NCBI GenBank assembly: GCA_910577955.1 | Contig: CAJTNC010000016.1 | Coordinates: 6,995 to 70,994 of the forward strand | Length of the DNA stretch: 64,000 nucleotides | Direction: 5' to 3' | Origin: an uncultured Lachnospiraceae bacterium | Lineage (GTDB): Bacteria; Bacillota; Clostridia; Lachnospirales; Lachnospiraceae | Part shown: in pieces, positions 1 through 64,000 of the stretch | How positions within the stretch are numbered: position 1 is the stretch's first letter | Layout: every line of letters begins with the position of its first letter | Position numbers and translations under genes: made by a program | Notes under the pieces: model-generated | Seen by the model: only the letters and a program-made list of their open reading frames with translations | Databases searched by the model: none | Told to the model about the DNA's origin: nothing

Positions 1-1
1 C

Positions 2-739
2 ATACGAATAGGAGTGCCTGTTCAGCAGTATGAAAAAGCAAAGCCATACGTAGATAGATGTAAAATAGAAGGTATGGAGGTATTTGTTAATTTTATGAAA
101 ACATACTCTGCCACACCGAAGGAATTTGCGGCGGCGGCGGCAGATATTTATAAGAACGGGGCAGAATGTGTATATATTGTAGATTCTGCGGGGAGTATGA
201 GTGCAAATGATATAGGAGAATATATCGACATTACGAGGCAGGAATCGGATGTTAAGATTGGATTTCATGGGCACAATAACCTCGGACTTGCGGTGGATAA
301 TACATTGTATTGTGTAAGGAAAGGGATAGAATTTATAGATTGCTCTTTTCAGGGGATTGGAAGAAGTCTCGGCAATGCGTCGCTGGAGCAGGTGATAATG
401 GTCTTGGAGCGCAGAGGATACCAGACAGGATTTGACATTCCAAGGGTTCTGGAATACGGATATGCCGGTCTCAGGAACATCATTAGGGAAAAATTGGTTA
501 ATCCTCTTGATTATATCTGCGGCTATGCCGGATTTCATTCTGGTTTTTTGAAAGATATATACAGGTGCTGCAGTGAAAAGGAAGTTGATCCGCTGAGGCT
601 GATAGTGGCATACAGCAAAGAGAATAAGATGACAATGGATTATGAAAGACTTTGTCAAGTGGCAGAGTTGCTGCCAAAAGATTTGGATGATAATCCGTAT
701 AGTTTCGGAGAGTATTTTTCGGCGGGATATAGAGAGTAG
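2..739 (+). CDS. HMGL-like (pyruvate carboxyltransferase / DmpG-type) aldolase, C-terminal part; 5' end lies outside the window
   Basis: Open frame runs from the window edge. It has 'IGFHGHNNLGLAVDNTL' and 'GIGRSLGNASLE' motifs typical of HMGL-like TIM-barrel aldolases. It is a paralog of the N-terminal half of the 5886-7481 product. Confidence 0.65.
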   Translation: MRIGVPVQQYEKAKPYVDRCKIEGMEVFVNFMKTYSATPKEFAAAAADIYKNGAECVYIVDSAGSMSANDIGEYIDITRQESDVKIGFHGHNNLGLAVDNTLYCVRKGIEFIDCSFQGIGRSLGNASLEQVIMVLERRGYQTGFDIPRVLEYGYAGLRNIIREKLVNPLDYICGYAGFHSGFLKDIYRCCSEKEVDPLRLIVAYSKENKMTMDYERLCQVAELLPKDLDDNPYSFGEYFSAGYRE

Positions 740-786
740 CAATATGAGTTTTTGGAAAAACTGTATTGATATAGGTTGATGTATAT

Positions 787-2196
787 ATGTTAAAAAATGA
801 AAAAAGAGTGAATCCTTTTATTAAATCATCCATTGTTTATGTGATCGCAACGGTCATAGGACAGGCGATGTCATTTCTCGGAGTCATTGTTTTCACAAGA
901 TTGATGGGACAAGCAGAGTATGGAGAATACAGTACATATTATGCGTATGTTTCCATATTAACGGTTTTGATTGGTGCAAATTTATACTATGCACTTAATA
1001 ATGCGTATGTTGAGAAAAAAAGTGAGATAAAGGAAATTCGTAAGGCTGTTTTAGTGTTGTCAGTAATTATCATGGCGGCAGTGGCAGCATTTTTATTAAT
1101 TGTGAAAAGCATTGTTTTAGAAAGCACTTCCTATTTTGTAATTGTTATGGCAGCGCTCCATTCGTATGGTTTTTTTGTGGTCACTTACAGGACATATTCT
1201 GCCAATATGGAAAATGATTACAATAAAAAGCAATGGCTTTTAATATTGCCGAATACATTACAATTTATATTTGCACTGTTTTTTATATTGATATTACCGG
1301 AGATGTCATATGAGGCAAGAATAATCGGCAGCACTTTAGGGGTAGTTACAGTCGCGATATTTACTTTTGCGGAGATGGTGCGTTGCGAGGGAAAGCTTGT
1401 TCAGATCAGATATTGGAAATATGCCCTTTCAATTGCCCTTCCGACGATCGTGATGTCTTTGTCGTATATGTTGATGCAGCAGTGTGACAAAGTAATGATA
1501 AGGAATATTTGCGGATCACAGGATACGGCAGTATATTCCGTAATTTATTACATCGGGTATGCCATAATAGCTGTGGATCAGGCTGTGTCGCCTGTCCGTC
1601 AGGCATGGATATTCCAGCGCCTTGATAAGGGAGACTTGTCACAAGTAAGAAAAATGCAGAAATGGTATTTGGTTGTTATGAGTGTGATAGCGATTGGGTT
1701 TATTATGGCGGGACCGGAAATAGTAAAGATACTTGCCCCGAAAAATTATTGGAGGTTTGAGTATGTGGTTCCGTTTGTACTGAGTGCCTGTATGATGCTT
1801 TTATACAGATTCTACGTTGAAGTTATTCTGTTTTATAAGTGTAATGCGGCTCTGTCTGCAGGCGTATTGATATGCGCTCTGATAAATATAGGGCTGAATG
1901 CATTTTTTATTCCGGTTTTCGGGGCAGTCACAGCCTGCTACACGACGGTTGCATCATGCGGATTGCTGTTTCTTTTTACCTGGATATTAGCAAGCAGATA
2001 TGTGCGGGGGATATATTCGTGGCGATATTTTGCAGTGTTTATAACGTGGGTTATAACCATAGCGATAGCGTTTGCTGCCGTTAAAGATTTTGCGGTTGCC
2101 CGCTATGCAATTTTAGCGATAGTTTTATTTGCTGTGTTAGTATACACTATTCGCTCAAAGAAAGAGTGGAAGAGCTTTTTATGGGAGGAAAAATAG
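787..2196 (+). CDS. Oligosaccharide/polysaccharide flippase (Wzx, MOP superfamily)
   Basis: 469 aa with about 12-14 hydrophobic helices. The N-terminus 'IKSSIVYVIATVIGQAMSFLGVIVFTRLMGQAEYGEYS' is typical of Wzx-type flippases, and the context is a glycan locus. Confidence 0.7.
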   Translation: MLKNEKRVNPFIKSSIVYVIATVIGQAMSFLGVIVFTRLMGQAEYGEYSTYYAYVSILTVLIGANLYYALNNAYVEKKSEIKEIRKAVLVLSVIIMAAVAAFLLIVKSIVLESTSYFVIVMAALHSYGFFVVTYRTYSANMENDYNKKQWLLILPNTLQFIFALFFILILPEMSYEARIIGSTLGVVTVAIFTFAEMVRCEGKLVQIRYWKYALSIALPTIVMSLSYMLMQQCDKVMIRNICGSQDTAVYSVIYYIGYAIIAVDQAVSPVRQAWIFQRLDKGDLSQVRKMQKWYLVVMSVIAIGFIMAGPEIVKILAPKNYWRFEYVVPFVLSACMMLLYRFYVEVILFYKCNAALSAGVLICALINIGLNAFFIPVFGAVTACYTTVASCGLLFLFTWILASRYVRGIYSWRYFAVFITWVITIAIAFAAVKDFAVARYAILAIVLFAVLVYTIRSKKEWKSFLWEEK

Positions 2197-2877
2197 TTGG
2201 CTAATCAAAATGTTAAACTGATAATGGGATATCTGCGCAGATTTTTTGAGGGTCCTGTATTCACAAAACAAAAATGGGTGACATTCTGGCGGTATGCAGG
2301 CGAGGCCTGTTCTTTGGTGTATGAGAAGATGACAGGACTGGATTACTCTATGGTCTATTACACCAAGGATGAGAGCGTGCATCATTCTGTATATACAAAA
2401 GTTCCGGACAAGATTTTGCGGCGTATATTTGCAGATGTAAAGGATATTGAAAATAAAAGCTTTATCGATGTAGGATGCGGCAAATGCTATGCGGTTACAA
2501 AAGCGGCACAGAAGGGGTTTAAACGATACGGGGGGGTGGAATACACGAAGCAGCTTTATGATACAGGAATATCTAATTTAAAGAAAAAAGGGTTGTCTGT
2601 GGAAGATGTTTATAACGGGGACGCTAAAGATTTTGACCATTATGGAGATTTTGACGTGTTCTTTTTCAATAATCCTTTTGACGAAACAATTATGGAACCG
2701 GTGGCGAAGAAAATATACGAGACCCACATTGGGCGGGAATGTGTACTCTATTTCCTGAATCCACATTTGAAACCGAGGACAGATGCGGTGGAAAAGGCTG
2801 GATTTAAATGCATAAAAGAGATGGTTGATAAAACCGAGTGGTATTTTAATATAAATGTTTATTCTAATGGAGGTTGA
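2197..2877 (+). CDS. Class I SAM-dependent methyltransferase
   Basis: Motif I 'FIDVGCGKCY', post-I 'GGVEY' and 'FFFNNPF' (an NPPF-like motif IV). TTG start directly abuts the stop of the upstream gene. Confidence 0.6.
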   Translation: MANQNVKLIMGYLRRFFEGPVFTKQKWVTFWRYAGEACSLVYEKMTGLDYSMVYYTKDESVHHSVYTKVPDKILRRIFADVKDIENKSFIDVGCGKCYAVTKAAQKGFKRYGGVEYTKQLYDTGISNLKKKGLSVEDVYNGDAKDFDHYGDFDVFFFNNPFDETIMEPVAKKIYETHIGRECVLYFLNPHLKPRTDAVEKAGFKCIKEMVDKTEWYFNINVYSNGG

Positions 2878-2883
2878 TTGCCA

Positions 2884-4002
2884 ATGAAGAAAAGGGGACT
2901 TGCAGTAATATATGATCCGCATAATCTATACCAGTTTGTGTGGTATTACTGCAATAGGGGAAAAGAAAGGGAGTGGGATGCATTATGTCTGCCAAATGGA
3001 TATAAAGGTGAATATATGCATTCATATTGTGAGGATGCAGAAATTTTTCAAGATATATATCGGGGAGAAGTTGATTTTTCTATTCTTCCAATATCGCAGA
3101 AACTAAAGATGTTTGCTGCGATGTCAATATATTTTATTACGGGGAGAAGGAAGAAATATTGTAAAAAAATCATCAATCAATATGTTGATGTAGAGAAATA
3201 TGATGAATTTGTAGTAATTGCGGATGTTGGAATAGTGTCGGGAGCCTGTGTTGCACTGGGGAAAGAAAAGGAAGTTATTATACTTGAGGATGGAATAAAT
3301 GATTATAGCAGTCGTTCCGTTTTTATTCCGAGAAAAAAAGTAATATCTCTATATGCATGGCAGGGGTTTATTCTATCTTTAATGGGCTATTGCAGTCCGG
3401 GATGGTTTAGATTAAGCACGGACAAGAATTGCATTAAATACTGCAGCTGTCCCGAGAAGATGCAATATAAAAATTACAAAGAAATACGCCAACTTTATTC
3501 AGATGAAAATACGGACACGGTATTGCAGGACAGTATTCTTAGAAAAATGTATCCTAAGTTAAGTGATTATGATTTTTCTAAGGCAGATGCAGTGCTTATA
3601 TCGAGACCATTAGATGATTATGTTAACGCTGCCGATGCATATAAAAGGAAGCTTGAGAGATTTGTGGCAGATAATTATAAATCTGTAATAGTAAAAAAGC
3701 ACCCGAGAGAGCAGGAGGAATATAATTTTGGGACAAAGGTTAATGTCGTTGAAATAGATAATTCCATCCCAGCGGAAATTCTATTGCCGTTTTTGGCCGG
3801 CAGGGATATTTTGGTAACAGCTGCAAGTTCTATATTGTTTTATTTTAAGGCATGCGGTTTGACTTGCAAAATTATATTATTTGACGGGATGTATGAAGAA
3901 AGCCTTAATTCAAATACTAAATGGAAAGCACCTACAGTGGAAGAGATTAAAAATTTCGCGGATAAATTTTGCGAGAATTGTTATGAAATAGTTCTGCTAT
4001 AA
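2884..4002 (+). CDS. GT52-like glycosyltransferase (sialyl/ulosonyl-transferase-like motifs)
   Basis: About 372 aa. Contains the 'ILEDG' (D/E-D/E-G) and 'KKHPRE' (HP) motif pair that characterises bacterial sialyltransferase families. GGAGG lies 10 nt before ATG 2884; TTG 2878 is an alternative start. Confidence 0.5.
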   Translation: MKKRGLAVIYDPHNLYQFVWYYCNRGKEREWDALCLPNGYKGEYMHSYCEDAEIFQDIYRGEVDFSILPISQKLKMFAAMSIYFITGRRKKYCKKIINQYVDVEKYDEFVVIADVGIVSGACVALGKEKEVIILEDGINDYSSRSVFIPRKKVISLYAWQGFILSLMGYCSPGWFRLSTDKNCIKYCSCPEKMQYKNYKEIRQLYSDENTDTVLQDSILRKMYPKLSDYDFSKADAVLISRPLDDYVNAADAYKRKLERFVADNYKSVIVKKHPREQEEYNFGTKVNVVEIDNSIPAEILLPFLAGRDILVTAASSILFYFKACGLTCKIILFDGMYEESLNSNTKWKAPTVEEIKNFADKFCENCYEIVLL

Positions 4003-4274
4003 AAATACGCATAGAAATAAAGTCCGTCTGTAATTGGTCAGGAAACATTGCTGATTATAGGATTTATACTGCTTTTGCTATGAGTTTTGGATAGCTTTTA
4101 TGCTACAGTTCAATAAGAAGTCCCATAATGCGTTTGCCGTTAATTTACTTTGTTGCGCAGTATATTATATGTCTCTTCATATTTTTTGCTTCGAAAGACC
4201 GAAAAGTTATATTATGAGGCTTTAGGAGAATTATTAAATCTTTAATTTTAGCAGTTGTATTTTAGGAGGTGTTT

Positions 4275-5054
4275 ATGAAAGTTATAGGAGTTATACCGGC
4301 TCGTTACGAGTCGTCTCGTTTTCCGGGTAAACCATTAGCTGATATTTGTGGAAAGCCCATGGTTTGGTGGGTATATCAATCATCAAAAAAAGTTGATGAT
4401 TTTGATGCTGTTTATGTAGCAACAGACAATCAAAAAATATTTGAAGTCTGCAAAAAATTAGATATAGATGTCATAATGACATCTGAGGTGCATAAGACAG
4501 GCACTGATCGAATAGGAGAGGTAGCAAGGAAAATTCCGGCAGAACTGTTTGTAAATATTCAGGGAGATGAACCTTTGTTAGAGCCGTCTACTATAAGGGC
4601 GGCGATAGAACCTTTTTATAAGAATGGTGACCTTCAGATATCAAATCTCATGACCAAGATTTCAGACCCGGTGGATGTTGCAAATTTTACAATTCCCAAA
4701 GTTATTACAAATAAGGATGGAATAGGGATTTATCTTACTAGAGCTACAGCACCGTATCCCAAAGGCAGTATTGAATTTAATTATTATAAGCAGGTCTGTG
4801 TATATGGTTTTAGGCCGGAGGCGCTTCAATTTTTTTGTGATTATGGTGCTAAGTATGGAAGAGGAAAGGTAGAATCAATAGAAGATATAGAAATTCTCCG
4901 GTTTATTGAAAATGGATATAGGGTGAAATATATAGAAGTGGATTCTGAAACTATCGCGGTAGATACGCCTAAAGATTTGGAGAGAGTACGGGCTATTGTA
5001 GCAGATAAAATTGAAGCAGGTCGGAATCCAAGATTCGGGGGGGGTAAATTTTAG
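4275..5054 (+). CDS. KdsB-like 3-deoxy-ulosonate cytidylyltransferase, paralog 1
   Basis: 'VIGVIPARYESSRFPGKPLADICGKPMVWWVY', 'IQGDEPLL' and 'VDTPKDLERV' are CMP-Kdo synthetase family hallmarks. AGGAGG lies 5 nt upstream of the ATG. Confidence 0.8.
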   Translation: MKVIGVIPARYESSRFPGKPLADICGKPMVWWVYQSSKKVDDFDAVYVATDNQKIFEVCKKLDIDVIMTSEVHKTGTDRIGEVARKIPAELFVNIQGDEPLLEPSTIRAAIEPFYKNGDLQISNLMTKISDPVDVANFTIPKVITNKDGIGIYLTRATAPYPKGSIEFNYYKQVCVYGFRPEALQFFCDYGAKYGRGKVESIEDIEILRFIENGYRVKYIEVDSETIAVDTPKDLERVRAIVADKIEAGRNPRFGGGKF

Positions 5055-5104
5055 ATTAGAATTCTGCCATCTTAAAAAGATTTGTTATAAGGAGGTGGCG
5101 TAGA

Positions 5105-5851
5105 ATGAAAATAGTGGCAGTGATTCCCGCCAGATATAAATCGTCTCGTTTTCCGGGTAAGCCACTGGCTGATATTTGTGGTAAGCCCATGGTTTGGTGG
5201 GTATATCAGGAGGCGAAAAAAGTAAAAGAGTATGATCGGGTTATTGTTGCAACAGAAAGCAAAATTATTGCTGATAGGTGTCATGAGTTTGGGATGGAAG
5301 TAATGCTTACTTCTGATATGCATCCTACCGGCACTGATAGGGTAGCCGAGGTTGCGCAAAAGATAGAAGCTGATTTATATGTAATTATTATGGGAGATGA
5401 GCCTTTACTAACAGCACGGGATGAGCGGAAGCTTATTCAGTCCATATCAAATAGGCAGGATGCAGACGCAGTAATGCTTACAGAGAGATTCAAGAATCCT
5501 ATTGATGTGGCAAATATGACAACCATAAAATTAGCTATAAACGATAAAGGATATCTCATTTTTATGTCAAGAGCGATTATACCTTATCCTAAAGAAGCAT
5601 TGGGGTATTCGATTTATAAAAATGTAGGTTGCTATGCATTACGAAAAGAAGCGTTGGATTTTTATCTTAAAACTAAACCAGGCAATATTGAAAAAGCAGA
5701 AGGAATAGAATTGTTACGCTTAATTGAGAATCATAAAAAAGTATTTACAGTGGAGATTGAATCGGAATCCATGGCGGTAGATACGCAGAAAGATTTGGAA
5801 CGGATACAAGCAGCTTTTGCGCAAAATAAAGACTACAGGGGACAAAGTTAG
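5105..5851 (+). CDS. KdsB-like 3-deoxy-ulosonate cytidylyltransferase, paralog 2
   Basis: 'VAVIPARYKSSRFPGKPLADICGKPMVWWVY', 'IMGDEPLL' and 'VDTQKDLERI'. Tandem paralog of 4275-5054. Confidence 0.8.
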   Translation: MKIVAVIPARYKSSRFPGKPLADICGKPMVWWVYQEAKKVKEYDRVIVATESKIIADRCHEFGMEVMLTSDMHPTGTDRVAEVAQKIEADLYVIIMGDEPLLTARDERKLIQSISNRQDADAVMLTERFKNPIDVANMTTIKLAINDKGYLIFMSRAIIPYPKEALGYSIYKNVGCYALRKEALDFYLKTKPGNIEKAEGIELLRLIENHKKVFTVEIESESMAVDTQKDLERIQAAFAQNKDYRGQS

Positions 5852-5885
5852 TCTGACATTTTAAGTGGAAGGAATTACGAAAAAT

Positions 5886-7481
5886 ATGAATAAGATCCAA
5901 GTACTTGACTGTACTCTCAGGGATGGTGGCTATTGTAATAATTGGAAATTCGGATTTGAAAATATCAAAAAAATCACAAAAGGTTTAGTGGATGCGGATA
6001 TTGAAATAATAGAATGTGGGTTTATTACAGATAAAGTTTCTTATGATCCGAATTGCTCGAGATTTAATGCTATATCACAGTTGTCAGGTATACTTCCACA
6101 AAACAAGAATGGGAGAGTATTTGTTGTGATGATAAATTATGGGGAATATGATATAGATCAACTTCCCATATGTGACGGCTCTTCAATTGTTGGTATCAGA
6201 GTTGCTTTCCATAAAAAAGATTTAAATGAAGCATTGATTTTATGTAAGCAAATAAAAGAAAAGGGATATATGGTTTTTGTGCAGGCCATGGTGTCATTAA
6301 GTTATAGTGATAATGAGTTTTTATCATTAATACAAAGGGTAAATCAATTAGAACCATATGCATTTTATATCGTGGATAGTTTTGGAATGATGAAAGGAAA
6401 AGATCTTACCCGTCTTTTTTATGTCGTGGAGCACAATTTAAAGGAATCCATTTGGATAGGCTTTCATTCGCATAATAATATGCAGCTTGCTTATTCTAAT
6501 GCTCAGACACTTGTTGGGATTCAGACATGTAGGAATTTGATTATTGATTCGTCAATTTATGGAATGGGAAGGGGAGCCGGTAATCTTAATACAGAATTGT
6601 TTGTTGAATATTTAAATGACAATGGCTTCAAGAAATATGAATTGAAGCCATTGCTTAGTATTATAGATGAAGTCCTTACTCAATTTCATAATAAGAATTA
6701 TTGGGGATATTCTCTGCCTAATTATCTTTCGGCAAAACATAATATTCATCCAAATTACGCCATGTATCTAGATTCTAAAAAAACTTTGACGGCTGAGTGT
6801 ATGGATGAGATTTTTTCTATGATAGAGAAAGAAAAGAGGGTTTCATTTGATAAAGGTTACATTGAAAGTTTATATCAAGAGTATATGGATAGTGGTACTG
6901 CAATTGAGGACAGGCTTGATCAGTTTAAAAAATTAGTATGTCAAAAAGAAGTTATAATTATTGCACCAGGTAAAAGTTCATTATGCGAAGCAGATAAGAT
7001 ACTGCAGTTATATCAGGAAAAAAAACCGGTTGTAATAAGTATCAATTTTGAGTATGGATACGTTTGTACTGATTACATATTTGTAAGTAATCTGCGAAGA
7101 TATCACGAGTTACCGGAAAATCTTCATGAAAAATGCATTGTCACATCAAACATCCCGACAATGGATGTCTTCATAAAATATAGATACAGTGAGTTAACCA
7201 ATAAATATGAAACTGTTAGTGATAACGCAGGTATGATGCTCATAAAATTTTTAATTAAAATGAAAGTTGGAAAAATATATTTAGCAGGGATTGATGGTTA
7301 TTCAATAGATGCTGAGAGTAATTATGCAGATAGTGAAATGTCTTTTTATGTAAAAAAAGTATATTTTGAAACGATGAATAGTGGGATGAATTATGTGTTA
7401 AATGAATATGCGAAGCATATCCCCATAGAGTTTCTTACAGAACCGAAATATATTAATATAGCAAAAGAGACGAGTAATTAA
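5886..7481 (+). CDS. Fusion protein: N-terminal HMGL-like aldolase plus a C-terminal domain resembling DUF115/MptE-like (Maf-type)
   Basis: N-terminal half has 'VLDCTLRDGGY', 'GFHSHNNMQLAYSNA' and 'GMGRGAGNLNTE'. C-terminal half has 'VIIIAPGKSS', 'VVISINF', 'YIFVSNLRRY' and 'YLAGIDGYS', which resemble a Rossmann-like DUF115 layout. The C-terminal assignment is tentative. Confidence 0.6.
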   Translation: MNKIQVLDCTLRDGGYCNNWKFGFENIKKITKGLVDADIEIIECGFITDKVSYDPNCSRFNAISQLSGILPQNKNGRVFVVMINYGEYDIDQLPICDGSSIVGIRVAFHKKDLNEALILCKQIKEKGYMVFVQAMVSLSYSDNEFLSLIQRVNQLEPYAFYIVDSFGMMKGKDLTRLFYVVEHNLKESIWIGFHSHNNMQLAYSNAQTLVGIQTCRNLIIDSSIYGMGRGAGNLNTELFVEYLNDNGFKKYELKPLLSIIDEVLTQFHNKNYWGYSLPNYLSAKHNIHPNYAMYLDSKKTLTAECMDEIFSMIEKEKRVSFDKGYIESLYQEYMDSGTAIEDRLDQFKKLVCQKEVIIIAPGKSSLCEADKILQLYQEKKPVVISINFEYGYVCTDYIFVSNLRRYHELPENLHEKCIVTSNIPTMDVFIKYRYSELTNKYETVSDNAGMMLIKFLIKMKVGKIYLAGIDGYSIDAESNYADSEMSFYVKKVYFETMNSGMNYVLNEYAKHIPIEFLTEPKYINIAKETSN

Positions 7482-7523
7482 AACCGGCAAAGAGTAATTC
7501 GTAAATATGTGTGAGGAGCAAAT

Positions 7524-8066
7524 ATGTTACAAAATTATAATGAAGTTATAGAACTATCAAAGTTAAAGTGGTGTATTATTGATGTTGATGGTACTCTTAC
7601 TGATTCAGGAATTTATTTTGACAGTAATGGAAATGAATTGAAAAAGTTCTCTTCGCGGGATTTTGTAGGAGTAATGGCGGCGCATTATATAGGGGTCAAA
7701 ACGATGATAGTTACAGGACGAGAGTGTGCGGCGACAAAAAGACGTGCAGATGAAATGAGGGTTGACTACCTTTTTCAGCGTGTAAAGGACAAAAAAGGAT
7801 TTGTCAAAAAATTCATGGATGAAAATGGAATAGAAGCGTGCCAGCTTTGTTATATAGGCGATGATTTAAATGATTATGCATCTATGAAGCTTGCTGGTTT
7901 TATAGCTTGTCCCGCGGATGCATGTGAAGAAATAAAGGAGATGGCAAATTATGTGAGCTCTTTTAATGGAGGATGCGGAGTGCTTCAAGATGTTTTTCGA
8001 TATATTCTTTTAAAAACAGGAAAATGGGATAGATTTTTACAGGATGAAGTGGCGAAGGGGTACTAA
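7524..8066 (+). CDS. KdsC-like HAD-superfamily ulosonate-phosphate phosphatase
   Basis: HAD motif I 'IIDVDGTLTD', motif III/IV 'YIGDDLNDY', and a size of about 180 aa typical of the KdsC family. GAGGAG SD. Confidence 0.75.
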   Translation: MLQNYNEVIELSKLKWCIIDVDGTLTDSGIYFDSNGNELKKFSSRDFVGVMAAHYIGVKTMIVTGRECAATKRRADEMRVDYLFQRVKDKKGFVKKFMDENGIEACQLCYIGDDLNDYASMKLAGFIACPADACEEIKEMANYVSSFNGGCGVLQDVFRYILLKTGKWDRFLQDEVAKGY

Positions 8067-8131
8067 GTTATATGTACGGATTTGATAGGAAGGGAATATA
8101 AGTGCTTGGTACATAACATTAAATTAAATGA

Positions 8132-8161
8132 TTGAAAAACAAATTTAAATATTGATATAAT
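8132..8161 (+). promoter_or_regulatory. Candidate sigma-A promoter (TTGAAA-18-TGaTATAAT)
   Basis: -35 TTGAAA at 8132-8137, extended -10 TG at 8153-8154, and a perfect TATAAT at 8156-8161. It sits in the AT-rich gap upstream of the 8413 ORF. Confidence 0.35.
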
Positions 8162-8412
8162 ATGATTGCGTTGATTTTTTCGGTTGCTGGTATTATCATA
8201 TAATTCTTTTTAGGATATTTGATGCTTTGGACACGGGTTTCAGGGTAACAGCGGTCACTTCGATATGGAATTATGTATTATGCAGATTTCAAAGTATAGG
8301 TATTTGTAGTAGAATAAATCATAAGGGATTCCTTATTTTTAGAACATTTTTGATTTTATTTGCAATCTGAAAGAATAAAGGGATCACGATATATAGATTT
8401 GAGGAAAAAATA

Positions 8413-8853
8413 ATGTATACAAGTATTTTAGCCACATTACCTGTAATGATTTCAATTATTGCACTTATTGTTTCGTTTATGTCCTATAGAAATGAACGAA
8501 ATAATGTTATTTCAAATGTTGTATCGGCGGATAGAATCAAATGGATTTCAAGTGTCAGGGATTTAATGTCATTGTTTTTAGAAAAATATATAAATGGATC
8601 AGATCCTGAAGAATTAAAAGTTATAAAATCTAAGATAGATTTATATATAATATTTGATAAGGAAACTTATAATAAGTTTGAAGAAAAATTGAATCATTGC
8701 GTTGTAAATTCCTATACGGATAATGATTATAGGGAATTAGTAATTGAGACGCAGAAAATGCTCAACAGTGTTTGGATTCGAATAAAAACTGAAGCCGGAA
8801 TTGCAACGAAGGATGAAAGAAAAATCAATAAAATTTTAAATAAGAAGCAATGA
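8413..8853 (+). CDS. Small hypothetical protein: one N-terminal TM helix plus a helical, charged C-terminal part
   Basis: 146 aa. 'ILATLPVMISIIALIVSFMSY' is a TM anchor. GAGGAAAA SD. Very AT-rich, with no recognisable catalytic motif. Confidence 0.45.
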   Translation: MYTSILATLPVMISIIALIVSFMSYRNERNNVISNVVSADRIKWISSVRDLMSLFLEKYINGSDPEELKVIKSKIDLYIIFDKETYNKFEEKLNHCVVNSYTDNDYRELVIETQKMLNSVWIRIKTEAGIATKDERKINKILNKKQ

Positions 8854-8935
8854 AAGTTTTTTGAAGGGCATTGATGTACTTTTAAAATACTTTCGATATA
8901 GTTTTGCCGGTATGTAATAGGTGTAAAATATTTTC

Positions 8936-8964
8936 TTGCCAAATTCTCTTTCCTCTGTTATACT
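8936..8964 (+). promoter_or_regulatory. Candidate sigma-A promoter (TTGCCA-17-TGtTATACT) upstream of the Rpn gene
   Basis: -35 TTGCCA at 8936-8941, a 17-nt spacer, extended -10 TG at 8956-8957, and -10 TATACT at 8959-8964. Confidence 0.4.
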
Positions 8965-9194
8965 ATTTTTAAAAGCATATATTCTATTGAAATTTCTGCA
9001 GCGCAGCCTGCATTCTTTGGGAACATTCCCGTCTTATTTCGATTGAAGTCAGTGCTTTTTATTTCAACATTAATTTAAATTGCATGGGATTTCATAAGAC
9101 GGAGGAATTCATTTTCAAAGACAAAGCTGCGGGATGACCGGTTTTAGGCAAAAAAGCTTCTTTCTCCTTCGGGGAATCTCGGAAGGAGGAAGGA

Positions 9195-10163
9195 ATGAGT
9201 AAAAGAAGCAGAAAAAGTTCCGCTGTGAAGGAGGCTAAAAGAAGACAGGAGGCAAAAGCAAATCTTCATTATAAAGATACGGTATTCCGTATGCTGTTCC
9301 GGGAGAAAAAGCGTCTGTTAGGGCTGTATAACGCGGTCAGTGGACGAAATTATGGTAATCCGGAAAAGCTGGATATCGTGACGTTAGAGAGCGCAGTGTA
9401 TCTGGGGATGAAAAACGATTTGGCGTTCATCATCGATATGAGACTGTACCTGTTTGAACATCAGTCAACCATGAACCCAAACATGCCTCTGAGATTTCTG
9501 CAGTATGTATCGGCGGAGTATGAGAAACTGATCATATCGAAAGACCTGCATAAGCAGGGGCAGGTAAAGATTCCCACGCCTCATTTCGTCGTGTTTTTTA
9601 ACGGGACAGAAAAGTGCGCGGAACGGCAGGAACTGCGGCTTTCGACTGCATATGAGGTGGCGGAGGAAGATCCGGAACTGGAACTGAGGGTGCAGGTCTT
9701 AAATATCAACGAGGGTTTTAATGAGGGGTTGAAAGAGGCGTGCCTGACGCTTAAAGAGTATATGCAGTATGTGGGTAAGGTTCGGACATATGCAGAGGAC
9801 ATCTCTGTAGACGAGGCTGTGGACAGAGCTGTGGATGAATGTATCGAGCAGGGGATTTTAAGAGAATTCCTGCTGCAGAACAAAGCGGAGGTAAGGCGCA
9901 TGAGTATTTTTGAGTATAATGAAGAAGCTGTGCGGCAGGCGCTTCGGGAAGAGGCCCGCGAGGAAGGATATGAAAAGGGAAGAGATCGAGGAAAGATAGA
10001 AGGAAAGATAGAAGATATCTTGTATTTACTGAAAGAAAAGGGGCCGGTTCCTGCGGAACTGGAGAAACAGATCAAGGAACAAAACGACGAAAATATTTTA
10101 CGGAAATGGCTAAAGCTTGCCGGCAGTGTGGGGAGCATCGAGGAATTCCGGATGGGAATATAA
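9195..10163 (+). CDS. Rpn-family recombination-promoting nuclease / putative transposase (PD-(D/E)XK, YhgA-like)
   Basis: N-terminus 'HYKDTVFRMLFREKKRLLGLYNAVSG...LDIVTLE...NDLAFIIDMRLYLFEHQST.NPNMPLRFLQY' matches the characteristic Rpn/YhgA-like core. The C-terminal part is a charged helical tail. Confidence 0.75.
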   Translation: MSKRSRKSSAVKEAKRRQEAKANLHYKDTVFRMLFREKKRLLGLYNAVSGRNYGNPEKLDIVTLESAVYLGMKNDLAFIIDMRLYLFEHQSTMNPNMPLRFLQYVSAEYEKLIISKDLHKQGQVKIPTPHFVVFFNGTEKCAERQELRLSTAYEVAEEDPELELRVQVLNINEGFNEGLKEACLTLKEYMQYVGKVRTYAEDISVDEAVDRAVDECIEQGILREFLLQNKAEVRRMSIFEYNEEAVRQALREEAREEGYEKGRDRGKIEGKIEDILYLLKEKGPVPAELEKQIKEQNDENILRKWLKLAGSVGSIEEFRMGI

Positions 10164-10519
10164 AAAATCAAGAAGAACAATTTGTATAATATATAGACTC
10201 AGGGGAATTTGCTTATGCAGTTAGCAATAAAATAGCAAAAATTGCCGCCAATAATAGCATTGATTCTGATATATGTTGTCTCTCAGTGGCTTCTTTGTGT
10301 TATATCAGGTCAATGGTGGGATGACTGGGAGATGTGGCTTTATTTGGAGGAATATGCCGCTCCAATAGATTGTTTCTAATAAAAGAAAATGTTCCGGTTT
10401 ATTCGGGGTGGGAGAAAATTAAAATTTTCATTTCATTTAATAAACGGTTGGTGTAAAATAGGTTATAAAGGATATCGTATTTTTTATTCTATTTACGAAA
10501 GCGAAAGATTGGAATATCA

Positions 10520-11041
10520 ATGGAGAATTTATTTGAATATAATATTATAATTATTTTTATAATATTTGTATTTATATTTATTTTAATTATTTCCATATAT
10601 TATTTAATTTTAAATCCGAAGAAAAAAAGGGTAAATAAAATAATTGAAAAATTCAAAAAGGAAGATTATATGCTTCCTCCTTACGCAGCTGAACGTTATG
10701 TTGTTTGGAATAATATGAGAAGCTTTTTCTACTTTTTGCATTATATGCTTACTTTATTAAGCGTATATGCTGGGCTAATGACGGTATATTATGCGTCAAG
10801 CGCAAATGATAAAAGTAATTGTATTATATTTTTGGCTTTATTATCAATGTGTTTTACAATTACAGGTATATTTTCTAATCCGCTTAGAACGGCTACAATG
10901 TCGCAACATGTATGGAGAGAATTGGATAGTTGCATAATTGCAATAATAAGCAATAAGCGCTGGTCAAAAGAAGAAAAGGACATGATACTAGCATATAAAA
11001 TAGCTCAATTGGAAAAGTATATTGAAACATATGAACGCTAA
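10520..11041 (+). CDS. Small hypothetical membrane protein (3 predicted TM helices plus a C-terminal helix)
   Basis: 173 aa. It has an extremely hydrophobic N-terminus 'IIIIFIIFVFIFILIISIYYLIL' and two further TM segments. Very AT-rich. It sits 67 nt upstream of the AbiH-like gene on the same strand. Confidence 0.45.
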   Translation: MENLFEYNIIIIFIIFVFIFILIISIYYLILNPKKKRVNKIIEKFKKEDYMLPPYAAERYVVWNNMRSFFYFLHYMLTLLSVYAGLMTVYYASSANDKSNCIIFLALLSMCFTITGIFSNPLRTATMSQHVWRELDSCIIAIISNKRWSKEEKDMILAYKIAQLEKYIETYER

Positions 11042-11120
11042 CTTTACAGAAGAAGGAGAAGAATCGTTTACATAGGCAGAACAGCGAGGCAGCCGGAGTT
11101 TCCGGCGGGTGGTAAAGAGT

Positions 11121-12527
11121 ATGCTATTTGATAAAGAATTGTTTGCATCAAAATATGTGGAATCTGATAAGCGAACGAATGTAGATACATTGATTCTTAT
11201 CGGAAACGGCTTTGATATCTGGCAGGGGCTGGATACAAGTTATGCATCTTTTGAAAAGTATTATGAAGCGCATCTGGATGAAGTGCTTACCCGTTTTCAT
11301 CTTAAGAAAAGAACACTTTTGGATAAAAATGGAAACATTATGTCAGATTGCACAGGCACTCCTGTTGTCTGTTCGGATGTTGAATTGTTTTATGGCGATC
11401 CGTTTCATCCGCAAAAGCTGCCACACGAGTTTTGGCGGGATTTTGAAACCGCTATGGATAAGGTGGATGATCAGGAAATAAATTATTTCTTTGGGCGCGA
11501 GGGAATTAAAGAGATTCAAAGGTGTGCAGATAACGCTCAGAGAATATTGAAAGAACTGTTCCGGGAATGGGTAATGTCAATTGATATCAGTGAGGAGATA
11601 CCGGAATATGAATTTGGCGATAATGTACTTTTTGTTAATTTTAATTATACCGATACACTGTTAAAACGTTTTGGCGTCAGGGAGATTAATGAATTTCACA
11701 TCCATGGCTCTGCGGATCAAAAAGAGTCTATTATTGTCGGACATGCAACACATCCGGAACTGCCATATGAGCCATTAAAAAACTTTAAGGATAAGCCGCG
11801 GTTTCAGGGGTTGTATTATATAGAGGAGTTTCTCTATAAAGCGGACAAGCATGTGGAAGATAACTATATGAAGCTGCAGGTATTTTGTGCGCTGCATGGA
11901 GCAAGGATCGAGGAGATAAAAAAGATATATGTGCTTGGACTGGGATTTGGAAATGCAGATTTAAGTTACATAAAACATTTTATCCATGAAACGCAGGGAA
12001 TAACAGAAAATCCGGAAGACAGTCTGTCTGGTGAAGAACTGTTTTATCTGAACTCTATGGATTATATGGGAATGATGAACCTGAACATGCACTATGCCAT
12101 TAGCCATCGGGAGCGGGTAATGAAAAAGGATCCGATCAGCTTTCCGGAATATGAACGTTTGGAGGACTTAATTGGCCCGTATGTGGAAGATCCGTATCAC
12201 CATATGGAACGGGACAGCCAAATGCGGCTGGAAGCGGCGGCAATCCGCCGGAGATTTTTGTCGGAACAGGAAGAGCGGAATAAAAAGATAAGGCGTGAAT
12301 ATTTGAGAATGCTGAACAAGAATCTGCATGTTGGATATACAGATCCGTCGGAGTTGTTCGTGAGACGGCGCGATAATGTTAAAAGACAGTCTGGTGCGGA
12401 ATGGCATATTTCATATTACAGTGATAAAGACTATAAAAGAATTGATGCGGTTATGAAAAATTATGGCTGCAATGATTATACGCTGCATGCTTCCATAAAT
12501 GAGTGCATAAACATATTTGCGAAATGA
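11121..12527 (+). CDS. AbiH-family abortive-infection protein
   Basis: 'LILIGNGFDIWQGLDTSY', 'FVNFNYTDTL' and 'EFHIHGS' are AbiH (PF14253-type) signatures. The start is ambiguous between GTG 11109 and ATG 11121. Confidence 0.7.
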   Translation: MLFDKELFASKYVESDKRTNVDTLILIGNGFDIWQGLDTSYASFEKYYEAHLDEVLTRFHLKKRTLLDKNGNIMSDCTGTPVVCSDVELFYGDPFHPQKLPHEFWRDFETAMDKVDDQEINYFFGREGIKEIQRCADNAQRILKELFREWVMSIDISEEIPEYEFGDNVLFVNFNYTDTLLKRFGVREINEFHIHGSADQKESIIVGHATHPELPYEPLKNFKDKPRFQGLYYIEEFLYKADKHVEDNYMKLQVFCALHGARIEEIKKIYVLGLGFGNADLSYIKHFIHETQGITENPEDSLSGEELFYLNSMDYMGMMNLNMHYAISHRERVMKKDPISFPEYERLEDLIGPYVEDPYHHMERDSQMRLEAAAIRRRFLSEQEERNKKIRREYLRMLNKNLHVGYTDPSELFVRRRDNVKRQSGAEWHISYYSDKDYKRIDAVMKNYGCNDYTLHASINECINIFAK

Positions 12528-12546
12528 CAGGCGGGGGGGAAACAAT

Positions 12547-13677
12547 ATGCAATTTCGTGATTTACAAAAACAGTATCAAATATTAAAACCCGATATGGAT
12601 ATAGCAATCGGTAAAGTGCTTGCAGACGGGAATTTTATTTCCGGCAGACAGGTGGCGGAATTGGAGGATCAGCTTGCAGCTTACGTGGGGGTGAAGCACT
12701 GTATTGCCTGCGGCAACGGCACAGATGCGCTGACATTGGCGCTGATGGTGTGGGATATCGGCTCGGGGGATGCCGTGTTTGTACCGGATTTTACATTTTT
12801 TGCATCCGGTGAGACACCGGCTTACGAGGGAGCAACGCCTGTATTTGTGGATGTGGAGGAGGATACTTTCAATATGTCTCCGACATCTTTGGAAGAGGCG
12901 GTATTAAAGATAAAAGAAGAAGGGAAACTGAGGCCGCGTGTGATTGTGGCAGTGGATCTTTTCGGACAGCCTGCGGATTATACGAGGATCCGTCAGATTG
13001 CGGAAAAGTATGACCTCTTGATTTTGGAGGACGGAGCGCAGGGCTTTGGCGGGCAGATCGGAGAACAGAGGGCCTGCAGTTTTGGCGATATTTCCACAAC
13101 TTCCTTTTTTCCGGCAAAGCCGCTTGGGTGCTATGGAGACGGCGGAGCGGTATTTACAGATCGTGACGAATGGGCAGAGCTGCTTCGTTCTTACCGCGTT
13201 CATGGAAAAGGGACGGACAAATATGATAATGTCCGGATTGGCATGAATTCCAGATTGGATACGCTGCAGGCAGCAGTCCTGCAGGTGAAATTGAAAGCAT
13301 TTGAAGAAAATGAACTGACGGCGGTCAACAGGGCTGCTGACTTCTATACGAAAAAACTGGGAACGATCGTGAAAACGCCGGAGGTCGGAGAAAACTTTTT
13401 CTCCAGCTGGGCACAGTATTCCATCCTTTTGAGAGACGAGGCGGAGCGCGACGGGCTTCAGGCTCATCTGAAAGGGAAAGGAATTCCCACGATGGTGTAC
13501 TATCCGAAACCGATGAGCAGACAGGGGGCATTTCAGGGCATTGATTGCGTGAAAACAGATTTGTCCGTTACTGCTGATTTGTGCACAAGAGTGCTGGCGC
13601 TGCCGATGCATCCGTATATAACGGAGGAAGAGCAGAATCAGGTGGTCGGGGAGATCAAGGCGTATATTTGTCAGTAA
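12547..13677 (+). CDS. DegT/DnrJ/EryC1/StrS-family PLP-dependent sugar aminotransferase (WbpE/PglE-like)
   Basis: 'FISGRQVAELEDQLAAYVGVKHCIACGNGTDAL', and 'SFFPAKPLGCYGDGG' containing the PLP lysine. The ATG at 12547 is preferred over the extended ORF at 12517. Confidence 0.85.
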   Translation: MQFRDLQKQYQILKPDMDIAIGKVLADGNFISGRQVAELEDQLAAYVGVKHCIACGNGTDALTLALMVWDIGSGDAVFVPDFTFFASGETPAYEGATPVFVDVEEDTFNMSPTSLEEAVLKIKEEGKLRPRVIVAVDLFGQPADYTRIRQIAEKYDLLILEDGAQGFGGQIGEQRACSFGDISTTSFFPAKPLGCYGDGGAVFTDRDEWAELLRSYRVHGKGTDKYDNVRIGMNSRLDTLQAAVLQVKLKAFEENELTAVNRAADFYTKKLGTIVKTPEVGENFFSSWAQYSILLRDEAERDGLQAHLKGKGIPTMVYYPKPMSRQGAFQGIDCVKTDLSVTADLCTRVLALPMHPYITEEEQNQVVGEIKAYICQ

Positions 13678-13708
13678 ATGAATAGAAAATAAATAGAAAT
13701 TGGTGAAA

Positions 13709-13755
13709 GTCCCGGGGTATTATAATGCAGAGCGCTGATATCCCGGGATTTTTGT
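13709..13755 (+). terminator. Rho-independent terminator after the aminotransferase gene
   Basis: Hairpin CCCGGGGTAT...ATATCCCGGG (13711-13747) is followed by ATTTTTGT. Confidence 0.6.
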
Positions 13756-13782
13756 ATTAATGTAACAATTTTCATAATATAA

Positions 13783-13811
13783 TTGCGCTTTTTTTGATTA
13801 ATGTTTATAAT
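13783..13811 (+). promoter_or_regulatory. Candidate promoter for the giant-ORF operon (TTGCGC-17-TATAAT)
   Basis: -35 TTGCGC at 13783-13788, a 17-nt spacer, and a perfect -10 TATAAT at 13806-13811. It lies downstream of the terminator and about 108 nt upstream of ATG 13919. Confidence 0.3.
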
Positions 13812-13918
13812 TTAATATGAAGAAGATATTTCTGTGTAGGAATCGCAAATTCAGATAACCTGAGCAGGATGCAGTGATTATGTGATATAGGAGAGATACT
13901 AAAGAGGGGGCAGTAAAG

Positions 13919-16900
13919 ATGGAGAAAAAGACAGTTGTTTTTATGCTGGAATACCTCCGAACAGGCGGATGGGGGGCGATCAGCGATTTTATCACTAAAT
14001 TTTCTGAAAGAATCCCCATGAATCGATCGGATACAGCTATTGCCTCTTCCTGTCTCTTTAAGGAATTTAAATCAGGCAGTAATTTTGATCTGGCTAAGTT
14101 AATTATAAAGAAAAGAGAAAAGTTTAAAAAGATCGAGAGACCGGAAAAAATATACGACGCAGGAGAAGAATACTATTATGTTTTCTTTATATCTGTACAG
14201 TATGAGCGTCTGGAGGACGTTGTGGATTTACAGAGTCTGTATTTGCTGATTGATGCGTGTGATACGGTCAAAGCCATTGCGCTCATAGAGGGAATACAAA
14301 AAGAATATCATAAGACATCGCACTTTTTTTCTTTTCTGACAGAACGCAAAGGTGGTATCTATGAAAGCATTTTTTTCAAATCTGATGATATCAAGCACTT
14401 ACAGAGGGCGGGAATAGGCACTTTATCAAGATTCCTGCCACTAATTCCTGTGAATAGATCCACAGAAAAACTTTTTCGGCAGAATGTCAGTGAGATAATA
14501 ACACAGGAACAGATAGTTCGGTGTCTCGAGGGATCAAAGGGAGAGGGAAAAAATACAGGTATTTGGGCAGGGGCATTAAAAAAACTCACTGAAAACCGTG
14601 GAAGATTGAAACAATGTGATTTGCAGCAGTGTGCTGCATATATGGGAAATGTTGAGACATTATCCTTTTTGTTGTTTTGCTTTTTTTTGGACGGAATCAA
14701 AGAAGATTTTTGGGATTTTGGGGGATTTAGCAGAGAATTTCAAAAAATCTCAATTTGGACAAACGGCTGTATCCAACTGATAGAAAATATTATTTTTCAC
14801 TCGGCTAATCAGAAAGGCGCTTTTTCTTTTCGGTTGTTGGAGAGTAATAATGTTTATCTGAAAAGTAAATATGGGATAGGGGACGATGAGAAAATCTGGC
14901 TTGAGTTGATGGTAACGGACTATCCGGGGCGTAGTCATACACGAAATATCGCGCAGAATTTTTGCGAGAATCTGGCAGAGGACAATATACGAAGTTGTTT
15001 TAAAGGCTTATCTCCGGAGGATTTTTTTGCGGAGGGAAATAAAGCGGAGATAGATGAAGCATGGAGGAAGTATTATCTGGACAAAGGAAATATGGTTAAT
15101 CATTATGGGCTGCGAATATTTCATAAAGCAGTGATTAAGAGCAACGGATATTTCATCATGCAGAGCCATTCCACGCATATCCCCAGAGAAGGGGAAAGAT
15201 TTTGTATGAGTCGGGATATTCGTGAAGAGAAAAATAAAATTTGTATGCCCGGGACAGGCTATTCTGTTTTGTTCCCTATAGTGCGGGAAGGAATTAAGAG
15301 GGAGTACATTGACTACGGGATTGAGAATTATGAAGGAAGGTTAAAGGATGACGATCAGTTTTTTGACTATGAGGTCATTCCCAAAAGGTTGTCGATTGCA
15401 GGCGATATTTCATCGGCTAAAACGAAACGAAAAACAATAAATGATCTGGCAAAGGAAATAGGAGACAACGAAAACAGCAAGAGTATTGTTTGTATTAATT
15501 GCGAAAATTTTCCGGGAAATCATGGAGAGATCGTGTACAAAGCTGTTAATCTTGCAATGCTCAAATATGAGAAGAATTTTCATGTTGTGCTGTATGGATG
15601 CCATTCGGAATTTGTGCAGGTGTTCCTGACGGCCGCATATTTGGGGTGGCAGAATCTGAAAGAGGAGTCGACCTATAATGGAAAAAAGCAGATTGCACTC
15701 TACACTGCAGGGCAGTATGAGGAAATACGCATTTTACCGGAGAACTGGTATGCAACATTAGAATTGAATCGAAAGAATAATTTTTCCAGAGAAACAAGGT
15801 GGGCAGACTACTTTGAAAAGTGGGACAGTGGAACAGCCCAAGAACGGGCTAAGACATATGTGGCGAATTATCCTTTTGACGTAGTGGCAACAGATGAACA
15901 GGGAAATACAATATTTGAAAAGTATGTGGAAACTGTTATAGAACGGAATATTCAGAGTGAAAAGCTTGGGTGCAAAATAGAGAATGTCCATATGCGCTTA
16001 GGATCCACCATTCACGTAAATCATTTTTACGAGGCCGAAATTTTATTCGGAAATTTTTATTTTGTGGAACGGTTTGCTATGTTGATGATCAAAAGCATGT
16101 GCAGGTCTGAAGAAAAGCCGCCGATTCAGAGTACTGACAAAGTGACGTTGTATGGATATAGCAATTATTCGGAGCAGACGGTGTACTGTACGATGCAGTT
16201 TCTGCGCAGGATGCTGCCGGGAATAGACGTTGACTATGCTATATTGGAGCGGGAAGCTGAGGAAAGGGGTTTTACACATGTGGATCGAATCAGGTACAGT
16301 ACTTATTTTGAAGAGGATGGGATAAAAAGGCGGAAAGAACATTTCCGATCCAGAAAAATAGTCTGTATCATTCCAATTGCCAGCACGCTAAAGACGAATG
16401 AGAAGATGATCAATTTATTTGCAGAAGAAAACGGGAAGGAAACCAGAGATGCGTTTTGGCATAATTTTGAGTTGATTTTAGTCGGATCAGCAGAAGATAA
16501 TGAATATTGGGAAAAAGAGGGGAAGCATATATCCGGAAAGAAAGGAATGGAAATATCTCCTGAACCGGAATTTTTTGTGGAGGTTGCATTGACATATATG
16601 GAACCGCTGAAATGTAATATGTGTTTTCCCGAGTGTATCATAGATGAGCAGCCGTTGGTGGAGGTAAATGCGGCCTCTACGATCCCCAATCAGGCTTTTG
16701 GGCTGATTGAGGAAAAATGCGGACTTCCTGCTATTACCAGAGACCAGATATTGCAGGAAGAAGAGAAGATGGAAATATTAAAGGATATTTTGATATATCG
16801 ACACATAGAAAAGAATGAGAACCATTTTCTTTTTTATTTTCAGTCTGAGAGACTGCTTATCAGGTATTCGGAAAAAATCAGGGATTGGCTTAAAGGAATA

Positions 16901-19900
16901 GGAGGGGAAATAAAGAAAAGCATAGCTCGTGAAGACTATGTGGTTCTGTTTTGTCCGGCTCATTTCAGCAATGCCGGATTTGTCGAATGCGTAAATAACT
17001 ATGTTTTCGGGAGTGCGGCAGTAGTCATACGGGACGATGTGGATAAAGAGTACAGATGCAATTTCAAAACGAAATTTTCAAATATGAGAAAGTTTGTAGA
17101 AAAAATTGCAAAGTATCAGTCAGATAACGGTGAGCGACAGAGGAGAATACATTTTTTCTATGTAGACGAAACGATTGTGACAGGGAACACTTTTCAAAGG
17201 GCGAAAAGTCTGGTGCAATCGGTCATAGGGGATTATGTGCTGTCGGAAAGGCAGAAATATGTGGTTTTTGAAGGGATTTTTGTCTTAATCGACCGAAATT
17301 CCAGATCCAGCAGATGGCAGTATACAGGACTGGGAGAGGAAGAACGCCTCTATGCATTCAGGACAATCCATATCTCTTCTGTCAGAAATCATGGTGATGC
17401 CTGTGTCTACTGTAATCTGGCAAAAGAGGCGGAGACATTGAAACGGAGTTCCGTGACAAAGACAATGGAAAAATACTGGGAATCTGAGGAAGAAAAGTTT
17501 TCTGTGAAGCCTCTGGTCAGATATCTGAGATATGGGGAAGAAAGCGGCGGGCAGCAGGAGGATGTAAAGAAAAAGCAGGAGGATGTAGAGAAAAAGAAAA
17601 AACGCGCGTTTCGGCGGCTGTGCTGTACGAATAATGCCATGGTATTTTTGAAAGATGAATACCATGGGAATCAGAAAGAGGTGGTGCTGGAGCAGCTCCT
17701 GACTTTGATATTGGAGGGGAGCGCCATACATGCAGGGGAAGAGGCGGAGTACTTTCTGTCTTATTGCAAAGTGCTCAGCAGACCTTTCCGGGTATTTGAC
17801 AAGGGCGTGAAGGAGGCGGTTTTTGATTTTCTGTTAGTGGCCTGCCAGAGCGCTCTGGCAGAAGAGCCTTATGGGGATATCATTAAAAGCAGTGTGAAGA
17901 AGCCATATTTAAGGAAAGAAAATATTAAGTTAAAGTTGTTGGATGTAGAAAGGTTTGTCCAAGATTATTTTCGGACTGGGGACATGTGGCAGGATCTGCT
18001 CAAGGTGCTGCTAAAACAGTTGACAGAGATGAAGAGCAATTTTATTCTCAGAGAAACCAATATGAGACAGATTCTGGAATACGCGAATGGATTAAATGAG
18101 GGGAATAAAATTAAGTTTCTCCAGTATTATAAATGCCTGACAAAAAGACTGACCGGAATCAGCTCGGATACCAGCAAGTGCCTGTGGCTGGATAATATGC
18201 TCAGAGACAGACCGGAACTTTTGAAACAGGCTGTCCCGCAGGATATTTATCTGGAAAATGTTTGGATCTATCAGGATGCTTTCCAAAAGTTGAATGGAAG
18301 GATAAGGGCTGCGGGATGGGCAGAAATTTTGGAGAGCAGTTCGGGCGATATTTCGGAAGAAAATCTGGCACGGTTTGAAAGGGAGGAGCTGGAAGAGCAC
18401 ATAACGCCATATCAATTTAAAGATTTTATTAAACTGCTGGAACTGTATGGTTTGAGAGAGGAAACGGCGGGATTTTGTGAAGAGGGGCGGGTCTTTGTGG
18501 CAGCAAATTATCTGCTGTACAAGTTTATATCGCAGGAATTTACCAAGTCACCGAAAAAAGCGGATCCTGCAAAGCAGGGGAATTTGGATAAGGTCGATCA
18601 TATTGCAGCGTGCATTAAACATATTATAAAGGCAAAGGATGTTGTCATTATGATGGAGTTTAATGCGGAATACGATCTATGGGAAAGCAAGCTTATTGAG
18701 CGTTACAATGCGCTGATGACGGAACCTCAAGGAAAAATAAAACATGATTTAAAAAAAGAGTATCTTGTTCTTGGAAGCAGCGGAGGGAGGAGCAAGGAAT
18801 GGACTATCAAAGAGAGTGAGGCCATCAGTTTGGTACAGAAAGTTCAGAATAAAAAGGGCTTGACAGAGAAAGAGTACTCATTTAGTCTAAAAGAAGGTAC
18901 GTTTCTTTGGGAAGTGGGCCATACTACGGAATATCCGGTATATATCTTTGCAAGATGGGAAGGCTCTGAACAGGGCAGTATGGCAGAGATAGACAGGCTG
19001 AACCGTATCCGAAGCGTTCTGCAGTATTGCTGGATGCTAAATGATTCTGTTTTTAATAAGGGAAATGAGGTCTTTTTCTATGAGATCGCACGTCAGCGGA
19101 AGCAGAATGCAATACAGAGCATGCAGAAAGCATATACGCATACAAAAAGCGATATCAGGATGGAACAGTACAATCATATGCTGAATAAAAAAAAGTATAA
19201 CGGGTATTTTCAGTCGGAACTGCTGATGCTGTTAGCAGATTTGAATGTGAGCGAGCATTACAGAAAAAGTCTGACAATGGATTATTACTTGGAAGGGATT
19301 CCGATGCGTCCTGAAAGATGGAATTCAGAGCTGTCGCTTTTCAAAGACATGAACAGTTTTTATATCTTAAACAGTGATGATGAAAAAGCTACAGAACTGA
19401 AGGTATCTAAGGAAGTGCTGTTTGAAGGAGATATTCCGCTGCAGGGAGATGAGGAAGTTATCGCGCTTGACTACACTAATGCGGAACGAGAGACGTTCCT
19501 GCTGATATATTCCTTGATGGTCAATGCGGTGACGGATGGCCGGGGCTTCATGGAAAATAATTGTGTGACGGTTTATTGCACCAAAACTGCCGGAGGACGG
19601 CTGCGGCTGGCGAACCGTATCGGGGCGGGGGCCGGAGTTCGTACGCCTGAACAGATTATGGAAGGGCTGAGATATCCTCCGGAGGAGGAAGGTCAGGGGA
19701 TTTCACTGTGGAGTATGTCTCGCTACATCAAACGAATGATAGCAAATTACCTGAATACGGATATAAAAAAACTGGAAAGATCGGCAGGGGATGTTGATCC
19801 TGCTTCTCTGATATTGCTGGGGAATAAGATCAAGAAAATGATGGGAGAGGAATTCCGGATAGATATCCGAAAGGAAAAGGTTGGGGATAAAGAATATTTT

Positions 19901-19942
19901 TCTGTATTGCTGCCCGTTTTTGCAGAAAAATATTATGAGTGA
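13919..19942 (+). CDS. Giant (2007 aa) cytoplasmic multidomain protein: N-terminal HATPase_c-like module, two PRTase-like modules, C-terminal histidine-kinase-like transmitter; function unknown
   Basis: Uninterrupted 6-kb ORF with an AGAGGGGG SD. Module 1 has 'ENIIFHSAN', 'VTDYPG', 'NHYGLRIF' and 'GTGYSVLFPI'. The PRTase-like PRPP loop is 'IHFFYVDETIVTGNT' followed by 'FVLIDRN'; a degenerate copy is 'IVCIIPIASTLKT'. The C-terminal module has 'MVNAVTDG', 'NRIGAGAG', 'GQGISLWSM' and 'YFSVLLPV'. No TM segment or signal peptide. Confidence 0.85.
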   Translation: MEKKTVVFMLEYLRTGGWGAISDFITKFSERIPMNRSDTAIASSCLFKEFKSGSNFDLAKLIIKKREKFKKIERPEKIYDAGEEYYYVFFISVQYERLEDVVDLQSLYLLIDACDTVKAIALIEGIQKEYHKTSHFFSFLTERKGGIYESIFFKSDDIKHLQRAGIGTLSRFLPLIPVNRSTEKLFRQNVSEIITQEQIVRCLEGSKGEGKNTGIWAGALKKLTENRGRLKQCDLQQCAAYMGNVETLSFLLFCFFLDGIKEDFWDFGGFSREFQKISIWTNGCIQLIENIIFHSANQKGAFSFRLLESNNVYLKSKYGIGDDEKIWLELMVTDYPGRSHTRNIAQNFCENLAEDNIRSCFKGLSPEDFFAEGNKAEIDEAWRKYYLDKGNMVNHYGLRIFHKAVIKSNGYFIMQSHSTHIPREGERFCMSRDIREEKNKICMPGTGYSVLFPIVREGIKREYIDYGIENYEGRLKDDDQFFDYEVIPKRLSIAGDISSAKTKRKTINDLAKEIGDNENSKSIVCINCENFPGNHGEIVYKAVNLAMLKYEKNFHVVLYGCHSEFVQVFLTAAYLGWQNLKEESTYNGKKQIALYTAGQYEEIRILPENWYATLELNRKNNFSRETRWADYFEKWDSGTAQERAKTYVANYPFDVVATDEQGNTIFEKYVETVIERNIQSEKLGCKIENVHMRLGSTIHVNHFYEAEILFGNFYFVERFAMLMIKSMCRSEEKPPIQSTDKVTLYGYSNYSEQTVYCTMQFLRRMLPGIDVDYAILEREAEERGFTHVDRIRYSTYFEEDGIKRRKEHFRSRKIVCIIPIASTLKTNEKMINLFAEENGKETRDAFWHNFELILVGSAEDNEYWEKEGKHISGKKGMEISPEPEFFVEVALTYMEPLKCNMCFPECIIDEQPLVEVNAASTIPNQAFGLIEEKCGLPAITRDQILQEEEKMEILKDILIYRHIEKNENHFLFYFQSERLLIRYSEKIRDWLKGIGGEIKKSIAREDYVVLFCPAHFSNAGFVECVNNYVFGSAAVVIRDDVDKEYRCNFKTKFSNMRKFVEKIAKYQSDNGERQRRIHFFYVDETIVTGNTFQRAKSLVQSVIGDYVLSERQKYVVFEGIFVLIDRNSRSSRWQYTGLGEEERLYAFRTIHISSVRNHGDACVYCNLAKEAETLKRSSVTKTMEKYWESEEEKFSVKPLVRYLRYGEESGGQQEDVKKKQEDVEKKKKRAFRRLCCTNNAMVFLKDEYHGNQKEVVLEQLLTLILEGSAIHAGEEAEYFLSYCKVLSRPFRVFDKGVKEAVFDFLLVACQSALAEEPYGDIIKSSVKKPYLRKENIKLKLLDVERFVQDYFRTGDMWQDLLKVLLKQLTEMKSNFILRETNMRQILEYANGLNEGNKIKFLQYYKCLTKRLTGISSDTSKCLWLDNMLRDRPELLKQAVPQDIYLENVWIYQDAFQKLNGRIRAAGWAEILESSSGDISEENLARFEREELEEHITPYQFKDFIKLLELYGLREETAGFCEEGRVFVAANYLLYKFISQEFTKSPKKADPAKQGNLDKVDHIAACIKHIIKAKDVVIMMEFNAEYDLWESKLIERYNALMTEPQGKIKHDLKKEYLVLGSSGGRSKEWTIKESEAISLVQKVQNKKGLTEKEYSFSLKEGTFLWEVGHTTEYPVYIFARWEGSEQGSMAEIDRLNRIRSVLQYCWMLNDSVFNKGNEVFFYEIARQRKQNAIQSMQKAYTHTKSDIRMEQYNHMLNKKKYNGYFQSELLMLLADLNVSEHYRKSLTMDYYLEGIPMRPERWNSELSLFKDMNSFYILNSDDEKATELKVSKEVLFEGDIPLQGDEEVIALDYTNAERETFLLIYSLMVNAVTDGRGFMENNCVTVYCTKTAGGRLRLANRIGAGAGVRTPEQIMEGLRYPPEEEGQGISLWSMSRYIKRMIANYLNTDIKKLERSAGDVDPASLILLGNKIKKMMGEEFRIDIRKEKVGDKEYFSVLLPVFAEKYYE

Positions 19943-19959
19943 TGGTGAGGAGGTTTTAC

Positions 19960-20448
19960 ATGAAAAGAATTGTGATAGTTGAAGACAGACCGTGGAAAAT
20001 GCGGAGTTGCATTAAGGAACTGCAGAGCAAGGGGATAACCTTCTATAAGACAATATACTATCGCAACAATTCATTAGATACGAAGACACAGGAAGAATTG
20101 CTGAATCAGTATATTGAGGATACAGGCATGGAAATCGAGAGGGTGAACAGTCAGGAAGAATTTGTGAGCAAAATGGATGATGCGTATCAAGTTTCCGATA
20201 CTATTTTTCTGATGGATTATGATCTGAAAGGAGATATGAACAGGGAAGACTTTTTTACGAGAGTCAATGTGAGGTATGCGCTTGCAAGGGACAAAGAACG
20301 GATATGGTTCTATACGACAGGGCCAAGCGATATCAAGGGAATACTGTTGGATACTTTTCCCGACCATGTAATCAGCGTAAAGGTTACGGACAATATGCAG
20401 GGATTCTGGGATGAGGAACAGATAAGGGCTGCCGTTCAGACCGGTTAA
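19960..20448 (+). CDS. Stand-alone receiver (CheY-like REC) domain protein
   Basis: 'RIVIVEDRP' is a beta1 strand with an acidic pair. 'TIFLMDYDLKGD' holds the candidate phospho-Asp D86, 'IWFYTTGP' holds T119/T120, and 'VISVK' holds K141. The D-T-K spacing (33/22) mirrors CheY D57-T87-K109. GGTGAGGAGG SD lies 6 nt before the ATG, 17 nt after the giant ORF stop. Confidence 0.6.
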   Translation: MKRIVIVEDRPWKMRSCIKELQSKGITFYKTIYYRNNSLDTKTQEELLNQYIEDTGMEIERVNSQEEFVSKMDDAYQVSDTIFLMDYDLKGDMNREDFFTRVNVRYALARDKERIWFYTTGPSDIKGILLDTFPDHVISVKVTDNMQGFWDEEQIRAAVQTG

Positions 20449-20466
20449 GACCGCAGGAGCAGAGAT

Positions 20467-21558
20467 ATGGATATTTTGTACTATTATACAACGGCAGAGA
20501 CAATGAAATATATTCTGACGCAGGGAGATATATTTGCCACGCATATCAGTTATCTGAACGATTCGGAAGAGTATGTGAATGGTTTGCGGGAACTCAGAGA
20601 GGTGTTTTCAGGAGAGAGTCTGAGAGAACTGTGCGGCACAGGAATAAAAGAATATCTGGAAGGGGAAGCTTATGAAGACGCGCTGAAAGATATTCCGCAG
20701 ATTTATTCTATCTCTTTTTCAAAAGAAGCAGATTTGTTGAGCCAGTGGTATATGTATGCGAGGGAATCCGGTGTCCGTCTGGGGATGCTGTTTTCCGGAG
20801 AAAAGCAGAACTTTAAAATAAAGCAGAAGGATGCAAAAGGGTTGAAAGCTCCGGATGATAAGATGAGGGAGGCAGAGGCATCCTTAAAGGATGTACATTA
20901 TTTTACCCGGATAGGTATGTCGTTGGAGGAATATACTGAAGCAACGGAATCTATTGCGCAGATTGTGAAAGAATATGCGGAAGAGCTTGGAGTAGATGAT
21001 TTTGACGCGAATGCTGTCCGACTTTGGAAAGGGATCGCGCCTTACATAAAAAATTATGAATTTCGGCAGGAAAGAGAAGTAAGGCTTGTATTTGATGCCG
21101 TTATTCGGGGGGCAAGCAGTTCCTATGTGGATCTGATAGAATACCGGAATGGGAACGGAGTTCTGATTCCTTATCTGGATGTATACCGTGAAAAGGGCTG
21201 GCCCGTTGTAGAGATTATGGTAGGTCCGGGCAGAAATCAGGACAGGGTGTTCCGCAGCATCTGTCATTTTGTGGACAATAATAGTTTAAAGATTCCGGAA
21301 ATAGACCAGAAGGAGAGCGTGAGGCGCTTCATGGGGGGTATGTCCTCCTATCAGGTAGAACAGAATCAGATTGAGGCATATTGCGGAGAAATTGATAAGA
21401 GCGTTGCAGAGGGAGGAAAAATTATAACCCATAAAAGTGCGGCGTATGAAATCTTAAAAAAGAAAACAGGCCGCGAACGGGAATATTTGGAAAGAAATTA
21501 TTATTCTAATTGCGGAATCATTGTGAGAAAGTCTAATGCGCCGTATGTTTTTTCCTAA
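20467..21558 (+). CDS. DUF2971-like protein (unknown function)
   Basis: 'ILYYYTTAETMKYILTQGDIFATHISYLNDSEE', 'IYSISFSKEADLLSQWYMYA' and 'IKNYEFRQEREVRLV' match the three conserved blocks I associate with DUF2971. AGGAG SD lies 7 nt upstream, 18 nt after the REC gene. Confidence 0.6.
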   Translation: MDILYYYTTAETMKYILTQGDIFATHISYLNDSEEYVNGLRELREVFSGESLRELCGTGIKEYLEGEAYEDALKDIPQIYSISFSKEADLLSQWYMYARESGVRLGMLFSGEKQNFKIKQKDAKGLKAPDDKMREAEASLKDVHYFTRIGMSLEEYTEATESIAQIVKEYAEELGVDDFDANAVRLWKGIAPYIKNYEFRQEREVRLVFDAVIRGASSSYVDLIEYRNGNGVLIPYLDVYREKGWPVVEIMVGPGRNQDRVFRSICHFVDNNSLKIPEIDQKESVRRFMGGMSSYQVEQNQIEAYCGEIDKSVAEGGKIITHKSAAYEILKKKTGREREYLERNYYSNCGIIVRKSNAPYVFS

Positions 21559-21567
21559 ATTTAAACA

Positions 21568-23352
21568 CTAGCTCACCTTGTAAACATAAATATGATACCA
21601 GCTATCCTCGGTTTCAAAAGGGGCTTCCCGCAAAAGGGACAGTCCCTTTTTTTCTGCATCCATCAGGTATGCGGCGGAAAAAACATACTGACAGTTCAAT
21701 TCTTTTAACACTTCCGTATTCAGATCAAGGTCATAGATCACACTGTTCCATTTTTTTTCAAATGTATAGTAGTTTGCCTGTTCGGCGGTAGTAATATAGC
21801 AGCGGTTTCCCCACGAATCAAAGAATGTTTGGACGTAGTCGTTTTTTTGAAGTTCCCCCTCGATGATCCGGCGGAACGTGTGCTTGTATTCCAACGGATA
21901 ATTGTTGGAGTAACCGTCCAGACAATAAAATCCGTTGTAGGCCGCGGCAGCAGGATAAATGCCGATACTGACAACGCGGTACTCCTCTTTCGGCTTTCCG
22001 ATGGCTTCTTCGATCTGGCTGAAAATATCCTCCGAGAAAAAATTATTCCAGTCTAAAGCGTAGTAATTGCCGCCTTTTAACAGCTTGGCAAGATTAGGGT
22101 AGAGGGCGCTGTGAAACAGTACCGTTAAGCACCAGAAGCCGAGCGATGCAAAAACTACAGCCTGTCCGAACAGGCGCTTTATAGGCGCATCGTCAAATAA
22201 TTCAACAACAAATGAAAGCAGATACGCGGCCAGAACACACCATGCAGCCGGCAGCAGCCAGTTCACCCGGCTAAGGTTGAAAGTCTTTAAAAGTCCGTCT
22301 GAGGCGTTTCGAAGTCCGGTCATGAAAGTTCCATGATAAAAACAGGAAAACAGACATATCATAATAATAGCCAGCAGAGTTATGGAAGCTTTAAAAAGCA
22401 GTGCGTTAGAGGAGGCGGGCATTTTCAAAGCGGAAGGTATTCCGTTTTTTCGGACCCTCAAGGTGCATTGGATGAGAGGAATCAGCAGGCACAGGCCGAT
22501 CAGGAATAAAAGCACGATGTGGTAACTTTGTGCGTAATCGGCGCCTTTTCCAAAGAGAGCCTTAAAATGGGAGAACGGCTCTACGGGAGAAAGAACAAGT
22601 TCGGTTTTGTGGCTGATATATGTGCTGCGGGGAATAAGGACTTGTTTTGCCAGTTCCAGATTGCAAAGGATATAGGTAAGCAGTAAAACTAAGGTGGAAA
22701 GCCACGGTGAAAGAGGGATTCTGCGTTTAGAGCGCAGCGCCTGAATGCTCTGAAAAACTGCAAAGATTCCCAGAACAAGCAGGCAGGCGAATCCCACCAA
22801 CACAGGGGAGGAGGAAGCGCCGTAAAAGAGGATCAGCAAATAGTAAAAGAGTTTTCGCTTATTTTCATGCAGCGACAGTACCGCGTAAAACAGCAGCGGC
22901 TGACCGGGAATACAGAGCCCGTACACAGGGTAAAAGGGCAACAGCATAAAAATAACGGAAATGCTGAAGGAGATAAATTCCCGCCCTGTAAGTTTAGACA
23001 AAAGCAGGTACATTCCGACAAAAGCCACAAGGTACACAAGCCATTGTGACAGCATAAAAGCGCAAAAAGGCTCAAAAAAGACGTAAAGCAGGACGAGAAG
23101 CGGAGCGGGCGGAACGGCGCCTGCCGCCGGAAGCCCGTTCATGATTTCGGGGTAAACGCGGACATCCGTAAACAGATATCTGGCTGCCAGTATATAATTT
23201 AACAGTTCTCCGTCCAGTTGGTCATGATAGGTGACGATACTGCCTGTGCCCAACAGTATATATGGCATCATAAGACAGACTGACAGTAAGAGTCCCGCAC
23301 AAAGATATAAGGTTTTTTTGTGCGTATGGTAAAAAGTAAATAATGTTTTCAT
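21568..23352 (-). CDS. Polytopic membrane protein with a C-terminal extracytoplasmic domain (DUF6044/YfhO-like glycopolymer-associated; tentative)
   Basis: 594 aa with about 12 TM helices, then a soluble ~170-aa C-terminus. It is one of three supported minus-strand genes in the window. Its stop is 9 nt from the stop of the DUF2971 gene. Confidence 0.65.
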   Translation of the reverse strand: MKTLFTFYHTHKKTLYLCAGLLLSVCLMMPYILLGTGSIVTYHDQLDGELLNYILAARYLFTDVRVYPEIMNGLPAAGAVPPAPLLVLLYVFFEPFCAFMLSQWLVYLVAFVGMYLLLSKLTGREFISFSISVIFMLLPFYPVYGLCIPGQPLLFYAVLSLHENKRKLFYYLLILFYGASSSPVLVGFACLLVLGIFAVFQSIQALRSKRRIPLSPWLSTLVLLLTYILCNLELAKQVLIPRSTYISHKTELVLSPVEPFSHFKALFGKGADYAQSYHIVLLFLIGLCLLIPLIQCTLRVRKNGIPSALKMPASSNALLFKASITLLAIIMICLFSCFYHGTFMTGLRNASDGLLKTFNLSRVNWLLPAAWCVLAAYLLSFVVELFDDAPIKRLFGQAVVFASLGFWCLTVLFHSALYPNLAKLLKGGNYYALDWNNFFSEDIFSQIEEAIGKPKEEYRVVSIGIYPAAAAYNGFYCLDGYSNNYPLEYKHTFRRIIEGELQKNDYVQTFFDSWGNRCYITTAEQANYYTFEKKWNSVIYDLDLNTEVLKELNCQYVFSAAYLMDAEKKGLSLLREAPFETEDSWYHIYVYKVS

Positions 23353-23458
23353 AAAAATATAATAATAAGGAAAGGGCAGTCTGTCAACTCCCCCTTGCCC
23401 ATTCAGTCGGCCTGTGATAAAATTAGAAAATGTAAAAAAATAGGAAATGAGGACAATT

Positions 23459-24457
23459 ATGTTAAACGATAAAACAATTTTGATTACCGGAGGAACAGGA
23501 ACTTTTGGAAATGCTTTTGTGCGTTATGTGCTGGAGCATTATGAGCCCAAAAAACTGATTATTTATTCCAGAGATGAATTTAAGCAGTTTCTGATGCAGA
23601 ATGAGTTGAGACAATATAAGGACAAGCTGCGCTTTTTTATCGGCGATGTGCGCGACAGAGAGAGGCTTAACAGAGCTTTTGACGGCGTGGACTATGTGAT
23701 CCATGCGGCGGCGATGAAGCAGGTGCCGGCCTGTGAGTACAATCCCGATGAGGCTATCAAGACCAACATTCAGGGAGCGCAGAATGTGACGGCGGCGGCT
23801 TTGGATGCGGGGGTAAAAAAAGTTGTGGCGCTCTCCACCGACAAGGCGGTCAATCCCGTCAATCTGTACGGCGGCACGAAACTGGTGTCCGATAAGCTGT
23901 TCATTGCGGCGAACGCATATGCCGGAAAGAAAGAGACCTGCTTTTCTATTGTCCGCTATGGAAATGTGGCGGGCAGCAGGGGATCTGTCATTCCGTTTTT
24001 CAGAAATATTATCGAACAGGGAGGGAAGGAACTGCCGATCACAGATTACCGCATGACTCGCTTCTGGATCAGCATCACGCAGGGCGTGGAACTGGTGATC
24101 AAAGCGTTGGAGGAATCACGGGGCGGCGAGACATTTATCTCCAGAATTCCTTCCTTTAAGATCACCGATCTGGCGCAGGCGATGCTGCCGGGCTGCGAGA
24201 TGCCGGAGGTGGGTATTCGTGAGGGAGAAAAATTGCATGAGATCATGGTGACGGAGGAAGATGCGCCGACCACCTATGAGTATGATAAGCATTTTATCAT
24301 CTTTCCGCAGATGATCTGGAACAGCAGGCAGAAGCCCAATCCTGACGGTCTCGGAAAGAAGGTGCCGGATAGATTTTCCTATAGTTCCGGCAACAATGCA
24401 CAGTGGATGTCGGTGGAAGAGATCAGAGAGAGGCTGGCGCATCTGGAGGAGCACTGA
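23459..24457 (+). CDS. pseB: UDP-N-acetylglucosamine 4,6-dehydratase (inverting), PseB/FlaA1-type
   Basis: 'MLNDKTILITGGTGTFGNAF', 'YSRDEFKQ', 'GDVRD' and 'YGGTKLVSDKLF' (YxxxK). About 332 aa. GAGGA lies 5 nt before ATG 23459. Confidence 0.8.
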   Translation: MLNDKTILITGGTGTFGNAFVRYVLEHYEPKKLIIYSRDEFKQFLMQNELRQYKDKLRFFIGDVRDRERLNRAFDGVDYVIHAAAMKQVPACEYNPDEAIKTNIQGAQNVTAAALDAGVKKVVALSTDKAVNPVNLYGGTKLVSDKLFIAANAYAGKKETCFSIVRYGNVAGSRGSVIPFFRNIIEQGGKELPITDYRMTRFWISITQGVELVIKALEESRGGETFISRIPSFKITDLAQAMLPGCEMPEVGIREGEKLHEIMVTEEDAPTTYEYDKHFIIFPQMIWNSRQKPNPDGLGKKVPDRFSYSSGNNAQWMSVEEIRERLAHLEEH

Positions 24458-24458
24458 T

Positions 24459-25709
24459 ATGCTGTCTGCGGCAGAAAAAAACAGGAAAATTAACCACGGG
24501 GCGGAGATCGTATTTGTACTGTGCCTGATCGGATACACGGCGCTGATGTACCGTCTGTTTTACTTGCAGGCGCTTCACTGCGGGATCAGGGACAGTTATG
24601 TTTCGGATATCAAAGCCTACCTTCAGACAATAATGGGACTTGAGAGCGGCTATGATTTTCCTTATCCGGTCTATTTTGCATTCGGAAAATTTTTTCTGCT
24701 GTTTACGAATGTGGCTGTAGCCGGCGCGCTGGCGGCGGCGCTGCTCAATTCCTTGGGAGTTGTCATTCTCTATTACTATATGCAGAAGGCGCTGCGTGAG
24801 TATGCGAAAGGAACAGTTTTTGAAAATTACGGGGGATTTATTGCTGTATTTCTCTCTTTCAGTATGTTCTTTGTCTCCATGCTGTACCTTCCGGGAGGCA
24901 TGTATCTGCCGGGACTCGGGAGAAAATACCTAGGCACGTTTACACCGAATCCCTACCACAATATTACCTATATGGCGACAAGACCTTTTGCGACGTTAGC
25001 GTTTTTTCAGTTTGTGCGGATCCTTGATTATTATGAGGAAAAAACGAATGTGAAAGAGTTTTGCCTGTTTGGTCTGAGCCTTCTTTTGACAACTATGACA
25101 AAGCCCAGTTATACGCTGGTTTTGGTGTCGGCAGCGGGGTTATTGATGCTTTACAGGCTGTTTCGCAGCAAAGGGAAAACATTTAAAAGAGCGTTTTATC
25201 TGGGGCTTGCCTTCGTCCCTACCTTTATAGATTTGCTTTACCAGTTCGGCGGGGTATTCGGCGCGCATTCTCAGGCAGGAGAAGAAGGCGGCATTGGCTT
25301 TGGTTTTGGGTCGGTATGGAAATTATATACGGGCAATATACCGTTTTCGGCGGCGCTGGCGATGGGGTTTCCGCTGCTTGTACTTGTTCTGCATTTGGGG
25401 GAGCTGAAGAAAAATATGCTCTACCGTTTTTCGTGGGCGCAGCTTATCGTCAGCGCCGGTGAGTTTTTCCTGCTTTACGAAAAGGGCCGCCGCTTTGCGG
25501 ATGCGAACTTTTCATGGGGGTATATGCATGGACTGTTTTTTGTATTTGTGGCGAGTCTGCTTGTGTTGGCGGAAGATATGATGAGGAAACACGGAAAAAC
25601 GGGGATTCCCGTACTGTGTTTGCAGTGGCTGGCGTTCGGGGGACACCTGCTGTGCGGAGCGGTGTATTTTTTCTATGTCTGGAGAGGAAATCCATACCAT
25701 CTGTTTTAA
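24459..25709 (+). CDS. Polytopic membrane protein (unknown; polymerase- or ligase-like topology)
   Basis: About 416 aa with 10 or more TM helices. ATG 24459 is 1 nt after the pseB stop. The longer ORF from 24396 overlaps pseB and is less likely. Confidence 0.6.
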   Translation: MLSAAEKNRKINHGAEIVFVLCLIGYTALMYRLFYLQALHCGIRDSYVSDIKAYLQTIMGLESGYDFPYPVYFAFGKFFLLFTNVAVAGALAAALLNSLGVVILYYYMQKALREYAKGTVFENYGGFIAVFLSFSMFFVSMLYLPGGMYLPGLGRKYLGTFTPNPYHNITYMATRPFATLAFFQFVRILDYYEEKTNVKEFCLFGLSLLLTTMTKPSYTLVLVSAAGLLMLYRLFRSKGKTFKRAFYLGLAFVPTFIDLLYQFGGVFGAHSQAGEEGGIGFGFGSVWKLYTGNIPFSAALAMGFPLLVLVLHLGELKKNMLYRFSWAQLIVSAGEFFLLYEKGRRFADANFSWGYMHGLFFVFVASLLVLAEDMMRKHGKTGIPVLCLQWLAFGGHLLCGAVYFFYVWRGNPYHLF

Positions 25710-25801
25710 AGAATCCCGAAGCGAAAGTTTGACAATTTATTTCAGACTGACTATAATATGCAGAGTGAGATCTAAAGCAGGGGAAGGCAGTGAGAAATAT
25801 C

Positions 25802-27442
25802 ATGAGCAAAAGTACTTTGGCTGAGGAAAATACAGGAAAAAAATCAGGTAAAAAGCGGTGGTTTGCGGCAGGGGCGGTTGTTCTGGCTCTGGTAATATCC
25901 GCCGCTGTTTTTCTGTTATATGAAAATTACAGAGTCTATGGAGAGTGTTATGTGGAAGCCGGCGTGGAAGTGACTGTGCAGGATTTTTTGCGCAGAGCTG
26001 ACGGACAGGCTTTCTTTGCGGAAGGCAGCGATAGCGTAAACAGTGCGGTGCCGGGCGACTATCATCTTAAAATAAAAACGGGAGTTTTTACTCACAATGC
26101 TATACTGCATATTGCAGATACGATCCCGCCGACGGGAGAAGCGGTGAAAGTAAATCTGGAACTTGGAGAGGAATGCGGGGCGGAAGCCTTTGTGGGGCAA
26201 ATAACGGATGCCACGGCAGTGGCAGTATCTTATGCGCAGAATCCGGAGTTTTCAAAGGCGGGGGAGCAGGAGGTACGTATTCTTTTGACCGATGCGGGCG
26301 GCAATCGCACCGAACTGGCATCGGAGCTTTTTATCTCTCTGGTGGCGGAAGAGCTGACAGTCGAGGCGGGCAGTGCGGCTCCGCCGCTTAAAGATTTTGT
26401 GATCGGGGGGAAGAACGCTTCTTTTATCACAAATATAAATAATTTTGATTATACCGTTCCGGCAAAACGGGAAGTGAAACTGTTAGTGGACGGAGGGGAA
26501 TATACGACAATGTTGGAGATTGTGGACACCGTGCCGCCCCGATTACAGATGAAAGACGTCCGGAGTTTTACAAAGGTGTCCAGAAAGCCGGAAGATTTTG
26601 TGGAGACGGTGGAGGATGTGACTGAAGTGAGCCTGTCTTTTCAGGAGGAACCGGATATCCTGTCGCCCGGAGAAAAGACGGTGAGCGTAGTGGCAACAGA
26701 TAAAGGCGGCAATGAAACGGTGAAAGAGGCAAAGCTGACGCTGGAGGTAGATATGGAGCCGCCGGTCATAGAGGGGGTGGCAGACCTGACGGTGTATGAG
26801 GGAGAGGCCATCGCCTACAAGAGAAACGTTACGGTCACGGACAACTGTCCGGAGAAACTGGATCTTACCGTGGATAACAGTGCGGTGAATCTGAGCATGG
26901 CCGGAGAATATCCGATCACATACATCGCCAGAGACGCTTCAGGGAACGAGACGACAGCGGAGGCAACGGTGATCGTAAAAGAGCAGTTGTATGATATAAA
27001 TGAAGTCTATGCCCTTGCGGACGCCGTACTGGAAAAGATACTTACGCCGGAGATGACGCCCCTTGAGAAAGCGAAGGCGATCTATCAGTACAATATTTAC
27101 AATATTGCTTACATCAATCATTCCGAGAAGGGAAACTGGGTGCGGGCCGCTTACGAAGGCCTCGCAGACAAAAAGGGAGACTGCTATGTATATGCCTGCA
27201 CTGCAAAGGTATTGCTTGACCGGGCGGGCATTCGCAATATGGATATTATTAAAATTCCCACAAGAAGGAGTCATTACTGGAATCTGGTAGATCTGGGGGA
27301 GGGCTGGTATCATTTCGATACGACGCCGAGATCGGATCACCCGACGATCTTTATGTGGACGGAAGCGCAGTTGATGGAATATTCAGGGCGGCATTACGGC
27401 TCCCACAACTATGACCACTCGCTGTACCCGGAAGTAAATTGA
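25802..27442 (+). CDS. Membrane-anchored surface protein with Ig-like repeats and a C-terminal transglutaminase-like cysteine protease domain
   Basis: N-terminal TM anchor 'WFAAGAVVLALVISAAVFLLY'. Repeated 'D-T-(I/V)-P-P' Ig-like modules. C-terminal 'KGDCYVYACTAKVLLDRAG', 'SHYWNLV' and 'GWYHFDTT' give a Cys-His-Asp transglutaminase core. Confidence 0.7.
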   Translation: MSKSTLAEENTGKKSGKKRWFAAGAVVLALVISAAVFLLYENYRVYGECYVEAGVEVTVQDFLRRADGQAFFAEGSDSVNSAVPGDYHLKIKTGVFTHNAILHIADTIPPTGEAVKVNLELGEECGAEAFVGQITDATAVAVSYAQNPEFSKAGEQEVRILLTDAGGNRTELASELFISLVAEELTVEAGSAAPPLKDFVIGGKNASFITNINNFDYTVPAKREVKLLVDGGEYTTMLEIVDTVPPRLQMKDVRSFTKVSRKPEDFVETVEDVTEVSLSFQEEPDILSPGEKTVSVVATDKGGNETVKEAKLTLEVDMEPPVIEGVADLTVYEGEAIAYKRNVTVTDNCPEKLDLTVDNSAVNLSMAGEYPITYIARDASGNETTAEATVIVKEQLYDINEVYALADAVLEKILTPEMTPLEKAKAIYQYNIYNIAYINHSEKGNWVRAAYEGLADKKGDCYVYACTAKVLLDRAGIRNMDIIKIPTRRSHYWNLVDLGEGWYHFDTTPRSDHPTIFMWTEAQLMEYSGRHYGSHNYDHSLYPEVN

Positions 27443-27453
27443 GGAGACGATCA

Positions 27454-28209
27454 GTGGCGGATAGAAAACGATTAGGTGTGATCGGGGGGATCGGCCCCAT
27501 GGCAACCGCATATTTTATGGAACTGCTGACGCGGATGAGCGACGCGAAAACAGATCAGGAGCACATGGAAATTTTGGTTTACAGCAAGCCTTCCATACCG
27601 GATCGGACGAAGTATATTTTGGGGGAGAGCGGGGAGAGTCCGCTGCCCGCAATGTTGTCCGCAGGAGAGAAACTTAGGGATGCAGGGGCGGAGTTTTTAG
27701 CGATTCCCTGTGTCACTGCCCATTACTTTCACGCTGATCTGGAAAAAGGACTGGGGCTTCCTGTGATCAACGGTCTTCTTGAGGCGGCGGATTATCTCGC
27801 AAGAGAAAGAAAGACTTGTGTGGGGATCATGGCCACGGACGGGAGTATCCGCAGCGGTCTGCTGGAGGGTATACTGCGGGGGCACGGGATCCGCAGCGTA
27901 ATGCCGGATGAGGAATCCCAGAAAAAAGTCATGTCTATGGTTTACGGGGAGATAAAGGCCGGGAAGCCTGTGGATATGGAGAAATTTATGCAGGTATCGG
28001 CGGAACTTTTTGAAAAGGGAGCGCAGGTGATATTGCTTGCATGTACGGAACTTTCCCTGATCAAGAAAGAGCATGAACTGCCTGCCGGATATCTGGATAT
28101 TTTGGAGGTGACAGCGCGGTGTGCGGTGGAGCGCTGCCATCATGTCAGAGCAGAGTATGAACATTTGATCACGGGGCATAAGAGGAGCGAAACAGAGAAT
28201 GCAGACTAA
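27454..28209 (+). CDS. Aspartate/glutamate-family amino-acid racemase (aspartate racemase-like)
   Basis: 'LGVIGGIGPMATAYFMELL', 'DQEHMEILVYSKPSIPDRT', and two catalytic Cys contexts 'IPCVTAHYF' and 'LLACTELSL'. GAGGAG lies 7 nt before GTG 27454. Confidence 0.8.
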   Translation: MADRKRLGVIGGIGPMATAYFMELLTRMSDAKTDQEHMEILVYSKPSIPDRTKYILGESGESPLPAMLSAGEKLRDAGAEFLAIPCVTAHYFHADLEKGLGLPVINGLLEAADYLARERKTCVGIMATDGSIRSGLLEGILRGHGIRSVMPDEESQKKVMSMVYGEIKAGKPVDMEKFMQVSAELFEKGAQVILLACTELSLIKKEHELPAGYLDILEVTARCAVERCHHVRAEYEHLITGHKRSETENAD

Positions 28210-29707
28210 TGTTTTGGACTATTTGATCACGGCGGCGAAAAAAGCGCCGGAAAAGATGGCCTATTCCAACGGAAAGGAAGAAATGACTTTCGGGGAAGTC
28301 TATGACCGGAGCCGTTCGGTGGGGACTTTTCTCCATAAAAGCGGCATCTGTAAAGAACCGGTGATCATTTTTATGGAGAAACATCCGAAGACGATAGCGG
28401 CTTTTTACGGCGTTATCTTTGGCGGTGATTACTATATACCGGTGGACGTGGAAATGCCGGAAAACCGCATCCGTCTGATCTTTGAGAATGTGAAGTCGAA
28501 GATGATGATCTGCAATGCAGATACGATGGAGCGTGCGAAAGAACTGGGCTTTGACGGTCAGATAGTGGACTGCGACGAAATCTGCCATACCGGCGTCGAC
28601 GAGGCGGCGTTACATACGATATATGAGAGGACGATAGACACGGATCCTATCTATATCGTGTTTACTTCAGGCTCCACGGGGGTGCCTAAGGGTGTGACGG
28701 CGTGTCACAGGTCGGTGATCGATTATGTGGAGCATTTGTCGGAAGCGCTCTCTTTTGATGAGGATACGGTGTTTGGCTCCCAGTCTCCGCTCTATGTGGA
28801 TGCCTGCTTAAAAGAACTTTATCCGACGCTCAAATTCTGTGCCAGCGCGTACCTGATACCGAAAGAGTTGTTTATGTTCCCGGTAAAACTGGTGGAGTTT
28901 TTGAACGAGTACAAGATCAATACGATCTGTTGGGTGGTGTCGGCGTTGACGATGATCTCGGCTTTCGGGACATTTAAGACGGTGACGCCGAAATATCTGA
29001 GACTGGTGGCTTTTGTCAGCGAGATATTCCCGATAAAAGAGTTTCATAAATGGCAGGAGGCTGCGCCGGACGCAACTTTCGTGAATCTGTACGGTCCGAC
29101 CGAGGGAACAGGCGTATGCTGTTATTATATCGTGGACAGAGAGTTTGAGCCGGGGGGTGTGATTCCGGCGGGGAGACCCTTTCGCAATACCGATATACTG
29201 CTGTTAAACGACAGAAACGAGGAGGCCTCTTCAGGCGAGGGCGGGGAGATCTGCATCCGAGGAACGTCCCTTTCTTTGGGGTATTACAATGCGCCGGAAA
29301 AGACGGCGGAGGTCTTTGTGCAGAATCCGTTAAATCCCTTTTATCCCGAACTGATCTACAGGACGGGAGATATGGGACGGTGGAACGAGCGGGGAGAGTT
29401 GGAATTTATTTCCCGCAGGGATTACCAGATCAAGCACATGGGCCACAGGATAGAACTGGGCGAGATCGAGGCGAACGTCAATCTGCTCGACGAGGTCAGA
29501 ATGACCGGGTGTATTTACGACAAGGTAAAAAACAAGATCGTGCTCTATTATGTGGGAGACATGGAGGAGGGAGAACTTGCGGCGGCCCTGAAGGAGAAAC
29601 TGCCGCGCTATATGTTTCCTAACCGGATCATCCGCTTAGAGCAGATGCCGTTTACATTGAACGGAAAGATAGACCGTGTTGCGCTAAAAGAAATGTATGA
29701 GAAATAG
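28199..29707 (+). CDS. DltA-like amino acid adenylation enzyme (carrier-protein ligase)
   Basis: AMP-binding motif 'IVFTSGSTGVPKGV', 'YGPTE', 'YRTGD', and C-terminal 'LPRYMFPNRIIRLEQMPFTLNGKIDR'. 502 aa, which is DltA-sized. Confidence 0.85.
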   Translation: MQTNVLDYLITAAKKAPEKMAYSNGKEEMTFGEVYDRSRSVGTFLHKSGICKEPVIIFMEKHPKTIAAFYGVIFGGDYYIPVDVEMPENRIRLIFENVKSKMMICNADTMERAKELGFDGQIVDCDEICHTGVDEAALHTIYERTIDTDPIYIVFTSGSTGVPKGVTACHRSVIDYVEHLSEALSFDEDTVFGSQSPLYVDACLKELYPTLKFCASAYLIPKELFMFPVKLVEFLNEYKINTICWVVSALTMISAFGTFKTVTPKYLRLVAFVSEIFPIKEFHKWQEAAPDATFVNLYGPTEGTGVCCYYIVDREFEPGGVIPAGRPFRNTDILLLNDRNEEASSGEGGEICIRGTSLSLGYYNAPEKTAEVFVQNPLNPFYPELIYRTGDMGRWNERGELEFISRRDYQIKHMGHRIELGEIEANVNLLDEVRMTGCIYDKVKNKIVLYYVGDMEEGELAAALKEKLPRYMFPNRIIRLEQMPFTLNGKIDRVALKEMYEK

Positions 29708-29720
29708 AAGGAGACGGAAG

Positions 29721-29951
29721 ATGGACAAACTGATTAAAATTTTAAGAGGACTGCACCCGGAGGTGGATTTTGAGAATTGCGAGAAACTGATCGACGGCAA
29801 GATACTGGATTCTTTTGATATCATATCGATCATATCCGAGATCAACGAGGAATTTGATGTGACGATTTCCGCGGAATATATCGTGCCGGAGAATTTTAAC
29901 TCGGCGAAGGCGCTGTATGCTTTGATCGAAAAGCTGGAGGATGAGGACTGA
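29721..29951 (+). CDS. DltC-like acyl/aminoacyl carrier protein
   Basis: About 76 aa. 'GKILDSFDIISIISEINEEF' contains the phosphopantetheine-Ser motif (DS). It lies between the DltA-like and MBOAT genes. Confidence 0.75.
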   Translation: MDKLIKILRGLHPEVDFENCEKLIDGKILDSFDIISIISEINEEFDVTISAEYIVPENFNSAKALYALIEKLEDED

Positions 29952-29953
29952 GT

Positions 29954-31588
29954 ATGCTGTTTACATCATATGAGTTCTTGGGGTTTCTTCTGATCCTGTT
30001 TCCGCTCTATTATTTGATCCCCAAAAAAAGGCAGTGGATGCTTCTTTTGGGGGCGAGTTATCTTTTTTATTTTATGGCGGGGGCATACTGTCTGCTTTAC
30101 ATACTTGTCACAACGGTGACGGTGTATCTGCTTGGACGTAAGATGGAGGATCTGCGGCAGGAACAGACTGGCTATTTGAAAGCGCATAAAGGGGAGATTG
30201 GGAAGGAAGAGAAGAAAGCTTATAAGAACGCCATAAAAAAGAGACAGTGGAGGGCGTTGGTTTTCGGGCTTTTGATCAATCTCGGAATTCTTGCGGTTGT
30301 AAAATATACAAACTTTGCTATTTATAATGTGAATTTGACGCTTCATTTCTTCGGAAGCGCCGGACAGTTAGATTTTTTGGATATTGCGCTTCCGATGGGG
30401 ATTTCCTTTTACACTTTTCAGGCCTTGGGGTATCTGATAGATGTGTACCGCGGGACGGTGGAAGCGGAGAGAAATCCCTTCCGATTTGCGCTGTTCGTCT
30501 CTTTTTTTCCGCAGCTTGTGCAGGGACCCATCAGCAGATTTCATGATCTGGGAGGAACGTTGTATGCAGAGCATTCTTTCGACGGGAAGGCGGTAAGTTT
30601 CGGTTTGCAGAGGATCCTGTGGGGATTTTTTAAGAAGCTTGTGATCGCGGACAGGATGCTTGTGGCCGTGAATGAGATCATCAGAAATCCGGAGAGCTAT
30701 GGCGGGGGCTTTGTGTTTGCCGGTATGATGTTTTATGCGTTGGAGCTGTATGCGGATTTTACCGGCGGCATCGATATCACCATCGGTGTGGCGCAGGCTC
30801 TCGGAATCAAAGTCACAGAGAACTTCAACCGCCCCTACTTTTCAAAGTCCATCAAAGAGTATTGGCGGAGATGGCATATTACGATGGGAACGTGGTTTAC
30901 GGATTATATCTTTTATCCCATTTCGGTCTGTAAGCCGATGTTAAAGTTTTCAAAGTTTTCCAGAGAGCATTTCGGAGAAGTGATAGGGAAACGGATGCCC
31001 GTGTATCTGTCCTCCTTTGCAGTGTGGTTTGCCACGGGAATTTGGCACGGGGCGAGCTGGAATTTTATTGTGTGGGGATTGGGCAACTGGGCGGTGATCA
31101 TGATCTCTCAAGAATTCGCTCCGCTTTATCAGAAATTTCATGAGAAGATAAACGGTTTGGTTAACCGGAACAGAGAGCGGGAGAGGAAGTTCCTTTTGGA
31201 GAATAACAGTTTTTACAGGCTGTTTCAGATCCTTCGAACGTTGCTGTTGATGAGTTGTCTGCGCAGTTTTGACTGTTACAGGGACGTGCCTCTTACATTC
31301 CGCATGTTCGGTTCCATGTTTACAGAAAGAAACTGGCGTGTCCTGTGGGACGGTTCTCTTCTGGAACTTGGGCTTAGTCCGCTGGATTATGGGATTTTGG
31401 CGGCGGGAGTCGTTTTGTTAGTCATTGTGAGTTTGGTTCAAAGGAAGGGCAGTGTAAGAGAAAGGATTGCGGCAAAGTCTTATCCGGTGCGTTTTGCGGT
31501 ATGGTTCGGACTTTTTCTGACGGTGCTGTTAATGGGGGCTTACGGTGTCGGATATGACGCCAGTCAGTTTATTTATAATCAGTTTTAG
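29954..31588 (+). CDS. MBOAT-family membrane O-acyltransferase (DltB/AlgI-like)
   Basis: 544 aa and polytopic. 'FFPQLVQGPI' and 'SIKEYWRRWHITMGTWFTDYIFYP', the latter containing the conserved MBOAT His. Confidence 0.85.
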   Translation: MLFTSYEFLGFLLILFPLYYLIPKKRQWMLLLGASYLFYFMAGAYCLLYILVTTVTVYLLGRKMEDLRQEQTGYLKAHKGEIGKEEKKAYKNAIKKRQWRALVFGLLINLGILAVVKYTNFAIYNVNLTLHFFGSAGQLDFLDIALPMGISFYTFQALGYLIDVYRGTVEAERNPFRFALFVSFFPQLVQGPISRFHDLGGTLYAEHSFDGKAVSFGLQRILWGFFKKLVIADRMLVAVNEIIRNPESYGGGFVFAGMMFYALELYADFTGGIDITIGVAQALGIKVTENFNRPYFSKSIKEYWRRWHITMGTWFTDYIFYPISVCKPMLKFSKFSREHFGEVIGKRMPVYLSSFAVWFATGIWHGASWNFIVWGLGNWAVIMISQEFAPLYQKFHEKINGLVNRNRERERKFLLENNSFYRLFQILRTLLLMSCLRSFDCYRDVPLTFRMFGSMFTERNWRVLWDGSLLELGLSPLDYGILAAGVVLLVIVSLVQRKGSVRERIAAKSYPVRFAVWFGLFLTVLLMGAYGVGYDASQFIYNQF

Positions 31589-31603
31589 GGGAAACATACA
31601 AAA

Positions 31604-32641
31604 ATGAAAATGAGAAAAACAGTCAGGGTCATTCTCACGGCGGCAATGATCGCGGGAAGCCTGTTTCTGCTGCAGAGGCTGCTTGTGCCCAAGTATGTGA
31701 GCGATGTGGTGGAGGGAGGTCTGATCGCCGAATATTACGGCGAGGAAAAAGATCACGATGTAGTCTTTATCGGGGACTGCGAGGTATATGAAAACTTTTC
31801 GCCTAAGGTGCTCTGGGAAGACTACGGCATCAACAGTTATATCAGAGGCAGCGCCCAGCAGCTGATCTGGCAGTCCTACTATCTTTTGGAGGACACGCTG
31901 CGCTATGAAAAGCCGGATGTGGTGATATTCAACGTCCTTGCCATGCAGTATGACAGGCCGCAGAGGGAGGCTTACAACCGGATGACTCTGGAGGGAATGA
32001 GGTGGTCTCCCTCTAAAGTGAAAGCGATACGCGCATCTATGACCGGAGATGAAAAGTTTCTGGATTATGTGTTTCCGCTGCTTCGCTATCATTCCAGATG
32101 GAGCGAGGTAGGGGAGGAGGACTTCCGCTATCTGTTTAAAAAGGAGAAAGTCTCTCATAATGGTTATTATATGCGGGTGGACGTAAAGCCGGCAGAGAAT
32201 GTGCCGGAGGGGAAGATTCTGGCGGACTACCGGTTCGGCGAAAATGCTTACGCTTATCTGGATAAGATGACCGCGCTCTGCGAGGAGGAAGGCATTCAGC
32301 TCATTTTGGTGAAAGCGCCGTCGCTCTATCCTTACTGGTACGATGAGTGGGAAGCACAGATGGAGGATTACGCCAAGGAACATGATCTGCTTTACATCAA
32401 TTTTCTGGAGCTGACAGAGGAAACGGGATTGGACTTTTCCCAGGATACTTACGACGGCGGCCTGCACCTGAATCTCTCCGGCGCGGAGAAGATCACCTCC
32501 CATCTGGGAGAGATTTTGCGGCAGGAGGCAGGGCTTAGAGACAGGCGGGGTGAAAAGGAGCTGGCGGAGCGCTGGCAGGAGAAAGCAGCTCTGTATGAAG
32601 AGGAGAAACAAAAACAATATGGAGAACTGGCCGGCCAGTAA
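31604..32641 (+). CDS. Membrane-anchored SGNH-type hydrolase/acyltransferase (DltD-position protein)
   Basis: N-terminal anchor, 'VVFIGDCEVYENF' (a block I variant) and 'DGGLHLNLSGAEK' (block V). It lies immediately downstream of the MBOAT gene. Confidence 0.6.
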   Translation: MKMRKTVRVILTAAMIAGSLFLLQRLLVPKYVSDVVEGGLIAEYYGEEKDHDVVFIGDCEVYENFSPKVLWEDYGINSYIRGSAQQLIWQSYYLLEDTLRYEKPDVVIFNVLAMQYDRPQREAYNRMTLEGMRWSPSKVKAIRASMTGDEKFLDYVFPLLRYHSRWSEVGEEDFRYLFKKEKVSHNGYYMRVDVKPAENVPEGKILADYRFGENAYAYLDKMTALCEEEGIQLILVKAPSLYPYWYDEWEAQMEDYAKEHDLLYINFLELTEETGLDFSQDTYDGGLHLNLSGAEKITSHLGEILRQEAGLRDRRGEKELAERWQEKAALYEEEKQKQYGELAGQ

Positions 32642-32718
32642 ATGTTTCGGCTTGTCAATAAAAAACACAGGCACTGTGCAGAACGTAACAAAATGTTGGA
32701 AAGGAAAGGGCTATCAGG

Positions 32719-33300
32719 ATGAAAAAGAAAGCGGCAGTATTGATTCTGACGGCAGCGCTGCTTCTCGCAGGCTGCGGGAGCGATGCGAAAGTCATTGAGG
32801 GAAAAGTAAAGACGCAGGACGGCGGAGCCGCTGCAGAAGCGGAGGAAACGACGGAAGGAGAAGATGCGGAAGTAGGAGTGGAAGAGACATCCCATAAGGG
32901 GTATGTTTTTTTGAACGGTGACATTGTTATGGAGATGGACGCGGAAGCGGCTCCGGTTTTGGAACAGCTGGGAGAGCCAAACTCTTACTTTGAGGCGCCG
33001 AGCTGCGCGTTCGAAGGTATTGATAAGATGTACACCTACGGCAGCTTTGAACTTGACACTTATCCTATGGGGGATAAGGATTATATCTCCGCTGTTATTT
33101 TTAGGGATGATTCGATCACAACACCTGAGGGTGTGGGAATCGGTGACTCCAGAGAAAAACTGACGGAAGCTTACGGCGGTGAGGGGACAGAGGAACTGGG
33201 TATGACGGTTTATCGGAAAGACGACATGAAGCTGTGTTTCATTTTTCAGGGAGACAGTATCGCGTCCATCGAGTACCGGACAACGGTACTCGATGAGTAG
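32719..33300 (+). CDS. Lipoprotein, unknown function
   Basis: Signal peptide with lipobox 'LLLAGCGS', followed by an acidic low-complexity linker and a globular domain. Confidence 0.6.
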   Translation: MKKKAAVLILTAALLLAGCGSDAKVIEGKVKTQDGGAAAEAEETTEGEDAEVGVEETSHKGYVFLNGDIVMEMDAEAAPVLEQLGEPNSYFEAPSCAFEGIDKMYTYGSFELDTYPMGDKDYISAVIFRDDSITTPEGVGIGDSREKLTEAYGGEGTEELGMTVYRKDDMKLCFIFQGDSIASIEYRTTVLDE

Positions 33301-33304
33301 GAAA

Positions 33305-33326
33305 GGGCGGGGATTATTCCCCGCCC
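33305..33326. terminator. GC-rich hairpin between convergent lipoprotein genes (possible bidirectional terminator)
   Basis: GGGCGGGGA-ttat-TCCCCGCCC is a perfect 9-bp stem. T-tracts are weak on both sides, and it overlaps the last codons of the minus-strand gene. Confidence 0.4.
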
Positions 33327-33808
33327 AGTGCTTTAAAAGCTTCCGACATAGCATTGGTGACCTGACTGTCGCCCATGATAAACAGGACTACGTTTCCTAC
33401 ATTTTCCACAACAACGCTTTCAGCTTCAACACAGACCCATTTCCTCGGATCGGCGTTATCGGCAAGCGTCTGTTTTGCGGCTTCCATGTCGGCGTCTTCC
33501 GGCAGTCTTAAGAGGATGCACTGATAGGCGACAACGTTCATCATAGGAACGGAAAAATAGCTTTCCTCGTAGGCGACATCCGTGGTGCCGATCAGGTATT
33601 CCGCTGATTCCGCAGGAATTTCCCCTGTACTGTAACTTTCCAGAGAATCTCTGAAATCCTGAGGAAGATCTGCGTTCTCGTAGAGAGAATCCATGACTTC
33701 CGAAAGAGGGCCGACCAGTTCGGTCTCTTTTTTATCTGTTTTTCCGCAGGCAGTGAGAAGTGCTGCGGCTGTGATGAGAGACAATACGATCCATTTTTTC
33801 TTGAACAT
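33314..33808 (-). CDS. Lipoprotein, unknown function
   Basis: Signal peptide with lipobox 'LLTACGK'. 164 aa. Confidence 0.6.
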   Translation of the reverse strand: MFKKKWIVLSLITAAALLTACGKTDKKETELVGPLSEVMDSLYENADLPQDFRDSLESYSTGEIPAESAEYLIGTTDVAYEESYFSVPMMNVVAYQCILLRLPEDADMEAAKQTLADNADPRKWVCVEAESVVVENVGNVVLFIMGDSQVTNAMSEAFKALGGE

Positions 33809-33900
33809 AACAATATCCTTTCTTAAAATAATTTCTTGTCAGATCGGCGGCGAAACCTGTTGTTTCTATAATATTGTTGTGCCTAATATATAAATCCAAC

Positions 33901-33989
33901 GCAGGCACGCTTTCGCTGCGGCTCAATCGCAGCGGCACATAACATACCAAAATACGGTATGTAAGTGCCGGCGATTTCACAGCGCCTGC
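33901..33989 (+). repeat. Palindromic element copy A (89-nt imperfect hairpin)
   Basis: Outer stem GCAGGC/GCCTGC. Inner stems AATCGC/GCGATT, GGCAC/GTGCC and TAACATACC/GGTATGTAA. Loop AAAATAC. Homologous to the reverse complement of 34218-34356. Confidence 0.75.
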
Positions 33990-34217
33990 TTATGGATATG
34001 TAAATTTTCCACAACTTATACTATGGAAAGAGAAATTTTGCAGCCATCTGCGAGTTACATTATATATCATATCTGCGGATTCGTCCATCAGACTTTCTGT
34101 TTTAAAATAGTTTACGCTGTTTGGGAGCGGCTATACCTGCAAAAAACTTTTTTGTATGTCCGGGCATCAGATAATGAATGGAGGAATGCAGTTTGCGGAA
34201 TGAGTTTTTTAAGGTTT

Positions 34218-34356
34218 GCCTGCGCGGGATGTACAAATCCGCCGACAGGCGCTGCGAGGCCGCCGGTACTTAGCGAGGTATTTTCGAGCTTAGTACCGTT
34301 GCGGCGGAGCCGCAGCGAGAGCGTGCCTGTGGCGGACTTGTACATCCCGTGCAGGC
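34218..34356 (-). repeat. Palindromic element copy B (139-nt imperfect hairpin, inverted relative to copy A)
   Basis: The 19-nt outer arms GCCTGCGCGGGATGTACAA / TTGTACATCCCGTGCAGGC have 1 mismatch. Inner stems are TCCGCC, ACAGGC, GCTGCG, CCGCCG and GGTACT. It shares CAGGCACGCT(T/C)TCGCTGCGGCT with copy A in the opposite orientation. Confidence 0.75.
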
Positions 34357-34487
34357 ACACAGTAAAAAATCATGATCCGGTAATGAACCGGACATCATAG
34401 GAAAAGCGGATTTGTTTTGTGTTATCAGGAAAAATGTGGTACAATAACAAAATGGTATATTTCCGATAGGGGTTTTGAGGAATAAGA

Positions 34488-35603
34488 ATGAAGGACAGGA
34501 TATATGTCTGCCACACCTATTATCATGCGTATGTGGCATTTTTGAAAGAGCTTCATCTGCGGCGAGAAAGAGGACAGGCCGCCGGGGAAGCAACTCTGTT
34601 ACTAAGCACCATGTCCAACGATTTTGAACAGTTCGGGGAGCGGGCAAAGGCAACCGGACTGTTTGCTGATGTTATTTCCTTTGAGGAAAAGAGAGAGGAC
34701 TATTTTCCGGAACTGGCATCTTTTAGGGAGGACAGAGGAAATATTGTTTTTAATATGTGGCAGCGCATACGCTTTACAGGACGTTACGCGAGACTGGAAG
34801 CGCCGTTTATTCCGGTAGATTTCAGGGAATACGGAGATATCTATGTGTTTTGCGATTCGGATCCGATCGGGTATTATCTGAACAGGAACAGGATATATTA
34901 CCATGCCATGGAGGATGGTTTAAACTGTCTTGTCCACTTTGATGCGGCCAGATATGATAACAGAGGACATTTCGGGCTGAAGGCGTTTTTGTCGAAAAAA
35001 CTGAATCTGATCTTTGTTCAGAACGGTTACGGGAAGTATTGTCTGGATATGGAGGTCAACGATATTTCCGCCATCGCGCTGCCCTGCCCTTATTACAGGG
35101 AAGTGCCGAGACAGCCCTTCGTGGACGCGCTGACAAGAGAAGATAAGAATCTTATTTTACAGGCCTTTGTCAGGGATATGGAAGAACTGCAAAAAAGGAT
35201 AGCGGAGTGCGGCGAAGCGGGAGAAAAAAGGAATAAAATACTGATTCTGACAGATCCGCTCTGTGAACTCGATGTCAGAGAACAGATTTTTAAGGACATT
35301 GTGGCGGAATATGAAAAGCAGGGACAGGTTTTCATCAAACCTCATCCCAGAGATGTGCTGGACTACCGCAAGATTTTTCCGGACTATCCGATCTTTGACA
35401 AGACGGTGCCGATGGAGATGTTAAACTTTTTCGAGGGACTGCATTTTGAACAGGTGATCACGGTCTTTACGGACTTGAAGGGGATCGGGTTTGCAGATAA
35501 ATGCGTGAGACTGAGTCATGAATTTATGGATAAGTATGAAGACCCGGAAATGCATAATCAGAATAAACGGATCGGTATCGTTGAGAAAAATGAGGAAGTT
35601 TAA
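34488..35603 (+). CDS. GT52-like glycosyltransferase (candidate nonulosonic-acid transferase)
   Basis: 371 aa. 'AMEDGLN' (D/E-D/E-G) and 'IKPHPRD' (HP) motifs occur at the same relative positions as in the 2884-4002 product. It lies directly upstream of the ABC exporter and pse genes. Confidence 0.5.
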   Translation: MKDRIYVCHTYYHAYVAFLKELHLRRERGQAAGEATLLLSTMSNDFEQFGERAKATGLFADVISFEEKREDYFPELASFREDRGNIVFNMWQRIRFTGRYARLEAPFIPVDFREYGDIYVFCDSDPIGYYLNRNRIYYHAMEDGLNCLVHFDAARYDNRGHFGLKAFLSKKLNLIFVQNGYGKYCLDMEVNDISAIALPCPYYREVPRQPFVDALTREDKNLILQAFVRDMEELQKRIAECGEAGEKRNKILILTDPLCELDVREQIFKDIVAEYEKQGQVFIKPHPRDVLDYRKIFPDYPIFDKTVPMEMLNFFEGLHFEQVITVFTDLKGIGFADKCVRLSHEFMDKYEDPEMHNQNKRIGIVEKNEEV

Positions 35604-35663
35604 GATGCGGAAAAACGGGCGGTATTATTTGAAAGAAGCGGCGGCTAAGGAGATCTGATTATT

Positions 35664-37424
35664 ATGGGGGACATCTTAAAGAAACTGAACAGATTGTTAG
35701 ATAAAAAACAGAAGAGAACTATGATCCTTATGGTCTTTATGATGATCTTCGGTGCGATTTTGGAGGCTTGCAGCGTCTCTATGGTCATTCCGGTGGTAGG
35801 GGTCGTTATGGACGAAGCTTCCGTTACGAAATATGAGATCGTGGGTGAGGTTTACACGGCGCTCCGCATGCAGAGCGTGACGCAGTTTGCTCTTCTGATG
35901 ATGGCGGCGCTGATCGCTATGTTTGTGGTAAAAAACGTCTATTTGTATTGGCAGATGAAATTTATGTACCGGTTTGTCTATACAAACCAGTTCAGGACTT
36001 CCGAGCGGATGATGAAAAATTATCTGCGGAAGGGCTATGAGTTTTATCTGAATGCGGATACGGCGGTGATCCAGAGAAATATCACTTCCGATGTGAACAA
36101 TATGTATGCGCTGATCCTTGCACTTTTGCAGCTTGTATCGGAAAGCATCGTTTTTGTGGTGTTGGTGGGTGTGATGCTCGTCTCGGATTGGAAGATGACG
36201 GCCATTGTGGCGGTACCGCTTTTTGTCACGCTGCTTATTATCAAAAATGTGGTAAAGCCTATTATGAATAGGGCGGGCAAGGAAAATCAGGATTTTTACA
36301 GCGGGCTGTTCAAGTGGATATCCCAGACGGTGCAGGGGATCAAAGAAGTAAAAATATCAGGGAAAGAACAGTATTTTACGCAGGAGTATATCAAGTGCGG
36401 CAGGGGCTATGTAAATGCGGTGCAGAAGTACACGCTCTACAACAGTATCCCGAGACTTTTGATCGAGACGGTCTGTGTGGCCAGTCTGGTGGGTTATATG
36501 ATGATACTGGTAAAGGGGGGAGAAAACGTCAGTGAAGTGACGGCCGTGCTGTCAGCCTTTGTGGTGGCGGCGATGCGCATTATGCCCTGTGCCAACCGGA
36601 TCAACAACCAGCTGACATCCATTGCGTTCTATCAGCCGTTTTTTATGGGCGTCAGCGACAATCTGCAGGATGAGATATCCGGTGAGAATACGGATATGAG
36701 CTTTGCGGAAGTGGCGAAGGAGAAGCTTCCTGTGAAGAAAACCATCGAACTGCGGGATATCACCTACCATTATCCCAATGCGGAACCTCTTATTTTTGAT
36801 CACGCGGATATGGAGATTCCGGTGGGGGCAGCAGTGGGCATCGTGGGAGCGTCCGGCGCCGGAAAGACCACGGTGGTGGACATTCTGCTTGGGCTTTTGG
36901 AGATTCGGACCGGCGGCGTTTACGCCGATGGGGTGAGCATCAGGAAAAATTACAGAAGCTGGCTAAAGAATGTAGGATATATCCCCCAGATGATTTTTAT
37001 GCTGGATGATACGATCCGCAAAAATGTGGCGTTCGGCATTGCGGAGGATGAGATCGACGAGGACAGGCTCTGGGAAGTGCTGAAGGAAGCCCAGTTGGAT
37101 GAATTTGTGAGAAGTCTGCCGGAGGGCGTGGATACAAGTATTGGAGAACGGGGGATCCGTATTTCCGGGGGACAGAGACAGCGTATCGGTATCGCCAGAG
37201 CGCTCTACTATGATCCGGAGGTGCTGATTCTGGACGAGGCGACGTCCGCCCTTGACAACGATACGGAGGCGGCGATCATGGATTCCATCAACAGTCTTCA
37301 TGGCAGAAAGACATTGATCATCATTGCACACAGACTGCAGACTATCGAAAAGTGCGATATGATCTACCGGGTGGAAAACGGAAAAGCAGTGCTTGAGAAG
37401 GACAGGAGAGGGACCGGTGCATAA
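35664..37424 (+). CDS. ABC exporter, fused permease-ATPase (MsbA/type I exporter-like)
   Basis: Six N-terminal TM helices. Walker A 'GASGAGKTT', signature 'ISGGQRQR', Walker B 'LILDEATSALD', and an H-loop 'IIAHR'. Confidence 0.85.
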   Translation: MGDILKKLNRLLDKKQKRTMILMVFMMIFGAILEACSVSMVIPVVGVVMDEASVTKYEIVGEVYTALRMQSVTQFALLMMAALIAMFVVKNVYLYWQMKFMYRFVYTNQFRTSERMMKNYLRKGYEFYLNADTAVIQRNITSDVNNMYALILALLQLVSESIVFVVLVGVMLVSDWKMTAIVAVPLFVTLLIIKNVVKPIMNRAGKENQDFYSGLFKWISQTVQGIKEVKISGKEQYFTQEYIKCGRGYVNAVQKYTLYNSIPRLLIETVCVASLVGYMMILVKGGENVSEVTAVLSAFVVAAMRIMPCANRINNQLTSIAFYQPFFMGVSDNLQDEISGENTDMSFAEVAKEKLPVKKTIELRDITYHYPNAEPLIFDHADMEIPVGAAVGIVGASGAGKTTVVDILLGLLEIRTGGVYADGVSIRKNYRSWLKNVGYIPQMIFMLDDTIRKNVAFGIAEDEIDEDRLWEVLKEAQLDEFVRSLPEGVDTSIGERGIRISGGQRQRIGIARALYYDPEVLILDEATSALDNDTEAAIMDSINSLHGRKTLIIIAHRLQTIEKCDMIYRVENGKAVLEKDRRGTGA

Positions 37425-37457
37425 CCGGATAGAAGAAGCGGATACGGAGGTGCGGTT

Positions 37458-38174
37458 ATGGCATCCATAGCAATTATTACTGCGCGGGGCGGTTCTAAGA
37501 GAATACCGGGAAAGAATATCAGGGATTTTGTCGGAAAGCCCATCATTGCTTACAGTATAGAAGCAGCCCGTGAGAGCGGCATCTTTGACGAAGTCATGGT
37601 GTCCACGGACAGTGAAGAGATAGCGGCTGCGGCGAAAAAGTACGGAGCGGCCGTGCCGTTTTTGAGGAGTGAGAAGACCAGCAATGACTGGGCGACGACG
37701 GCGGACGTCCTGCTTGAAGTGATAGAAAATTATAGAATTCGGAATAGACAGTTTGAACGGATATGCTGTATATATCCTACGGCGCCGTTTTTGACCGGAG
37801 AGAGGTTACGAGAGGCAAATAAGGTGTTGGAAGATGCAAAAGCAGAGTCGCTGATGCCTGTGGTGAGATTCAGTTTCCCGCCGCAGCGTGGGATGGTCAT
37901 CAGAGAAGGGCGGGTGGATTACCGGTATCCTGAGTTTAGAAATACAAGAAGTCAGGATTTGGAGGTGATGTACCACGACTGCGGTCAATTCTACTTTTGC
38001 AAGACGGATGCTTTTTTGAAGCATCGCACGATGGTGACACCGGATACGGTGCCTTTTGAGATGTCTGAGGAGGAAGTGCAGGATATTGACAATCTGCCGG
38101 ACTGGGAGATGGCGGAGCTAAAGTATAAGATGCTCGTACAAAAAAGGGAGGGCTGTCATGTTCCGTCTGTTTGA
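37458..38174 (+). CDS. pseF: Pseudaminic acid cytidylyltransferase (CMP-NeuAc synthetase family)
   Basis: 'IAIITARGGSKRIPGKNIRDFVGKPIIAYSIEAA'. About 238 aa. Adjacent to and overlapping the pseI-like gene. Confidence 0.8.
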   Translation: MASIAIITARGGSKRIPGKNIRDFVGKPIIAYSIEAARESGIFDEVMVSTDSEEIAAAAKKYGAAVPFLRSEKTSNDWATTADVLLEVIENYRIRNRQFERICCIYPTAPFLTGERLREANKVLEDAKAESLMPVVRFSFPPQRGMVIREGRVDYRYPEFRNTRSQDLEVMYHDCGQFYFCKTDAFLKHRTMVTPDTVPFEMSEEEVQDIDNLPDWEMAELKYKMLVQKREGCHVPSV

Positions 38175-39204
38175 TAAAATTAAGAAAAATGAAGTTTATT
38201 TAATCGCGGAAATGAGCGCGAACCACGGCGGTGATCCGGAGAATGCGCTGGAGATCGTCAGGCAGGCTGCCGCCGCAGGGGCGGACTGCGTAAAAATTCA
38301 GACTTACACAGCGGATACGATCACGATCGACTGTGACAGGGAGAGTTTTCGTATCAAAGGCGGTCTGTGGGACGATTATAAGCTCTATGATCTGTACGTG
38401 GATGCAGGAACGCCTTGGGAATGGCAGGGGCGAATCAAGCAGGAATGCGAGAACTGCGGCGTCGATTTTTTGTCGAGTCCTTTTGACCGTACGGCGGTGG
38501 ATTTTCTGGAGGAGATTCATGCAGAGGCGTACAAGATCGCCAGTTTTGAACTGGTGGATATTCCGCTGATCGAGTATGCGGCGTCAAAAGGCAAGCCTAT
38601 GATCATTTCATGCGGGATGGGGAGCATACAGGAGATACAGGATGCGCTGGACGCCTGTAAAAGAGTCGGAAACGACAAGATCGTACTGCTTAAGTGCTGC
38701 AGCGAGTATCCGGCTCCGTGGGCGGATATGCATCTGGGGAATATACCGGATATGAAAAAACGATTTGGAGTGCCCGTCGGGCTGTCGGATCACAGCATGG
38801 GAAGTTTAGGAGCGGTGGTTGGCGTATCTTTAGGAGCCTGCGTTGTAGAAAAACATATCTGTCTTCCCGGTGTGGAGAGTGCGGACAGCGGTTTCAGCAT
38901 GCCGGTGGAGGAGTTCGCGCAGATGGTGCAGGATGTGAAACACGCGAAAATAGCAGCGGAGGGTCCGGATTATACTCTGACGGAAGGGGAAAAGAAGCAG
39001 GCGGCCTTCAGACGCAGTATTTTTGCGATAAAAGATATCGGCGCAGGAGAAGAATTTACCTTGGAGAATGTCGGAATTATCAGACCGGGGGACGGTATCG
39101 CGCCTAAGTATCTGGGCAGACTTTTGGGAGAGAGATCACAGAGAAACATACTGCGCGGGGAACCGATCACTGAATCGGATCTGGGAAGGATAGGAGATAT
39201 ATGA
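38158..39204 (+). CDS. pseI: Pseudaminic acid synthase (NeuB family)
   Basis: 'YLIAEMSANHGGDPENALEIVRQAAAAGADCVKIQTY', 'KIASFE', 'GLSDHS', and a C-terminal SAF-like 'IRPGDGI...GEPITESDL'. Confidence 0.8.
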   Translation: MFRLFDKIKKNEVYLIAEMSANHGGDPENALEIVRQAAAAGADCVKIQTYTADTITIDCDRESFRIKGGLWDDYKLYDLYVDAGTPWEWQGRIKQECENCGVDFLSSPFDRTAVDFLEEIHAEAYKIASFELVDIPLIEYAASKGKPMIISCGMGSIQEIQDALDACKRVGNDKIVLLKCCSEYPAPWADMHLGNIPDMKKRFGVPVGLSDHSMGSLGAVVGVSLGACVVEKHICLPGVESADSGFSMPVEEFAQMVQDVKHAKIAAEGPDYTLTEGEKKQAAFRRSIFAIKDIGAGEEFTLENVGIIRPGDGIAPKYLGRLLGERSQRNILRGEPITESDLGRIGDI

Positions 39205-40211
39205 AGATGAAAGTAGGGGACAGTGCCTCTTTTGCTAAAACGATCACAGAGACAGATATCAGCCTGTATGCGGGCTTGACCGGAGATTTTAATACGGCGC
39301 ACATCAATGAAGAGGAGGCAGCCAGAGGACTTTTCGGGAAGAGAGTGGCTCATGGCATGTTGTCTGCGGGGCTGATTTCTGCCGTGCTGGGCACAAAACT
39401 TCCCGGTGAAGGAACTGTATATCTCAGTCAGAATCTGAACTTTTTAAAGCCGGTAACGGCGGGGGATACCGTTACGGCAGCATGCAAAGTGACGGAGATT
39501 CTGAATGCCGAAAAAGGGATATTCAAGCTTGAGACAAAATGCGTCAATCAGGCCGGGGAATGTGTGATCGACGGCGAAGCTGTGGTCAAATATACGGAAA
39601 ACGGGAATACGGAGCAGGAGAAAGAGCAGGCCGGAACATTTTACTCCGAGGAAGAATTGAAGAAACTGGGATTGAAAAAATACGGCCAAGATGTGCGGAT
39701 CAGCAGAAACGCGGTTCTTTATCATCCGGAACTGTTAGAGATCGGGAATCATGTGAGGATCGACGACTTTACGACCATAAGCGGCAGAGTTGAACTTGGC
39801 GATTATGTTCATATTGCGCAGTTCTGCGGGCTGTATGGCGGAGAGGCGGGAATCTTCATGGACGATTTCTCAGGTCTTTCCTCGCGGGTAGTGATCTATG
39901 CAACATCAAACGATTACTCGGGGGAATCTCTGACAAATCCAACTGTGCCGATGAAGTATAAGGCGGCCGATAAAAATGCGGCGGTGCATTTGTGCAGACA
40001 TGTGATCATCGGTACTACGTCCGTGATACTTCCGGGGGTGACGATCGGGGAAGGAAGCTCCGTGGGAGCACTCTCTATGTGCGGGAAGGATCTTGCGCCT
40101 TGGGGCGTATACGCGGGAAGCCCGGTCAGACGGATCAAGGAGCGCAGCATGAAATTGCTGGAGCTGGAAAAAGAACTGAGGGCCGAAGAAAAATCCGGAG
40201 AAATGATCTGA
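39201..40211 (+). CDS. Fusion: MaoC-like hotdog (enoyl-CoA hydratase/dehydratase) plus left-handed beta-helix (hexapeptide) acyltransferase
   Basis: N-terminal 'ITETDISLYAGLTGDFNTAHINEEEA...GKRVAHGML' is a MaoC motif. The C-terminal part has hexapeptide repeats 'IGNHVRIDDFTTISG', 'LGDYVHIAQ' and 'IIGTTSVILPGVTIGEGSSVGALS'. Its start overlaps the pseI stop (ATGA). Confidence 0.75.
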   Translation: MKMKVGDSASFAKTITETDISLYAGLTGDFNTAHINEEEAARGLFGKRVAHGMLSAGLISAVLGTKLPGEGTVYLSQNLNFLKPVTAGDTVTAACKVTEILNAEKGIFKLETKCVNQAGECVIDGEAVVKYTENGNTEQEKEQAGTFYSEEELKKLGLKKYGQDVRISRNAVLYHPELLEIGNHVRIDDFTTISGRVELGDYVHIAQFCGLYGGEAGIFMDDFSGLSSRVVIYATSNDYSGESLTNPTVPMKYKAADKNAAVHLCRHVIIGTTSVILPGVTIGEGSSVGALSMCGKDLAPWGVYAGSPVRRIKERSMKLLELEKELRAEEKSGEMI

Positions 40212-40226
40212 CAGAAAGGCGGCGGA

Positions 40227-41273
40227 ATGTTTTACATCAGAGCGGACGGCAATGAAAAGGTCGGCATGGGGCATGTGATGCGCTGTTTGACGATCGCGGA
40301 GGCGCTTAGGCGGCTTGGCTGGGAAGTTTTGTTTATCACAGCGGATGAAAGACCGGTAAAACTGATAGAGATGAGAGGCTTTGGGGTGAAAACATTGTCT
40401 GCCCGGTATGATGATATGGAGGCGGAACTGCAGATATTGATGGCGGTTTTGGCAGAAAGCGGGCGGGAGACACCTGATGAGATAAAAATTCTTGTGGACA
40501 GCTACTTCGTCACGAAGCGCTATCTGGAAAAACTGGGATCCGCAGCGAAAGTCATTTTGATGGATGATGAAAAGAAAGAGATCTATCCCTGCGACGGGCT
40601 GGTCAACTATAATATATTTGGTGAGACATTGGGATACGAAAGGGATTATCCGTCACAGACAAAACTGTTTCTCGGCTGTTCTTATATGCCGCTCAGGGAG
40701 CAGTTTCGTGATCGGCCTTATCGGGTGAGGGAAAGGGCGGAGAATATTCTGCTTACTACCGGCGGTGGAGACAGCTGCCATATGGCTCTTGCGATGGCAG
40801 AGCGGCTGATGGATAAAAGCAGCGTGAAAGGGATGGACATTCCGGTCTGGCATATTGTCTGCGGCCCTTATCACCCTGACACGGGGAGGCTAAAGGAACT
40901 TGCATCACAATGCGGAATACTGCGGATACATGAGAATGTGACGCAAATGTCAGATTTGATGATGGGATGCGATATTGCGGTATCGGCGGCGGGCAGTACA
41001 TTTTATGAACTGAGCAGCATAGGAATACCTGTGGTGGGATTCTACTTTGCCGAAAACCAGCGCATAAATATGGAGACTTTTGCAAAGCTGACACCCATAA
41101 AAAATGCGGGGGATTTTTCGGCACAGCCGGAGAGCGTGCTTGATTTTATAGAAGAAGAGGTGGAAAGACTGTGCGGAGAAAAAACGCTTCGGGAAGAGAT
41201 CAGTCAAAGCATGAAAACCATAGTGGACGGCAGGGGGGCGGACAGGCTGGCAAAGGGATTTTGTTCCCTCTGA
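40227..41273 (+). CDS. pseG: UDP-2,4-diacetamido-2,4,6-trideoxy-beta-L-altropyranose hydrolase (PseG, GT28-like)
   Basis: 'MFYIRADGNEKVGMGHVMRCLTIAEAL' is the characteristic PseG N-terminus. C-terminal 'AVSAAGSTFYELSSIGIP'. Confidence 0.8.
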   Translation: MFYIRADGNEKVGMGHVMRCLTIAEALRRLGWEVLFITADERPVKLIEMRGFGVKTLSARYDDMEAELQILMAVLAESGRETPDEIKILVDSYFVTKRYLEKLGSAAKVILMDDEKKEIYPCDGLVNYNIFGETLGYERDYPSQTKLFLGCSYMPLREQFRDRPYRVRERAENILLTTGGGDSCHMALAMAERLMDKSSVKGMDIPVWHIVCGPYHPDTGRLKELASQCGILRIHENVTQMSDLMMGCDIAVSAAGSTFYELSSIGIPVVGFYFAENQRINMETFAKLTPIKNAGDFSAQPESVLDFIEEEVERLCGEKTLREEISQSMKTIVDGRGADRLAKGFCSL

Positions 41274-42109
41274 TTGGTATCGCGGCGGCTTTTGCCGTCT
41301 GCAGTTTTTTGCTGTGGTTGGGATATCGGAGTGTGGACGCAGGAATAAAAGAGGAACCGCAAGACGTGGTCGCGACAGGCGACAGTATTATCGGGAAAGA
41401 GCGGAACGACGGAACGGTGGAGGAATACTTTGAAAAATATTCCGGACTGACTATGGTAAACGGCGCCTTTGGCGGCAATTGCGCCAGCGTCGGGGAGAAT
41501 GCGGGCAGATATTCTTATCAGAGCGAGTCCATCACACTGCCGGAACTGGCGAAGGCTATCTGTTGCCGGGACTTCAGTGTGCAGCGGGCAGATCTGGCAA
41601 TGAGCCAGACAAAGATAGAATATTTTGACGATTCGCTCAAAAATCTTTCGGAGGTGGATTTTAATCAGACAAAGGTGCTTATGCTGGCATTTGGGACTAA
41701 CGATTATCTGAGCGGAAAAAAAACGGATGATCCGGCGGATCCATATAATGTGGAGACTTACGGGGGAGCTCTCAGGTATGGGATAGAGCTGCTTGAAAAG
41801 ACATATCCGGATCTGGAGATTGTTCTTGTGACGCCGCTTTTTTGCCATATATCCGGATGGGAAAACTGTCTGGAGCAAAGTTTTTATGGGGGCGAAACGT
41901 TGGATAAATACGTGGAGACGGAAAAAAAGGTTGCAGAACAGTACGGGGTGTATGTGATAGATGTCTTTTATGAGTCAGGGATCGATGAGAGTAACTTCGA
42001 GGAATACATGGAAGAGGGCGGCCTGCATCTGAACAGAGAGGGAAGAGAGAAGTATGCCCGTTTTCTGGCGCAAAAAACGACGGAGCTGCTAAAGGAGAAA
42101 AACGAATGA
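41261..42109 (+). CDS. Membrane-anchored SGNH/GDSL-family esterase/acyltransferase
   Basis: Block I 'VATGDSIIG', block III 'AFGTNDY' and block V 'GGLHLNREGREKYA'. There is no in-frame ATG after the pseG stop. The start is inferred as TTG 41261; CTG 41270 is possible. Confidence 0.55.
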   Translation: MFPLIGIAAAFAVCSFLLWLGYRSVDAGIKEEPQDVVATGDSIIGKERNDGTVEEYFEKYSGLTMVNGAFGGNCASVGENAGRYSYQSESITLPELAKAICCRDFSVQRADLAMSQTKIEYFDDSLKNLSEVDFNQTKVLMLAFGTNDYLSGKKTDDPADPYNVETYGGALRYGIELLEKTYPDLEIVLVTPLFCHISGWENCLEQSFYGGETLDKYVETEKKVAEQYGVYVIDVFYESGIDESNFEEYMEEGGLHLNREGREKYARFLAQKTTELLKEKNE

Positions 42110-43710
42110 AGACACCCGTTGAAGTATGGAAAGAATTGAAAGAGAATATGCGTAAAGAATGGAAGAGCGCATTTTGGACAGTGTTCCTTTTGGGGCTTAT
42201 GATACATCTGCCCGTGATGATCGGCGACTTTCCTAATCATGACGGGCTTGCCGGCATGTACTTTGATCAGAATATGATTACCTCAGGGAGATGGTTCCTT
42301 TCCATTGCCTGCGGCCTTTCTTCATACTTTGCGCTGCCGTGGGTGAACGGGGTACTGTCCTTGATTTTTTTGGGTATAGGCGGGGCGGCCTTGATCGAAT
42401 TTTTGGAGATTAAGAGCGAGCCTGCTGTTTTGTTGATTTCCGGGCTGCTTGTGAGTTTTCCGGCGCTTGCATCGACCTATGCCTATATCTTTACCGCGGA
42501 CGGGTATTGCATGGCGCTTAGTTTTTCCATTCTGGCTGCGGCGTTTACCAAAAAATGGGAGTGGGGGTTTATACCGGGAGGGATCTGCCTTGCGTTTAGC
42601 ATGGGGGCTTATCAGTCCTATCTTTCTTTTGCCATGCTGCTTGCCATGTACGGCGCACTGATGGTGCTTTTGAGTGAAGGGTCTGTTAAAAGAAAGATAG
42701 GAAAGACCCTGCATTATCTGTACATGGGCCTGTTGGGAACAGGACTTTACTATGTGATGCTGCAGATCCTTTTGAGAGTGCAGGGAAAGGAGTTAGATAC
42801 CTATCAGGGGATCAACGGAATGGCAGCAGGAGGCGGGTTTTCTCCGGCGGAAAGACTGAGGAACATTTACAGCGATTTCTTTGCATTTACAGGAAATGGC
42901 AAGGTGTTGTATAATAATATGATATCCTTTGTTTCCTGCGGGATACTCGGCGTGACGGCGGTCGTTTTAGCTGTACGGCTTGTCGTGCGGAAAGGATATT
43001 ATAAAAAATGGTATTTTTACCTGATCTGCCTGTCAGCGTGTTTGCTTGTTCCGGCAGCTTTTAATGTGGTATTGATGATCTCGCCGGAGGTGACTTATCA
43101 CCTGCTGATGCGGTATCAGTGGTGTCTGGTCCCGATTTTACTGTTGGCTTTTTTGTGCCGCTTCGGGTTTTTGCAGACGGAGCTTTCGGGGCAGTTCTCT
43201 CCGCTGCACAGAAGGGATCCGGAGACGTTGAAAAAGCCTACGGTGATCTGCAATATCATTGTGCAGTGGGCAGTGTTTCTTGCGGCGGCGGTGTTGGTCG
43301 TGCATTACGGGGTGACCGACAATATCGCATACTCGAATCTGCAGAAAAAGTATGAAAAGACCTATGCTTACTGTCTGCGTCTGGCGGACAGAATGGAGCA
43401 GACCGAAGGCTACTATACGGGGATGCCCGTGGCAATGACCGGGGTGCAGAGCAGAAAAAATTTGCCGGAGACGGATATTACCGGGGCGGTGACTGACAAT
43501 ATGATCGGTATGTCGGGAGATTATCTGCTCTATACGGATACCAACTATCAGGCATTTATGAAATATTATCTGGGAGTTACCATCGAGTTAGTACCCGATG
43601 AGGAGATGGAACGGATATACACGACAAAGGAGTACCGGGAATTGAATAGTTTTCCCGAGGACAATTCCATGAGAGTCGTGGACGGGATTCTTTATATTAA
43701 GACGGAGTGA
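42106..43710 (+). CDS. GtrII-type (Glucos_trans_II-like) polytopic membrane glycosyltransferase
   Basis: 'FPNHDGLAGMYFDQNMITSGRWFLSIACGLSSYFALPWVNG' resembles the conserved N-terminal block of that family. 534 aa. ATGA overlap with the upstream gene. Confidence 0.6.
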   Translation: MKTPVEVWKELKENMRKEWKSAFWTVFLLGLMIHLPVMIGDFPNHDGLAGMYFDQNMITSGRWFLSIACGLSSYFALPWVNGVLSLIFLGIGGAALIEFLEIKSEPAVLLISGLLVSFPALASTYAYIFTADGYCMALSFSILAAAFTKKWEWGFIPGGICLAFSMGAYQSYLSFAMLLAMYGALMVLLSEGSVKRKIGKTLHYLYMGLLGTGLYYVMLQILLRVQGKELDTYQGINGMAAGGGFSPAERLRNIYSDFFAFTGNGKVLYNNMISFVSCGILGVTAVVLAVRLVVRKGYYKKWYFYLICLSACLLVPAAFNVVLMISPEVTYHLLMRYQWCLVPILLLAFLCRFGFLQTELSGQFSPLHRRDPETLKKPTVICNIIVQWAVFLAAAVLVVHYGVTDNIAYSNLQKKYEKTYAYCLRLADRMEQTEGYYTGMPVAMTGVQSRKNLPETDITGAVTDNMIGMSGDYLLYTDTNYQAFMKYYLGVTIELVPDEEMERIYTTKEYRELNSFPEDNSMRVVDGILYIKTE

Positions 43711-43719
43711 GGCGGCGAC

Positions 43720-44637
43720 GTGATTTCAATTATTATACCTGCATATAACGAAAAAGAGAATATAGAGAGAACGGCAAAAATCGTTTCGGGCATTTTGGAG
43801 GAGGAAAAGATTCCTTTTGAACTGTTGTTTGTGGACGACGGTTCCGCAGACGGCACATACGGGGAGGTCTGCCGGCTGTCAGATTCGGATCACAGAATAC
43901 GGGGAGCGGAGTTTTCCAGAAATTTCGGAAAAGAGGCGGCTATTTTCGCGGGACTGGAACTTGCGGAGGGGGACGCTTGTATTGTCATGGACTGTGATCT
44001 GCAGCATCCGCCGCAGGTGATCCCGGAGATGTACAGGCTGTGGGAGCAGGGATATGAGGTCGTGGAAGGAGTCAAGAAGAGCCGCGGCAGGGAGAGTATT
44101 TTTTACAAAATGTCTGCCGGAGCATTCTACGGGATCATGAGCAAACTGATGAAGATGGATCTGCGTTCTTCCTCGGATTTTAAACTTCTCGACAGGAAAG
44201 TGGTTAATGTCCTGTTGGGACTCGGCGAGCGCAATACGTTTTTCAGAGCGTTGTCTTTTTGGGCCGGTTTTCGGTCTGTGAAGGTGGAATATGAGGTGCA
44301 GGAGAGGGCTTACGGCAGCAGTAAATGGTCTTTTCGAAGTCTGCTCAAATATGCGGTCTCCAATGTGACTTCTTTTAGTACGGTGCCGCTGCAGCTTGTG
44401 ACGTTTATGGGGGTGGTTTCGATCCTGTTCAGCATTGTTCTCGGGGGGCAGACGCTTATTAAATACTTGATGGGAACGGCGGTAGAAGGGTTTACGACAG
44501 TGATTCTGCTGCTTCTCATCATCGGCGGATTTATTATGATGAGTCTGGGTATGATCGGGCATTATCTGGCGCGGATCTATGATGAAGTGAAGGGACGGCC
44601 CCGCTATATCATCCGCAGCAAGACGGACAGGAAGTGA
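43720..44637 (+). CDS. GT2 polyprenyl-phosphate glycosyltransferase (GtrB/ArnC-like)
   Basis: 'ISIIIPAYNEKENI', 'FVDDGSADGT', 'FGKEAAIFAGL', 'DCDLQHPP', and two C-terminal TM helices. Confidence 0.85.
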   Translation: MISIIIPAYNEKENIERTAKIVSGILEEEKIPFELLFVDDGSADGTYGEVCRLSDSDHRIRGAEFSRNFGKEAAIFAGLELAEGDACIVMDCDLQHPPQVIPEMYRLWEQGYEVVEGVKKSRGRESIFYKMSAGAFYGIMSKLMKMDLRSSSDFKLLDRKVVNVLLGLGERNTFFRALSFWAGFRSVKVEYEVQERAYGSSKWSFRSLLKYAVSNVTSFSTVPLQLVTFMGVVSILFSIVLGGQTLIKYLMGTAVEGFTTVILLLLIIGGFIMMSLGMIGHYLARIYDEVKGRPRYIIRSKTDRK

Positions 44638-44654
44638 AGGATAGTGGAAAGGAC

Positions 44655-45800
44655 ATGATTGTTGAGATGGGAAGACAAGGGCAGCAGAAAAAGAGGATGG
44701 CAAATATAGAAGCGCTGCGTTTGGTTGCGATGATGATGGTGGTGTCCCTTCATTATCTGGGAAAGGGCGGACTTTTGGGCAGACTGGACGGTCCCCTTTC
44801 GGTGAAGGATCATGCGGCATGGCTGCTTGAGAGTTTTTCCATTGTTGCAGTGAATGTCTACGTGCTGATCAGCGGTTACTTTCTGGTGGAGACAAAATTT
44901 CGAATAAAGCGTGTGATCACGCTGGTGCTGCAGATATTATTTTACAGTTGTCTGCTGCCGGTCATGCTGATCCTTACAGGGCAGTTATCTTTTGGGGAGC
45001 TGACACTCTATGATATCTGGCAGTGTATTTTTCCGGTGCAGATGAAACAATACTGGTTTATGTCGGCGTATGTGCTGTTGTTTTTGTTTATGCCCCTTTT
45101 GAACGCGGCGGTGCATGCCGTGAAGAAGGAGCAGCTTCAAGCGGTCATCGCCCTGCTGCTGTGCGTGGAATCCTTTGGCAAGACAGTGATTCCGGCGAGG
45201 CTTGCGCTGGACAGTGAGGGATACGATGCCCTCTGGTTTATGACGGTGTATCTGATCGCCGCGTATATCCGGCTTTACGGGATTCCGTTTCTGGAGAAAA
45301 GAAACAGGGCGGCAGCCTGTTATGTGCTGTCCTGTCTCGGAATATACGGCCTTGTTATGCTCATTCGCGGTCTGTTTCTTGTGACGGGACGGTTTGAAGA
45401 CTTTATGACGTCGCCTGTCGCATATAATCATCTGTTGACGATCTGGGCGGCAGTGACGCTGTTTTATGCATTCCGGAATTGGGAGTTTGGAAAAAAGGAG
45501 TCCGGACTTTCAGCTTTTGTCTGCAGGATTACGCCCTATAGTCTCGGTGTGTATCTGCTCCACGAGCAGCTTTATGTCCGCTATGAGTGGCCTATTTGGC
45601 TGGGAGCAAAGCAGTGTAGTTCCGTGGGATCGCTGCTGTGGCACTGGGCTTTGGCAATTTTAGTCGTGATGGCCAGCGGGCTTACTGTGGATTTTTTCCG
45701 GAGTATTTTGTTTCGAGGGGCGGGGAGGCTGTTTGCAGGCGGCAGGCTGGAGAGTGCGCTGCAGAGGCTGGATGCGCGGATAAACGGTGAAAAAGTATGA
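44655..45800 (+). CDS. Acyltransferase family 3 membrane O-acyltransferase (OatA/OafA-like)
   Basis: 'IEALRLVAMMMVVSLHY' contains the conserved His context. About 10 TM helices. The start is ambiguous among 44634, 44655 and 44697. Confidence 0.7.
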   Translation: MIVEMGRQGQQKKRMANIEALRLVAMMMVVSLHYLGKGGLLGRLDGPLSVKDHAAWLLESFSIVAVNVYVLISGYFLVETKFRIKRVITLVLQILFYSCLLPVMLILTGQLSFGELTLYDIWQCIFPVQMKQYWFMSAYVLLFLFMPLLNAAVHAVKKEQLQAVIALLLCVESFGKTVIPARLALDSEGYDALWFMTVYLIAAYIRLYGIPFLEKRNRAAACYVLSCLGIYGLVMLIRGLFLVTGRFEDFMTSPVAYNHLLTIWAAVTLFYAFRNWEFGKKESGLSAFVCRITPYSLGVYLLHEQLYVRYEWPIWLGAKQCSSVGSLLWHWALAILVVMASGLTVDFFRSILFRGAGRLFAGGRLESALQRLDARINGEKV

Positions 45801-47641
45801 GTGACAGGCATCTGAAAACAGAAAAAATTTTATATTTCATTTTTCCGGCAGTGCTGGCGGTCTATCCGATGCGGAATATCTGGCTCGGCCTGGAAATGAT
45901 GGACGGTGGGTACAGCGCCGGAAATTACCTCTTTCTGGACAGGGTAAATCCGATGTGGCTGTTTTCCACCTATCTGGCGAATGTGACGGGAAAATTTTTC
46001 ACAGGACTGCCGGGCGGGCAGACTCTGATAGGGCTGCGGTTTTACGGCGCTCTGGTGGTCAGCGTGATGGCTGTTTTGGCCTACCTGTTTTTTACAAAGG
46101 CAGTGCGGATGCAAAGCTTTCCGGTGCTGATCGGGGAGTTGCTTGCGCTCAGTCTGTGCTGGTGTCCGACGACGGTACTTTACCACTATATGACTTACTT
46201 TTTCTTTAATGTCGGGATCATGGTTTTGTATCTGGGACTGGTAAAAGAAAGGCGGCTGCTTTTGTTTTTAGCAGGCATGTTGTTGGGGATGAACGTGCTG
46301 GTACGGTTTCCGAATCTGACCGAGGCAGCGTTGATCTGTTCTCTATGGTATTATGGCTTTTTGCAGAGGAAGCGGGTCAAGGATGTACTGCAGGAGACAG
46401 GGGTCTGTCTGTTTGGCTATCTGGCGGGGATCGGGATCCTTTTAGCGTCCATTGCAGCAAAGTATGGAATACAGGAATATATCGCGGGGATCGGGCGGCT
46501 TTTGGAGATGCCTTCCGAGGCGTCGGATTACAGCGCCGTTTCCATGGTGTTTACGGTGTTGTTGGATTATAAATTCAGCGCGAAATGGCTGATCCATATG
46601 GTTCTTTTGGTGACGGCGGGATGTTTTGTCTCTGCGGTCATTTATAGGGCGGCAGATCGTTTTTATCCGACGGATAAGGGCGGGATGACACATGAGAAAG
46701 GCTCTGCGCGGTACGTAGAGCTTATCGGAATGGCCCTGTTTTTGGGATGCATTCTGGCGCTGTTTCGCTGGTGGCATGCGATCGGCGTTTTTAATGTGAA
46801 ATACTATACTTATGAGAGTATGTTCCAGTGGGTGGCGGTGTTCCTGCTTCTGACGATTTTTACGGGGATCTATGTGCTGTTTTCAAAGAAGTGCACCCGC
46901 AACGAAAAACTGCTTGCTTCCATGGTGTTGATTTTGATTGGTGTGACGCCTCTGGGCAGCAATAACCATCTGTATCCGAACATCAATAACATGTTTTTGG
47001 TCTTTCCCTTCAGCATCCTGTTTTTCCGGCGCTTTTTGAAGAATGCATGGGGGAATAGAGAGATACGGATCGGTAAAGCGGAACACAGGGTCTCCCTGTT
47101 TCCGGCGGGAGCGATGCTCGGGGCTTTTCTGGCAGCCACAGCCATGCAGTGTCTGTTGTTCGGCGCGGTCTTTACATTCAAGGACGGGATGTATGGTGAG
47201 AAAAGAGATACGAGGATAGAGAATCATGCCGTCCTGAAAGGCATTGTGACAAACGCATCTCTGGCGGAGGCCGTGGAGGGGTTGACGGAATATGTGGAGA
47301 CGGAAGGACTATCTGACAAGAGTGTCATTTTGTACGGATGGATTCCGGGGGTTTCTTATATTCTGAATATGCCTGCCGCTATTTCGACTACGTGGCCCGA
47401 TCTGGCCTCTTACAATTATGTGGTGATGGCGGAGGACATGGAGAGGCTGCGGGAGAGCGGAGAGAGGCCGCTCGTCATTCTGGGAACATGGCCGGAGCAG
47501 TGGATACGCGGGGAAGCACTGACAGAGGAAGAGATCGAGCGCTTTATGCTGAACGGGAAATGGGAGATGCTCTACGGCTACATGTTGGAGCAGGGGTATG
47601 AAAAAGTTTACGGGAATGAATTGTTTACAGTCTACCGGTGA
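45797..47641 (+). CDS. Large polytopic membrane protein with a C-terminal soluble domain (GT-C-like candidate)
   Basis: 614 aa with about 12 TM helices plus a ~150-aa C-terminal domain. ATGA overlap with the upstream acyltransferase gene. Confidence 0.6.
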   Translation: MSDRHLKTEKILYFIFPAVLAVYPMRNIWLGLEMMDGGYSAGNYLFLDRVNPMWLFSTYLANVTGKFFTGLPGGQTLIGLRFYGALVVSVMAVLAYLFFTKAVRMQSFPVLIGELLALSLCWCPTTVLYHYMTYFFFNVGIMVLYLGLVKERRLLLFLAGMLLGMNVLVRFPNLTEAALICSLWYYGFLQRKRVKDVLQETGVCLFGYLAGIGILLASIAAKYGIQEYIAGIGRLLEMPSEASDYSAVSMVFTVLLDYKFSAKWLIHMVLLVTAGCFVSAVIYRAADRFYPTDKGGMTHEKGSARYVELIGMALFLGCILALFRWWHAIGVFNVKYYTYESMFQWVAVFLLLTIFTGIYVLFSKKCTRNEKLLASMVLILIGVTPLGSNNHLYPNINNMFLVFPFSILFFRRFLKNAWGNREIRIGKAEHRVSLFPAGAMLGAFLAATAMQCLLFGAVFTFKDGMYGEKRDTRIENHAVLKGIVTNASLAEAVEGLTEYVETEGLSDKSVILYGWIPGVSYILNMPAAISTTWPDLASYNYVVMAEDMERLRESGERPLVILGTWPEQWIRGEALTEEEIERFMLNGKWEMLYGYMLEQGYEKVYGNELFTVYR

Positions 47642-47669
47642 TATCATTTCATAAAGAGGAGATAACATT

Positions 47670-48803
47670 ATGATCAGATTTAACGTACCTCCCTATACGG
47701 GAAAAGAGATGGACTATATCAAACAGGCTGTGGAAGCGCAGAAGATCTGCGGGGACGGTGAGTTTACAAAAAAATGCGGCGAGTGGATCGAGAAGAGGAC
47801 GGGGACGAAGAAGTGTCTGCTGACCACTTCCTGCACTCATGCAACGGAGCTGGCGGCGTTGCTTACAGATATCAAAGAAGGGGATGAGGTAATCATGCCT
47901 TCCTATACTTTTGTCTCTACGGCAGACGCCTTTGTGCTGCGGGGAGCGAAAGCAGTATTTGTAGATATCCGGCCGGATACGATGAATATCGATGAGACAA
48001 AGATCGAAGCGGCCATCACAGAGAGGACGAGAGCCATTGTACCGGTGCACTACGCCGGAGTATCCTGCGAGATGGATACGATCATGGATATTGCGAAGCG
48101 GCATAACCTGACGGTAATTGAGGATGCGGCGCAGGGAATTCTTTCAACCTATAAGGGGAAACCTCTCGGCGTGATCGGCGACTTTGGGTGTTTCAGCTTC
48201 CATGAGACAAAAAACTACAGCATGGGAGAGGGCGGCGCACTCTTGATCCAGCGGGAGAAAGATATCGAGGAGGCGGAGATCATCAGGGAGAAGGGCACCA
48301 ACAGGAGCAGGTTCTTCCGCGGCCAGATCGATAAGTACACATGGGTAAATTTCGGCTCCTCCTATCTGCCCAGCGATATGAATGCGGCTTATCTCTACGC
48401 GCAATTGGAACTGGCAGATGAGATATTCGAGGATCGCATGAACAGTTGGGAGCATTATAGGAGGGAACTTGCACCGCTTGCGGAAAAGGGTGAGATCGAA
48501 TTGCCGGTGATTCCCGAAGGATGCAGCCACAATGCCCATATGTTTTATATCAAGGCGAAAGATTTGGAAGAGCGCACGGCGCTTTTGGCGTTCCTGAAGG
48601 AAAAGGGGATTTTGTCGGTGTTCCACTATATTCCTCTGCACAGCGCCCCGGCCGGGAAAAAATTCGGGCGTTTTCATGGGGAGGATATCTACACGACAAG
48701 AGAGAGCGAGCGGTTGGCAAGGCTGCCGATGTACTACGGACTGAAATCCGAGCAGGTGGAGTATATATGCGAGCAGGTTAAAGCGTTTTACGGTATGGGA
48801 TGA
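47670..48803 (+). CDS. WecE/RffA-like dTDP-4-keto-6-deoxy-sugar 4-aminotransferase (DegT family)
   Basis: 'IRFNVPPYTGKEMDYIKQAVEAQKICGDGEFTKKCGEWIEKRTG...LLTTSCTHATELAALL' closely follows the WecE N-terminal pattern. 'SFHETKN' contains the PLP lysine. Confidence 0.85.
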   Translation: MIRFNVPPYTGKEMDYIKQAVEAQKICGDGEFTKKCGEWIEKRTGTKKCLLTTSCTHATELAALLTDIKEGDEVIMPSYTFVSTADAFVLRGAKAVFVDIRPDTMNIDETKIEAAITERTRAIVPVHYAGVSCEMDTIMDIAKRHNLTVIEDAAQGILSTYKGKPLGVIGDFGCFSFHETKNYSMGEGGALLIQREKDIEEAEIIREKGTNRSRFFRGQIDKYTWVNFGSSYLPSDMNAAYLYAQLELADEIFEDRMNSWEHYRRELAPLAEKGEIELPVIPEGCSHNAHMFYIKAKDLEERTALLAFLKEKGILSVFHYIPLHSAPAGKKFGRFHGEDIYTTRESERLARLPMYYGLKSEQVEYICEQVKAFYGMG

Positions 48804-48846
48804 GGGCGGCGAAGGAGCGGATTGAGAACCGGGCGGGGAAACAACT

Positions 48847-49404
48847 ATGTCAGAATTGCGGATACAGGGGGAGAAAATATATCTTCGTCTGATGACAATA
48901 GAAGATACGGACAGGATCGTGAAGTGGAGGAACAATCCGCGGGTGCGGGATCATTTTATTTACCGGAAGCCCTTTACAAGACAGGGGCATCTCGCGTGGG
49001 TAGAGAACAGAGTAAACACCGGCGAAGTGATCCAGTTCATCATCTGTGAAAAGGGGACGGACAGGCCTGTGGGCAGCGTTTATTTTCGGGACATAAGCAG
49101 AGAACACCATAATGCGGAGTATGGCATTTTTATCGGGGAAGACGATGCGGTGGGGCATGGGATCGGTTCGGAAGTGTGCCGGCTTGCCTGTCAGTACGGT
49201 TTCACAGAGAAAAAATGGCACAAGATCAGGCTACGGGTATTTCCCGAAAACGAAGCGGCTATGAGAAGTTATGAAAAGGCCGGATTCGAGAAAGAGGCTT
49301 TTTTAAAGGGCGAAGTATACATTGACGGCGTATACCGGGATGTGATTCTGATGGGGCTTGTGAACCCGGAGGAAAGGCAAGGGTGCTGGAATGAAAAAGG
49401 TTAG
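48847..49404 (+). CDS. GNAT-family N-acetyltransferase (PseH/WecD-like sugar N-acetyltransferase candidate)
   Basis: 'IYLRLMTIEDTDRIVKWRNNPRVRDHFIY', 'GHGIGSE' and 'NEAAMRSYEKAGF'. Confidence 0.75.
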   Translation: MSELRIQGEKIYLRLMTIEDTDRIVKWRNNPRVRDHFIYRKPFTRQGHLAWVENRVNTGEVIQFIICEKGTDRPVGSVYFRDISREHHNAEYGIFIGEDDAVGHGIGSEVCRLACQYGFTEKKWHKIRLRVFPENEAAMRSYEKAGFEKEAFLKGEVYIDGVYRDVILMGLVNPEERQGCWNEKG

Positions 49405-50326
49405 TTTTGTAATCCCATGTTACCGTTCGGCGATGACGATCGGGAAAGTGGTGGAAGAAGTTGAAAACAGTATGGCAAAGCTGTCGGACAGATACAGTTA
49501 TGAAATCATTCTGGTGAATGATTATCCGGAGGACGATACCTTTGAGACGATCAGGAGACTCGCGGAGGAAAAGGACTATATTACGGGAATCAACTTTGCC
49601 AGAAATTTTGGGCAGCATGCTGCGCTGATGGCGGGCTTCCATTATTGCGGCGGGGATATTACAGTGTGTCTGGATGATGACGGGCAGACGCCGGCGGACG
49701 AGGTGGGAAAGCTGCTCGATAAGCTGGAGGAAGACTTTGACGTGGTCTATGCGAAATACAGCCATAAGCAGCATTCGGTATTTCGCAATTTGGGCAGCAG
49801 AGTAAACGATATAATGACCAGATTTATGCTGGGGAAACCTAAGGAATTGTATATTTCCAGCTATTTTGCGGCAAAGAAGTTTGTGATTAAAGAGATGATA
49901 AAATATCAGAATCCGTATCCTTATGTGATCGGTTTGGTGCTGCGCACCACCAAAAGGATCGCTAATGTGGAAGTAAACCACAGGGAGCGGGAAATCGGAA
50001 CATCCGGCTATACGTTAGGAAAGCTATTCGGGCTGTGGTTTAATGGCTTTACGGCTTTTTCCATCAAACCGCTGCGCTTTGCTACGGCCTGCGGCGGGCT
50101 TTGCGCGCTGGCAGGGTTTTTGTATGGCATCTATACGATCATCAAGAAGTTCATCAATCCCATCGCGCCTATGGGATGGAGTTCTACCATGTCGGCGATC
50201 ATGTTTATCGGCGGCATGATGATGCTGATGTTGGGACTGATCGGGGAATACATCGGCCGGATCTACATCAGTTTGAATAATGCGCCCCAGTATGTGATAC
50301 GGGAAACCACGGGAAAAGAGTTATGA
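49391..50326 (+). CDS. GT2 polyprenyl-phosphate glycosyltransferase (ArnC/GtrB-like)
   Basis: 'VSFVIPCYRS', 'LVNDYPEDDT', 'FGQHAALMAG', 'LDDDGQTP', and two C-terminal TM helices. Confidence 0.85.
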   Translation: MKKVSFVIPCYRSAMTIGKVVEEVENSMAKLSDRYSYEIILVNDYPEDDTFETIRRLAEEKDYITGINFARNFGQHAALMAGFHYCGGDITVCLDDDGQTPADEVGKLLDKLEEDFDVVYAKYSHKQHSVFRNLGSRVNDIMTRFMLGKPKELYISSYFAAKKFVIKEMIKYQNPYPYVIGLVLRTTKRIANVEVNHREREIGTSGYTLGKLFGLWFNGFTAFSIKPLRFATACGGLCALAGFLYGIYTIIKKFINPIAPMGWSSTMSAIMFIGGMMMLMLGLIGEYIGRIYISLNNAPQYVIRETTGKEL

Positions 50327-51603
50327 GAAGAACGGTAACATGGATATTGTATATCATGATGGGCGTACAGATCCTTTTCGGTTGCGCTTATTTTGCGGGC
50401 AACCTGGGAGCGGAGCAGCAATTTTATGAAAATGCCGTCCCCTTTTTGCCGATGTGGGCAGTCTCGTTGATTCAGCTTAGCTTTGCGGCGGCCGCCACAT
50501 GGTATGTGTTGGGGAAAGTGGGATTTCAGAAAAATAAGTATCTGCGGGCGTATGTCTGCGCCTTTCTGCTGACAGTGCCTTTCTTATTGCAGATGCATGC
50601 GGCGAGACTAATATGGTCTGCGGCTTTTTCCTCCTTTTTGTGGCTGTTTGGACTGGCTTTTGAGACGATGAAAAACGGACTTTCCCGAAGCCGTGGGGCT
50701 GCGCTTTTTTGCGCCTATATTTTGTACGGTTTAGTCTGTCCGGACGGTATATGGCTCGGGGGGATTTTGCTGCTTGCTGCCTATTTCCTGAGAAGGAAAT
50801 ATGGCGTGGGCGAGGGAGTCAAAGCGCGGCAGAGTTCGGGCACTGGAAGCGTACGCTTGGTGTTGGCAGGGGTTCTTGCTGCGGGTGTGATCTTTGCGGC
50901 GAATCAGGGGCTGAACAACGCTTTTCCGCAGGCGCGCATTATCTACAGGGAGAATAATCCGAGTATGGCGTTATTGTCCCGGTTTGTATGGCCGAATTTC
51001 GGCAAGAGTTATTATTTTTGGACGGACGAGATCAAGGAGGTGCTGTCGGAAGAGACGGCGGTGGAGATCAGCAGACGGCCGGAACTTGTGGCGGAGGAAT
51101 TTTACTTCCCGCTGGAGGAGGCTTACGGGAAAAGGAAAGCGGTAAATTTATGTCTGGAGATGGGAAAGAACTGCCTGAAATATAGAACAAAAGAGATTGC
51201 GTCTGAGATGGGCAGAGATTTTGCAGATTATTTTCTGTTACCCTTTACAATAGAGAGAAACTTAAAAGGCGAGGGCGCAGCCCTGACAGCTTGGAATTAC
51301 GGACGGATGAGAGAGCATACGCCTGTTCTTGTAAAGTATTACTACCGGTACGGAACGTTTGAGCTGTCTGTGCTCCTTTTGGGGAGTTTTTTGCTCTGGG
51401 CATTCAAAGGGGTTGACCATATGAGTCAAATTTTGAAGCGGAGAACGGCAGGGCAGAATTATATCTTGTTTACGTTGGTATTATATACGTTTTGGTATAC
51501 GGCGCGCAGCAATTTTCCCATCGACTATAAGATGGCGCTGCCAATCCTGTTTATCTGGTATCTGGCGTCTGTCGCAGGACTTGTGGAAGAGGAAACAAAA
51601 TGA
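50323..51603 (+). CDS. Polytopic membrane protein, unknown
   Basis: 426 aa with TM helices at both ends around a soluble central segment. ATGA overlaps on both sides. Confidence 0.55.
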   Translation: MRRTVTWILYIMMGVQILFGCAYFAGNLGAEQQFYENAVPFLPMWAVSLIQLSFAAAATWYVLGKVGFQKNKYLRAYVCAFLLTVPFLLQMHAARLIWSAAFSSFLWLFGLAFETMKNGLSRSRGAALFCAYILYGLVCPDGIWLGGILLLAAYFLRRKYGVGEGVKARQSSGTGSVRLVLAGVLAAGVIFAANQGLNNAFPQARIIYRENNPSMALLSRFVWPNFGKSYYFWTDEIKEVLSEETAVEISRRPELVAEEFYFPLEEAYGKRKAVNLCLEMGKNCLKYRTKEIASEMGRDFADYFLLPFTIERNLKGEGAALTAWNYGRMREHTPVLVKYYYRYGTFELSVLLLGSFLLWAFKGVDHMSQILKRRTAGQNYILFTLVLYTFWYTARSNFPIDYKMALPILFIWYLASVAGLVEEETK

Positions 51604-52712
51604 TCGTAAAATTATTGATGCTTGGCATCTGGATGGTGCTTGTGCCTTGGGGAATGGGGTACTTTGCATTGAGAGTGGGAAGAAAGAATACCGTGGAGGC
51701 AGGTTATGCCTTTTGCCTTGGTTATATGCTGATGTGGGCGCTTTTTCAACTGATCGCGGTGCCCGTCATCATAAAGGAGGGGGAGTTCCCTCTGGTGGAG
51801 TTTGTCTTTGAGGCGGTCAGCCTGACGCTTGCTCTTGCAGGTCTGTTTTTGTTTGCGATGCAGCTGAAAGAAGGCCTTTGGAAAGAGTGGTGTTCCTTTG
51901 GAAAAGAAGCGTTCGGAAAAATCAAAGAAAAGGCAGTTCCGCTGTTTTTCTGGGCTGTTTTCGGCGCAGGCCTGCTTTTTCAGATGGCGCAGGCCTACCT
52001 TCTTGCCTATGCGGACGGCGACGATGCCTTTTACATTCCGATATCGCTGACGGCTTCTCAGGGAGGAAGTCTTTATACGAGTATCCCTTATACCGGAGAA
52101 GGAAGCACACTAAATCTGCGCTACGGGCTGGCGCCGTTCCCGGTCTGGGTGGGATTTATCGCATCAAAATGCCGGGTCAACGCGGCCGTGGCGGCTCACT
52201 CGCTGATGCCTCTTGTGCTGATCCCGGTGACCTACGTTTTGTATTTGGAGATCGGAAGACGCTTATGTTCGGGAGATTTTTGTACCGGAGAAAAGAAAGG
52301 GCGAATGCGGAAAGAGACGCTTTTGCCGCTGTTTATGATATTTGTGGCACTGCTGCAGATATTTGGCAACTACTCGATTTATCCGGCGTCCACGTTTCTG
52401 CTGACGAGGACCAGACAGGGGAAAGCAGCTTTAGGAAATGTGGTTTTGCCTTTCTTTATCCTGCTTCTCTATAAAATGGCGGAGGAAGTGAAGGTGCGGG
52501 GGAAGGCTCGTGCGCAGAGCGTACTGTGGCTGATGGCGGCCATGACGGCGGGATGTCTTTGCAGCACGATGTCGGGGTTTTTGTGCAGTATGTTTGTGAT
52601 GCTGACGGCATTTTTGATCTTCCTTTTGTATCGGAAACCGTTCATTTTGCTGCAGGGATTTTTGGGGTGTGTGCCGGGCATCGCTTATGCGCTGCTTTAT
52701 CTGAAACTGTAG
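51600..52712 (+). CDS. Polytopic membrane protein, unknown
   Basis: 370 aa with 10 or more TM helices. ATGA overlap with the upstream gene. Confidence 0.55.
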   Translation: MIVKLLMLGIWMVLVPWGMGYFALRVGRKNTVEAGYAFCLGYMLMWALFQLIAVPVIIKEGEFPLVEFVFEAVSLTLALAGLFLFAMQLKEGLWKEWCSFGKEAFGKIKEKAVPLFFWAVFGAGLLFQMAQAYLLAYADGDDAFYIPISLTASQGGSLYTSIPYTGEGSTLNLRYGLAPFPVWVGFIASKCRVNAAVAAHSLMPLVLIPVTYVLYLEIGRRLCSGDFCTGEKKGRMRKETLLPLFMIFVALLQIFGNYSIYPASTFLLTRTRQGKAALGNVVLPFFILLLYKMAEEVKVRGKARAQSVLWLMAAMTAGCLCSTMSGFLCSMFVMLTAFLIFLLYRKPFILLQGFLGCVPGIAYALLYLKL

Positions 52713-52740
52713 AAAAAGAAGAAAGTGGAAAGTGAAGGCT

Positions 52741-53523
52741 ATGTGGGACGAGATACTTCTTTTGTTTAAAAACTATATTGGAAACGGCTTGGCCGCAGGA
52801 CTATTTGTCCTCTCCTTTCTTTATCTGTTGTGTGTGGAAAAAGACCGTTCAAAGAGGATCATCCTGCTGTATACTTCGGCGGTGGTGCTCGTGCTTTTTT
52901 TCTGTCCTCTGTTTGCGGCGGTGATCTTTCGTTTTCTGGATCCGGAGACCTATTACCGTATCTTATGGCTGGTGCCGATGACGGCAGTGATTGCCTATGC
53001 CGGTATCCGTTTTGTGGCGGGATGCACAAAGAAGTGGATAAAAACGGCGGCGGTATTGGCTGTGTGCGGTTTGATCGTGCTGACAGGCGACTACGTTTAT
53101 GACAACCCTTTTTTCAGCAGGGCTGAAAACCGCTTCCATGTGCCTCAGTCGGTGATCCATGTCTGCGATGCGATCGTTGTAGAGGGGCGGGAAGTGCGGG
53201 CGGCTTTCCCGGATGAGATGATTCCGTTTGTCAGACAGTACACGGGTATTGTCTGCATGCCGTACGGCAGGGACACACAGGTAGAGCGTTGGGGCAAGAC
53301 TAACGAGCTTTACGAAGCACTGAAGGAAGAAGTGTTGGACTGTGAGAAGATCGCGGCGCTGGCGATCCGGCAGGAGTGCCACTATATCATTGTAAACGCG
53401 GCAAAAAAGGGACAGGAAGATTTTGAAAAAAACGGCTACCATTTTGTGGAAACGGTAGCCGGTTATTCCATCTATTTGCAGGATGGAGTCTATTTAGGTA
53501 TTGACTTCCCGGAGGAGGAATAG
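52741..53523 (+). CDS. Membrane protein (4 TM helices) with a C-terminal soluble domain, unknown
   Basis: About 260 aa. GTG 52732 is an alternative start. It is the last gene of the plus-strand run before a convergent gene. Confidence 0.5.
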   Translation: MWDEILLLFKNYIGNGLAAGLFVLSFLYLLCVEKDRSKRIILLYTSAVVLVLFFCPLFAAVIFRFLDPETYYRILWLVPMTAVIAYAGIRFVAGCTKKWIKTAAVLAVCGLIVLTGDYVYDNPFFSRAENRFHVPQSVIHVCDAIVVEGREVRAAFPDEMIPFVRQYTGIVCMPYGRDTQVERWGKTNELYEALKEEVLDCEKIAALAIRQECHYIIVNAAKKGQEDFEKNGYHFVETVAGYSIYLQDGVYLGIDFPEEE

Positions 53524-53536
53524 GCGCCGCGGACGA

Positions 53537-54709
53537 CTAGAAATCGTAGTCGTGGAACTTGTTGAGGGCATCTAAGAATCTGTCCGCAAGGAGGGCATGT
53601 CCTTTTTCATTCAATGCAATATGGTCTTCCAGATACTGCGGCGCGATCTCTTCATATATACTGCCGTAAAAATTATCCACGAAAGAGACGTTATTCTCAA
53701 TACAGGTCACCGACTGCATTCCAACATAAAAGTTGAGGGGTTCTTCTAAAACATTCCGCTCAAAAGAGGAGGAATAGTTTCCGTTTTTATCCACCGCGTA
53801 AGCGTAGGTCGGGGACATGACGATGATGCGGGTATCCGGCAGCAGTTCTTTGACCAGATCGATTCCGGCGTTGAGGGCGCCGCAAAATGTGGTAGGATCG
53901 TTTTCATTCTCCTCATCTTTCACAACCCGCTGTTCCAGATAATCCGATCCGTCATAGTAAATACACAGTACGTCCAGCTCACTGTAGTCGATAGACTGCA
54001 GCAGATCGGTGGACTCTTTCACATCTGCCGGAAGGCCGCCTAGATCTTTCTCGGCCCAAGACAGAGTGTCGGTATTTCCGAAAGTGAAAAGTGTGCACAA
54101 ATAATAGAAAGAGAATGCATCGTAGGGATAGCTGTTCTTATAAGTCGGGTTTTGTGCGGTCATATAGGAATCGGAAATAGCGCAGTTGTAGACTGTGGCG
54201 CCGGTCTTTTCCCGTACGATATTTGCAAGGTTGGTGCCGGACTCTTTATTTTCCGCGAGAGAGCCGTTTCCCACAAACAAGATCCGCAGATCGTCGTCTT
54301 TTTCCTTTTTAGCGCCGCTGGTGGCATCCAAAGGCACGATGGAATCTAATGCTTCCGTATCAAAAGAAAGCGTTGTGTCGTTTTCCAGCTCTGAATTTTG
54401 ATGCTGACGCTTGTCCCAGAAGATCAGTTTAAACGCGATGACGCCAAAAACGAGAGCGATCAGGATAAGAAGTATCGCGTGAAAGTTGATGCCGCCTTTT
54501 TTCTTTTTCTTGGGGGGAGCCTTTTTGGGAGAACGGCCCTGAGGAGCAGCTTTTTTCGGGCCGCGCGCCGATTCACGAACTGCTTCTTCTTCCGTCTCCC
54601 AGTCTTCTTCCGCCATGAATTCTTCTGAGATATCCGTTTCCAGATCGATCCATTCCGGTTCTATGGAAGATTTTTTGTGGATGGATGTATTTTGTTTTTT
54701 TTCTGACAT
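53537..54709 (-). CDS. Single-pass membrane protein with a charged cytoplasmic tail and an extracytoplasmic SGNH-like domain
   Basis: The N-terminus is acidic, then Lys-rich ('KKAPPKKKKKGG'). TM 'ILLILIALVFGVIAFKLIFW'. 'ILFVGNGSL' is block I-like and 'DHIALNEKGHALLA' is block V-like. Confidence 0.6.
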   Translation of the reverse strand: MSEKKQNTSIHKKSSIEPEWIDLETDISEEFMAEEDWETEEEAVRESARGPKKAAPQGRSPKKAPPKKKKKGGINFHAILLILIALVFGVIAFKLIFWDKRQHQNSELENDTTLSFDTEALDSIVPLDATSGAKKEKDDDLRILFVGNGSLAENKESGTNLANIVREKTGATVYNCAISDSYMTAQNPTYKNSYPYDAFSFYYLCTLFTFGNTDTLSWAEKDLGGLPADVKESTDLLQSIDYSELDVLCIYYDGSDYLEQRVVKDEENENDPTTFCGALNAGIDLVKELLPDTRIIVMSPTYAYAVDKNGNYSSSFERNVLEEPLNFYVGMQSVTCIENNVSFVDNFYGSIYEEIAPQYLEDHIALNEKGHALLADRFLDALNKFHDYDF

Positions 54710-54891
54710 TTCAAAACCTCTCTGTGTTATCGTATTATGATCGTATCTATTATAGCATACTTAGATCGCAATTGCTTATACATTATGAAATATAAGCAGC
54801 ATATTTGTATTATTTATATGATTCCGCCGGAAATAAAAAAGTTTTGCAGAATGACCATAAATGATAGAACTCACGAGCAATATGTGATAGA

Positions 54892-56805
54892 ATGACCACA
54901 GAAGAAGATGGACAGATCGACGGAGAAGAGATGGAAAACAGGCAAGGCGAAGGAAGCATAACTGCATTGATCAGGAAAAATACGGCGAGATATGCCATGA
55001 TACTGGTGCTTGGAATCGTGCTTGGCATACTGCTGCTTTCGTTAGCGTATATGGTTCCGGTAAATACGGAAAACAGAGACGTTTCTTATGCGGTTTTAGA
55101 GGAGGAGGGGTGGTACCCCAGAACATCTACCGTCTCCTCGGCGGATGATTATTTTTTGTCGTTTTACCCGGATGTGCTGGACAATTCCAGCGATAAGATC
55201 ATGCTGACCATCGCAATGGATACTTCGGAGGGCCGCCCTCTGGTGAGAGCGATGGAGTCCTTCAGCGATTACGCAGGGAGTTACAGCTATTATTGGCACG
55301 GTTATGTGGCGATTCTGCGCCCGTTACTTTTCTTTTTTGATTTTTCCGAAATACGGATACTGAACAGCGCATGTCAGATATTGATTATTCTGCTGCTCGG
55401 ATGGCTGATCGGACGTGAAAAAGGGAAGGGGTATGTGCTTGCGCTTGCCACTTCTTATATTCTGATGAATCCCCGAACGGTATCGATGGGGCTGCAGTAT
55501 TCGTGGACATTTCATATCGCCTACGGCGGAACCCTTGTGCTGCTGTCAAAAAGAGGATTTTTTGAACAGAAGCAGAGGATTTTTTGTTTTTTTCTGATAG
55601 AGGGGATGCTTACAAGTTATCTGGATCTTTTGACCTGTCCGCTGCTTACTTGGGGGATCCCGCTTCTGTGGTGGATCATAACGCAAAGACAGGAAAGGGG
55701 CGCGTCAGAGTGGATAAAAACTGTGGTGCAATCGGGATGTGTCTGGATCGCGGGATACGCCGGAATGTGGGCGGCGAAATGGGCAGCAGCCACGATCATA
55801 TTGAGAAGAAACGTTATCGGGACGGCCATAGAGGAAGTCTTTCTTCGTTCCGGTGCGGCAAAGACAGGAACGGATAATCTGACTGCCCGATGGAATGCTG
55901 TCTATGTGAACTGGAGACACTACACATACAAAGTATATTTCGTCGTTCTTGCGGGGTGGCTTTTGTGGTGGATTTTCCGCAGTCTGCAGAAAAAATGGAA
56001 TAAAAGCAGCAAGCGATATGCGTTTTTTTTGATAGGAATATCCAGCCTGGTCTGGTATGTTGTGCTGTCCAATCATACCATGATACATCATCTTTTTACT
56101 TACCGTATCTTTGGCGTGAGTATACTGGCATTTATGGCACTTGCGCTGGAGAGCGTAGGAGAGACCGGTGAAAACCTGAAATTGTCAGGCGGGGGCAGGG
56201 CGGCGATGGCAGGCTTGTTTGGCGCGTTTGCGGTGTTGGCCTATATATGTAGTCTGTGGGCGAAAGAGGGGCCTTCTGTCACAAACTGCGGAGAGGATTA
56301 TCAGGTGATGCAGATGGTTAAGCAGGTGGAAATGGAAGTGACATTTCCCTGCGATACGATCATAGCGGAAATGGATCTGGGACTCCAAAGCGAGAGCGAA
56401 CAGGGACAGTATGAGGTGGAACTTTGGGAAGACGATAAGTTGAAAGCCCGGAATACACTGTACCTGAAAGACTGCAATTCCGGCAATCTCCAGAGGTTTT
56501 CGCCTTGGTGGAACCTAAAGAGCGGACGGGCTTACCGTATCACAGTGGAGTCTGTGGGGACGGATGCGCCGGTACAGGTATGGGTGGAAGAAGCGAAGGA
56601 TATGTTTCTTCCGGGATTTGAAACGGTGTCAGTGGATGGCGTGGAGAAAGAAGGGCAGATGATGATGGGGATCCGCTATATGGATAGATATCATGTGCCG
56701 GATGAGGTGCGGCTTTTTATAACGCTCTCTTGGATAGGGATATTTATGTCGGCCGCCTGTACGTTATATGGGACAAAAGTTTTGTGGAACAGGAAGAGGA
56801 TGTAA
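54892..56805 (+). CDS. Polytopic membrane protein, paralog A (unknown family) with a C-terminal beta-rich domain
   Basis: 637 aa. It is collinear with the 57622-59493 product along its length, e.g. 'EEEGWYPRTS', 'YYPDVLDN', 'YWHGYVA(I/V)LRPL', 'NHT(M/I)IHH(L/F)FT'. Confidence 0.65.
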   Translation: MTTEEDGQIDGEEMENRQGEGSITALIRKNTARYAMILVLGIVLGILLLSLAYMVPVNTENRDVSYAVLEEEGWYPRTSTVSSADDYFLSFYPDVLDNSSDKIMLTIAMDTSEGRPLVRAMESFSDYAGSYSYYWHGYVAILRPLLFFFDFSEIRILNSACQILIILLLGWLIGREKGKGYVLALATSYILMNPRTVSMGLQYSWTFHIAYGGTLVLLSKRGFFEQKQRIFCFFLIEGMLTSYLDLLTCPLLTWGIPLLWWIITQRQERGASEWIKTVVQSGCVWIAGYAGMWAAKWAAATIILRRNVIGTAIEEVFLRSGAAKTGTDNLTARWNAVYVNWRHYTYKVYFVVLAGWLLWWIFRSLQKKWNKSSKRYAFFLIGISSLVWYVVLSNHTMIHHLFTYRIFGVSILAFMALALESVGETGENLKLSGGGRAAMAGLFGAFAVLAYICSLWAKEGPSVTNCGEDYQVMQMVKQVEMEVTFPCDTIIAEMDLGLQSESEQGQYEVELWEDDKLKARNTLYLKDCNSGNLQRFSPWWNLKSGRAYRITVESVGTDAPVQVWVEEAKDMFLPGFETVSVDGVEKEGQMMMGIRYMDRYHVPDEVRLFITLSWIGIFMSAACTLYGTKVLWNRKRM

Positions 56806-56807
56806 TT

Positions 56808-57635
56808 ATGAAATTTTCCGTGATTACAGTATGCTTAAATCCGGGCGAAAAGCTGACGCTGACGTTAGAGAGCATTTTAAGGCAAAGCTGTCAGGATATG
56901 GAAGTGATCTTAAAAGACGGGGGCAGTACCGACGGCTCTGTGGAGAGGTGGCAAAGAGAAAACGGCGTCACACCGGGAGCGGAGAAGATAAAAGTTTTTA
57001 TGGAGAAAGATCGGGGGATCTACGATGCCATGAATCAGGCCGTCTCGCATGCGGCGGGTGAGTTTCTGCTGTTTTTGAACTGCGGAGATGTCTTTGCGGA
57101 CGAGAAAGTTTTGGAGCGGACGGCGGAGGCGATTGAAGCAGAAAGAATGTCGGGGACAGATACGGACAGAATTGTGTTCTACGGCGACACCTGCGGTGAA
57201 AAAAACGGCGTCATGATCGCAGCGGCGCCTAAGATCACAGGATTTACCTGTTATCGCAACATTCCCTGTCATCAGTCTTGTTTTTACAGTGCGGCGCTGT
57301 GCAGAGAAAAACCGTACGATCTGGGGTATAAGATCCGGGCCGACTATGATCATTTTTTATGGTGTTATTATGTGGGAAAAGCTAAAATGCGGCATATAGG
57401 TTTTCCGGTGGCGGCCTATGAGGGCAGAGGTTTTTCCGAGGAGAAGAAAAACAGGAAGCTCGACAAACAGGAGCATAGGCAGATCACAGCCTGTTATATG
57501 GGAAGGGTAGAGCTGCTTCGGTATCGTTTTATTATGCTGTGCACGCTTTCGCCTCTTCGCAGCATGATGGCAGAGAGCACGGCGTTTTCCGGGATGTACC
57601 ATTGGCTGAAAGAAAAAATTTATGGGCGGGTTTGA
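56808..57635 (+). CDS. GT2-family glycosyltransferase
   Basis: 'KFSVITVCLNPGEKLTLTLESILRQ', 'KDGGSTDGS', 'RGIYDAMNQA' and 'FLNCGD'. AGGAAGAGGA SD. The ATG is 3 nt after the upstream stop. Confidence 0.8.
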   Translation: MKFSVITVCLNPGEKLTLTLESILRQSCQDMEVILKDGGSTDGSVERWQRENGVTPGAEKIKVFMEKDRGIYDAMNQAVSHAAGEFLLFLNCGDVFADEKVLERTAEAIEAERMSGTDTDRIVFYGDTCGEKNGVMIAAAPKITGFTCYRNIPCHQSCFYSAALCREKPYDLGYKIRADYDHFLWCYYVGKAKMRHIGFPVAAYEGRGFSEEKKNRKLDKQEHRQITACYMGRVELLRYRFIMLCTLSPLRSMMAESTAFSGMYHWLKEKIYGRV

Positions 57636-59493
57636 GAGAATGGCATTGCAGGATAAAAGGAATACGGTCATGTTGTGGGGAAAAAATATCGGGAGAGCCT
57701 TTCTGGTTCTGGCAGCCGGCATTGCGGCAGGGACATTGCTCTTAACTTTGGCGTATATGCTTCCGGTGAATCCTGAAAACAGGGATAAAAGCTATGGCAT
57801 CATAGAAGAGGAAGGGTGGTATCCGAGAACTTCTATCGTATCTTCCGGACAGCATTTTCAGTCTTACTATCCGGATGTGTTGGACAATTTTACCGATATG
57901 ATCATGCTGTCCACCGCGCTGGATGAGTCGGAGGGGAACGCGCTGGTGAGGGCTATGGAAACCTACAGCGAGTTTGTCGGAAGTTATAATCATTATTGGC
58001 ACGGTTATGTGGCAGTTTTGCGGCCGTTATTTTTCTTTCTTGATTTTTCTGAACTCAGAACGTTGAACGGCGCCTGCCAGCTTTTGCTTGTGGCTCTTCT
58101 TATCTGGTTAGTCGGGCGTGAAAAGGGCATTAGACATATGCTGGCGCTTTTGACATCCTATATTCTCTTAAATCCCCGCACGACAGCGTTGGGACTGCAG
58201 TATACATGGGTGTTTTACGCTGCCTACGGCGGAACTTTTATTTTGCTGTTCAAAAGGAAATATTTTGCGGAAAAAGATAGGTATGTGTACTTTTTTATCG
58301 TGCTGGGGATGCTTACATGTTATCTGGATCTGCTGACCTTCCCTCTGCTTGCATGGGGTTTCCCCTTAGTCTGGTGGATCCTGATGCAGGAGGAGGATAA
58401 AAACGCGTTTGAGTGGGTGAAGGGCGTTGTGCTCTCGGGAGTTGCTTGGATCTTCGGCTACGCCGGCATCTGGGCGGCGAAGTGGGGGATTGCGACCCTT
58501 GTGCTGAGAAGAAACATTTTTGAGACCGCCGTAAAAGAGATATTTTTTTGCTCCGGCACTACAGAGACAAGGACGGGGAATCTGGCGGCGGGTTTGAACA
58601 CGATCTATGTAAATTGGAGACATTATTCCTATAATGTTTATGCAGTCATTCTTGTCTGCTGGCTTTTGTGGTGGATATTCTGCAGCCTGAGGAAAAAGTG
58701 GTGTAAGAGCAGTAAAGCGTATGCGCTATTTCTGATCGGGATATCCAGCGGAGTGTGGTACATTGTATTGTCAAATCACACCATCATACATCATTTTTTT
58801 ACGCACCGGATCTATGGGGTGAGCATAGCAGCGTTCCTCGCCCTTGTGCTTGAGAGCACGGAGCATTTTAGGGAGAGCGGGAAGCTGGGAGGAAGAGAGC
58901 GGGCGGGAGTATTTATGCTTTTGGGCGTATCTGCGGCGGCAGCATGTATCGGCGTCCTGTTTGCAAAGGAGGATATATCGGTTACGAACGGCACGGGAAG
59001 TTTCAGGCAGGTACAGATGGAAGAGAAGCTGGAAACAGAATTTGTGCCTTCTTTCAATACCGTGGCGGATATTCATTTTGGTCTGGAGTGTGAAAGCACG
59101 AAAGGGCAGTATGAGATAAAGCTGTGGGAGGGCGACAGGCTGAAATATCAGAATACGCTCCGGCTTGCGGACAGCAGGGGAGGACATTATCACGAACTTA
59201 TCACATGGTGGGTTCTGAAACACGGAGAAACTTATCTTGTGACAGTGGAGGCATCGGAAACGGAAGCTCCCGTGTTCGTGTGGCTGACGGAGGGGGATAT
59301 GATCCTTCCGGAATTGGGGGAGGCTTTTGTGGACGGCGCGGAGACAGGCGGACAGATGTTAATGGGAGCGCGCTATCTGGACAGGCACGCCGTGCCGAGG
59401 GAGCGGCAGATATTTTTGGCTCTTACTTGGATCGGGATATTTTTGGCGGCGGGCTATACGGTTTTGGGAGGAGCGAGGAAGGAAGCACAATAA
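57622..59493 (+). CDS. Polytopic membrane protein, paralog B
   Basis: 623 aa. Paralog of 54892-56805. ATG 57640 is an alternative start. Confidence 0.65.
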   Translation: MGGFERMALQDKRNTVMLWGKNIGRAFLVLAAGIAAGTLLLTLAYMLPVNPENRDKSYGIIEEEGWYPRTSIVSSGQHFQSYYPDVLDNFTDMIMLSTALDESEGNALVRAMETYSEFVGSYNHYWHGYVAVLRPLFFFLDFSELRTLNGACQLLLVALLIWLVGREKGIRHMLALLTSYILLNPRTTALGLQYTWVFYAAYGGTFILLFKRKYFAEKDRYVYFFIVLGMLTCYLDLLTFPLLAWGFPLVWWILMQEEDKNAFEWVKGVVLSGVAWIFGYAGIWAAKWGIATLVLRRNIFETAVKEIFFCSGTTETRTGNLAAGLNTIYVNWRHYSYNVYAVILVCWLLWWIFCSLRKKWCKSSKAYALFLIGISSGVWYIVLSNHTIIHHFFTHRIYGVSIAAFLALVLESTEHFRESGKLGGRERAGVFMLLGVSAAAACIGVLFAKEDISVTNGTGSFRQVQMEEKLETEFVPSFNTVADIHFGLECESTKGQYEIKLWEGDRLKYQNTLRLADSRGGHYHELITWWVLKHGETYLVTVEASETEAPVFVWLTEGDMILPELGEAFVDGAETGGQMLMGARYLDRHAVPRERQIFLALTWIGIFLAAGYTVLGGARKEAQ

Positions 59494-59540
59494 AAACTTG
59501 ATTTTATCAGCGTTTTATGCTATCCTGTCAGAGTAAACAG

Positions 59541-59662
59541 TATAGAGAAGTTCTTCGGGGCAGGGTGAAATTCCCGATTGGCGGTACAGTCCGCGAGCGC
59601 GAGCGCAGGATTTGGTGAAATTCCAAAACCAACAGTATAGTCTGGATGAAAGAAGAAACTGT
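59541..59662 (+). promoter_or_regulatory. FMN riboswitch (RFN element) aptamer
   Basis: 'CTTCGGGGCAGGGTGAAATTCCCGATTGGCGGTACAGTCCGCGAGC...GGATTTGGTGAAATTCCAAAACCAACAGTATAGTCTGGATGAAAGAAG' matches the conserved RFN core almost base for base. Confidence 0.9.
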
Positions 59663-59718
59663 AAAGAAAGGTGGTCGGATGTCTTGAGTAAAAGACGTAC
59701 CGGACATTATTTTGCAGC

Positions 59719-59751
59719 GATGCCCCGCATTGGTATGTGTGGGCTTTTTTT
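59719..59751 (+). terminator. Probable riboswitch expression-platform terminator
   Basis: GCCCCGCAT...GTGTGGGC forms an imperfect stem followed by TTTTTTT, between the aptamer and the ribU start. Confidence 0.45.
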
Positions 59752-59819
59752 ATACACACGGAAAAGAAAATCAATGCGGGAAAGAAGAACTCCTCAACAT
59801 AAGAATGGAGGAGAAAAAA

Positions 59820-60608
59820 ATGAACGGATTGTTACAAAGCATTCAAGAAAATGTGGTATTTCTACTGGAGTTTTTGGCGGTGATATGCGCGCTGTTTCTG
59901 GCGGCATACGGAGCGGAAAAGTGGGCGAAGAAAGTGTCCGGCGATACGGAGCGTGTGCTTTCGACGAGAAAAATAGCAGTGATAGGCGTTTTTTCGGCGA
60001 TCGCAGCGGTTTTAATGCTGTTTGATTTTCCGGTTCCTTTTGCGCCGCCCTTTTACAAGATGGATTTTTCGGAACTGCCGGCCTTGATCGGTACGTTCGC
60101 TTACGGACCTGTGGCGGGGGTGATGATAGAACTGTGCAAAACAGTGTTAAAGCTTCTGATGAAAGGGACAACTACTGCTTTTGTGGGTGATTTGGCCAAC
60201 TTTTTCATCGGCTGCAGTTTTTTGCTGCCGGCATCTGTCATTTACCTTCTGAAAAAGACAAGAAAGAATGCGGTTGTGGGCTGCATTGTGGGAACGACTG
60301 TGATGACGGTGGTGGGAACCGCCTTCAACGCGGTGTATCTGCTGCCTAAATTTGCTGAATTGTACGGCATGCCTTTAGATGCGATCATCGGTATGGGAAC
60401 GGCTATCAATCCGGCAATCACAAATATTTCCAGTTTTGCGATCATGGCGGTTGCGCCTTTGAATATATTGAAGGGCGTGACGGTTTCCGTTGCGACGCTG
60501 CTTGTCTACAAAAAATTGAGTCCTGTGTTGAAGGCCGGTGAGCCTATGAATGGCCGGACAAAAAGGGAAAAGACCGGTATGCGGACATTAGAAAAAAAGA
60601 GTAGTTGA
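59820..60608 (+). CDS. ribU: Riboflavin ECF-transporter S component
   Basis: 'FDFPVPFAPPFYKMDFSELPALIGTFAYGPVAGVMIE' matches the RibU family. It lies downstream of the FMN riboswitch. GGAGGAG is 7 nt before ATG 59820. Confidence 0.85.
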   Translation: MNGLLQSIQENVVFLLEFLAVICALFLAAYGAEKWAKKVSGDTERVLSTRKIAVIGVFSAIAAVLMLFDFPVPFAPPFYKMDFSELPALIGTFAYGPVAGVMIELCKTVLKLLMKGTTTAFVGDLANFFIGCSFLLPASVIYLLKKTRKNAVVGCIVGTTVMTVVGTAFNAVYLLPKFAELYGMPLDAIIGMGTAINPAITNISSFAIMAVAPLNILKGVTVSVATLLVYKKLSPVLKAGEPMNGRTKREKTGMRTLEKKSS

Positions 60609-60655
60609 AACTATGCCGCAAAGTGTTATATAATCAGAATAAGAAAGAGTCGTGA

Positions 60656-60682
60656 AAAGCGCCTGCGATGTGGGCGCTTTTT
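60656..60682 (+). terminator. Rho-independent terminator after ribU
   Basis: AAAGCGCC-9 nt loop-GGCGCTTT followed by TT; 8 bp of pairing including A-T extensions. Confidence 0.7.
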
Positions 60683-60743
60683 ACTCATATGAAAGAGGGA
60701 ACAGGCTGTCTGTTTCTGAGAGATGAAAGGAACGTAAGAACAT

Positions 60744-61223
60744 ATGGAAATGGAATTCGACGTGCAGATCACAAAAAAAGATTTATACGACTACCAGCTT
60801 CACCACGCGTATACGTCGCCGTCCGGACTCTTCGGGACGATTGTAGGGTGCCTTTTCCTTGTGGGATTTTTCAATACGGGAACGCCGCTGTACCTGCTCA
60901 TCGGCGCTTTCATTATTTTATATTTTCCGTGGACACTGCATATCAAGGCGGCTTCTCAGGCTCAGGCACCTATATTTAAGAGGCCTTTACACTACAAGCT
61001 GTCAGAGGAAGGACTGGAGATATCCGCGGAAGAGGAAAAACAGCTTGTGTCTTGGGATGACATCACGAAGGCTTCCTCCACGGGAAAAACTATTTTGCTG
61101 TATACCTCCAAAATAAACGCTTTTTTATTTCCTAAGAGAGAACTGGGAGAACGCAAAGGGGAGTTTGTGCAGGCGATCTCCCGCTATGTAGCTCCGGACA
61201 GAGTAAAGATTAAGGCGGTGTGA
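60744..61223 (+). CDS. YcxB-like small membrane protein
   Basis: 159 aa. After the N-terminal segment there are two TM helices, then a C-terminal domain ('LSEEGLEISAEEEKQLVSWDDI'). The YcxB-like layout is tentative. Confidence 0.5.
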   Translation: MEMEFDVQITKKDLYDYQLHHAYTSPSGLFGTIVGCLFLVGFFNTGTPLYLLIGAFIILYFPWTLHIKAASQAQAPIFKRPLHYKLSEEGLEISAEEEKQLVSWDDITKASSTGKTILLYTSKINAFLFPKRELGERKGEFVQAISRYVAPDRVKIKAV

Positions 61224-61245
61224 AAGCTTTGGGGAGAGATTGCGT

Positions 61246-61683
61246 ATGAAGGCAGAGACAGTTTATGAAAGCAATAGACCGGAGGATACCTTTGCAATCG
61301 GCGAAAAGCTGGGAAGGGCGGCTGCGTCCGGGCAGCTTTTTACGCTGACCGGAGATCTGGGAGTGGGAAAAACAGTGCTGACGCAGGGAATCGCAAAGGG
61401 GCTTGACATTGAGGAGGCGGTAAACAGCCCTACTTTTACGATTCTTCAGGTCTATGAAAGCGGCAGGATGCCCTTATATCATCTGGATGTGTACCGGATC
61501 GGGGATATTTCGGAAATGGATGAGATAGGCTATGAGGATTTTTTTTACGGGCAAGGATTGTGCATTATCGAGTGGGCGGAATTGGTAGAGGAACTTTTGC
61601 CTGAGAGGCGCACGGAAATTCTGATGGAAAAAGATTTGGAAAAGGGATTTGACTACCGTAGGATTACTGTGAGAGAGGTGTGA
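61246..61683 (+). CDS. tsaE: tRNA t6A37 biosynthesis ATPase TsaE
   Basis: P-loop 'LTGDLGVGKT', 'SPTFTI' and 'HLDVYR' are canonical TsaE/YjeE motifs. Confidence 0.85.
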   Translation: MKAETVYESNRPEDTFAIGEKLGRAAASGQLFTLTGDLGVGKTVLTQGIAKGLDIEEAVNSPTFTILQVYESGRMPLYHLDVYRIGDISEMDEIGYEDFFYGQGLCIIEWAELVEELLPERRTEILMEKDLEKGFDYRRITVREV

Positions 61684-61684
61684 C

Positions 61685-62440
61685 ATGAAAATACTGGCAA
61701 TCGATACTTCGGGGCAGAACGCTTCGGTAGCCGTGTGGGAAGATGGACTGACATTAGCGGAGTTTTCCATCCATGCAAAGAAGACGCATTCCCAGACGCT
61801 CTTGCCGATGCTTGAGGATGTCAGGGAGAAAATAGAACTGGATATGAAAGAGGTCGACGCCATCGCGGTGACTTCCGGACCGGGCTCCTTTACCGGATTG
61901 CGGATCGGCTCCGCCACAGCGAAAGGATTTGGTTTTGCATTAGATAAACCGGTGATTCCTGTGCCGACACTGGAAGGATTGGCTTACAACCTGTATGGGA
62001 CGGATCAGGTGGTCTGCCCGCTGATGGACGCCAGACGAAATCAGACCTATACGGGACTGTATCAGTTTGTAAGAGGCAAAGGAATGGGAAATATCTGCGA
62101 GGAATATGACATATGCGTCATAAAAGAGCAGTGTGCCGTACCGGTGGAAGAAATACTGGCCGCCTGCAATGAGCTGGGCCGAAGCGTTATGTTTTTGGGG
62201 GATGGAGTCCCGGTGTTCAGAGAACAGATAGCGGATCAAGTGACGGTGCCTTACGGCTTTGCACCCGCTCATATGAACAGGCAGCGGGCCGCAGCAGTGG
62301 CGGCTCTTGCCGCATTGTACTACAGAAAAGGGAAGATACAGACGGCGGCAGAGTATGCGCCGGAGTATCTGAGGCTCTCTCAGGCTGAGAGGGAGAGAAA
62401 GCAGCAGAGCGAAGCCGACAGGACAAAGAAGGCGGAATGA
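61685..62440 (+). CDS. tsaB: tRNA t6A37 biosynthesis protein TsaB
   Basis: 'MKILAIDTSG' and 'GPGSFTGLRIG' are canonical TsaB/YeaZ motifs. It lies between tsaE and rimI. Confidence 0.85.
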   Translation: MKILAIDTSGQNASVAVWEDGLTLAEFSIHAKKTHSQTLLPMLEDVREKIELDMKEVDAIAVTSGPGSFTGLRIGSATAKGFGFALDKPVIPVPTLEGLAYNLYGTDQVVCPLMDARRNQTYTGLYQFVRGKGMGNICEEYDICVIKEQCAVPVEEILAACNELGRSVMFLGDGVPVFREQIADQVTVPYGFAPAHMNRQRAAAVAALAALYYRKGKIQTAAEYAPEYLRLSQAERERKQQSEADRTKKAE

Positions 62441-62444
62441 GAAT

Positions 62445-62912
62445 ATGGAGGAAGAGATCAACATCCGGAGCATGACAGGGCAGGACGTATGTCGGGCAGC
62501 GGCTCTTGAGCGGGAGTGTTTTTCTGAACCTTGGTCACAGCAGGCCTATCAGGACACGTTAGCGAATGAGAATGCCCTATATCTTGTGGCGGAGGAAAAA
62601 GAAGGCGCTCTTGCGGGGGTATGCGGACTTCTTGATATTCTCGGAGAAGGGGATATCAGCAACGTGGCAGTACAGGAAGGATTTCGCAGGCGGGGGATCG
62701 CTGAACGCATGTTGTCGGAACTGCTCGCACAGGGGAGAAAACGTGGTATCACAGCGTTCACGCTGGAGGTGCGGGCCTCCAATGAGGCGGCAGTCAGACT
62801 CTATGAAAAATTGGGGTTTGTCTGTGAGGGGCGGAGGAAAAATTTCTACCAAAAGCCCAGAGAAGACGCGCTGATTTTGTGGAAGCGCGAGGAGGAAGGA
62901 ACGGATAAATGA
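62445..62912 (+). CDS. rimI: Ribosomal-protein-alanine N-acetyltransferase
   Basis: GNAT 'RRRGIAERML' and 'LEVRASNEAAVRLYEKLGF'. Conserved tsaE-tsaB-rimI order. Confidence 0.8.
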   Translation: MEEEINIRSMTGQDVCRAAALERECFSEPWSQQAYQDTLANENALYLVAEEKEGALAGVCGLLDILGEGDISNVAVQEGFRRRGIAERMLSELLAQGRKRGITAFTLEVRASNEAAVRLYEKLGFVCEGRRKNFYQKPREDALILWKREEEGTDK

Positions 62913-63823
62913 TAGATGTTTGTTTGCTGGGGACAGGCGGGATGATGCCGCTTCCCTACAGGTGGCTCACTTCGCTGATGGTGCGCTATAACGGTCACAG
63001 TATTTTAATAGATTGCGGGGAGGGGACACAGATTGCCCTGAAAGAGAAGGGGTGGAGCCCGAATCCTATCGACATGATCTGCTTCACTCATTATCATGCT
63101 GATCACATCAGCGGACTGCCGGGGATGCTTTTGACAATGGGGAATGCGGAACGGAAAGATCCGCTGACGTTGGTAGGGCCAAGAGGATTGACCAGAGTGG
63201 TGGGAGCGCTCAGAACGATTGCACCGGAACTGCCCTTTGAGATACGCTGCAGGGAACTTTCGGAAGCGGAGGAAAGTTTTTCGTTTGAGGAACTGGACCT
63301 GCAGGCTTTTCGTGTCAACCATAATGTGGTATGCTATGGGTACAGTATTTCTCTTGACAGGATCGGAAAGTTTCAAGTGGAAAAGGCGAAGGAACTGGGC
63401 ATCGAGATGAAATATTGGAACAGGCTGCAGAAAGGCGAGCGCATCGAGACGGAGAAGGGGATTCTGACGCCGGAGATGGTGCTTGGACCGGCCAGAAAAG
63501 GTCTGAAGCTGACTTACTGCACGGATACGAGGCCGACGGAAAGTATTGTTTCCAATGCTGCCGGTTCAGATCTGTTTATCTGCGAGGGAATGTACGGCGA
63601 AGCGGATAAGCAGGAAAAGGCCAGAGAACACAAGCATATGACTTTTCAGGAGGCAGCGGTGCTTGCAAGGAAAGCGCAGGTCGGACAGCTATGGCTGACA
63701 CATTACAGTCCCTCTTTGACAAGACCTGAGCCTTTTATGGATGAAGTGCGTAAAATATTCCCAAGGGCTTGTGCCGGGAAGGATGGAAAGAGTATGGAAC
63801 TTAGGTTTGATGATGAGGAATAA
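62909..63823 (+). CDS. rnz: Ribonuclease Z (metallo-beta-lactamase fold)
   Basis: 'LLGTGGMMP', 'DCGEGTQ', 'THYHADHISGLPGML' and 'LTHYS'. 304 aa. Confidence 0.85.
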   Translation: MIDVCLLGTGGMMPLPYRWLTSLMVRYNGHSILIDCGEGTQIALKEKGWSPNPIDMICFTHYHADHISGLPGMLLTMGNAERKDPLTLVGPRGLTRVVGALRTIAPELPFEIRCRELSEAEESFSFEELDLQAFRVNHNVVCYGYSISLDRIGKFQVEKAKELGIEMKYWNRLQKGERIETEKGILTPEMVLGPARKGLKLTYCTDTRPTESIVSNAAGSDLFICEGMYGEADKQEKAREHKHMTFQEAAVLARKAQVGQLWLTHYSPSLTRPEPFMDEVRKIFPRACAGKDGKSMELRFDDEE

Positions 63824-63861
63824 TAAAGTGATTACAGGTTGTACCGGAAAGGGGATCGGGG

Positions 63862-64000
63862 ATGAGAAGAGGTCCGAAAACAGCGGCAGTGCTGGCGGTC
63901 ATGTTGATCACAGTGTTTGCGCTATATTACTATCTTGTCAATAAGGTGGAGAGGCAGACGCCGGAGAAGGAGACGACGGCGGTGCAGGATGTGCTGCTTA
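63862..64000 (+). CDS. 5' part of a gene for a membrane-anchored protein (runs off the window)
   Basis: ATG 63862 opens a frame with no stop up to the window end. 'MRRGPKTAAVLAVMLITVFALYYYL' looks like a signal anchor. Only 46 codons are visible. Confidence 0.35.
   Translation, partial: MRRGPKTAAVLAVMLITVFALYYYLVNKVERQTPEKETTAVQDVLL

Follow-up and report, generated by a model that had tools for sequence, protein, structure and literature searches.

The window, the 64,000-nucleotide stretch of DNA analysed here, contains three adjacent genes that form a self-contained cassette, syntenic in distant relatives, which looks like an unnamed candidate anti-phage system. We put at roughly 0.5 the probability that it acts against phages (or mobile elements) by abortive infection, with two-component-like logic. 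The genes, designated A, B and C, go unrecognised by Pfam, NCBIfam and PADLOC, with B and C reaching sub-threshold scores only. Literature searches found no description of the three-gene cassette, in agreement with the sequence-only reading, which knew of no described system with this gene set. The cassette and its upstream signals are as follows:

13705..13753, + strand: hairpin and T-run, likely terminating the DegT aminotransferase gene upstream
13783..13811, + strand: weak promoter candidate (TTGCGC, 17 nt, TATAAT), read off the sequence
13919..19942, + strand: gene A, an open reading frame for a 2007-aa multidomain protein, the proposed sensor and transducer
19960..20448, + strand: gene B, a 162-aa Rossmann-like, receiver-like protein, the proposed coupler
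20467..21558, + strand: gene C, a 363-aa DUF2971-family protein, the predicted ADP-ribosyltransferase (ART) effector

The three genes proved to be co-directional, as first described, with intergenic gaps of 17 and 18 nt; the best start of gene B, the ATG at 19960 with GGAGG ahead of it, sets both gaps. Purine-rich sites upstream of A, B and C bear out the Shine-Dalgarno sequences claimed for them. The sequence at 13705-13753 folds as RNA with an energy of -26.7 kcal/mol (z = -4.47, with 0 of 200 shuffles equally stable) and has a T-run 3' of it, in agreement with the terminator proposed there, which likely insulates the cassette from the DegT aminotransferase gene; a consensus terminator scan missed this hairpin because the scan takes loops of 3-8 nt only. 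The proposed promoter fared less well. Its TATAAT at 13806-13811 is perfect, but the TTGCGC offered as a -35 element is right at just three of six positions, so that the candidate fails a consensus scan, and the scan reports promoter-like sites there no more often than in shuffled sequence. At the 3' boundary, a convergent gene for a DUF6044 membrane protein does end 9 nt beyond gene C, and the AT-richness noticed by eye is real, the block having a GC content of 0.38-0.44 vs about 0.49 over 24-64 kb.

A survey of gene neighbourhoods, suggested as a check on the original proposal, found A, a small gene and C in that order in 44 of 45 non-redundant loci, distant relatives included, A and C being 433-643 nt apart. 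Stop and start codons overlap at many cassette junctions, and the divergence of A is correlated with that of C (rho 0.74). The core family of gene A comprises 1229 cluster representatives. Hosts of the cassette are mainly Lachnospiraceae, and its distribution is patchy; several copies have decayed. Searches of phages, viral contigs and plasmids yielded no relatives of gene A. One variant of gene A, with a Metallophos domain, has a gene for a Band_7 protein downstream in place of B and C, an arrangement that agrees with swappable effectors.

Gene A, a phosphoribosyltransferase fold joined to a kinase-like module

Five regions can be distinguished in the gene A protein:

14741..15298, + strand: aa 275-460, GHKL/HATPase-like motifs QLIEN290, D334-Y-P-G, H395-Y-G-L and P444-G-T
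15836..16723, + strand: aa 640-935, a conserved module in which IIPIASTLKT resembles a degenerate PRPP loop and C899xxC902 also occurs
16739..17518, + strand: aa 941-1200, type I phosphoribosyltransferase (PRTase) fold with PRPP loop (FYVDETIVTGNT) and C1162xxC1165
17519..18628, + strand: aa 1201-1570, all-helical in the AF2 model, with conserved RAFRRL, SRPF, SSDTSK and YLEN
18638..19939, + strand: aa 1574-2007, sensor-kinase-like module with a small alpha/beta domain at its start

For aa 941-2007, an AlphaFold (AF2) model was obtained with a pLDDT of 83.4. The PRTase label given to aa 941-1200 was confirmed by the fold, with Foldseek matches to OPRT, APRT and HGPRT (probability 1.00, TM score on the target about 0.5). 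The PRPP loop is intact, and conservation across relatives is nearly complete for D1083 (163/165) and G1089 (161/165) and complete for R1126 (165/165). In the sensor-kinase-like module, the small domain is followed by long paired helices round His1741 and then by an ATP-binding-type alpha/beta sandwich (N1869, G1927-I-S). Foldseek matched the module to phytochrome A kinase-related chains (E 7e-3, probability 0.97) and to LOV-histidine-kinase chimeras (probability 0.8), these kinase-type matches having low TM scores, and hhalign aligned it to a hand-typed kinase profile at 49%, with N-box and G2-box in register. Neither Pfam HATPase_c nor Pfam HisKA matches it. H1741 is kept in 156 of 156 aligned relatives; in the AF2 model it sits in a lower-confidence loop (pLDDT 61-75), not a clear helix. 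Model and alignments support the designation of this module as kinase-like, and the residues picked out by eye, namely the PRPP loop, His1741 and Asn1869, held up.

Two HATPase copies had been claimed for gene A. The C-terminal copy is backed by fold and conservation, whereas the N-terminal copy is a motif-level call: its motif residues are conserved (N290 in 164, D334 and G445 in 163 each, and G397 in all of 165 relatives), and hhalign places it in register with the C-terminal ATP-binding domain, though weakly (9-31%). These motifs are the basis for a putative second ATPase module at the N-terminus. The region at aa 640-935, in which H691, H699, T826, C899 and C902 each occur in 165 of 165 relatives, gave no significant hhalign match to PRTases or to module 2, and may possibly be a second PRTase-like domain.

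PRTases are the toxic or effector components of ShosTA, PsyrTA, type III retrons and Ophion (PMC11961720; bioRxiv 10.1101/2025.09.30.679545), and a fold of this type with an intact, nearly invariant PRPP loop raises the unlikely alternative that gene A encodes the killing enzyme, poisoning nucleotide pools as ShosT does, with B and C as regulators or accessories. ShosTA/PsyrTA, type III-A3 retrons (Retron-Eco11) and Ophion OpnC share with gene A the type I PRTase fold and a defence-like context, but their PRTase is a small stand-alone effector, whereas that of gene A forms part of a 2007-aa protein that also has a kinase-like module and has no PADLOC match, to ShosT or retron-PRTase models or otherwise. 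Furthermore, DUF2971 alone suffices as a defence effector and 44 of 45 loci retain gene C, while the core of gene A endures with varied downstream partners, a pattern that fits a sensor better than an effector.

Genes B and C and a proposed mechanism

The AF2 model of gene B (pLDDT 92.9) has a Rossmann-like fold. The protein had been described as receiver-only, which was not established. Conservation does extend to the Asp/Asp/Thr positions typical of receivers, which fall in register: D9, D86, D88 and T119, at strand ends, are invariant or nearly so, and hhalign against a receiver profile gives a probability of 25-30%, the alignments at 27-30% pairing D86 with CheY D57. Pfam Response_reg, however, scores 13.4 bits against a cut-off of 30.2 bits, and the top 50 Foldseek matches are generic Rossmann folds with no receivers among them. 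The beta-5 lysine is not conserved. Membership in the receiver family is thus unproven by alignment and model, and the Detocs-like phosphorelay logic put forward with it is likewise not established because it depends on gene B being a receiver.

The DUF2971 label for gene C is sound at the level of the family, 46 of 68 members of which match PF11185; the protein in the window scores 16.8 bits, below the 22-bit cut-off, and tblastn against annotated DUF2971 genes gives E-values down to 8e-16. E202 and E204 (the ExE motif), Y97, N31 and D32 are invariant. Although a sequence profile search with gene C against solved ARTs found none, gene C is predicted to be an ADP-ribosyltransferase on the strength of published work on its family. 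DUF2971 reportedly resembles DarT and AbiGi in sequence and has an ExE motif, and it is predicted to be a DarT-like ART (PMC12522546); in Aristaios, a validated single-gene lactococcal system, a DUF2971 protein alone confers abortive phage resistance (PMC11381338). The defence reading gains strength from two points that the sequence-only reading lacked: the family is predicted to be an ADP-ribosyltransferase, and in a validated defence system it is the only gene. Compared at family level, gene C and Aristaios share the Pfam family and the predicted ART fold, but Aristaios, at 316 aa, acts alone, whereas gene C is always coupled to A and B and has about 150 aa of extra C-terminal region.

If the cassette is an abortive anti-phage system, gene A would be both sensor and switch. 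Its PRPP/nucleotide-binding phosphoribosyltransferase fold, probably a reader of a phage product or of the cell's nucleotide state, is paired with the C-terminal kinase-like ATP-binding module. Upon a trigger, gene A would autophosphorylate at the invariant His1741, and the signal would pass to the receiver-like gene B, by phosphorylation of Asp86 or by binding, whereupon B would release or activate gene C. The latter would spend NAD+ to modify DNA or some other essential target, a modification that would halt phage replication and cell growth.

In DarTG, DarT is a DNA ADP-ribosyltransferase toxin and the antitoxin is a macrodomain. Gene C resembles DarT in retaining E202xE204, but has Tyr (YYYTT) in place of the motif I histidine, and the cassette has no macrodomain partner. 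Since DarT-like ARTs are classical toxins, B and C always occur together with tight or overlapping junctions, and the decayed copies suggest a cost, the cassette might be mainly a toxin-antitoxin-style addiction module, with C as toxin, B as direct antitoxin and A as modulator, that stabilises a variable island and senses no phage. We consider this improbable: gene B is neither a macrodomain nor an ART antidote of any other known kind, simple addiction would hardly explain a conserved partner of 2000 aa whose catalytic-type residues are invariant, and plasmid copies were not found.

Genomic setting

Two neighbours had been cited for a setting like that of a defence island. The AbiH gene, about 1.4 kb upstream of gene A with the DegT gene the sole gene between, is confirmed by Pfam (1.4e-33) and by the PADLOC AbiH model. 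The supposed Rpn-family gene is not: the open reading frame at 9195-10163 has no Pfam or PADLOC match, and tblastn returns nothing stronger than E of about 4e-5 to Rpn-annotated plasmid genes. Flanking genes differ by locus and have defence genes among them, including at other loci NACHT, AAA_15/21, FokI/Mrr and pVip-like genes, as well as integrases and surface-glycan genes. The 125 flanking genes matched 46 PADLOC models at E<=1e-10 (mad3, ThsA, LmuA, DolB, QatA, PifA and pVip among others) as a raw count, and three of the 125 are phage-type integrases.

Many loci lie in surface-glycan clusters, and one lies amid housekeeping genes. In the window and at loci L001, L004, L005 and L011, polysaccharide loci contain or adjoin the cassette, and the commonest flanking families are glycan enzymes. 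These positions would be accounted for by signalling unrelated to immunity, with the cassette adjusting nucleotide-sugar metabolism or the synthesis of cell-surface glycans, and PRPP or nucleotide sensing would suit metabolic control. Such a role seems quite doubtful, however, as some loci have no glycan genes at all, the cassette has no DNA-binding output domain, and its output belongs to an ART family of toxin type, one member of which is validated in defence. Glycan loci, moreover, are variable regions that collect defence genes, as with AbiH in the window's locus, and the cassette is patchy, with some copies pseudogenes. For a share of DUF2971 proteins, a role as secreted effectors of pathogens is predicted (PMC12522546), but it is very improbable that gene C is the delivered ART effector of an inter-bacterial or host-directed toxin system, as the surveyed neighbourhoods contained no secretion or immunity gene partners and the partner proteins appear cytoplasmic and enzymatic.

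Two-component-like defence systems

Read as an abortive anti-phage system, the cassette invites comparison with Detocs, although PADLOC returns no Detocs match. Detocs, reportedly described by Rousset et al. in 2023, is said to comprise a sensor kinase (DtcA), a receiver that serves as a buffer (DtcB) and a receiver-PNP effector (DtcC). Both are three-gene systems in which a kinase-like protein with an invariant His and a small receiver-like protein precede an enzyme that attacks an essential target or the pool of a nucleotide cofactor. The cassette differs in that gene A is 2007 aa long and includes PRTase-fold modules and, putatively, a further GHKL module at the N-terminus, in that gene B is not recognisable as a receiver, and in that gene C has no receiver domain and is DUF2971/ART, not PNP. 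In Ambrosia, the HATPase AbrB and the REC protein AbrC control a restriction-modification-like module (bioRxiv 10.1101/2025.09.30.679545). Its domains are canonical and recognisable, unlike those of the cassette, and its outputs are a methylase and an HNH nuclease rather than an ART, but both systems have a kinase-like ATPase and a receiver-type partner at what would be the core of defence.

Synteny and distribution of the cassette

The three same-strand open reading frames that the sequence-only reading had proposed as a candidate defense or signaling system, here called the cassette, lie where that reading placed them:

Gene A, 13919-19942, + strand, ORF of 2007 aa
Gene B, 19960-20448, + strand, ORF of 162 aa
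Gene C, 20467-21558, + strand, ORF of 363 aa

Gene B had been listed from a GTG at 19939; the ATG at 19960, seven bases past a GGAGG, is the better start and gives the 162-residue protein. Genes B and C share a reading frame. The claimed gaps of 17 and 18 nt were found, with a purine-rich ribosome-binding site 5' of each gene. The terminator hairpin described to the left of gene A was recovered at 13705-13753, downstream of a DegT aminotransferase gene; its 18-bp-plus stem folds at -26.7 kcal/mol (z = -4.5, with 0 of 200 shuffles as stable) and is followed by a T-tract. The proposed promoter survives in part, with a perfect TATAAT at 13806-13811 but a -35 element, TTGCGC, that fits at only 3 of 6 positions, and a consensus promoter scan found promoter-like sites no commoner than chance. 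To the right, the convergent membrane-protein gene is a DUF6044 gene that ends 9 nt past gene C. An exact look-up of this flank, meant to show where the cassette is present and where it is missing, returned one contig only.

Gene A belongs to a large family. A word-indexed search returned 42 relatives, and an exhaustive profile search with aa 250-1449 returned 1229 cluster representatives (clusters at 50% identity) at E<=1e-3, of which 850 reach E<=1e-30. Lengths nearly always fall within 1.9-2.3 thousand residues. A scan of one genome per species located 44 loci, chiefly in Lachnospiraceae (Acetatifactor, Dorea, Blautia, Roseburia, Agathobacter, Sporofaciens, Bariatricus), with some in Oscillospiraceae and Christensenellaceae, one in Gastranaerophilales and one in Omnitrophota. 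Relatives of gene A were found neither on plasmids or phages by tblastn nor on viral contigs by scan.

Profiles for A, B and C were run against all ORFs of the fetched loci of gene A relatives (given L numbers below), and synteny was counted over the non-redundant loci that hold both A and C. In 44 of these 45 loci, gene A is followed by a small ORF and then by gene C, all on the same strand and with 433-643 nt between A and C, so that the synteny on which the earlier proposal depended does hold; the sole exception is a decayed copy bearing an insertion. The divergence of A and that of C are correlated (Spearman 0.74). For the most distant clade (L041-L058), the B profile finds no match, and the gap between A and C always holds an ORF of 168-214 aa that is homologous to B by hhalign (95% probability). 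Decayed copies also occur: gene A is split into 2-4 ORFs in L025, L026, L038 and L039, in L017 and L030 it is gene C that is broken up, and L026, from Sporofaciens musculi, carries a 1.6-kb insertion between A and B.

Two loci fall outside Bacillota, one with the cassette (L022, Gastranaerophilales) and one with gene A alone, lacking gene C (L059, Omnitrophota), an occurrence that suggests horizontal transfer. Two distant relatives of gene A, of 2353-2418 aa, carry a Metallophos domain (L015:7161-15726 and L062:897-7958). In L015, the places of B and C after this variant are taken by an 80-aa protein and a Band_7 (SPFH) protein, an arrangement that suggests exchangeable output modules.

Domain architecture of the gene A family

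Consistent with the claim that the cassette is not an already named system, a PADLOC-DB scan of A, B and C at E<=1 returned no family, NCBIfam likewise gave no above-threshold match for any of the three, and literature searches for the gene combination gave no description. Gene A has no match in Pfam, NCBIfam or PADLOC, and 22 close and 22 distant relatives show no consistent Pfam family. Pfam scores for the other two proteins are sub-threshold only, 13.4 bits against a cut-off of 30.2 for gene B with Response_reg (PF00072) and 16.8 bits against 22 for gene C with DUF2971 (PF11185). Profile searches of solved structures with A, B and C gave chance or designed-protein matches only, and public records label all three products "hypothetical protein".

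An AlphaFold model of gene A, covering aa 941-2007 and built from 42 sequences, has a mean pLDDT of 83.4 and a pTM of 0.75. It begins with an alpha/beta phosphoribosyltransferase (PRTase) domain (aa 941-1180), from which about 390 helical residues lead to a small alpha/beta domain (aa 1574-1680); long paired helices then surround His1741, and an alpha/beta sandwich ends the chain. The PRTase label is borne out by Foldseek: a search of the PDB returned, for aa 941-1200, many type I PRTases (OPRT 4ohc, APRT 6fd5 and many HGPRT) at probability 1.00, with TM scores (target) of 0.45-0.59. The PRPP loop is also as described. It reads FYVDETIVTGNT in the window, a hydrophobic run followed by two acidic residues and then x-x-T/S-G-x-T, and hhalign sets this region in register with Hpt, Apt and PyrE. 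D1083 is kept in 163 of 165 full-length relatives, position 1084 is D or E in 148, G1089 is kept in 161, and R1126 occurs in all 165. The Pfam model Pribosyltran matches none of 44 family members.

Upstream, aa 640-935 contain a PRPP-loop-like motif, PIASTLKT, that lacks the acidic residues; T826 is present in 165/165 relatives, and H691 and H699 are invariant. Homology of this region to PRTases was not demonstrable by hhalign. Four cysteines in two CxxC pairs (C899 and C902, C1162 and C1165), one pair after each PRTase-like module, are each found in 165/165 relatives, and the pairs may form one zinc site shared between both modules. Internal duplication was tested and is not supported: PRTase-like modules 1 and 2 show no significant similarity by hhalign, and the N-terminal GHKL-like region aligns weakly, though in register, with the C-terminal ATP-binding domain.

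The sequence-only reading had called gene A a dual-HATPase protein, and here the two copies fare differently. The C-terminal copy has kinase-type fold matches: Foldseek returned phytochrome A kinase-related chains (E 7e-3, probability 0.97) and LOV-histidine-kinase chimeras (probability about 0.8), all with low TM scores. When hhalign compared the C-terminal sandwich with HK853, EnvZ and PhoQ, combined in a hand-typed profile, the probability was 49%, N-box and G2-box in register. The two residues singled out earlier are conserved, H1741 in 156/156 aligned relatives and N1869 as N in 108 of 133. H1741 has long helices on either side, but is itself placed by the model in a loop at pLDDT 61-75. 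The N-terminal copy, by comparison, is a candidate seen in motifs and a weak alignment. Residues 275-460 contain a GHKL-like series, QLIEN290, D334-Y-P-G, H395-Y-G-L and P-G-T446, in order and nearly invariant (N290, D334, G397 and G445-T446 being the near-invariant positions), and hhalign against kinase ATP-binding domains is in register at 3-31%. HATPase_c in Pfam matches none of 44 family members. Among the fetched loci, real template domains numbered only two kinase and three receiver domains.

The PRTase fold with its intact PRPP loop may sense PRPP or nucleotides; PRTase-fold regulators such as PurR and PyrR do so. Alternatively, it may provide a second catalytic activity. A rival explanation takes it for a toxin like that of ShosT, which the intact loop would suit. 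The PRTases of ShosTA, retron and Ophion systems are small stand-alone proteins, unlike this module within a chain of some two thousand residues.

The middle gene and the DUF2971 gene

Gene B was modeled with high confidence (pLDDT 92.9, pTM 0.90) as a beta/alpha protein of six to seven strands. The claim that it is a receiver-only protein has in its favor the conserved Asp and Thr signature positions, but neither Pfam nor Foldseek finds a receiver. D9, D86, D88, K90, G91, D92 and T119 are invariant or near-invariant and all lie at C-terminal strand ends. Against a hand-typed receiver profile, hhalign gives 27-30% and places D86 on CheY D57; against CheY alone, it gives a probability of 0.4%. 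The best 50 Foldseek matches include no receiver and are of Rossmann type (G6PD, LDH/MDH, SDR, GART, QueC, Csm6 CARF). However, longer Rossmann alignments may outrank 120-residue receivers in such a search, and a receiver with one extra beta-alpha unit would have the Rossmann strand order; the Foldseek preference is therefore not decisive.

A receiver is marked by an acidic pair after beta-1, an Asp after beta-3, a Thr or Ser after beta-4 and a Lys after beta-5. In the distant clade, none of 10 middle proteins matches Response_reg. The sequences show the receiver-type series ED, D, T/S, with K in 11 of 18, and hhalign (25%) sets their Asp and Thr in register with receiver D57 and T87. The beta-5 Lys is unconserved in the clade of the window's gene B, and the pattern ED, D, T/S, K makes the distant-clade protein look the more receiver-like of the two. 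Gene B is thus receiver-like, a candidate member of the receiver family. Two other identities were set aside, a macrodomain antidote (gene B lacks the glycine motifs, and no macrodomain appears among its Foldseek matches) and a Toprim nuclease (gene B matches the E/D...DxD pattern, yet the top Foldseek matches include no Toprim structure).

For gene C, the DUF2971 label holds through its family. The window's own protein scores below the Pfam cut-off, while 46 of 68 close family members match DUF2971 at E<=0.01 (best 1.2e-6), and tblastn found 130 plasmid genes annotated as DUF2971, with E values down to 8e-16 over aa 4-275. Gene C is DUF2971 from residue 4 on and has no receiver region. Across 68 aligned sequences, the invariants are N31-D32..E35, a block SISFS..SQW..Y97, and E202xE204. 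DUF2971 has been predicted to be a DarT/AbiGi-like ADP-ribosyltransferase (ART) with a motif II tyrosine and an ExE motif III (PMC12522546), and Y97 and E202xE204 fit these two motifs. Aristaios, a 316-aa DUF2971 protein with an AlphaFold ART fold, constitutes by itself an abortive-infection-type antiphage system in Lactococcus (PMC11381338). Searching with the gene C profile found no solved ART by sequence, and the ART fold of gene C is a prediction assigned from this literature.

The earlier reading had likened the cassette to the logic of Detocs. That system reportedly consists of DtcA, DtcB and DtcC, with a stand-alone receiver between the kinase and the effector, the latter said to be an N-terminal receiver fused to a PNP-type enzyme. 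The cassette always has a small middle gene, a putative receiver. Membership in Detocs itself fails: the cassette proteins match no Detocs profile model, and where the Detocs effector joins a receiver to a PNP-type enzyme, gene C is a DUF2971 protein with no receiver region. Aristaios and the cassette have only the effector family in common. Ambrosia (bioRxiv 10.1101/2025.09.30.679545) differs in its canonical HATPase and REC proteins and its restriction-modification-type outputs. Although two of the four domain labels first given to the cassette are still unproven, it is a strong and highly conserved candidate for a sensor-plus-effector defense cassette with two-component-like logic, built on a large unannotated protein family.

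In the proposed mechanism, gene A would be the conserved sensor and switch, gene C the effector, and gene B the coupler between them. The exchange of B and C for a Band_7 partner in the variant of gene A fits this division between an A sensor and a C effector. Gene A has an invariant His within a kinase-like module, and its small neighbor B bears acidic residues of the receiver type; phosphotransfer is on that ground the leading, though inferred, model for how B couples A to C. A rival reading holds that C and B form a toxin-antitoxin pair with A as modulator.

Genomic neighborhoods and the defense interpretation

A surface-glycan locus of the nonulosonic-acid type occupies the left third of the window, with two CMP-sugar synthetase-like genes, a GT52/polysialyltransferase-like gene, a flippase, DegT and a PseB-like dehydratase. 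The greater AT-richness noted by eye for the cassette is real, its GC of 0.38-0.44 comparing with about 0.49 across 24-64 kb. The AbiH neighbor is present at 11109-12527 and overlaps the start of DegT (12517-13677) by 11 nt; it is a defense gene inside a glycan biosynthesis operon, within a surface-polysaccharide locus. The neighbor at 9195-10163, named as an Rpn-family gene, has no Pfam or PADLOC match; by tblastn it weakly resembles plasmid genes that carry the annotation "Rpn family recombination-promoting nuclease" (E about 4e-5).

In other genomes, the neighbors of the cassette vary by locus, in keeping with the variable-island setting first proposed. Clear defense neighborhoods contain NACHT proteins (two), found with AAA_15/21 pairs, DUF4062 and a UvrD-like helicase; a FokI/Mrr nuclease; and a thymidylate-kinase and radical-SAM pair adjoining a Metallophos protein. 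The 125 genes flanking 33 further loci matched 46 PADLOC models at E<=1e-10, including mad3 (four times), PDC-S20, ThsA, LmuA, DolB, QatA, PifA and pVip. Pfam identified three phage-type integrases, AAA_21 and PDDEXK_9 in the same set. As the PADLOC figures are raw counts, any defense "enrichment" is a matter of judgment.

Among flanking families, glycan enzymes are the most frequent (GDP-mannose dehydratase/epimerase, RmlD, GT2), and the cassette lies within or beside surface-glycan or teichoic-type loci in the window (1-27000) and in L001, L004, L005 and L011; in one locus it sits amid housekeeping genes. Such placement could reflect either shared hypervariability or a functional link. The same placement is what a glycan or metabolic regulator, a rival explanation for the cassette, would lead one to expect, while the DUF2971 identity of gene C points toward immunity. 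A delivered toxin is a further rival that fits the evidence less well than the defense cassette, which is the best-supported interpretation of the whole.

If the cassette is a defense system, bacterial immunity would gain a large family, with 1229 clusters at 50% identity, that current annotation and defense-finder models do not see. The family centers on Lachnospiraceae, which are abundant in the gut as commensals and whose defenses against phage have had little study. The cassette would bring together three themes hitherto treated apart, two-component-like signaling (Detocs, Ambrosia), PRTase-fold defense (ShosTA, retrons, Ophion) and effectors that ADP-ribosylate (DarT, Aristaios), and would show a self-sufficient DUF2971 toxin placed under dedicated sensor control. 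Its placement in glycan loci would bear on the co-inheritance of receptor variation and intracellular immunity.

A more ambitious reading, to which we give perhaps one chance in five, is a new class of immune signaling, in which a giant kinase-like enzyme, with tandem PRTase-fold modules joined by a four-cysteine zinc site, would read the state of PRPP or nucleotides, or a nucleotide made by phage, and pass phosphate by way of a non-canonical receiver to an ART of the DarT-like kind. Were it true, the gene A family, whose >1200 clusters Pfam does not see, would represent a sensor scaffold so far undescribed yet widespread in gut Clostridia, and its effectors would be exchangeable.

Two further observations concern the window. 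The ORF at 9195-10163 encodes 322 aa, has a GC of 0.46 amid a background of 0.28-0.32, and shows 40% identity to a hypothetical gene of Lachnospira eligens. Nearly throughout 1-64000, the GC skew has strongly positive values, about +0.13 to +0.33, and the + strand holds most genes; a Bacillota chromosome would be expected to look this way along its leading strand.

Follow-up and report, generated by a model that had tools for sequence, protein, structure and literature searches.

What does a bacterium gain from a giant protein that may carry two ATPase-like modules far apart in one polypeptide? The question is raised by a 64,000-nt stretch of DNA from an uncultured Lachnospiraceae bacterium (the window), in which a sequence-only reading had placed a soluble protein of 2007 aa at 13919-19942, with HATPase_c-like modules at its opposite ends and a layout unlike that of a standard sensor kinase. 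A single plus-strand ORF indeed spans this region, and all eight motif strings named for the two modules occur in its translation at the positions claimed (ENIIFHSAN 289-297, VTDYPG 332-337, NHYGLRIF 394-401 and GTGYSVLFPI 445-454 for module 1; MVNAVTDG 1867-1874, NRIGAGAG 1899-1906, GQGISLWSM 1925-1933 and YFSVLLPV 1993-2000 for module 2). Their residues are invariant or nearly so in family alignments, so that the matches go beyond chance. The protein is soluble as judged from the lack of any transmembrane-like segment (highest Kyte-Doolittle 19-mer mean, 1.49), and the departure from a standard sensor kinase was borne out as well. The giant gene heads a conserved three-gene operon, followed by genes for a receiver-like and a DUF2971 ADP-ribosyltransferase (ART)-like protein (Table 1), and we lean towards reading this operon as an abortive-infection or anti-phage system on two-component logic, with the giant protein as its cytosolic sensor.

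Table 1. Features of the operon and of the giant protein, in window coordinates
Feature	Position (nt)	Strand	Basis
Giant ORF, 2007 aa, proposed sensor/signalling subunit	13919..19942	+	ORF list and translation
N-terminal alpha/beta domain (aa ~1-210)	13919..14548	+	AF2 (pLDDT about 80-90), alternating strands and helices
Module 1, probable divergent GHKL/HATPase_c-like domain (aa 267-455); N290, D334, H395-Y-G397, T446	14717..15283	+	Conserved motifs, secondary-structure order
Alpha/beta (Rossmann-like) domain (aa ~485-620)	15371..15778	+	Secondary-structure pattern, conservation
Most conserved motif of the family, GCKIENxHMRLGSTIHVNHFYEAEILFGN (aa 684-712)	15968..16054	+	Conservation profile, invariant residues
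PRTase-fold domain 1 (aa ~740-905), degenerate phosphate loop IIPIASTLKT, then CxxC (C899, C902)	16136..16633	+	Foldseek, secondary structure, invariant residues
PRTase-fold domain 2 (aa ~955-1167), canonical PRPP-type loop FFYVDETIVTGNT (D1083, G1089, T1091), then CxxC (C1162, C1165)	16781..17419	+	Foldseek, conserved residues
Alpha-helical solenoid (aa ~1213-1545)	17555..18553	+	All-helical AF2 model, pLDDT about 85-93
PAS/GAF-like alpha/beta domain (aa ~1574-1680)	18638..18958	+	AF2 strand/helix pattern, long Foldseek alignments
DHp-like helical hairpin (aa ~1690-1784), invariant His1741 (nt 19139-19141) in KAxTHTKxDI	18986..19270	+	Conservation, AF2, Foldseek
Module 2, histidine-kinase-type CA (Bergerat) domain (aa 1797-2000); N1869, Asn1899 at G1 Asp position, G1927-I-S	19307..19918	+	Foldseek, hhalign, secondary-structure order
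Partner 1, 162-aa divergent receiver (REC)-like protein; D9, D86, T119	19960..20448	+	Synteny, hhalign against REC
Partner 2, 363-aa DUF2971 (ADP-ribosyltransferase-like) protein; Y97, E202-x-E204	20467..21558	+	PF11185, invariant residues

A large family without annotation

The giant protein is a member of a large family without annotation, comprising ~500-700 clusters (702 were retrieved with the module-1 profile at E<=1e-3). Pfam, NCBIfam and PADLOC searches of the window's giant protein gave no match, and among 42 full-length homologues Pfam domains were confined to four distant ones (Metallophos in P0041 and P0042, HATPase_c in P0043). Homologues on phages or plasmids were looked for, and none was found. 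The domain order obtained by computation from two AF2 models, covering the N-terminal 1200 aa (pLDDT 74.2) and aa 1201-2007 (pLDDT 81.6), is predicted to run from an N-terminal alpha/beta domain through the GHKL-like module 1, a further alpha/beta domain, two PRTase-fold domains each followed by a CxxC, an alpha-solenoid and a PAS/GAF-like domain to a DHp-like hairpin and a histidine kinase (HK)-type CA domain. The earlier view that no motif can be named in aa 1-280 and 1200-1700 thus stands for sequence profiles but not for the structure models, which resolve domains there.

Profile searches found no match for the N-terminal domain. In the domain at aa ~485-620, K541 is invariant and K503 invariant or nearly so, while the solenoid, for which karyopherin/CRM1-type solenoids appear among the lower Foldseek matches, keeps SRPF (1287-1290), K1420 and E1446-N1447 invariant. 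The family's most conserved motif overlaps a segment of low model confidence (aa 678-698, pLDDT <50). The complete kinase-like DHp-plus-CA unit with its invariant His, the Asn at G1 of module 2, the two PRTase-fold domains and the three-gene operon had been absent from the sequence-only reading.

The histidine kinase-like C-terminal end

For the model of aa 1201-2007, the best Foldseek matches in the PDB are histidine kinases or HK-like proteins (probability 0.91-0.96, E 3.8e-3 to 0.07, every HK match having E >1e-3), which assigns a Bergerat fold to module 2. Matches to ChpT, KinB, RetS and HprS are 260-315 columns long, which corresponds to DHp and CA together, and those to LOV-HK chimeras, bacteriophytochrome and phytochrome A extend over 370-600 columns, past DHp-CA into the sensor part. 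The hairpin is modelled as helices 1714-1733, 1744-1755 and 1757-1784, and His1741, invariant in two alignments of 32 and 19 sequences, lies beside a break of low confidence (1735-1740, local pLDDT <50), in a motif that differs from known H-boxes.

With hhalign, module 2 aligned with HK CA references (probability 37.6%, E 3.4e-4), the register being kept from the N-box, with N1869 as its Asn, to G2, with G1927 as its glycine; these reference profiles are weak, as the true positive P0043 reaches only 84.7% against the same reference. This distant homologue exceeds the Pfam HATPase_c cut-off at the corresponding C-terminal position (35.7 bits against 26.4), while the window's giant protein had no match to PF02518 and one of 32 relatives scored E 0.067. 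G1927 is invariant in the 32-sequence alignment (A4) and at least 90% conserved in two others (A1 and A7); the same level of at least 90% is reached by N1899 and I1928 in A4 and by N1869 and N1899 in A1 and A7. Module 2 is thus supported as a GHKL/HATPase_c-type domain of the histidine-kinase type. Its G1 box departs from DxGxG, with Asn1899 taking the place of the Asp in at least 90% of the family, and the Pfam-positive P0043 likewise has an Asn there (ENNG aligned to DdGxG). To our knowledge, the adenine-binding Asp at G1 is present in every working GHKL ATPase, and its exchange for Asn abolishes ATP binding in well-studied GHKL proteins (Hsp90 D79N, GyrB D73N). Because of this replacement, module 2 may serve, as ChpT does, as a pseudo-CA domain for docking, ATP being provided by module 1, whose Asn290 and Asp334 are intact; alternatively, module 2 may use another nucleotide.

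Module 1 as a probable second GHKL-like domain

The AF2 model of module 1 comprises an N-box helix (267-294), strands 300-307 and 326-334, a helical lid insert (344-385), a helix that begins at HYG (389-407) and strands 411-417, 427-429 and 445-454. Across 46 sequences of at most 40% mutual identity, N290, D334, H395, G397 and G410 are invariant, and Q286, E289, H294, G445, T446 and P453 at least 90% conserved. N290 falls within the N-box helix and D334 at the C-terminal end of strand 326-334, as expected for the N-box Asn and the G1 Asp, the glycines after the latter being kept in part only (DYPG); a G2 Gly is retained as well. HATPase_c is the sole Pfam family that matched more than one of the 46 module-1 segments, below threshold in two of them (best E 3.4e-4), and it also matched one of 33 N-terminal parts below threshold. 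No Pfam gathering score or hhalign probability above 90% was reached by module 1: comparison with HK and GHL references gave 0.25-6%, not significant and aligning one box at a time, and PDB profile searches returned no GHKL match. Foldseek searches with the N-terminal model retrieved three histidine kinases and a MutL-like ATPase from BFVD (probability 0.08-0.35), so that three of the few viral histidine kinases there rank, at low probability, among the top 26 matches. The top 50 PDB matches contained no GHKL structure, all being PRTases, and this absence is uninformative since the list is saturated by them.

Because the profile evidence is sub-threshold, we grade module 1 as a probable divergent GHKL/HATPase_c-like domain. 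The proposal of two HATPase_c-like modules therefore holds for module 2 on Foldseek, hhalign and the Pfam match of P0043, whereas for module 1 it is plausible only, and a suggested MORC-like relationship found no support.

Tandem PRTase folds

Between module 1 and the solenoid, Foldseek detected two tandem folds (aa ~740-1167) resembling type I PRTases (OPRT, HPRT, PyrR and others; probability 1.00, E 2e-4 to 1e-2, TM(target) 0.4-0.55), and viral PRTases in BFVD were likewise matched. The CxxC after each fold is invariant. Domain 2 conserves the PRPP loop as VD1083-E/D-x-I-x-T-G1089-x-T1091, which hhalign placed in register with PRTase references at a probability of only 4.7%, whereas the loop of domain 1 (PIASTLKT) has lost the acidic residues. 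No Pfam PRTase model matched the giant protein.

Operon partners and their co-variation

In related loci, the gene of partner 1 immediately follows the giant gene. Its product aligned with REC references at an hhalign probability of 65%, D86 falling on CheY D57; the equivalent protein of distant loci scored 79.6%, and for the P0043 partner the REC assignment is clear (95%, E 4e-8). The window copy has no conserved Lys-Pro and is matched by nothing in Pfam, NCBIfam or PADLOC, with Response_reg giving E 0.088 only. The alternative that partner 1 is a PRTase scored 0.7%.

Partner 2 belongs to a group of 38 orthologues, 33 of which matched PF11185 (best 2.4e-7), the window copy itself staying below threshold (16.8 bits, cut-off 22). 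Y97, E202 and E204 are invariant, conserving the Tyr and the ExE of DUF2971 proteins, which have an ART fold of the H-Y-E clade (PMC12522546). No receiver-like region was found in this partner. Of 60 related genome loci, 46 encode it, in strict synteny with the giant gene and with the receiver-like gene in the middle; they come from Lachnospiraceae, Oscillospiraceae, Christensenellaceae, Gastranaerophilales, Bacteroidales, Bifidobacteriaceae and others. A metallophosphatase motif occurs in 9 loci as against these 46, with 1 overlap, and we count the two as mutually exclusive; furthermore, where a family member has a metallophosphatase in place of the kinase-like end, both partners are missing.

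Genomic neighbourhood

The neighbours of the operon are often defence genes, sometimes interleaved within glycan clusters. In the window, AbiH lies 1.4 kb upstream of the operon, and glycan genes comprise two CTP_transf_3, a polysialyltransferase-like gene, DegT and Polysacc_synt_2. Other loci carry AAA_15/21 twice, a UvrD-like gene, DUF4062 and NACHT twice together with GT1 and Epimerase_2 (L064), Uma2, AAA_15/21 and PDDEXK_9 together with epimerases, GT2, GT87 and Glyphos_transf (L061), FokI/Mrr (L066), AAA_15/21 (L069) or a TIR protein (L045); CTP_transf_like and C2185-like_N are found in L062, L063 and L065, and DegT-like and PseB-like matches in several more. The GC content of the operon is 41.7%, as against 48.9% for the window to its right and 49.8% for the adjacent DegT gene. 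The frequent position of the operon within surface-glycopolymer clusters leaves room for a non-immune role.

A working model and its alternatives

The most likely reading is that the operon represents a previously undescribed, Detocs-like abortive-infection system. The N-terminal and central parts of the giant protein would sense an infection cue, with the PRTase folds serving as putative binding sites for nucleotides or ribose-phosphates and module 1 as an ATP-driven switch. Sensing would activate phosphorylation of His1741, from which the phosphoryl group would pass to Asp86 of the receiver-like protein, and the latter might then license or release the DUF2971 enzyme, a coupling that we purely infer, as the DUF2971 protein has no receiver domain. 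With its catalytic Tyr and ExE intact, this enzyme would ADP-ribosylate a nucleic-acid or protein target and growth would stop. Precedents for two-component logic in defence are Detocs (10.1101/2023.01.24.525353) and Ambrosia (10.1101/2025.09.30.679545).

Different readings of the giant protein itself have to be weighed against this model. Module 2 could be its sole real GHKL-type domain and module 1 an unrelated alpha/beta domain with a chance likeness to GHKL boxes, leaving a single, very large and atypical kinase-like sensor. The box-by-box hhalign scores of module 1, the lack of GHKL proteins in its PDB profile searches and top 50 folds and the lack of a Pfam match in the window speak for this reading; we nevertheless hold it to be rather unlikely, given four conserved positions in Bergerat order on the expected secondary-structure elements, the singular recurrence of HATPase_c among Pfam families, the viral histidine kinases retrieved, if at low probability, and the limited power of a PRTase-saturated list and of weak reference profiles. 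It is unlikely, too, that the giant protein is an enzyme of nucleotide chemistry, in which an active PRTase generates or breaks down a signal derived from nucleotides, or uses up PRPP or nucleotides, like ShosT and retron PRTase effectors, and the kinase-like end is only regulatory. ShosTA, type III retrons and Ophion are defence systems in which PRTases serve as effectors (PMC12961424, PMC12746101, 10.1101/2025.09.30.679545), the fold match is strong, and domain 2 retains the canonical acidic-acidic-x-x-T-G-x-T loop; yet no Pfam PRTase model matched, domain 1 has lost its acidic residues, and the core is always accompanied by a separate toxin-like DUF2971 gene or by a metallophosphatase, which suggests that the conserved core is a sensor rather than an effector.

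A further alternative concerns the operon as a whole, which might be a regulatory or metabolic sensor for cell-surface glycopolymer synthesis, with PRTase folds sensing PRPP or nucleotide-sugar status and the kinase-like end acting through the receiver-like protein on target ADP-ribosylation. Its repeated location inside glycan gene clusters (the window, L061 to L065 and others) would fit, but sugar genes vary by locus while the three operon genes stay constant, and variable glycan loci are insertion hotspots. Moreover, defence genes are interleaved in the same clusters, the GC content falls below that of the neighbouring DegT gene, the C-terminal output is swapped as is typical of immune systems, and DUF2971 relatives are toxins or an antiphage protein (PMC11381338, PMC12522546), so that we regard this role as quite improbable.

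Comparison with known systems

Like canonical histidine kinases and HK-like phosphotransferases (HisKA/HATPase_c; ChpT, Spo0B), which are its top fold matches, the giant protein combines a PAS/GAF-like domain, a helical hairpin with a conserved His and an alpha/beta sandwich with N-box, G1 and G2 in the usual order, next to a receiver-type gene. Unlike them, the window protein lies below all profile thresholds, has an Asn at G1, an H-box (HTxxD) unlike HisKA and a 1550-residue N-terminal extension with a second GHKL-like module, and is paired with a receiver-like protein that has no Lys-Pro. With type I and defence PRTases (ShosT, retron type III effectors, Ophion OpnC; ComFC-type) it shares the type I fold and, in domain 2, the PRPP-loop motif, and cysteine pairs are associated with the fold in ComFC-type zinc-finger PRTases as they are here. 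It differs from them in having a tandem pair in the middle of a giant protein, invisible to PRTase profiles and with a degenerate first copy; the role of this pair is probably ligand sensing rather than effector activity.

Aristaios, a single-gene abortive-infection protein with antiphage function, carries a DUF2971 domain (PMC11381338), and partner 2 resembles it and other DUF2971 proteins (PF11185) of the DarT-like ART clade in this domain and in its conserved Tyr and ExE. However, the DUF2971 protein is never found alone here but comes after the giant and receiver-like genes, which implies a regulated rather than a constitutive or self-sensing activity.

The closest parallel is Detocs, a defensive two-component system of the sensor kinase DtcA, the stand-alone receiver DtcB and the receiver-effector DtcC (Rousset et al., 10.1101/2023.01.24.525353). 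PADLOC, in a release whose Detocs coverage is unconfirmed, gave no match to DtcA, DtcB or DtcC, at E<=1 with the giant protein or at E<=0.1 with its partners. Unlike Detocs, the operon has a 2007-aa sensor with an added GHKL-like domain, two PRTase folds and an Asn for the G1 Asp, a DUF2971 ART-like effector without a fused receiver, and one receiver-like gene only, with no second buffer receiver. Both encode, in three genes of one operon, a large kinase-type sensor that is cytosolic and contains repeats, a small receiver-type protein that stands alone, and a toxic effector of exchangeable type; abortive infection by phosphotransfer would be the expected logic here as well.

The giant protein and its homologues

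The giant gene is a single, uninterrupted reading frame, as the ORF list and the translation agree, and all eight motif strings named in the sequence-only reading were found at the residues assigned to them. Its product is without any transmembrane-like stretch, in keeping with the soluble polypeptide proposed there. No match at E<=1 was returned from Pfam, NCBIfam or PADLOC, and phmmer searches of PDB sequences, using the single sequence and profiles of the full family, of module 1, of module 2 and of both operon partners, gave nothing meaningful. We found 42 full-length homologues (P numbers), each of about 2000 aa, the few with a source name being called "hypothetical protein"; a repeated search with a 36-sequence profile brought a single addition, P0043. 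A scan of species-representative genomes yielded 60 loci (L numbers) from Lachnospiraceae, Oscillospiraceae, Christensenellaceae, Acutalibacteraceae, Gastranaerophilales, Bacteroidales, Bifidobacteriaceae, Anaeroplasmataceae and Herbivorax. Of the clusters formed at 50% identity, the module-1 profile matched 702 with E<=1e-3, of which 495 reached E<=1e-10; most matches listed were about 2000 aa long and had the module at about aa 240-480, and many of the remaining listed ones were shorter, split or truncated proteins. Searching phage and plasmid collections with the conserved core (tblastn) gave no match.

Features of the window; positions marked aa are residues of the giant protein
Feature	Position	Strand	Details
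Surface-glycan, nonulosonic-acid-type cluster	1-8066, 12517-13677, 23447-24457		two CMP-sugar cytidylyltransferases (CTP_transf_3), polysialyltransferase/GT52-like, HMGL-like genes, Polysacc_synt flippase, DegT aminotransferase, Polysacc_synt_2 dehydratase
Three ORFs	8413-8853, 9195-10163, 10520-11041		no Pfam or PADLOC match
AbiH family gene	11109-12527	+	Pfam 1.4e-33, PADLOC 1.6e-14
Giant gene	13919-19942	+	2007 aa
Module 1	aa 267-455		probable divergent GHKL/Bergerat-type domain
Most conserved stretch of the family	aa 684-712 (15968-16054)		GCKIENxHMRLGSTIHVNHFYEAEILFGN; pLDDT <50
Helical solenoid	aa 1213-1545		all-helical (AlphaFold2 model)
Alpha/beta domain	aa 1574-1680		PAS/GAF type (AlphaFold2 model)
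Helical hairpin region	aa 1690-1784		AlphaFold2 model
Module 2	aa 1797-2000		alpha/beta sandwich (AlphaFold2 model)
Receiver-like gene (partner 1)	from 19960		162 aa
DUF2971 gene (partner 2)	20467-21558		363 aa
DUF6044 gene	21568-23352	-	E 1.4e-118
FMN riboswitch (RF00050)	59547-59661	+	108 bits, E 3e-24

An atypical kinase-like C-terminus

An AlphaFold2 model was built for aa 1201-2007 from a 19-sequence alignment (pLDDT 81.6, pTM 0.76). In it, module 2 comprises the helix of N1869 and a beta-hairpin that ends at N1899, then a short lid helix and a long one from G1927-I-S, and lastly an extra helix and a hairpin. The best matches of this model in a Foldseek search of the PDB were histidine kinases (HKs) or HK-like proteins, among them LOV-HK chimeras, phytochrome A, a full-length bacteriophytochrome, ChpT, KinB, RetS and HprS, with probabilities of 0.91-0.96 for the best and E values of 4e-3 to 0.5, none reaching 1e-3. 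Aligned by hhalign with an HK catalytic domain reference, a small sequence set, module 2 was in register from the N-box to G2 (37.6%, E 3.4e-4); the C-terminus of P0043, a true positive, reached 84.7% against the same set, and residues 1636-1715 of this distant homologue pass the Pfam HATPase_c gathering score. For enlarging the reference, the loci supplied just two genuine HK domains. Because of the fold matches, the in-register alignment and the Pfam assignment of P0043, we accept module 2 as a predicted HK-type Bergerat domain, and the GHKL/HATPase_c claim made for this end of the protein is upheld.

Though HK-like, module 2 lacks the G1 Asp and stays below the Pfam profile threshold. Its G1 position is Asn1899 throughout the family, P0043 included, where working GHKL ATPases have Asp. 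In Hsp90 and GyrB, an Asp-to-Asn exchange at this site abolishes ATP binding, and the Asn argues against usual ATP binding by module 2, so that the domain may either be a ChpT-like docking pseudo-catalytic part, with catalysis supplied by module 1, or use another nucleotide. H1741 (in KAxTHTKxDI), situated in the helical region just upstream of module 2, is invariant and would suit a phospho-acceptor role; the AlphaFold2 model is uncertain at exactly that spot.

Module 1 and the central phosphoribosyltransferase folds

In a model covering aa 1-1200 (pLDDT 74.2), module 1 starts with a long helix carrying Q286-L-I-E-N290. A strand and a short helix come next, then a second strand, which ends at D334, and a helical insert about 55 residues long; a helix from H395-Y-G397 and three strands, the last one from T446, complete it. 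Order and placement of these elements are as expected of a Bergerat fold, and 46 module-1 sequences (<=40% identity) all share N290, D334, H395, G397 and G410. The matches from profile and fold searches were weak. Pfam HATPase_c was the sole family matching more than one module-1 segment (2 of 46, below threshold, best E 3.4e-4), and it matched one of 33 N-terminal parts (E 0.013); hhalign with HK or MutL/GyrB/Hsp90 references aligned one box at a time (0.25-6%), and a profile deepened to 181 sequences scored no higher. BFVD returned three viral histidine kinases and a MutL-like ATPase with probabilities of just 0.08-0.35, and the 1200-residue fold search did not expose module 1, because phosphoribosyltransferases (PRTases) filled its match lists. 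On balance, module 1 is probably a divergent GHKL/Bergerat-type domain: the sequence-only assignment stands as to element order and invariant residues, and profile and fold searches lend it little. A MORC or MutL type, the former suggested earlier, found no support, since the MutL/GyrB/Hsp90 reference aligned with the N-box only (0.25%). That module 1 is a separable unit is indicated by a natural split in L069 (2816-11180), in which a 772-aa protein with the N-terminal domain, ending after module 1, precedes a 1344-aa one with all that remains; receiver-like (189 aa) and DUF2971-like (460 aa) proteins come next, and then an AAA_15/AAA_21 gene pair.

Two central type I PRTase-fold domains had gone unseen in the earlier domain picture. 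The Foldseek PDB list for aa 1-1200 was headed by OPRT, HPRT, purine PRTase and PyrR (probability 1.00, E down to 2e-4, target TM-score about 0.5), and viral PRTases were on top in BFVD. Domain 2 keeps the classical PRPP loop, FFYVD1083-E-T-I-V-T-G1089-N-T1091, in register by hhalign, and domain 1 has IIPIASTLKT in its place. The fold was found for both and the loop for one, yet no profile detected either. An invariant CxxC follows each domain (C899/C902 and C1162/C1165), and the family's most conserved stretch, with several invariant His, Gly and Ser, lies just before the first.

Operon partners and exchange of the output

The sequence-only reading had also been silent on the operon context, namely two ORFs closely downstream of the giant gene. 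Partner 1, whose true start is at 19960, has homologues immediately after the giant gene in related loci and aligned with receiver domains at 65% (hhalign), D86 being paired with the phospho-Asp. The equivalent gene of more divergent loci scored 79.6% against receivers and 73.5% against the window-type protein, and the gene after P0043 clearly encodes a receiver, in which both the Asp and the Lys-Pro motifs are present (95%, E 4e-8). Two weak PF24390 matches would make partner 1 a PRTase, which we rejected, as hhalign gave 0.7% for this and 65% for the receiver. Partner 2 is a DUF2971 protein, PF11185 being matched by 33 of 38 orthologues, with Tyr (Y97) and an ExE motif (E202, E204) invariant. 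According to published work, DUF2971 has an ADP-ribosyltransferase (ART) fold related to DarT (PMC12522546), and it occurs in Aristaios, a single-gene antiphage protein (PMC11381338).

A DUF2971 gene lies downstream in 46 of the 60 loci. Members with a C-terminal calcineurin-like metallophosphatase lack both the receiver-like and the DUF2971 genes; this enzyme is either fused (P0041, P0042, P0173, L049, L051, L055) or encoded separately, by the gene that follows, with about 750 aa (L045, L047, L050, L053, L054, L058), and L052 is likewise of the metallophosphatase type. The two outputs are mutually exclusive save for one overlap (9 loci against 46); the four remaining loci with no partner detected (L021, L033, L041, L059) are apparently cut by contig ends. 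Through this co-variation, the kinase-like end is linked in function to the receiver-like and ART-like genes, and the conserved N-terminal 1200-1500 residues are shown to be paired with exchangeable outputs.

Genomic neighbourhood

Neighbourhoods of the family are rich in defence genes. The AbiH gene lies 1.4 kb upstream of the giant gene and, together with the three unmatched ORFs, among sugar-biosynthesis genes just upstream of the operon; these four may form another defence insertion within the same stretch of low GC. In L064, AAA_15/21 occurs twice, alongside a UvrD-like helicase, DUF4062 and two NACHT proteins; L066 has FokI/Mrr, L061 Uma2, AAA_15/21 and PDDEXK_9, and L069 AAA_15/21; downstream of the metallophosphatase-type member, L045:14252-15937 holds a GNAT acetyltransferase-like ORF and one with a TIR-like N-terminus, both judged by eye.

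Surface-glycopolymer gene clusters are a repeated setting of the operon, which together with AbiH interrupts such a cluster in the window. Genes for CTP_transf_like and C2185-like_N recur beside family members in unrelated genomes (L061, L062, L063, L065), which may be due either to a hotspot for insertions or to a functional connection with the synthesis of glycopolymers. The operon has a GC content of 41.7%, below that of the window part to its right (48.9%). Across the window, GC rises from 33-46% (1-22000) to 45-52% (22000-64000), GC skew is strongly positive throughout (+0.14 to +0.30), and long ORFs are nearly all on the plus strand. The DUF6044 gene, converging on the operon end, is the only long minus-strand gene in that part; the FMN riboswitch is upstream of two ORFs, which start at 59612 and 59712.

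Discussion

Drawing on the computed domain folds, invariant residues, synteny and co-variation, our best-supported reading, to which we give slightly better than even chances, is that the operon encodes a system of the abortive-infection type that follows two-component logic and whose design comes closest to Detocs. The N-terminal and central parts of the giant protein would sense a cue, His1741 would become phosphorylated and pass its phosphoryl group to D86 of the receiver-like protein, which would then activate or release the DUF2971 enzyme.

A fuller reading, which we offer tentatively and consider rather improbable as a whole, is that of an unrecognised, widespread two-component-type immune family of about 500-700 clusters (50% identity). 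Its 2000-residue cytosolic sensor would combine a GHKL ATPase and tandem PRTase-fold ligand-binding domains, driving an atypical HK module that has Asn for the adenine-binding Asp and would either have its ATP catalysis supplied in trans by the distant module 1 or use a different nucleotide; a highly divergent receiver would be phosphorylated and license the DUF2971 ADP-ribosyltransferase, and the unit of kinase, receiver and ART would be interchangeable in evolution with a metallophosphatase.

If true, DUF2971 ADP-ribosyltransferases would gain a defined upstream regulator, and PRTase folds would serve as sensors, not effectors. A question follows: can HK catalytic and phospho-acceptor functions be split across 1400 residues? 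It is directly testable, because the Asn-for-Asp kinase module and a second, intact-looking GHKL module share one chain. Common in gut Clostridia, the family lacks any annotation, so that naming its parts would annotate 702 clusters of proteins of about 2000 aa each.

In the literature searched, we came across no account of this architecture. The operon resembles Detocs, a known defensive two-component system, in its predicted working logic (10.1101/2023.01.24.525353), but differs from it in having no detected homology to it, an effector without a fused receiver and a single receiver-like gene. We classify it as a phosphorelay-type putative defence system with a new sensor and a new effector, which, if true, would constitute a second phosphorelay-based immunity lineage beside, and unrelated to, Detocs.

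Follow-up and report, generated by a model that had tools for sequence, protein, structure and literature searches.

The 64-kb window (the whole stretch of DNA analysed) carries a giant open reading frame at nucleotides 13919 to 19942 of the plus strand, which, from the ORF list and its translation, encodes 2007 aa and opens a conserved cassette of three genes. The second gene encodes a candidate receiver (REC)-like protein, here called partner A (19939 to 20448, +; 169 aa), whose start overlaps the giant gene's stop; its probable start is the ATG at 19960, which gives a protein of 162 aa. The third gene, partner B (20467 to 21558, +; 363 aa), belongs to the DUF2971 family and is predicted to adopt an ADP-ribosyltransferase (ART) fold.

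By sequence the giant protein matched nothing in Pfam, NCBIfam, PADLOC or the PDB, and Pfam searches with its sub-regions were equally empty. For 15 relatives Pfam gave zero matches even with the cut-off relaxed to E ≤ 10, and in 20 further relatives it matched only Metallophos at E ≤ 0.01, while PADLOC defence models matched none of the three cassette proteins. The family to which the giant protein belongs comprises at least 1,107 clusters (E ≤ 1e-3, with the tandem phosphoribosyltransferase (PRT) core as the common part), including 42 close homologues of about 2000 aa; none of its members is annotated or published, and it is distributed patchily over 40 species from several phyla. Family proteins are 2000 to 2600 aa long, with the tandem core at about aa 700 to 1300. 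The most distant relatives share this core, but not the C-terminus, with the giant protein, and the common part ends in a conserved helical middle region (aa 1170–1460; 17426 to 18298, +) with invariant columns R1233, S1281, R1288, S1373, D1417 and E1446-N1447. Across this large family of unannotated giant bacterial proteins, the tandem PRT pair is the conserved core. Conservation values below refer, unless stated otherwise, to an alignment of 180 relatives, mostly representatives of clusters at 50% identity.

A preliminary description of this DNA had proposed an intact PRTase-type PRPP loop, a degenerate upstream copy and flanking Cys clusters within the giant protein. All six peptides that it quoted lie where it had placed them, in the frame of the giant ORF: the loop IHFFYVDETIVTGNT (aa 1077–1091; 17147 to 17191, +), GIFVLIDRN (from aa 1119; 17273 to 17299), YVVLFCPAHF (from aa 1007; 16937 to 16966), KIVCIIPIASTLKT (from aa 813; 16355 to 16396), which precedes the intact loop by 264 aa, CNMCFPEC (from aa 899; 16613 to 16636) and CVYC (from aa 1162; 17402 to 17413). 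Its numbering of D1083 and E1084 was also correct. A relaxed PRPP-loop pattern, [LIVMFYWCA]x4-D-[DE]-x-[LIVM]-x-[ST]-G-x-[ST], occurs a single time in the six-frame translation of the window, at the aa 1077–1091 loop, and was found in 2 of 20,000 shuffles of the giant protein.

Structure prediction supports the proposed PRTase fold. An AlphaFold model of aa 660–1200 (pLDDT 78) returned type I PRTases as all of its top 50 PDB matches in Foldseek (E from 5e-5), among them HGPRT, OPRT (2ps1_A, TM 0.58), XPRT, PyrR and a ppGpp-binding PRT-like protein. The same was true of all top 50 matches of a model of aa 230–915, which does not contain module 2 (pLDDT 84, pTM 0.79), and both models hit identical PRTase targets with identical percentages of identity; a viral PyrE also matched a model of the giant protein at 3.4e-5 (BFVD Foldseek). 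Because these models overlap only in aa 660–915 and both return type I PRTases, module 1 (aa 735–905; 16121 to 16633, +), the supposed degenerate copy, is a genuine PRT-fold domain and is structurally the better supported of the two modules, with a pLDDT of about 90. Sequence profiles of PRTases gave no signal with module 1 (P 0.065–0.75). Its loop KIVCIIPIASTLKTNEK (aa 813–829; 16355 to 16405, +) is the positional equivalent of the PRPP loop and was aligned in register with that of module 2 by hhalign; V/I-P819 stands in place of the acidic pair, and a phosphate-loop remnant, S822-T823-L-x-T826, is kept (P819 96%, S/T822 99%, T823 97%, T826 100% and K/R829 99% conserved). Module 1 is preceded by a Gly/Cys/His-rich beta segment (aa 660–734; 15896 to 16120, +) with conserved G684, C685, H691, G695, S696 and H699 (G684 and H699 100%, H691 99%), which is possibly a metal site or a 'hood' of the module.

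Module 2 (aa 1000–1168; 16916 to 17422, +) holds the intact PRPP-type site. In the AlphaFold model it shows the beta-alpha-beta order, with the motif at a strand-to-helix junction. By hhalign it matched Apt (P = 4.9e-4), ComF/GntX (P = 9.7e-4) and PyrE (P = 4.9e-3), all in register and with match probabilities of 22 to 32%, compared with P values of 0.19 and 0.68 for the REC and HK controls. Sequence models assign the protein to neither Pribosyltran nor ComF. We assign a PRT fold to module 2 with moderate confidence, on the basis of motif, secondary structure and moderate profile P-values rather than a separate fold search. In and just beyond the PRPP-type loop, D1083 is 100% conserved, position 1084 is D/E in 81%, and T/S1088 (88%), G1089 (96%), T/S1091 (86%) and R1094 (98%) follow; strand 4 ends in L-I-D-R1126-N-S1128 (17285 to 17302, +), with R1126 at 100% and S1128 at 98%. 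Between strands 2 and 3 lies a basic 'flexible-loop'-like segment, D-V-D-K1043-E-Y-R1046-x-N1048-x-x-x-K1052-x-S1054 (17036 to 17080, +). In 29 homologues each of K1043, E1044, Y1045, R1046, N1048, K1052 and S1054 is either invariant or conserved to at least 90%, and in the 180 sequences R1046 and K1052 reach 92% and S1054 88%; this segment may be the positional analogue of the PRTase flexible loop that binds pyrophosphate. With its acidic pair, T-G-x-T, basic segment, R1094 and R1126, module 2 possesses a complete and strongly conserved PRPP-type pocket.

Each module is followed, directly after its last strand, by a CxxC: C899-N-M-C902 (16613 to 16624, +) after module 1 and C1162-V-Y-C1165 (17402 to 17413, +) after module 2, at equal relative positions in the alignment of the two modules. 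These cysteines share in the conservation of the motifs among homologues on which the earlier claim depended: C1162 and C1165 are, like D1083 and R1126, invariant, and C899 and C902 are 98% conserved; C906, the third Cys of CNMCFPEC, is not conserved. The giant protein contains three CxxC in total (C525, C899 and C1162) versus 0.72 expected by chance. The inter-module linker (aa 906–999; 16634 to 16915, +) contains a conserved PLVEVNAASTIPNQAFG stretch and a Y960-x-H962...N968-H969 hairpin (P923 97%, H962 100%, H969 97%), and its pLDDT is low in parts. It is plausible, as a conjecture, that the two Cys pairs form a single putative Zn(Cys)4 site, or the real partners of either CxxC could be the conserved C685, H691, H699, H962 and H969. 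ComFC/GntX, a competence PRT-like protein with a zinc finger, ssDNA binding and a non-metabolic role with nucleic acids (PMC9005727), likewise combines a PRT-like domain with Cys4-type metal-binding motifs, and its alignment with module 2 extends to the 'P-L-H' strand-1 loop, at a probability of only 22%. The earlier comparison of the Cys layout with ComF-type PRTases did not hold, because in ComF the zinc-finger cysteines lie N-terminal to a single PRT domain (PF18912 plus PF00156), whereas here a CxxC follows each of two modules; no competence genes were found near the giant gene.

The giant protein has in common with type I PRTases (HGPRT, OPRT/PyrE, XPRT, APRT and PyrR; PF00156) the alpha/beta fold (Foldseek: TM up to 0.58, probability 1.00) and, in module 2, the site at the strand-to-helix junction, with its hydrophobic strand, its acidic pair and its T-G-x-T loop. 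It differs from them in that sequence models recognise neither module, that tandem copies occur in one chain, the first without the acidic pair and each with its CxxC, that the pair is embedded at about residues 735–1168 of a 2007-aa multidomain protein, and that R1094, R1126 and S1128 are family-specific invariants. PyrR and the ppGpp-binding PRT-like protein (5vog) demonstrate that a PRT fold can be a ligand sensor instead of an enzyme.

The protein had also been called kinase-like, and GHKL-type regions are indeed present, at the weak level of support given by BFVD Foldseek and hhalign; neither Pfam nor the PDB gave a sequence match for these parts. The N-terminal region (aa 270–460; 14726 to 15298, +) may be a histidine-kinase/GHKL-type ATPase. 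Its invariant or nearly invariant motifs are Q286-L-I-E289-N290 (N-box like), D334, H395-Y-G397, G410 and G445-T446...P453, and the order of secondary structure in the aa 230–915 model fits a Bergerat fold. BFVD Foldseek returned several histidine kinases (E 1.3e-3 to 5e-2), and hhalign against five E. coli kinases gave P = 0.02 with the four boxes all in register (controls 0.2–0.6). The variable C-terminal module (aa 1725–2007; 19091 to 19939, +) is tentatively histidine-kinase-like in the window's subfamily: an alignment of 26 loci has invariant H1741 ('KAyTHTK'), an N-box 'LMVNAV', 'LRLAN1899', 'GISLW' and 'YFSVLLPVF', and hhalign gave in-register matches to E. coli kinases (P = 0.013) and to the N-terminal domain (P = 0.007). 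N1899 is an Asn where kinases carry the ATP-binding G1 Asp, and Gln286 occupies the position of the catalytic Glu in MutL/GyrB-type GHKL ATPases, so that either domain may be inactive. In 20 of 20 long relatives scanned, Metallophos replaces the kinase-like module. The output at the C-terminus is interchangeable: some members have a calcineurin-type phosphoesterase fused to them, others a kinase-like tail and, behind it, two co-transcribed partner genes. These partner genes lie behind the ~2000-aa type in 34 loci and do not accompany the fused-phosphoesterase type.

A gene of partner A's size and position directly follows the giant gene in 34 of the 34 two-partner loci. At least 27 of 29 sequences keep its D16, D93 and T126, and several matches hint at a receiver-like protein: 8 of 14 sub-threshold matches in a PDB profile search were response regulators, hhalign against five E. 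coli receivers gave P = 4.6e-4 (controls 0.15–0.4), and Pfam Response_reg reached only E = 0.088. PF11185 was detected in 24 of 27 partner B orthologues (best 2.4e-7; 0.018 for the window copy), with Y97, Y145 and E202-x-E204 invariant, which matches the Tyr and ExE motifs described for the DUF2971 ART family (PMC12522546). Partner B is likely the cassette's effector. Aristaios, a validated antiphage system of lactococcal plasmids, consists of a single DUF2971 gene (PMC11381338), whereas the DUF2971 gene of the cassette is always third, behind those for the giant and the receiver-like protein.

The giant protein looks like the sensor of a three-gene anti-phage-type system not described before. 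Our preferred reading, to which we give a probability of about 0.5, is that the PRT pair is the ligand-binding switch of this conflict system, probably one of anti-phage abortive infection, rather than its effector. The tandem would mimic in one chain the dimer normal for type I PRTases, with one competent and one pseudo-enzyme half, and the two CxxC half-sites may clasp these halves via zinc. Candidate ligands are PRPP, nucleotides, alarmones and, as for ComFC, single-stranded nucleic acid, and the tandem and the N-terminal GHKL-type ATPase would change conformation to turn the output on. In the window this output would be a His-to-Asp phosphotransfer from the C-terminal H1741 to D93 of partner A, which would license the DUF2971 ADP-ribosyltransferase toxin. 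The proposed three-gene logic, in which a small receiver-like protein relays the signal of a large kinase-like sensor to a toxic effector, resembles that of Detocs, a two-component-like defence system of the kinase DtcA, the receiver buffer DtcB and the receiver-effector DtcC (bioRxiv 10.1101/2023.01.24.525353). PADLOC and Pfam matched no Detocs components in the cassette, whose DUF2971 effector has no receiver domain, whose ~2000-aa sensor carries a PRT tandem and whose phosphotransfer is inferred.

A less probable explanation, to which we would give perhaps one chance in four, is that module 2 itself serves as the effector by consuming PRPP as an active enzyme, with the other domains regulatory. 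It would deplete PRPP or nucleotides, as the preliminary description had implied, or yield a phosphoribosyl product that is toxic or acts as a signal, as is thought for ShosT and PsyrT. Conservation of the whole PRPP-type pocket (including R1046/K1052) fits a real enzyme, and PRTase domains are, as had been stated for retron-type systems, known in defence, as effectors in retron type III, ShosTA, PsyrTA and Ophion; ShosT is toxic only if it can bind PRPP through the corresponding, essential Asp pair and basic residues (PMC12961424). ShosT, PsyrT, the retron type III-A PRTase and Ophion OpnC resemble the giant protein in placing a PRT domain within a conflict-type gene cluster, but they are small proteins, effectors or toxins, that PF00156 recognises, and their partners (DprA-like antitoxins, a reverse transcriptase with ncRNA, rSAM/PHP enzymes) are absent here. 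Near the giant gene there is neither a retron nor a reverse transcriptase nor a DprA-like partner. An effector role is argued against because the PRT pair is invariant while the C-terminal output is swapped; where effector-type modules (here Metallophos and the DUF2971 ART) are exchanged around a constant part, that part is usually a sensor or core, not an effector. In addition, the second acidic residue is missing in 19% of relatives, and PRTase sequence models match nowhere.

Neighbourhoods of the cassette are heterogeneous and often include abortive-infection, restriction, OLD-type ATPase or surface-glycan genes. In the window AbiH lies two genes upstream of the cassette, and other loci have a FokI/Mrr-type nuclease or an AAA_15/AAA_21 ATPase close by. 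Among 125 neighbouring proteins surveyed, 150 families were counted, AAA_21 being the commonest, and no neighbour was conserved; the cassette shifts among neighbourhoods that are variable or of defence type. In the window and in three other loci it lies in or beside polysaccharide/teichoic-type biosynthesis genes (CTP_transf_like, glycosyltransferases, DegT, epimerases), as expected if it were a cell-envelope or surface-glycan signalling device rather than an immune system; the PRT pair of such a device would respond to a precursor, either a sugar-phosphate or a nucleotide-sugar, and drive a kinase-to-receiver relay. We consider this improbable, because the glycan genes are not conserved neighbours, other loci having unrelated genes, nucleases or ATPases of ABC or AAA type, because the output is either a partner with an ART fold of toxin type, one relative of which is a validated antiphage system, or a fused phosphoesterase, and because the distribution is patchy and crosses phyla. 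Variable glycan loci are common insertion sites for mobile cassettes. Finally, the idea that the protein is devoid of a PRT-fold domain and resembles one in its motif by chance, with which the empty Pfam, NCBIfam and PDB sequence searches agree even at E ≤ 10, is refuted by the exclusively PRTase top fold matches of two structure models and the invariance of the motif across 180 relatives, and is further opposed by its rarity in shuffles and the in-register profile matches to three real PRTases.

The 2007-amino acid protein encoded by the first gene of the cassette (giant ORF, 13919–19942, + strand) carries, in frame, every peptide that the preliminary description had quoted, each at the position assigned to it. 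Within its second phosphoribosyltransferase (PRT)-like module (module 2, aa 1000–1168) lies the PRPP-type loop IHFFYVDETIVTGNT (the same loop as FFYVDETIVTGNT; aa 1077–1091, nt 17147–17191, +), accompanied by YVVLFCPAHF at aa 1007 (+) and GIFVLIDRN at aa 1119 (+). The loop of module 1 (aa 735–905), KIVCIIPIASTLKT, begins at aa 813 (nt 16355, +), and the Cys clusters CNMCFPEC (aa 899, nt 16613, +) and CVYC (aa 1162, nt 17402, +) are located at the ends of the two modules. A PRPP-binding loop consists of a hydrophobic strand, two acidic residues, and T/S-G-x-T/S, all of which are present in module 2; module 1 has I-P in place of the acidic pair. A relaxed form of this pattern matched the six-frame translation of the window once, at the module 2 site, and was seen in 2 of 20,000 shuffles of the giant protein.

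An initial homolog search returned 42 proteins, nearly all of about 2000 aa; the named members, every one annotated as hypothetical, belong to gut bacteria of the Lachnospiraceae type. With a profile of aa 660–1200 searched against 1.84 billion representatives, we recovered 1,107 clusters at E ≤ 1e-3, of which 885 also pass E ≤ 1e-30. These proteins are nearly all 2000–2600 aa long and match the profile at approximately residues 700–1300. Variability of the motif residues among homologs had been named beforehand as grounds for abandoning the PRT assignment, and a local alignment of 180 sequences revealed conservation: D1083 (100%), D/E1084 (81%), T/S1088 (88%), G1089 (96%), T/S1091 (86%), and R1094 (98%) in the PRPP loop, and R1126 (100%) and S1128 (98%) at the end of strand 4. 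In the same alignment the module 1 loop retains P819 (96%), S/T822 (99%), T823 (97%), and T826 (100%), and the Cys pairs C899/C902 and C1162/C1165 are present in 98% and 100% of sequences, respectively. A basic segment lying between strands 2 and 3 of module 2, K1043-E-Y-R1046-x-N-x-x-x-K1052-x-S1054, is invariant or nearly so in 29 aligned homologs.

Searches of sequence libraries identified no known family for any of these regions. The whole protein and its subregions yielded no match in Pfam or PDB sequences (E ≤ 10), NCBIfam (E ≤ 1), or PADLOC (E ≤ 0.1), and the PDB sequences likewise gave no match by phmmer or profile search (whole protein; full-length, core, and C-terminal profiles). Specifically, PF00156 (Pribosyltran), PRTase_2, and PRTase-CE were not matched at E ≤ 10 by the protein, its subregions, or 15 relatives. 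Scanned singly against Pfam, 35 relatives (these 15 at E ≤ 10 and 20 more at E ≤ 0.01) yielded a single family at E ≤ 0.01: Metallophos, which was matched by the long forms that carry a fused C-terminal phosphoesterase. Because no family model is matched, the PRT reading cannot rest on such models; by sequence models the giant protein is outside both Pribosyltran and ComF, and its kinship with type I PRTases is one of fold. We found no paper or defense-database entry describing the family, and a literature search on PRTase-CE returned nothing.

The fold evidence comes from two overlapping AlphaFold models. For model 1 (aa 660–1200, pLDDT 78), the top 50 Foldseek matches in the PDB are all type I PRTases, including HGPRT, OPRT (2ps1_A, TM 0.58), XPRT, PyrR, and a ppGpp-binding PRT-like protein, with E-values from 5e-5 and probability 1.00. 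Model 2 (aa 230–915, which excludes module 2; pLDDT 84, pTM 0.79) also has only PRTases in its top 50, and these are the same targets at almost the same percent identity. Phage PyrE was matched at 3.4e-5 in a viral library. Structure comparison thus places the five-stranded parallel alpha/beta core of type I PRTases in both models. Note that the Foldseek output carries no query ranges, and the assignment of matches to module 1 rests on overlap logic: model 2 alone holds a Rossmann-like domain (aa 460–660), model 1 alone holds module 2, and only aa 660–915 are common to both. Since the models share only this segment and both match PRTases, module 1 would be the domain matched. The economical reading, to judge from the models, is that the upstream segment described at first as a degenerate copy represents a true PRT-fold domain, predicted there with a pLDDT of about 90.

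Support for module 2 is separate from these fold matches and derives from secondary structure, motif position, and profile alignments. Its secondary-structure elements follow the beta-alpha-beta order typical of PRT cores, with the motif at a strand-to-helix junction, and its profile aligns in register with those of E. coli Apt (P 4.9e-4), ComF/GntX (P 9.7e-4 at a probability of 22%, from a low-diversity alignment of 106 GntX sequences), and PyrE (P 4.9e-3), versus control values of 0.19 for receivers and 0.68 for kinases. The module 1 profile gave no sequence signal against PRTases (P 0.065–0.75), including the same low-diversity 106-sequence GntX alignment (P 0.53). Direct hhalign comparison of the two modules did not reach significance (P 0.24 from 12 sequences and 0.043 from 180); the alignment is collinear, placing loop on loop and CxxC on CxxC. 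A tandem duplication is therefore suggested by the predicted structures and unproven by sequence.

The preliminary description had also proposed a Zn site like that of ComF-type proteins. Both CxxC pairs are indeed conserved among the 180 aligned sequences, but the layout differs from that of ComF and the analogy is loose: ComF proteins carry their Cys motifs before a single PRT domain (PF18912 plus PF00156; CxxC at residues 8–55 in GntX), whereas the giant protein has one CxxC after each module and not the Cys4 N-terminal arrangement of ComF. On either side of module 1 are additional invariant positions that include Cys and His (G684-C685, H691, and H699 at window 15968–16015; Y960-x-H962...H969 at 16796–16825); these might make up another metal site, or one of the CxxC pairs might have its real partners among them. 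A third CxxC (C525-I-N-C528, window 15491–15502) resides in an alpha/beta domain that separates the PRT tandem from the GHKL-like region.

The most distant relatives have aa 280–1190 in common, indicating that the core of the family comprises the PRT tandem and the region upstream of it. Part of this upstream region, aa 270–460, displays motifs resembling the N-, G1-, G2-, and G3-boxes (QLIEN, D334, HYG, and GT...P) and aligns in register with E. coli K-12 histidine kinases (P 0.02; controls 0.2–0.6), and several viral histidine kinases are present among the fold matches of model 2 (1.3e-3 to 5e-2). The C-terminus varies. All 20 of the long relatives scanned end in a calcineurin-type phosphoesterase (Metallophos), and in the subfamily represented here the C-terminus is a module (aa 1725–2007) in which His1741 is invariant, with an "NA" N-box, "GISLW", and Asn in place of the kinase G1 Asp. 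This module scores P 0.013 against kinases (controls 0.07–0.65 over the two regions) and P 0.007 against the N-terminal domain. Neither region has a Pfam or PDB sequence match. No canonical histidine kinase was recovered by motif from the other loci. We tentatively infer that aa 270–460 and aa 1725–2007 are kinase-like domains of the GHKL/histidine-kinase type, as these profile values weakly suggest. An invariant Gln286 (Q286...N290, window 14774–14788) is four residues before Asn290, at the position of the MutL/GyrB-type catalytic Glu, and Asn1899 (window 19613–19615) occupies the adenine-binding Asp position of the kinase G1 box. Judging by these residues, either domain may bind a nucleotide without turnover, or may bind another ligand.

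The giant gene is followed by two smaller genes, and the trio is preserved in 34 loci, including those of relatives with just ~30% identity; the fused-phosphoesterase type has neither partner gene. Partner A (19939–20448, +; 169 aa), whose start overlaps the stop of the giant gene, is probably a REC-domain member on the basis of its sequence. The receiver-pattern residues D16, D93, and T126 are kept in at least 27 of 29 diverse orthologs, hhalign against five E. coli receivers gave P 4.6e-4 in register (controls 0.15–0.4), and 8 of 14 subthreshold matches in a PDB search are response regulators, with Pfam Response_reg itself reached at E = 0.088 only. The possibility that partner A is instead a PRT-like protein was rejected. 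A few orthologs do match Pribosyltran, PRTase-CE, or PRTase_2 weakly (best family E-value 0.0012, for PRTase-CE); in the three members examined (L021 14284–14814, L023 6701–7258, and L026 11253–11801; E 0.098–0.23) the match spans just the N-terminal "IVIVED" strand ("IVIVEDKL..G"), and hhalign against real PRTases gave P 0.15–0.4. We judge these matches to be a strand-motif look-alike, the two flavodoxin-like folds being similar at this element.

Partner B (20467–21558, +; 363 aa) follows partner A and belongs with PF11185 (DUF2971), which 24 of 27 orthologs match (best 2.4e-7), although the copy in the window scores 16.8 bits, under the 22-bit cutoff. Residues Y97, Y145, and E202-x-E204 are invariant and correspond to the Tyr (motif II) and ExE (motif III) of DUF2971, which has been described as having a DarT-like ADP-ribosyltransferase fold (PMC12522546). 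Aristaios, a validated antiphage system, consists of a single gene, and that gene encodes a DUF2971 protein (PMC11381338). The partner B profile found no match in the PDB.

Two genes upstream of the cassette lies an AbiH gene (11109–12527, +; Pfam 1.4e-33, PADLOC 1.6e-14), the only PADLOC match here; the giant protein, partner A, and partner B matched no model of PADLOC-DB v2.0.0 at E ≤ 0.1. The sole gene between AbiH and the giant ORF encodes a DegT-type aminotransferase (12517–13677, +) whose start overlaps the AbiH end by 11 nt, and a convergent gene for a 594-aa DUF6044 protein (21568–23352, − strand; Pfam 1.4e-118) comes immediately after the cassette. The surroundings (14–8066 and 23447–25709) form a surface-glycan or nonulosonic-acid-type biosynthesis locus with two CMP-sugar cytidylyltransferases, a polysialyltransferase/GT52-like protein, HMGL-like proteins, Polysacc_synt, and Polysacc_synt_2. 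Elsewhere the cassette neighbors a FokI/Mrr-type nuclease (one locus), an AAA_15/AAA_21 ATPase with a PD-(D/E)XK protein (another), or other glycan loci. A neighbor census (125 proteins, about 35 loci) comprised 150 families and no conserved neighbor; the commonest were AAA_21 (5), AAA_14 (4), SMC_N (4), sugar-nucleotide enzymes (3 each), and AbiH (2). AbiH is thus a neighbor of the cassette outside the window as well. The species-level scan placed the family in 40 genomes, most of them Lachnospiraceae, with further hosts among Oscillospiraceae, Christensenellaceae, Stoquefichus, Gastranaerophilales, Bacteroidales, and Cytophagaceae. Plasmid and phage records gave no match by megablast or tblastn, and the cassette does not stand out in GC content.

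Taken together, the models and alignments show two predicted PRT-fold domains in tandem, the first degenerate and the second retaining a full, conserved PRPP-type pocket, with a CxxC after each. This pair is the invariant core of a family that is very large, lacks annotation, exchanges its toxin-type outputs, and is encoded in a mobile cassette. Such a pattern, in which the core stays constant, the outputs are swapped, and the cassette is mobile and neighbors Abi and restriction genes, is the signature of an immune system. In our preferred reading, the tandem would imitate a PRTase homodimer within one chain, a live half joined to a dead half and possibly clasped by Zn, and would serve as a ligand-binding switch for PRPP, a nucleotide or alarmone, or ssDNA; ComFC, for instance, binds ssDNA (PMC9005727). 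Together with the GHKL-like ATPase, it would turn on an interchangeable output, which could be the fused phosphoesterase or, in the window, a relay from His1741 to Asp93 of partner A that licenses the DUF2971 ADP-ribosyltransferase toxin. More boldly, at a probability of roughly 0.3, the family would represent a widespread, undescribed class of immune system whose sensor reads the PRPP, nucleotide, or ssDNA state of the infected cell.

The main rival to this sensor proposal casts module 2 as a genuine effector that consumes PRPP, as in ShosT (PMC12961424). PRTase domains are known as small toxin effectors of phage defense in retron III, ShosTA, PsyrTA, and Ophion. This cassette carries a receiver-like protein and a DUF2971 protein rather than the defining partners of those systems, and neither RT nor DprA is among the 25 commonest census families. 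The PRT pair stays constant while dedicated effector modules swap, which favors a sensor over a PRPP-consuming effector, although catalysis remains compatible with this arrangement. A PRT fold in a conflict system is of a known kind; the architecture is new, and the role probably so. If the sensor proposal is true, this would be the first PRTase fold acting as the sensory core, not the effector, of a defense system. In either case, a tandem PRT fold invisible to sequence models is at the heart of more than 1,000 clusters of unannotated ~2000-aa proteins, found mostly in gut Lachnospiraceae yet scattered over phyla. The analysis provides domain assignments for this large "dark" family, a testable three-gene candidate with named residues, and a tie between DUF2971 ADP-ribosyltransferases and a putative upstream regulator.

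Several minor features of the loci were also observed. Within the 241 nt that separate the DegT gene from the giant ORF, a long inverted repeat (tcccgggg ... atcccggga) precedes a T-run (window 13709–13751). As a candidate terminator, this element would set the cassette apart as a transcription unit. It escaped the consensus scan because its loop exceeds 8 nt. Promoter and terminator scans performed no better than on shuffles. The cassettes of L001, L004, and L006, three other loci carrying the family, lie beside CTP_transf_like/C2185-like_N/glycosyltransferase genes, a recurrent neighborhood that could reflect either a functional connection or a hotspot for insertion. Four loci have the giant gene in pieces, with the core and C-terminal phosphoesterase as separate adjacent ORFs (L045 637–7885 and L048 7421–15140) or the kinase-like tail as one or two separate ORFs (L017 7955–14074 and L025 8006–14262), reflecting either natural domain fission or frameshifts/pseudogenes. 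Finally, a distant relative in L004 (P0042, 2418 aa, 7161–14417) is matched by the profile of the kinase-like C-terminus (6e-46) as well as by that of the phosphoesterase (4e-161), and thus the two output modules can coexist; its neighbors include a Band_7 protein instead of the receiver-like and DUF2971 pair.
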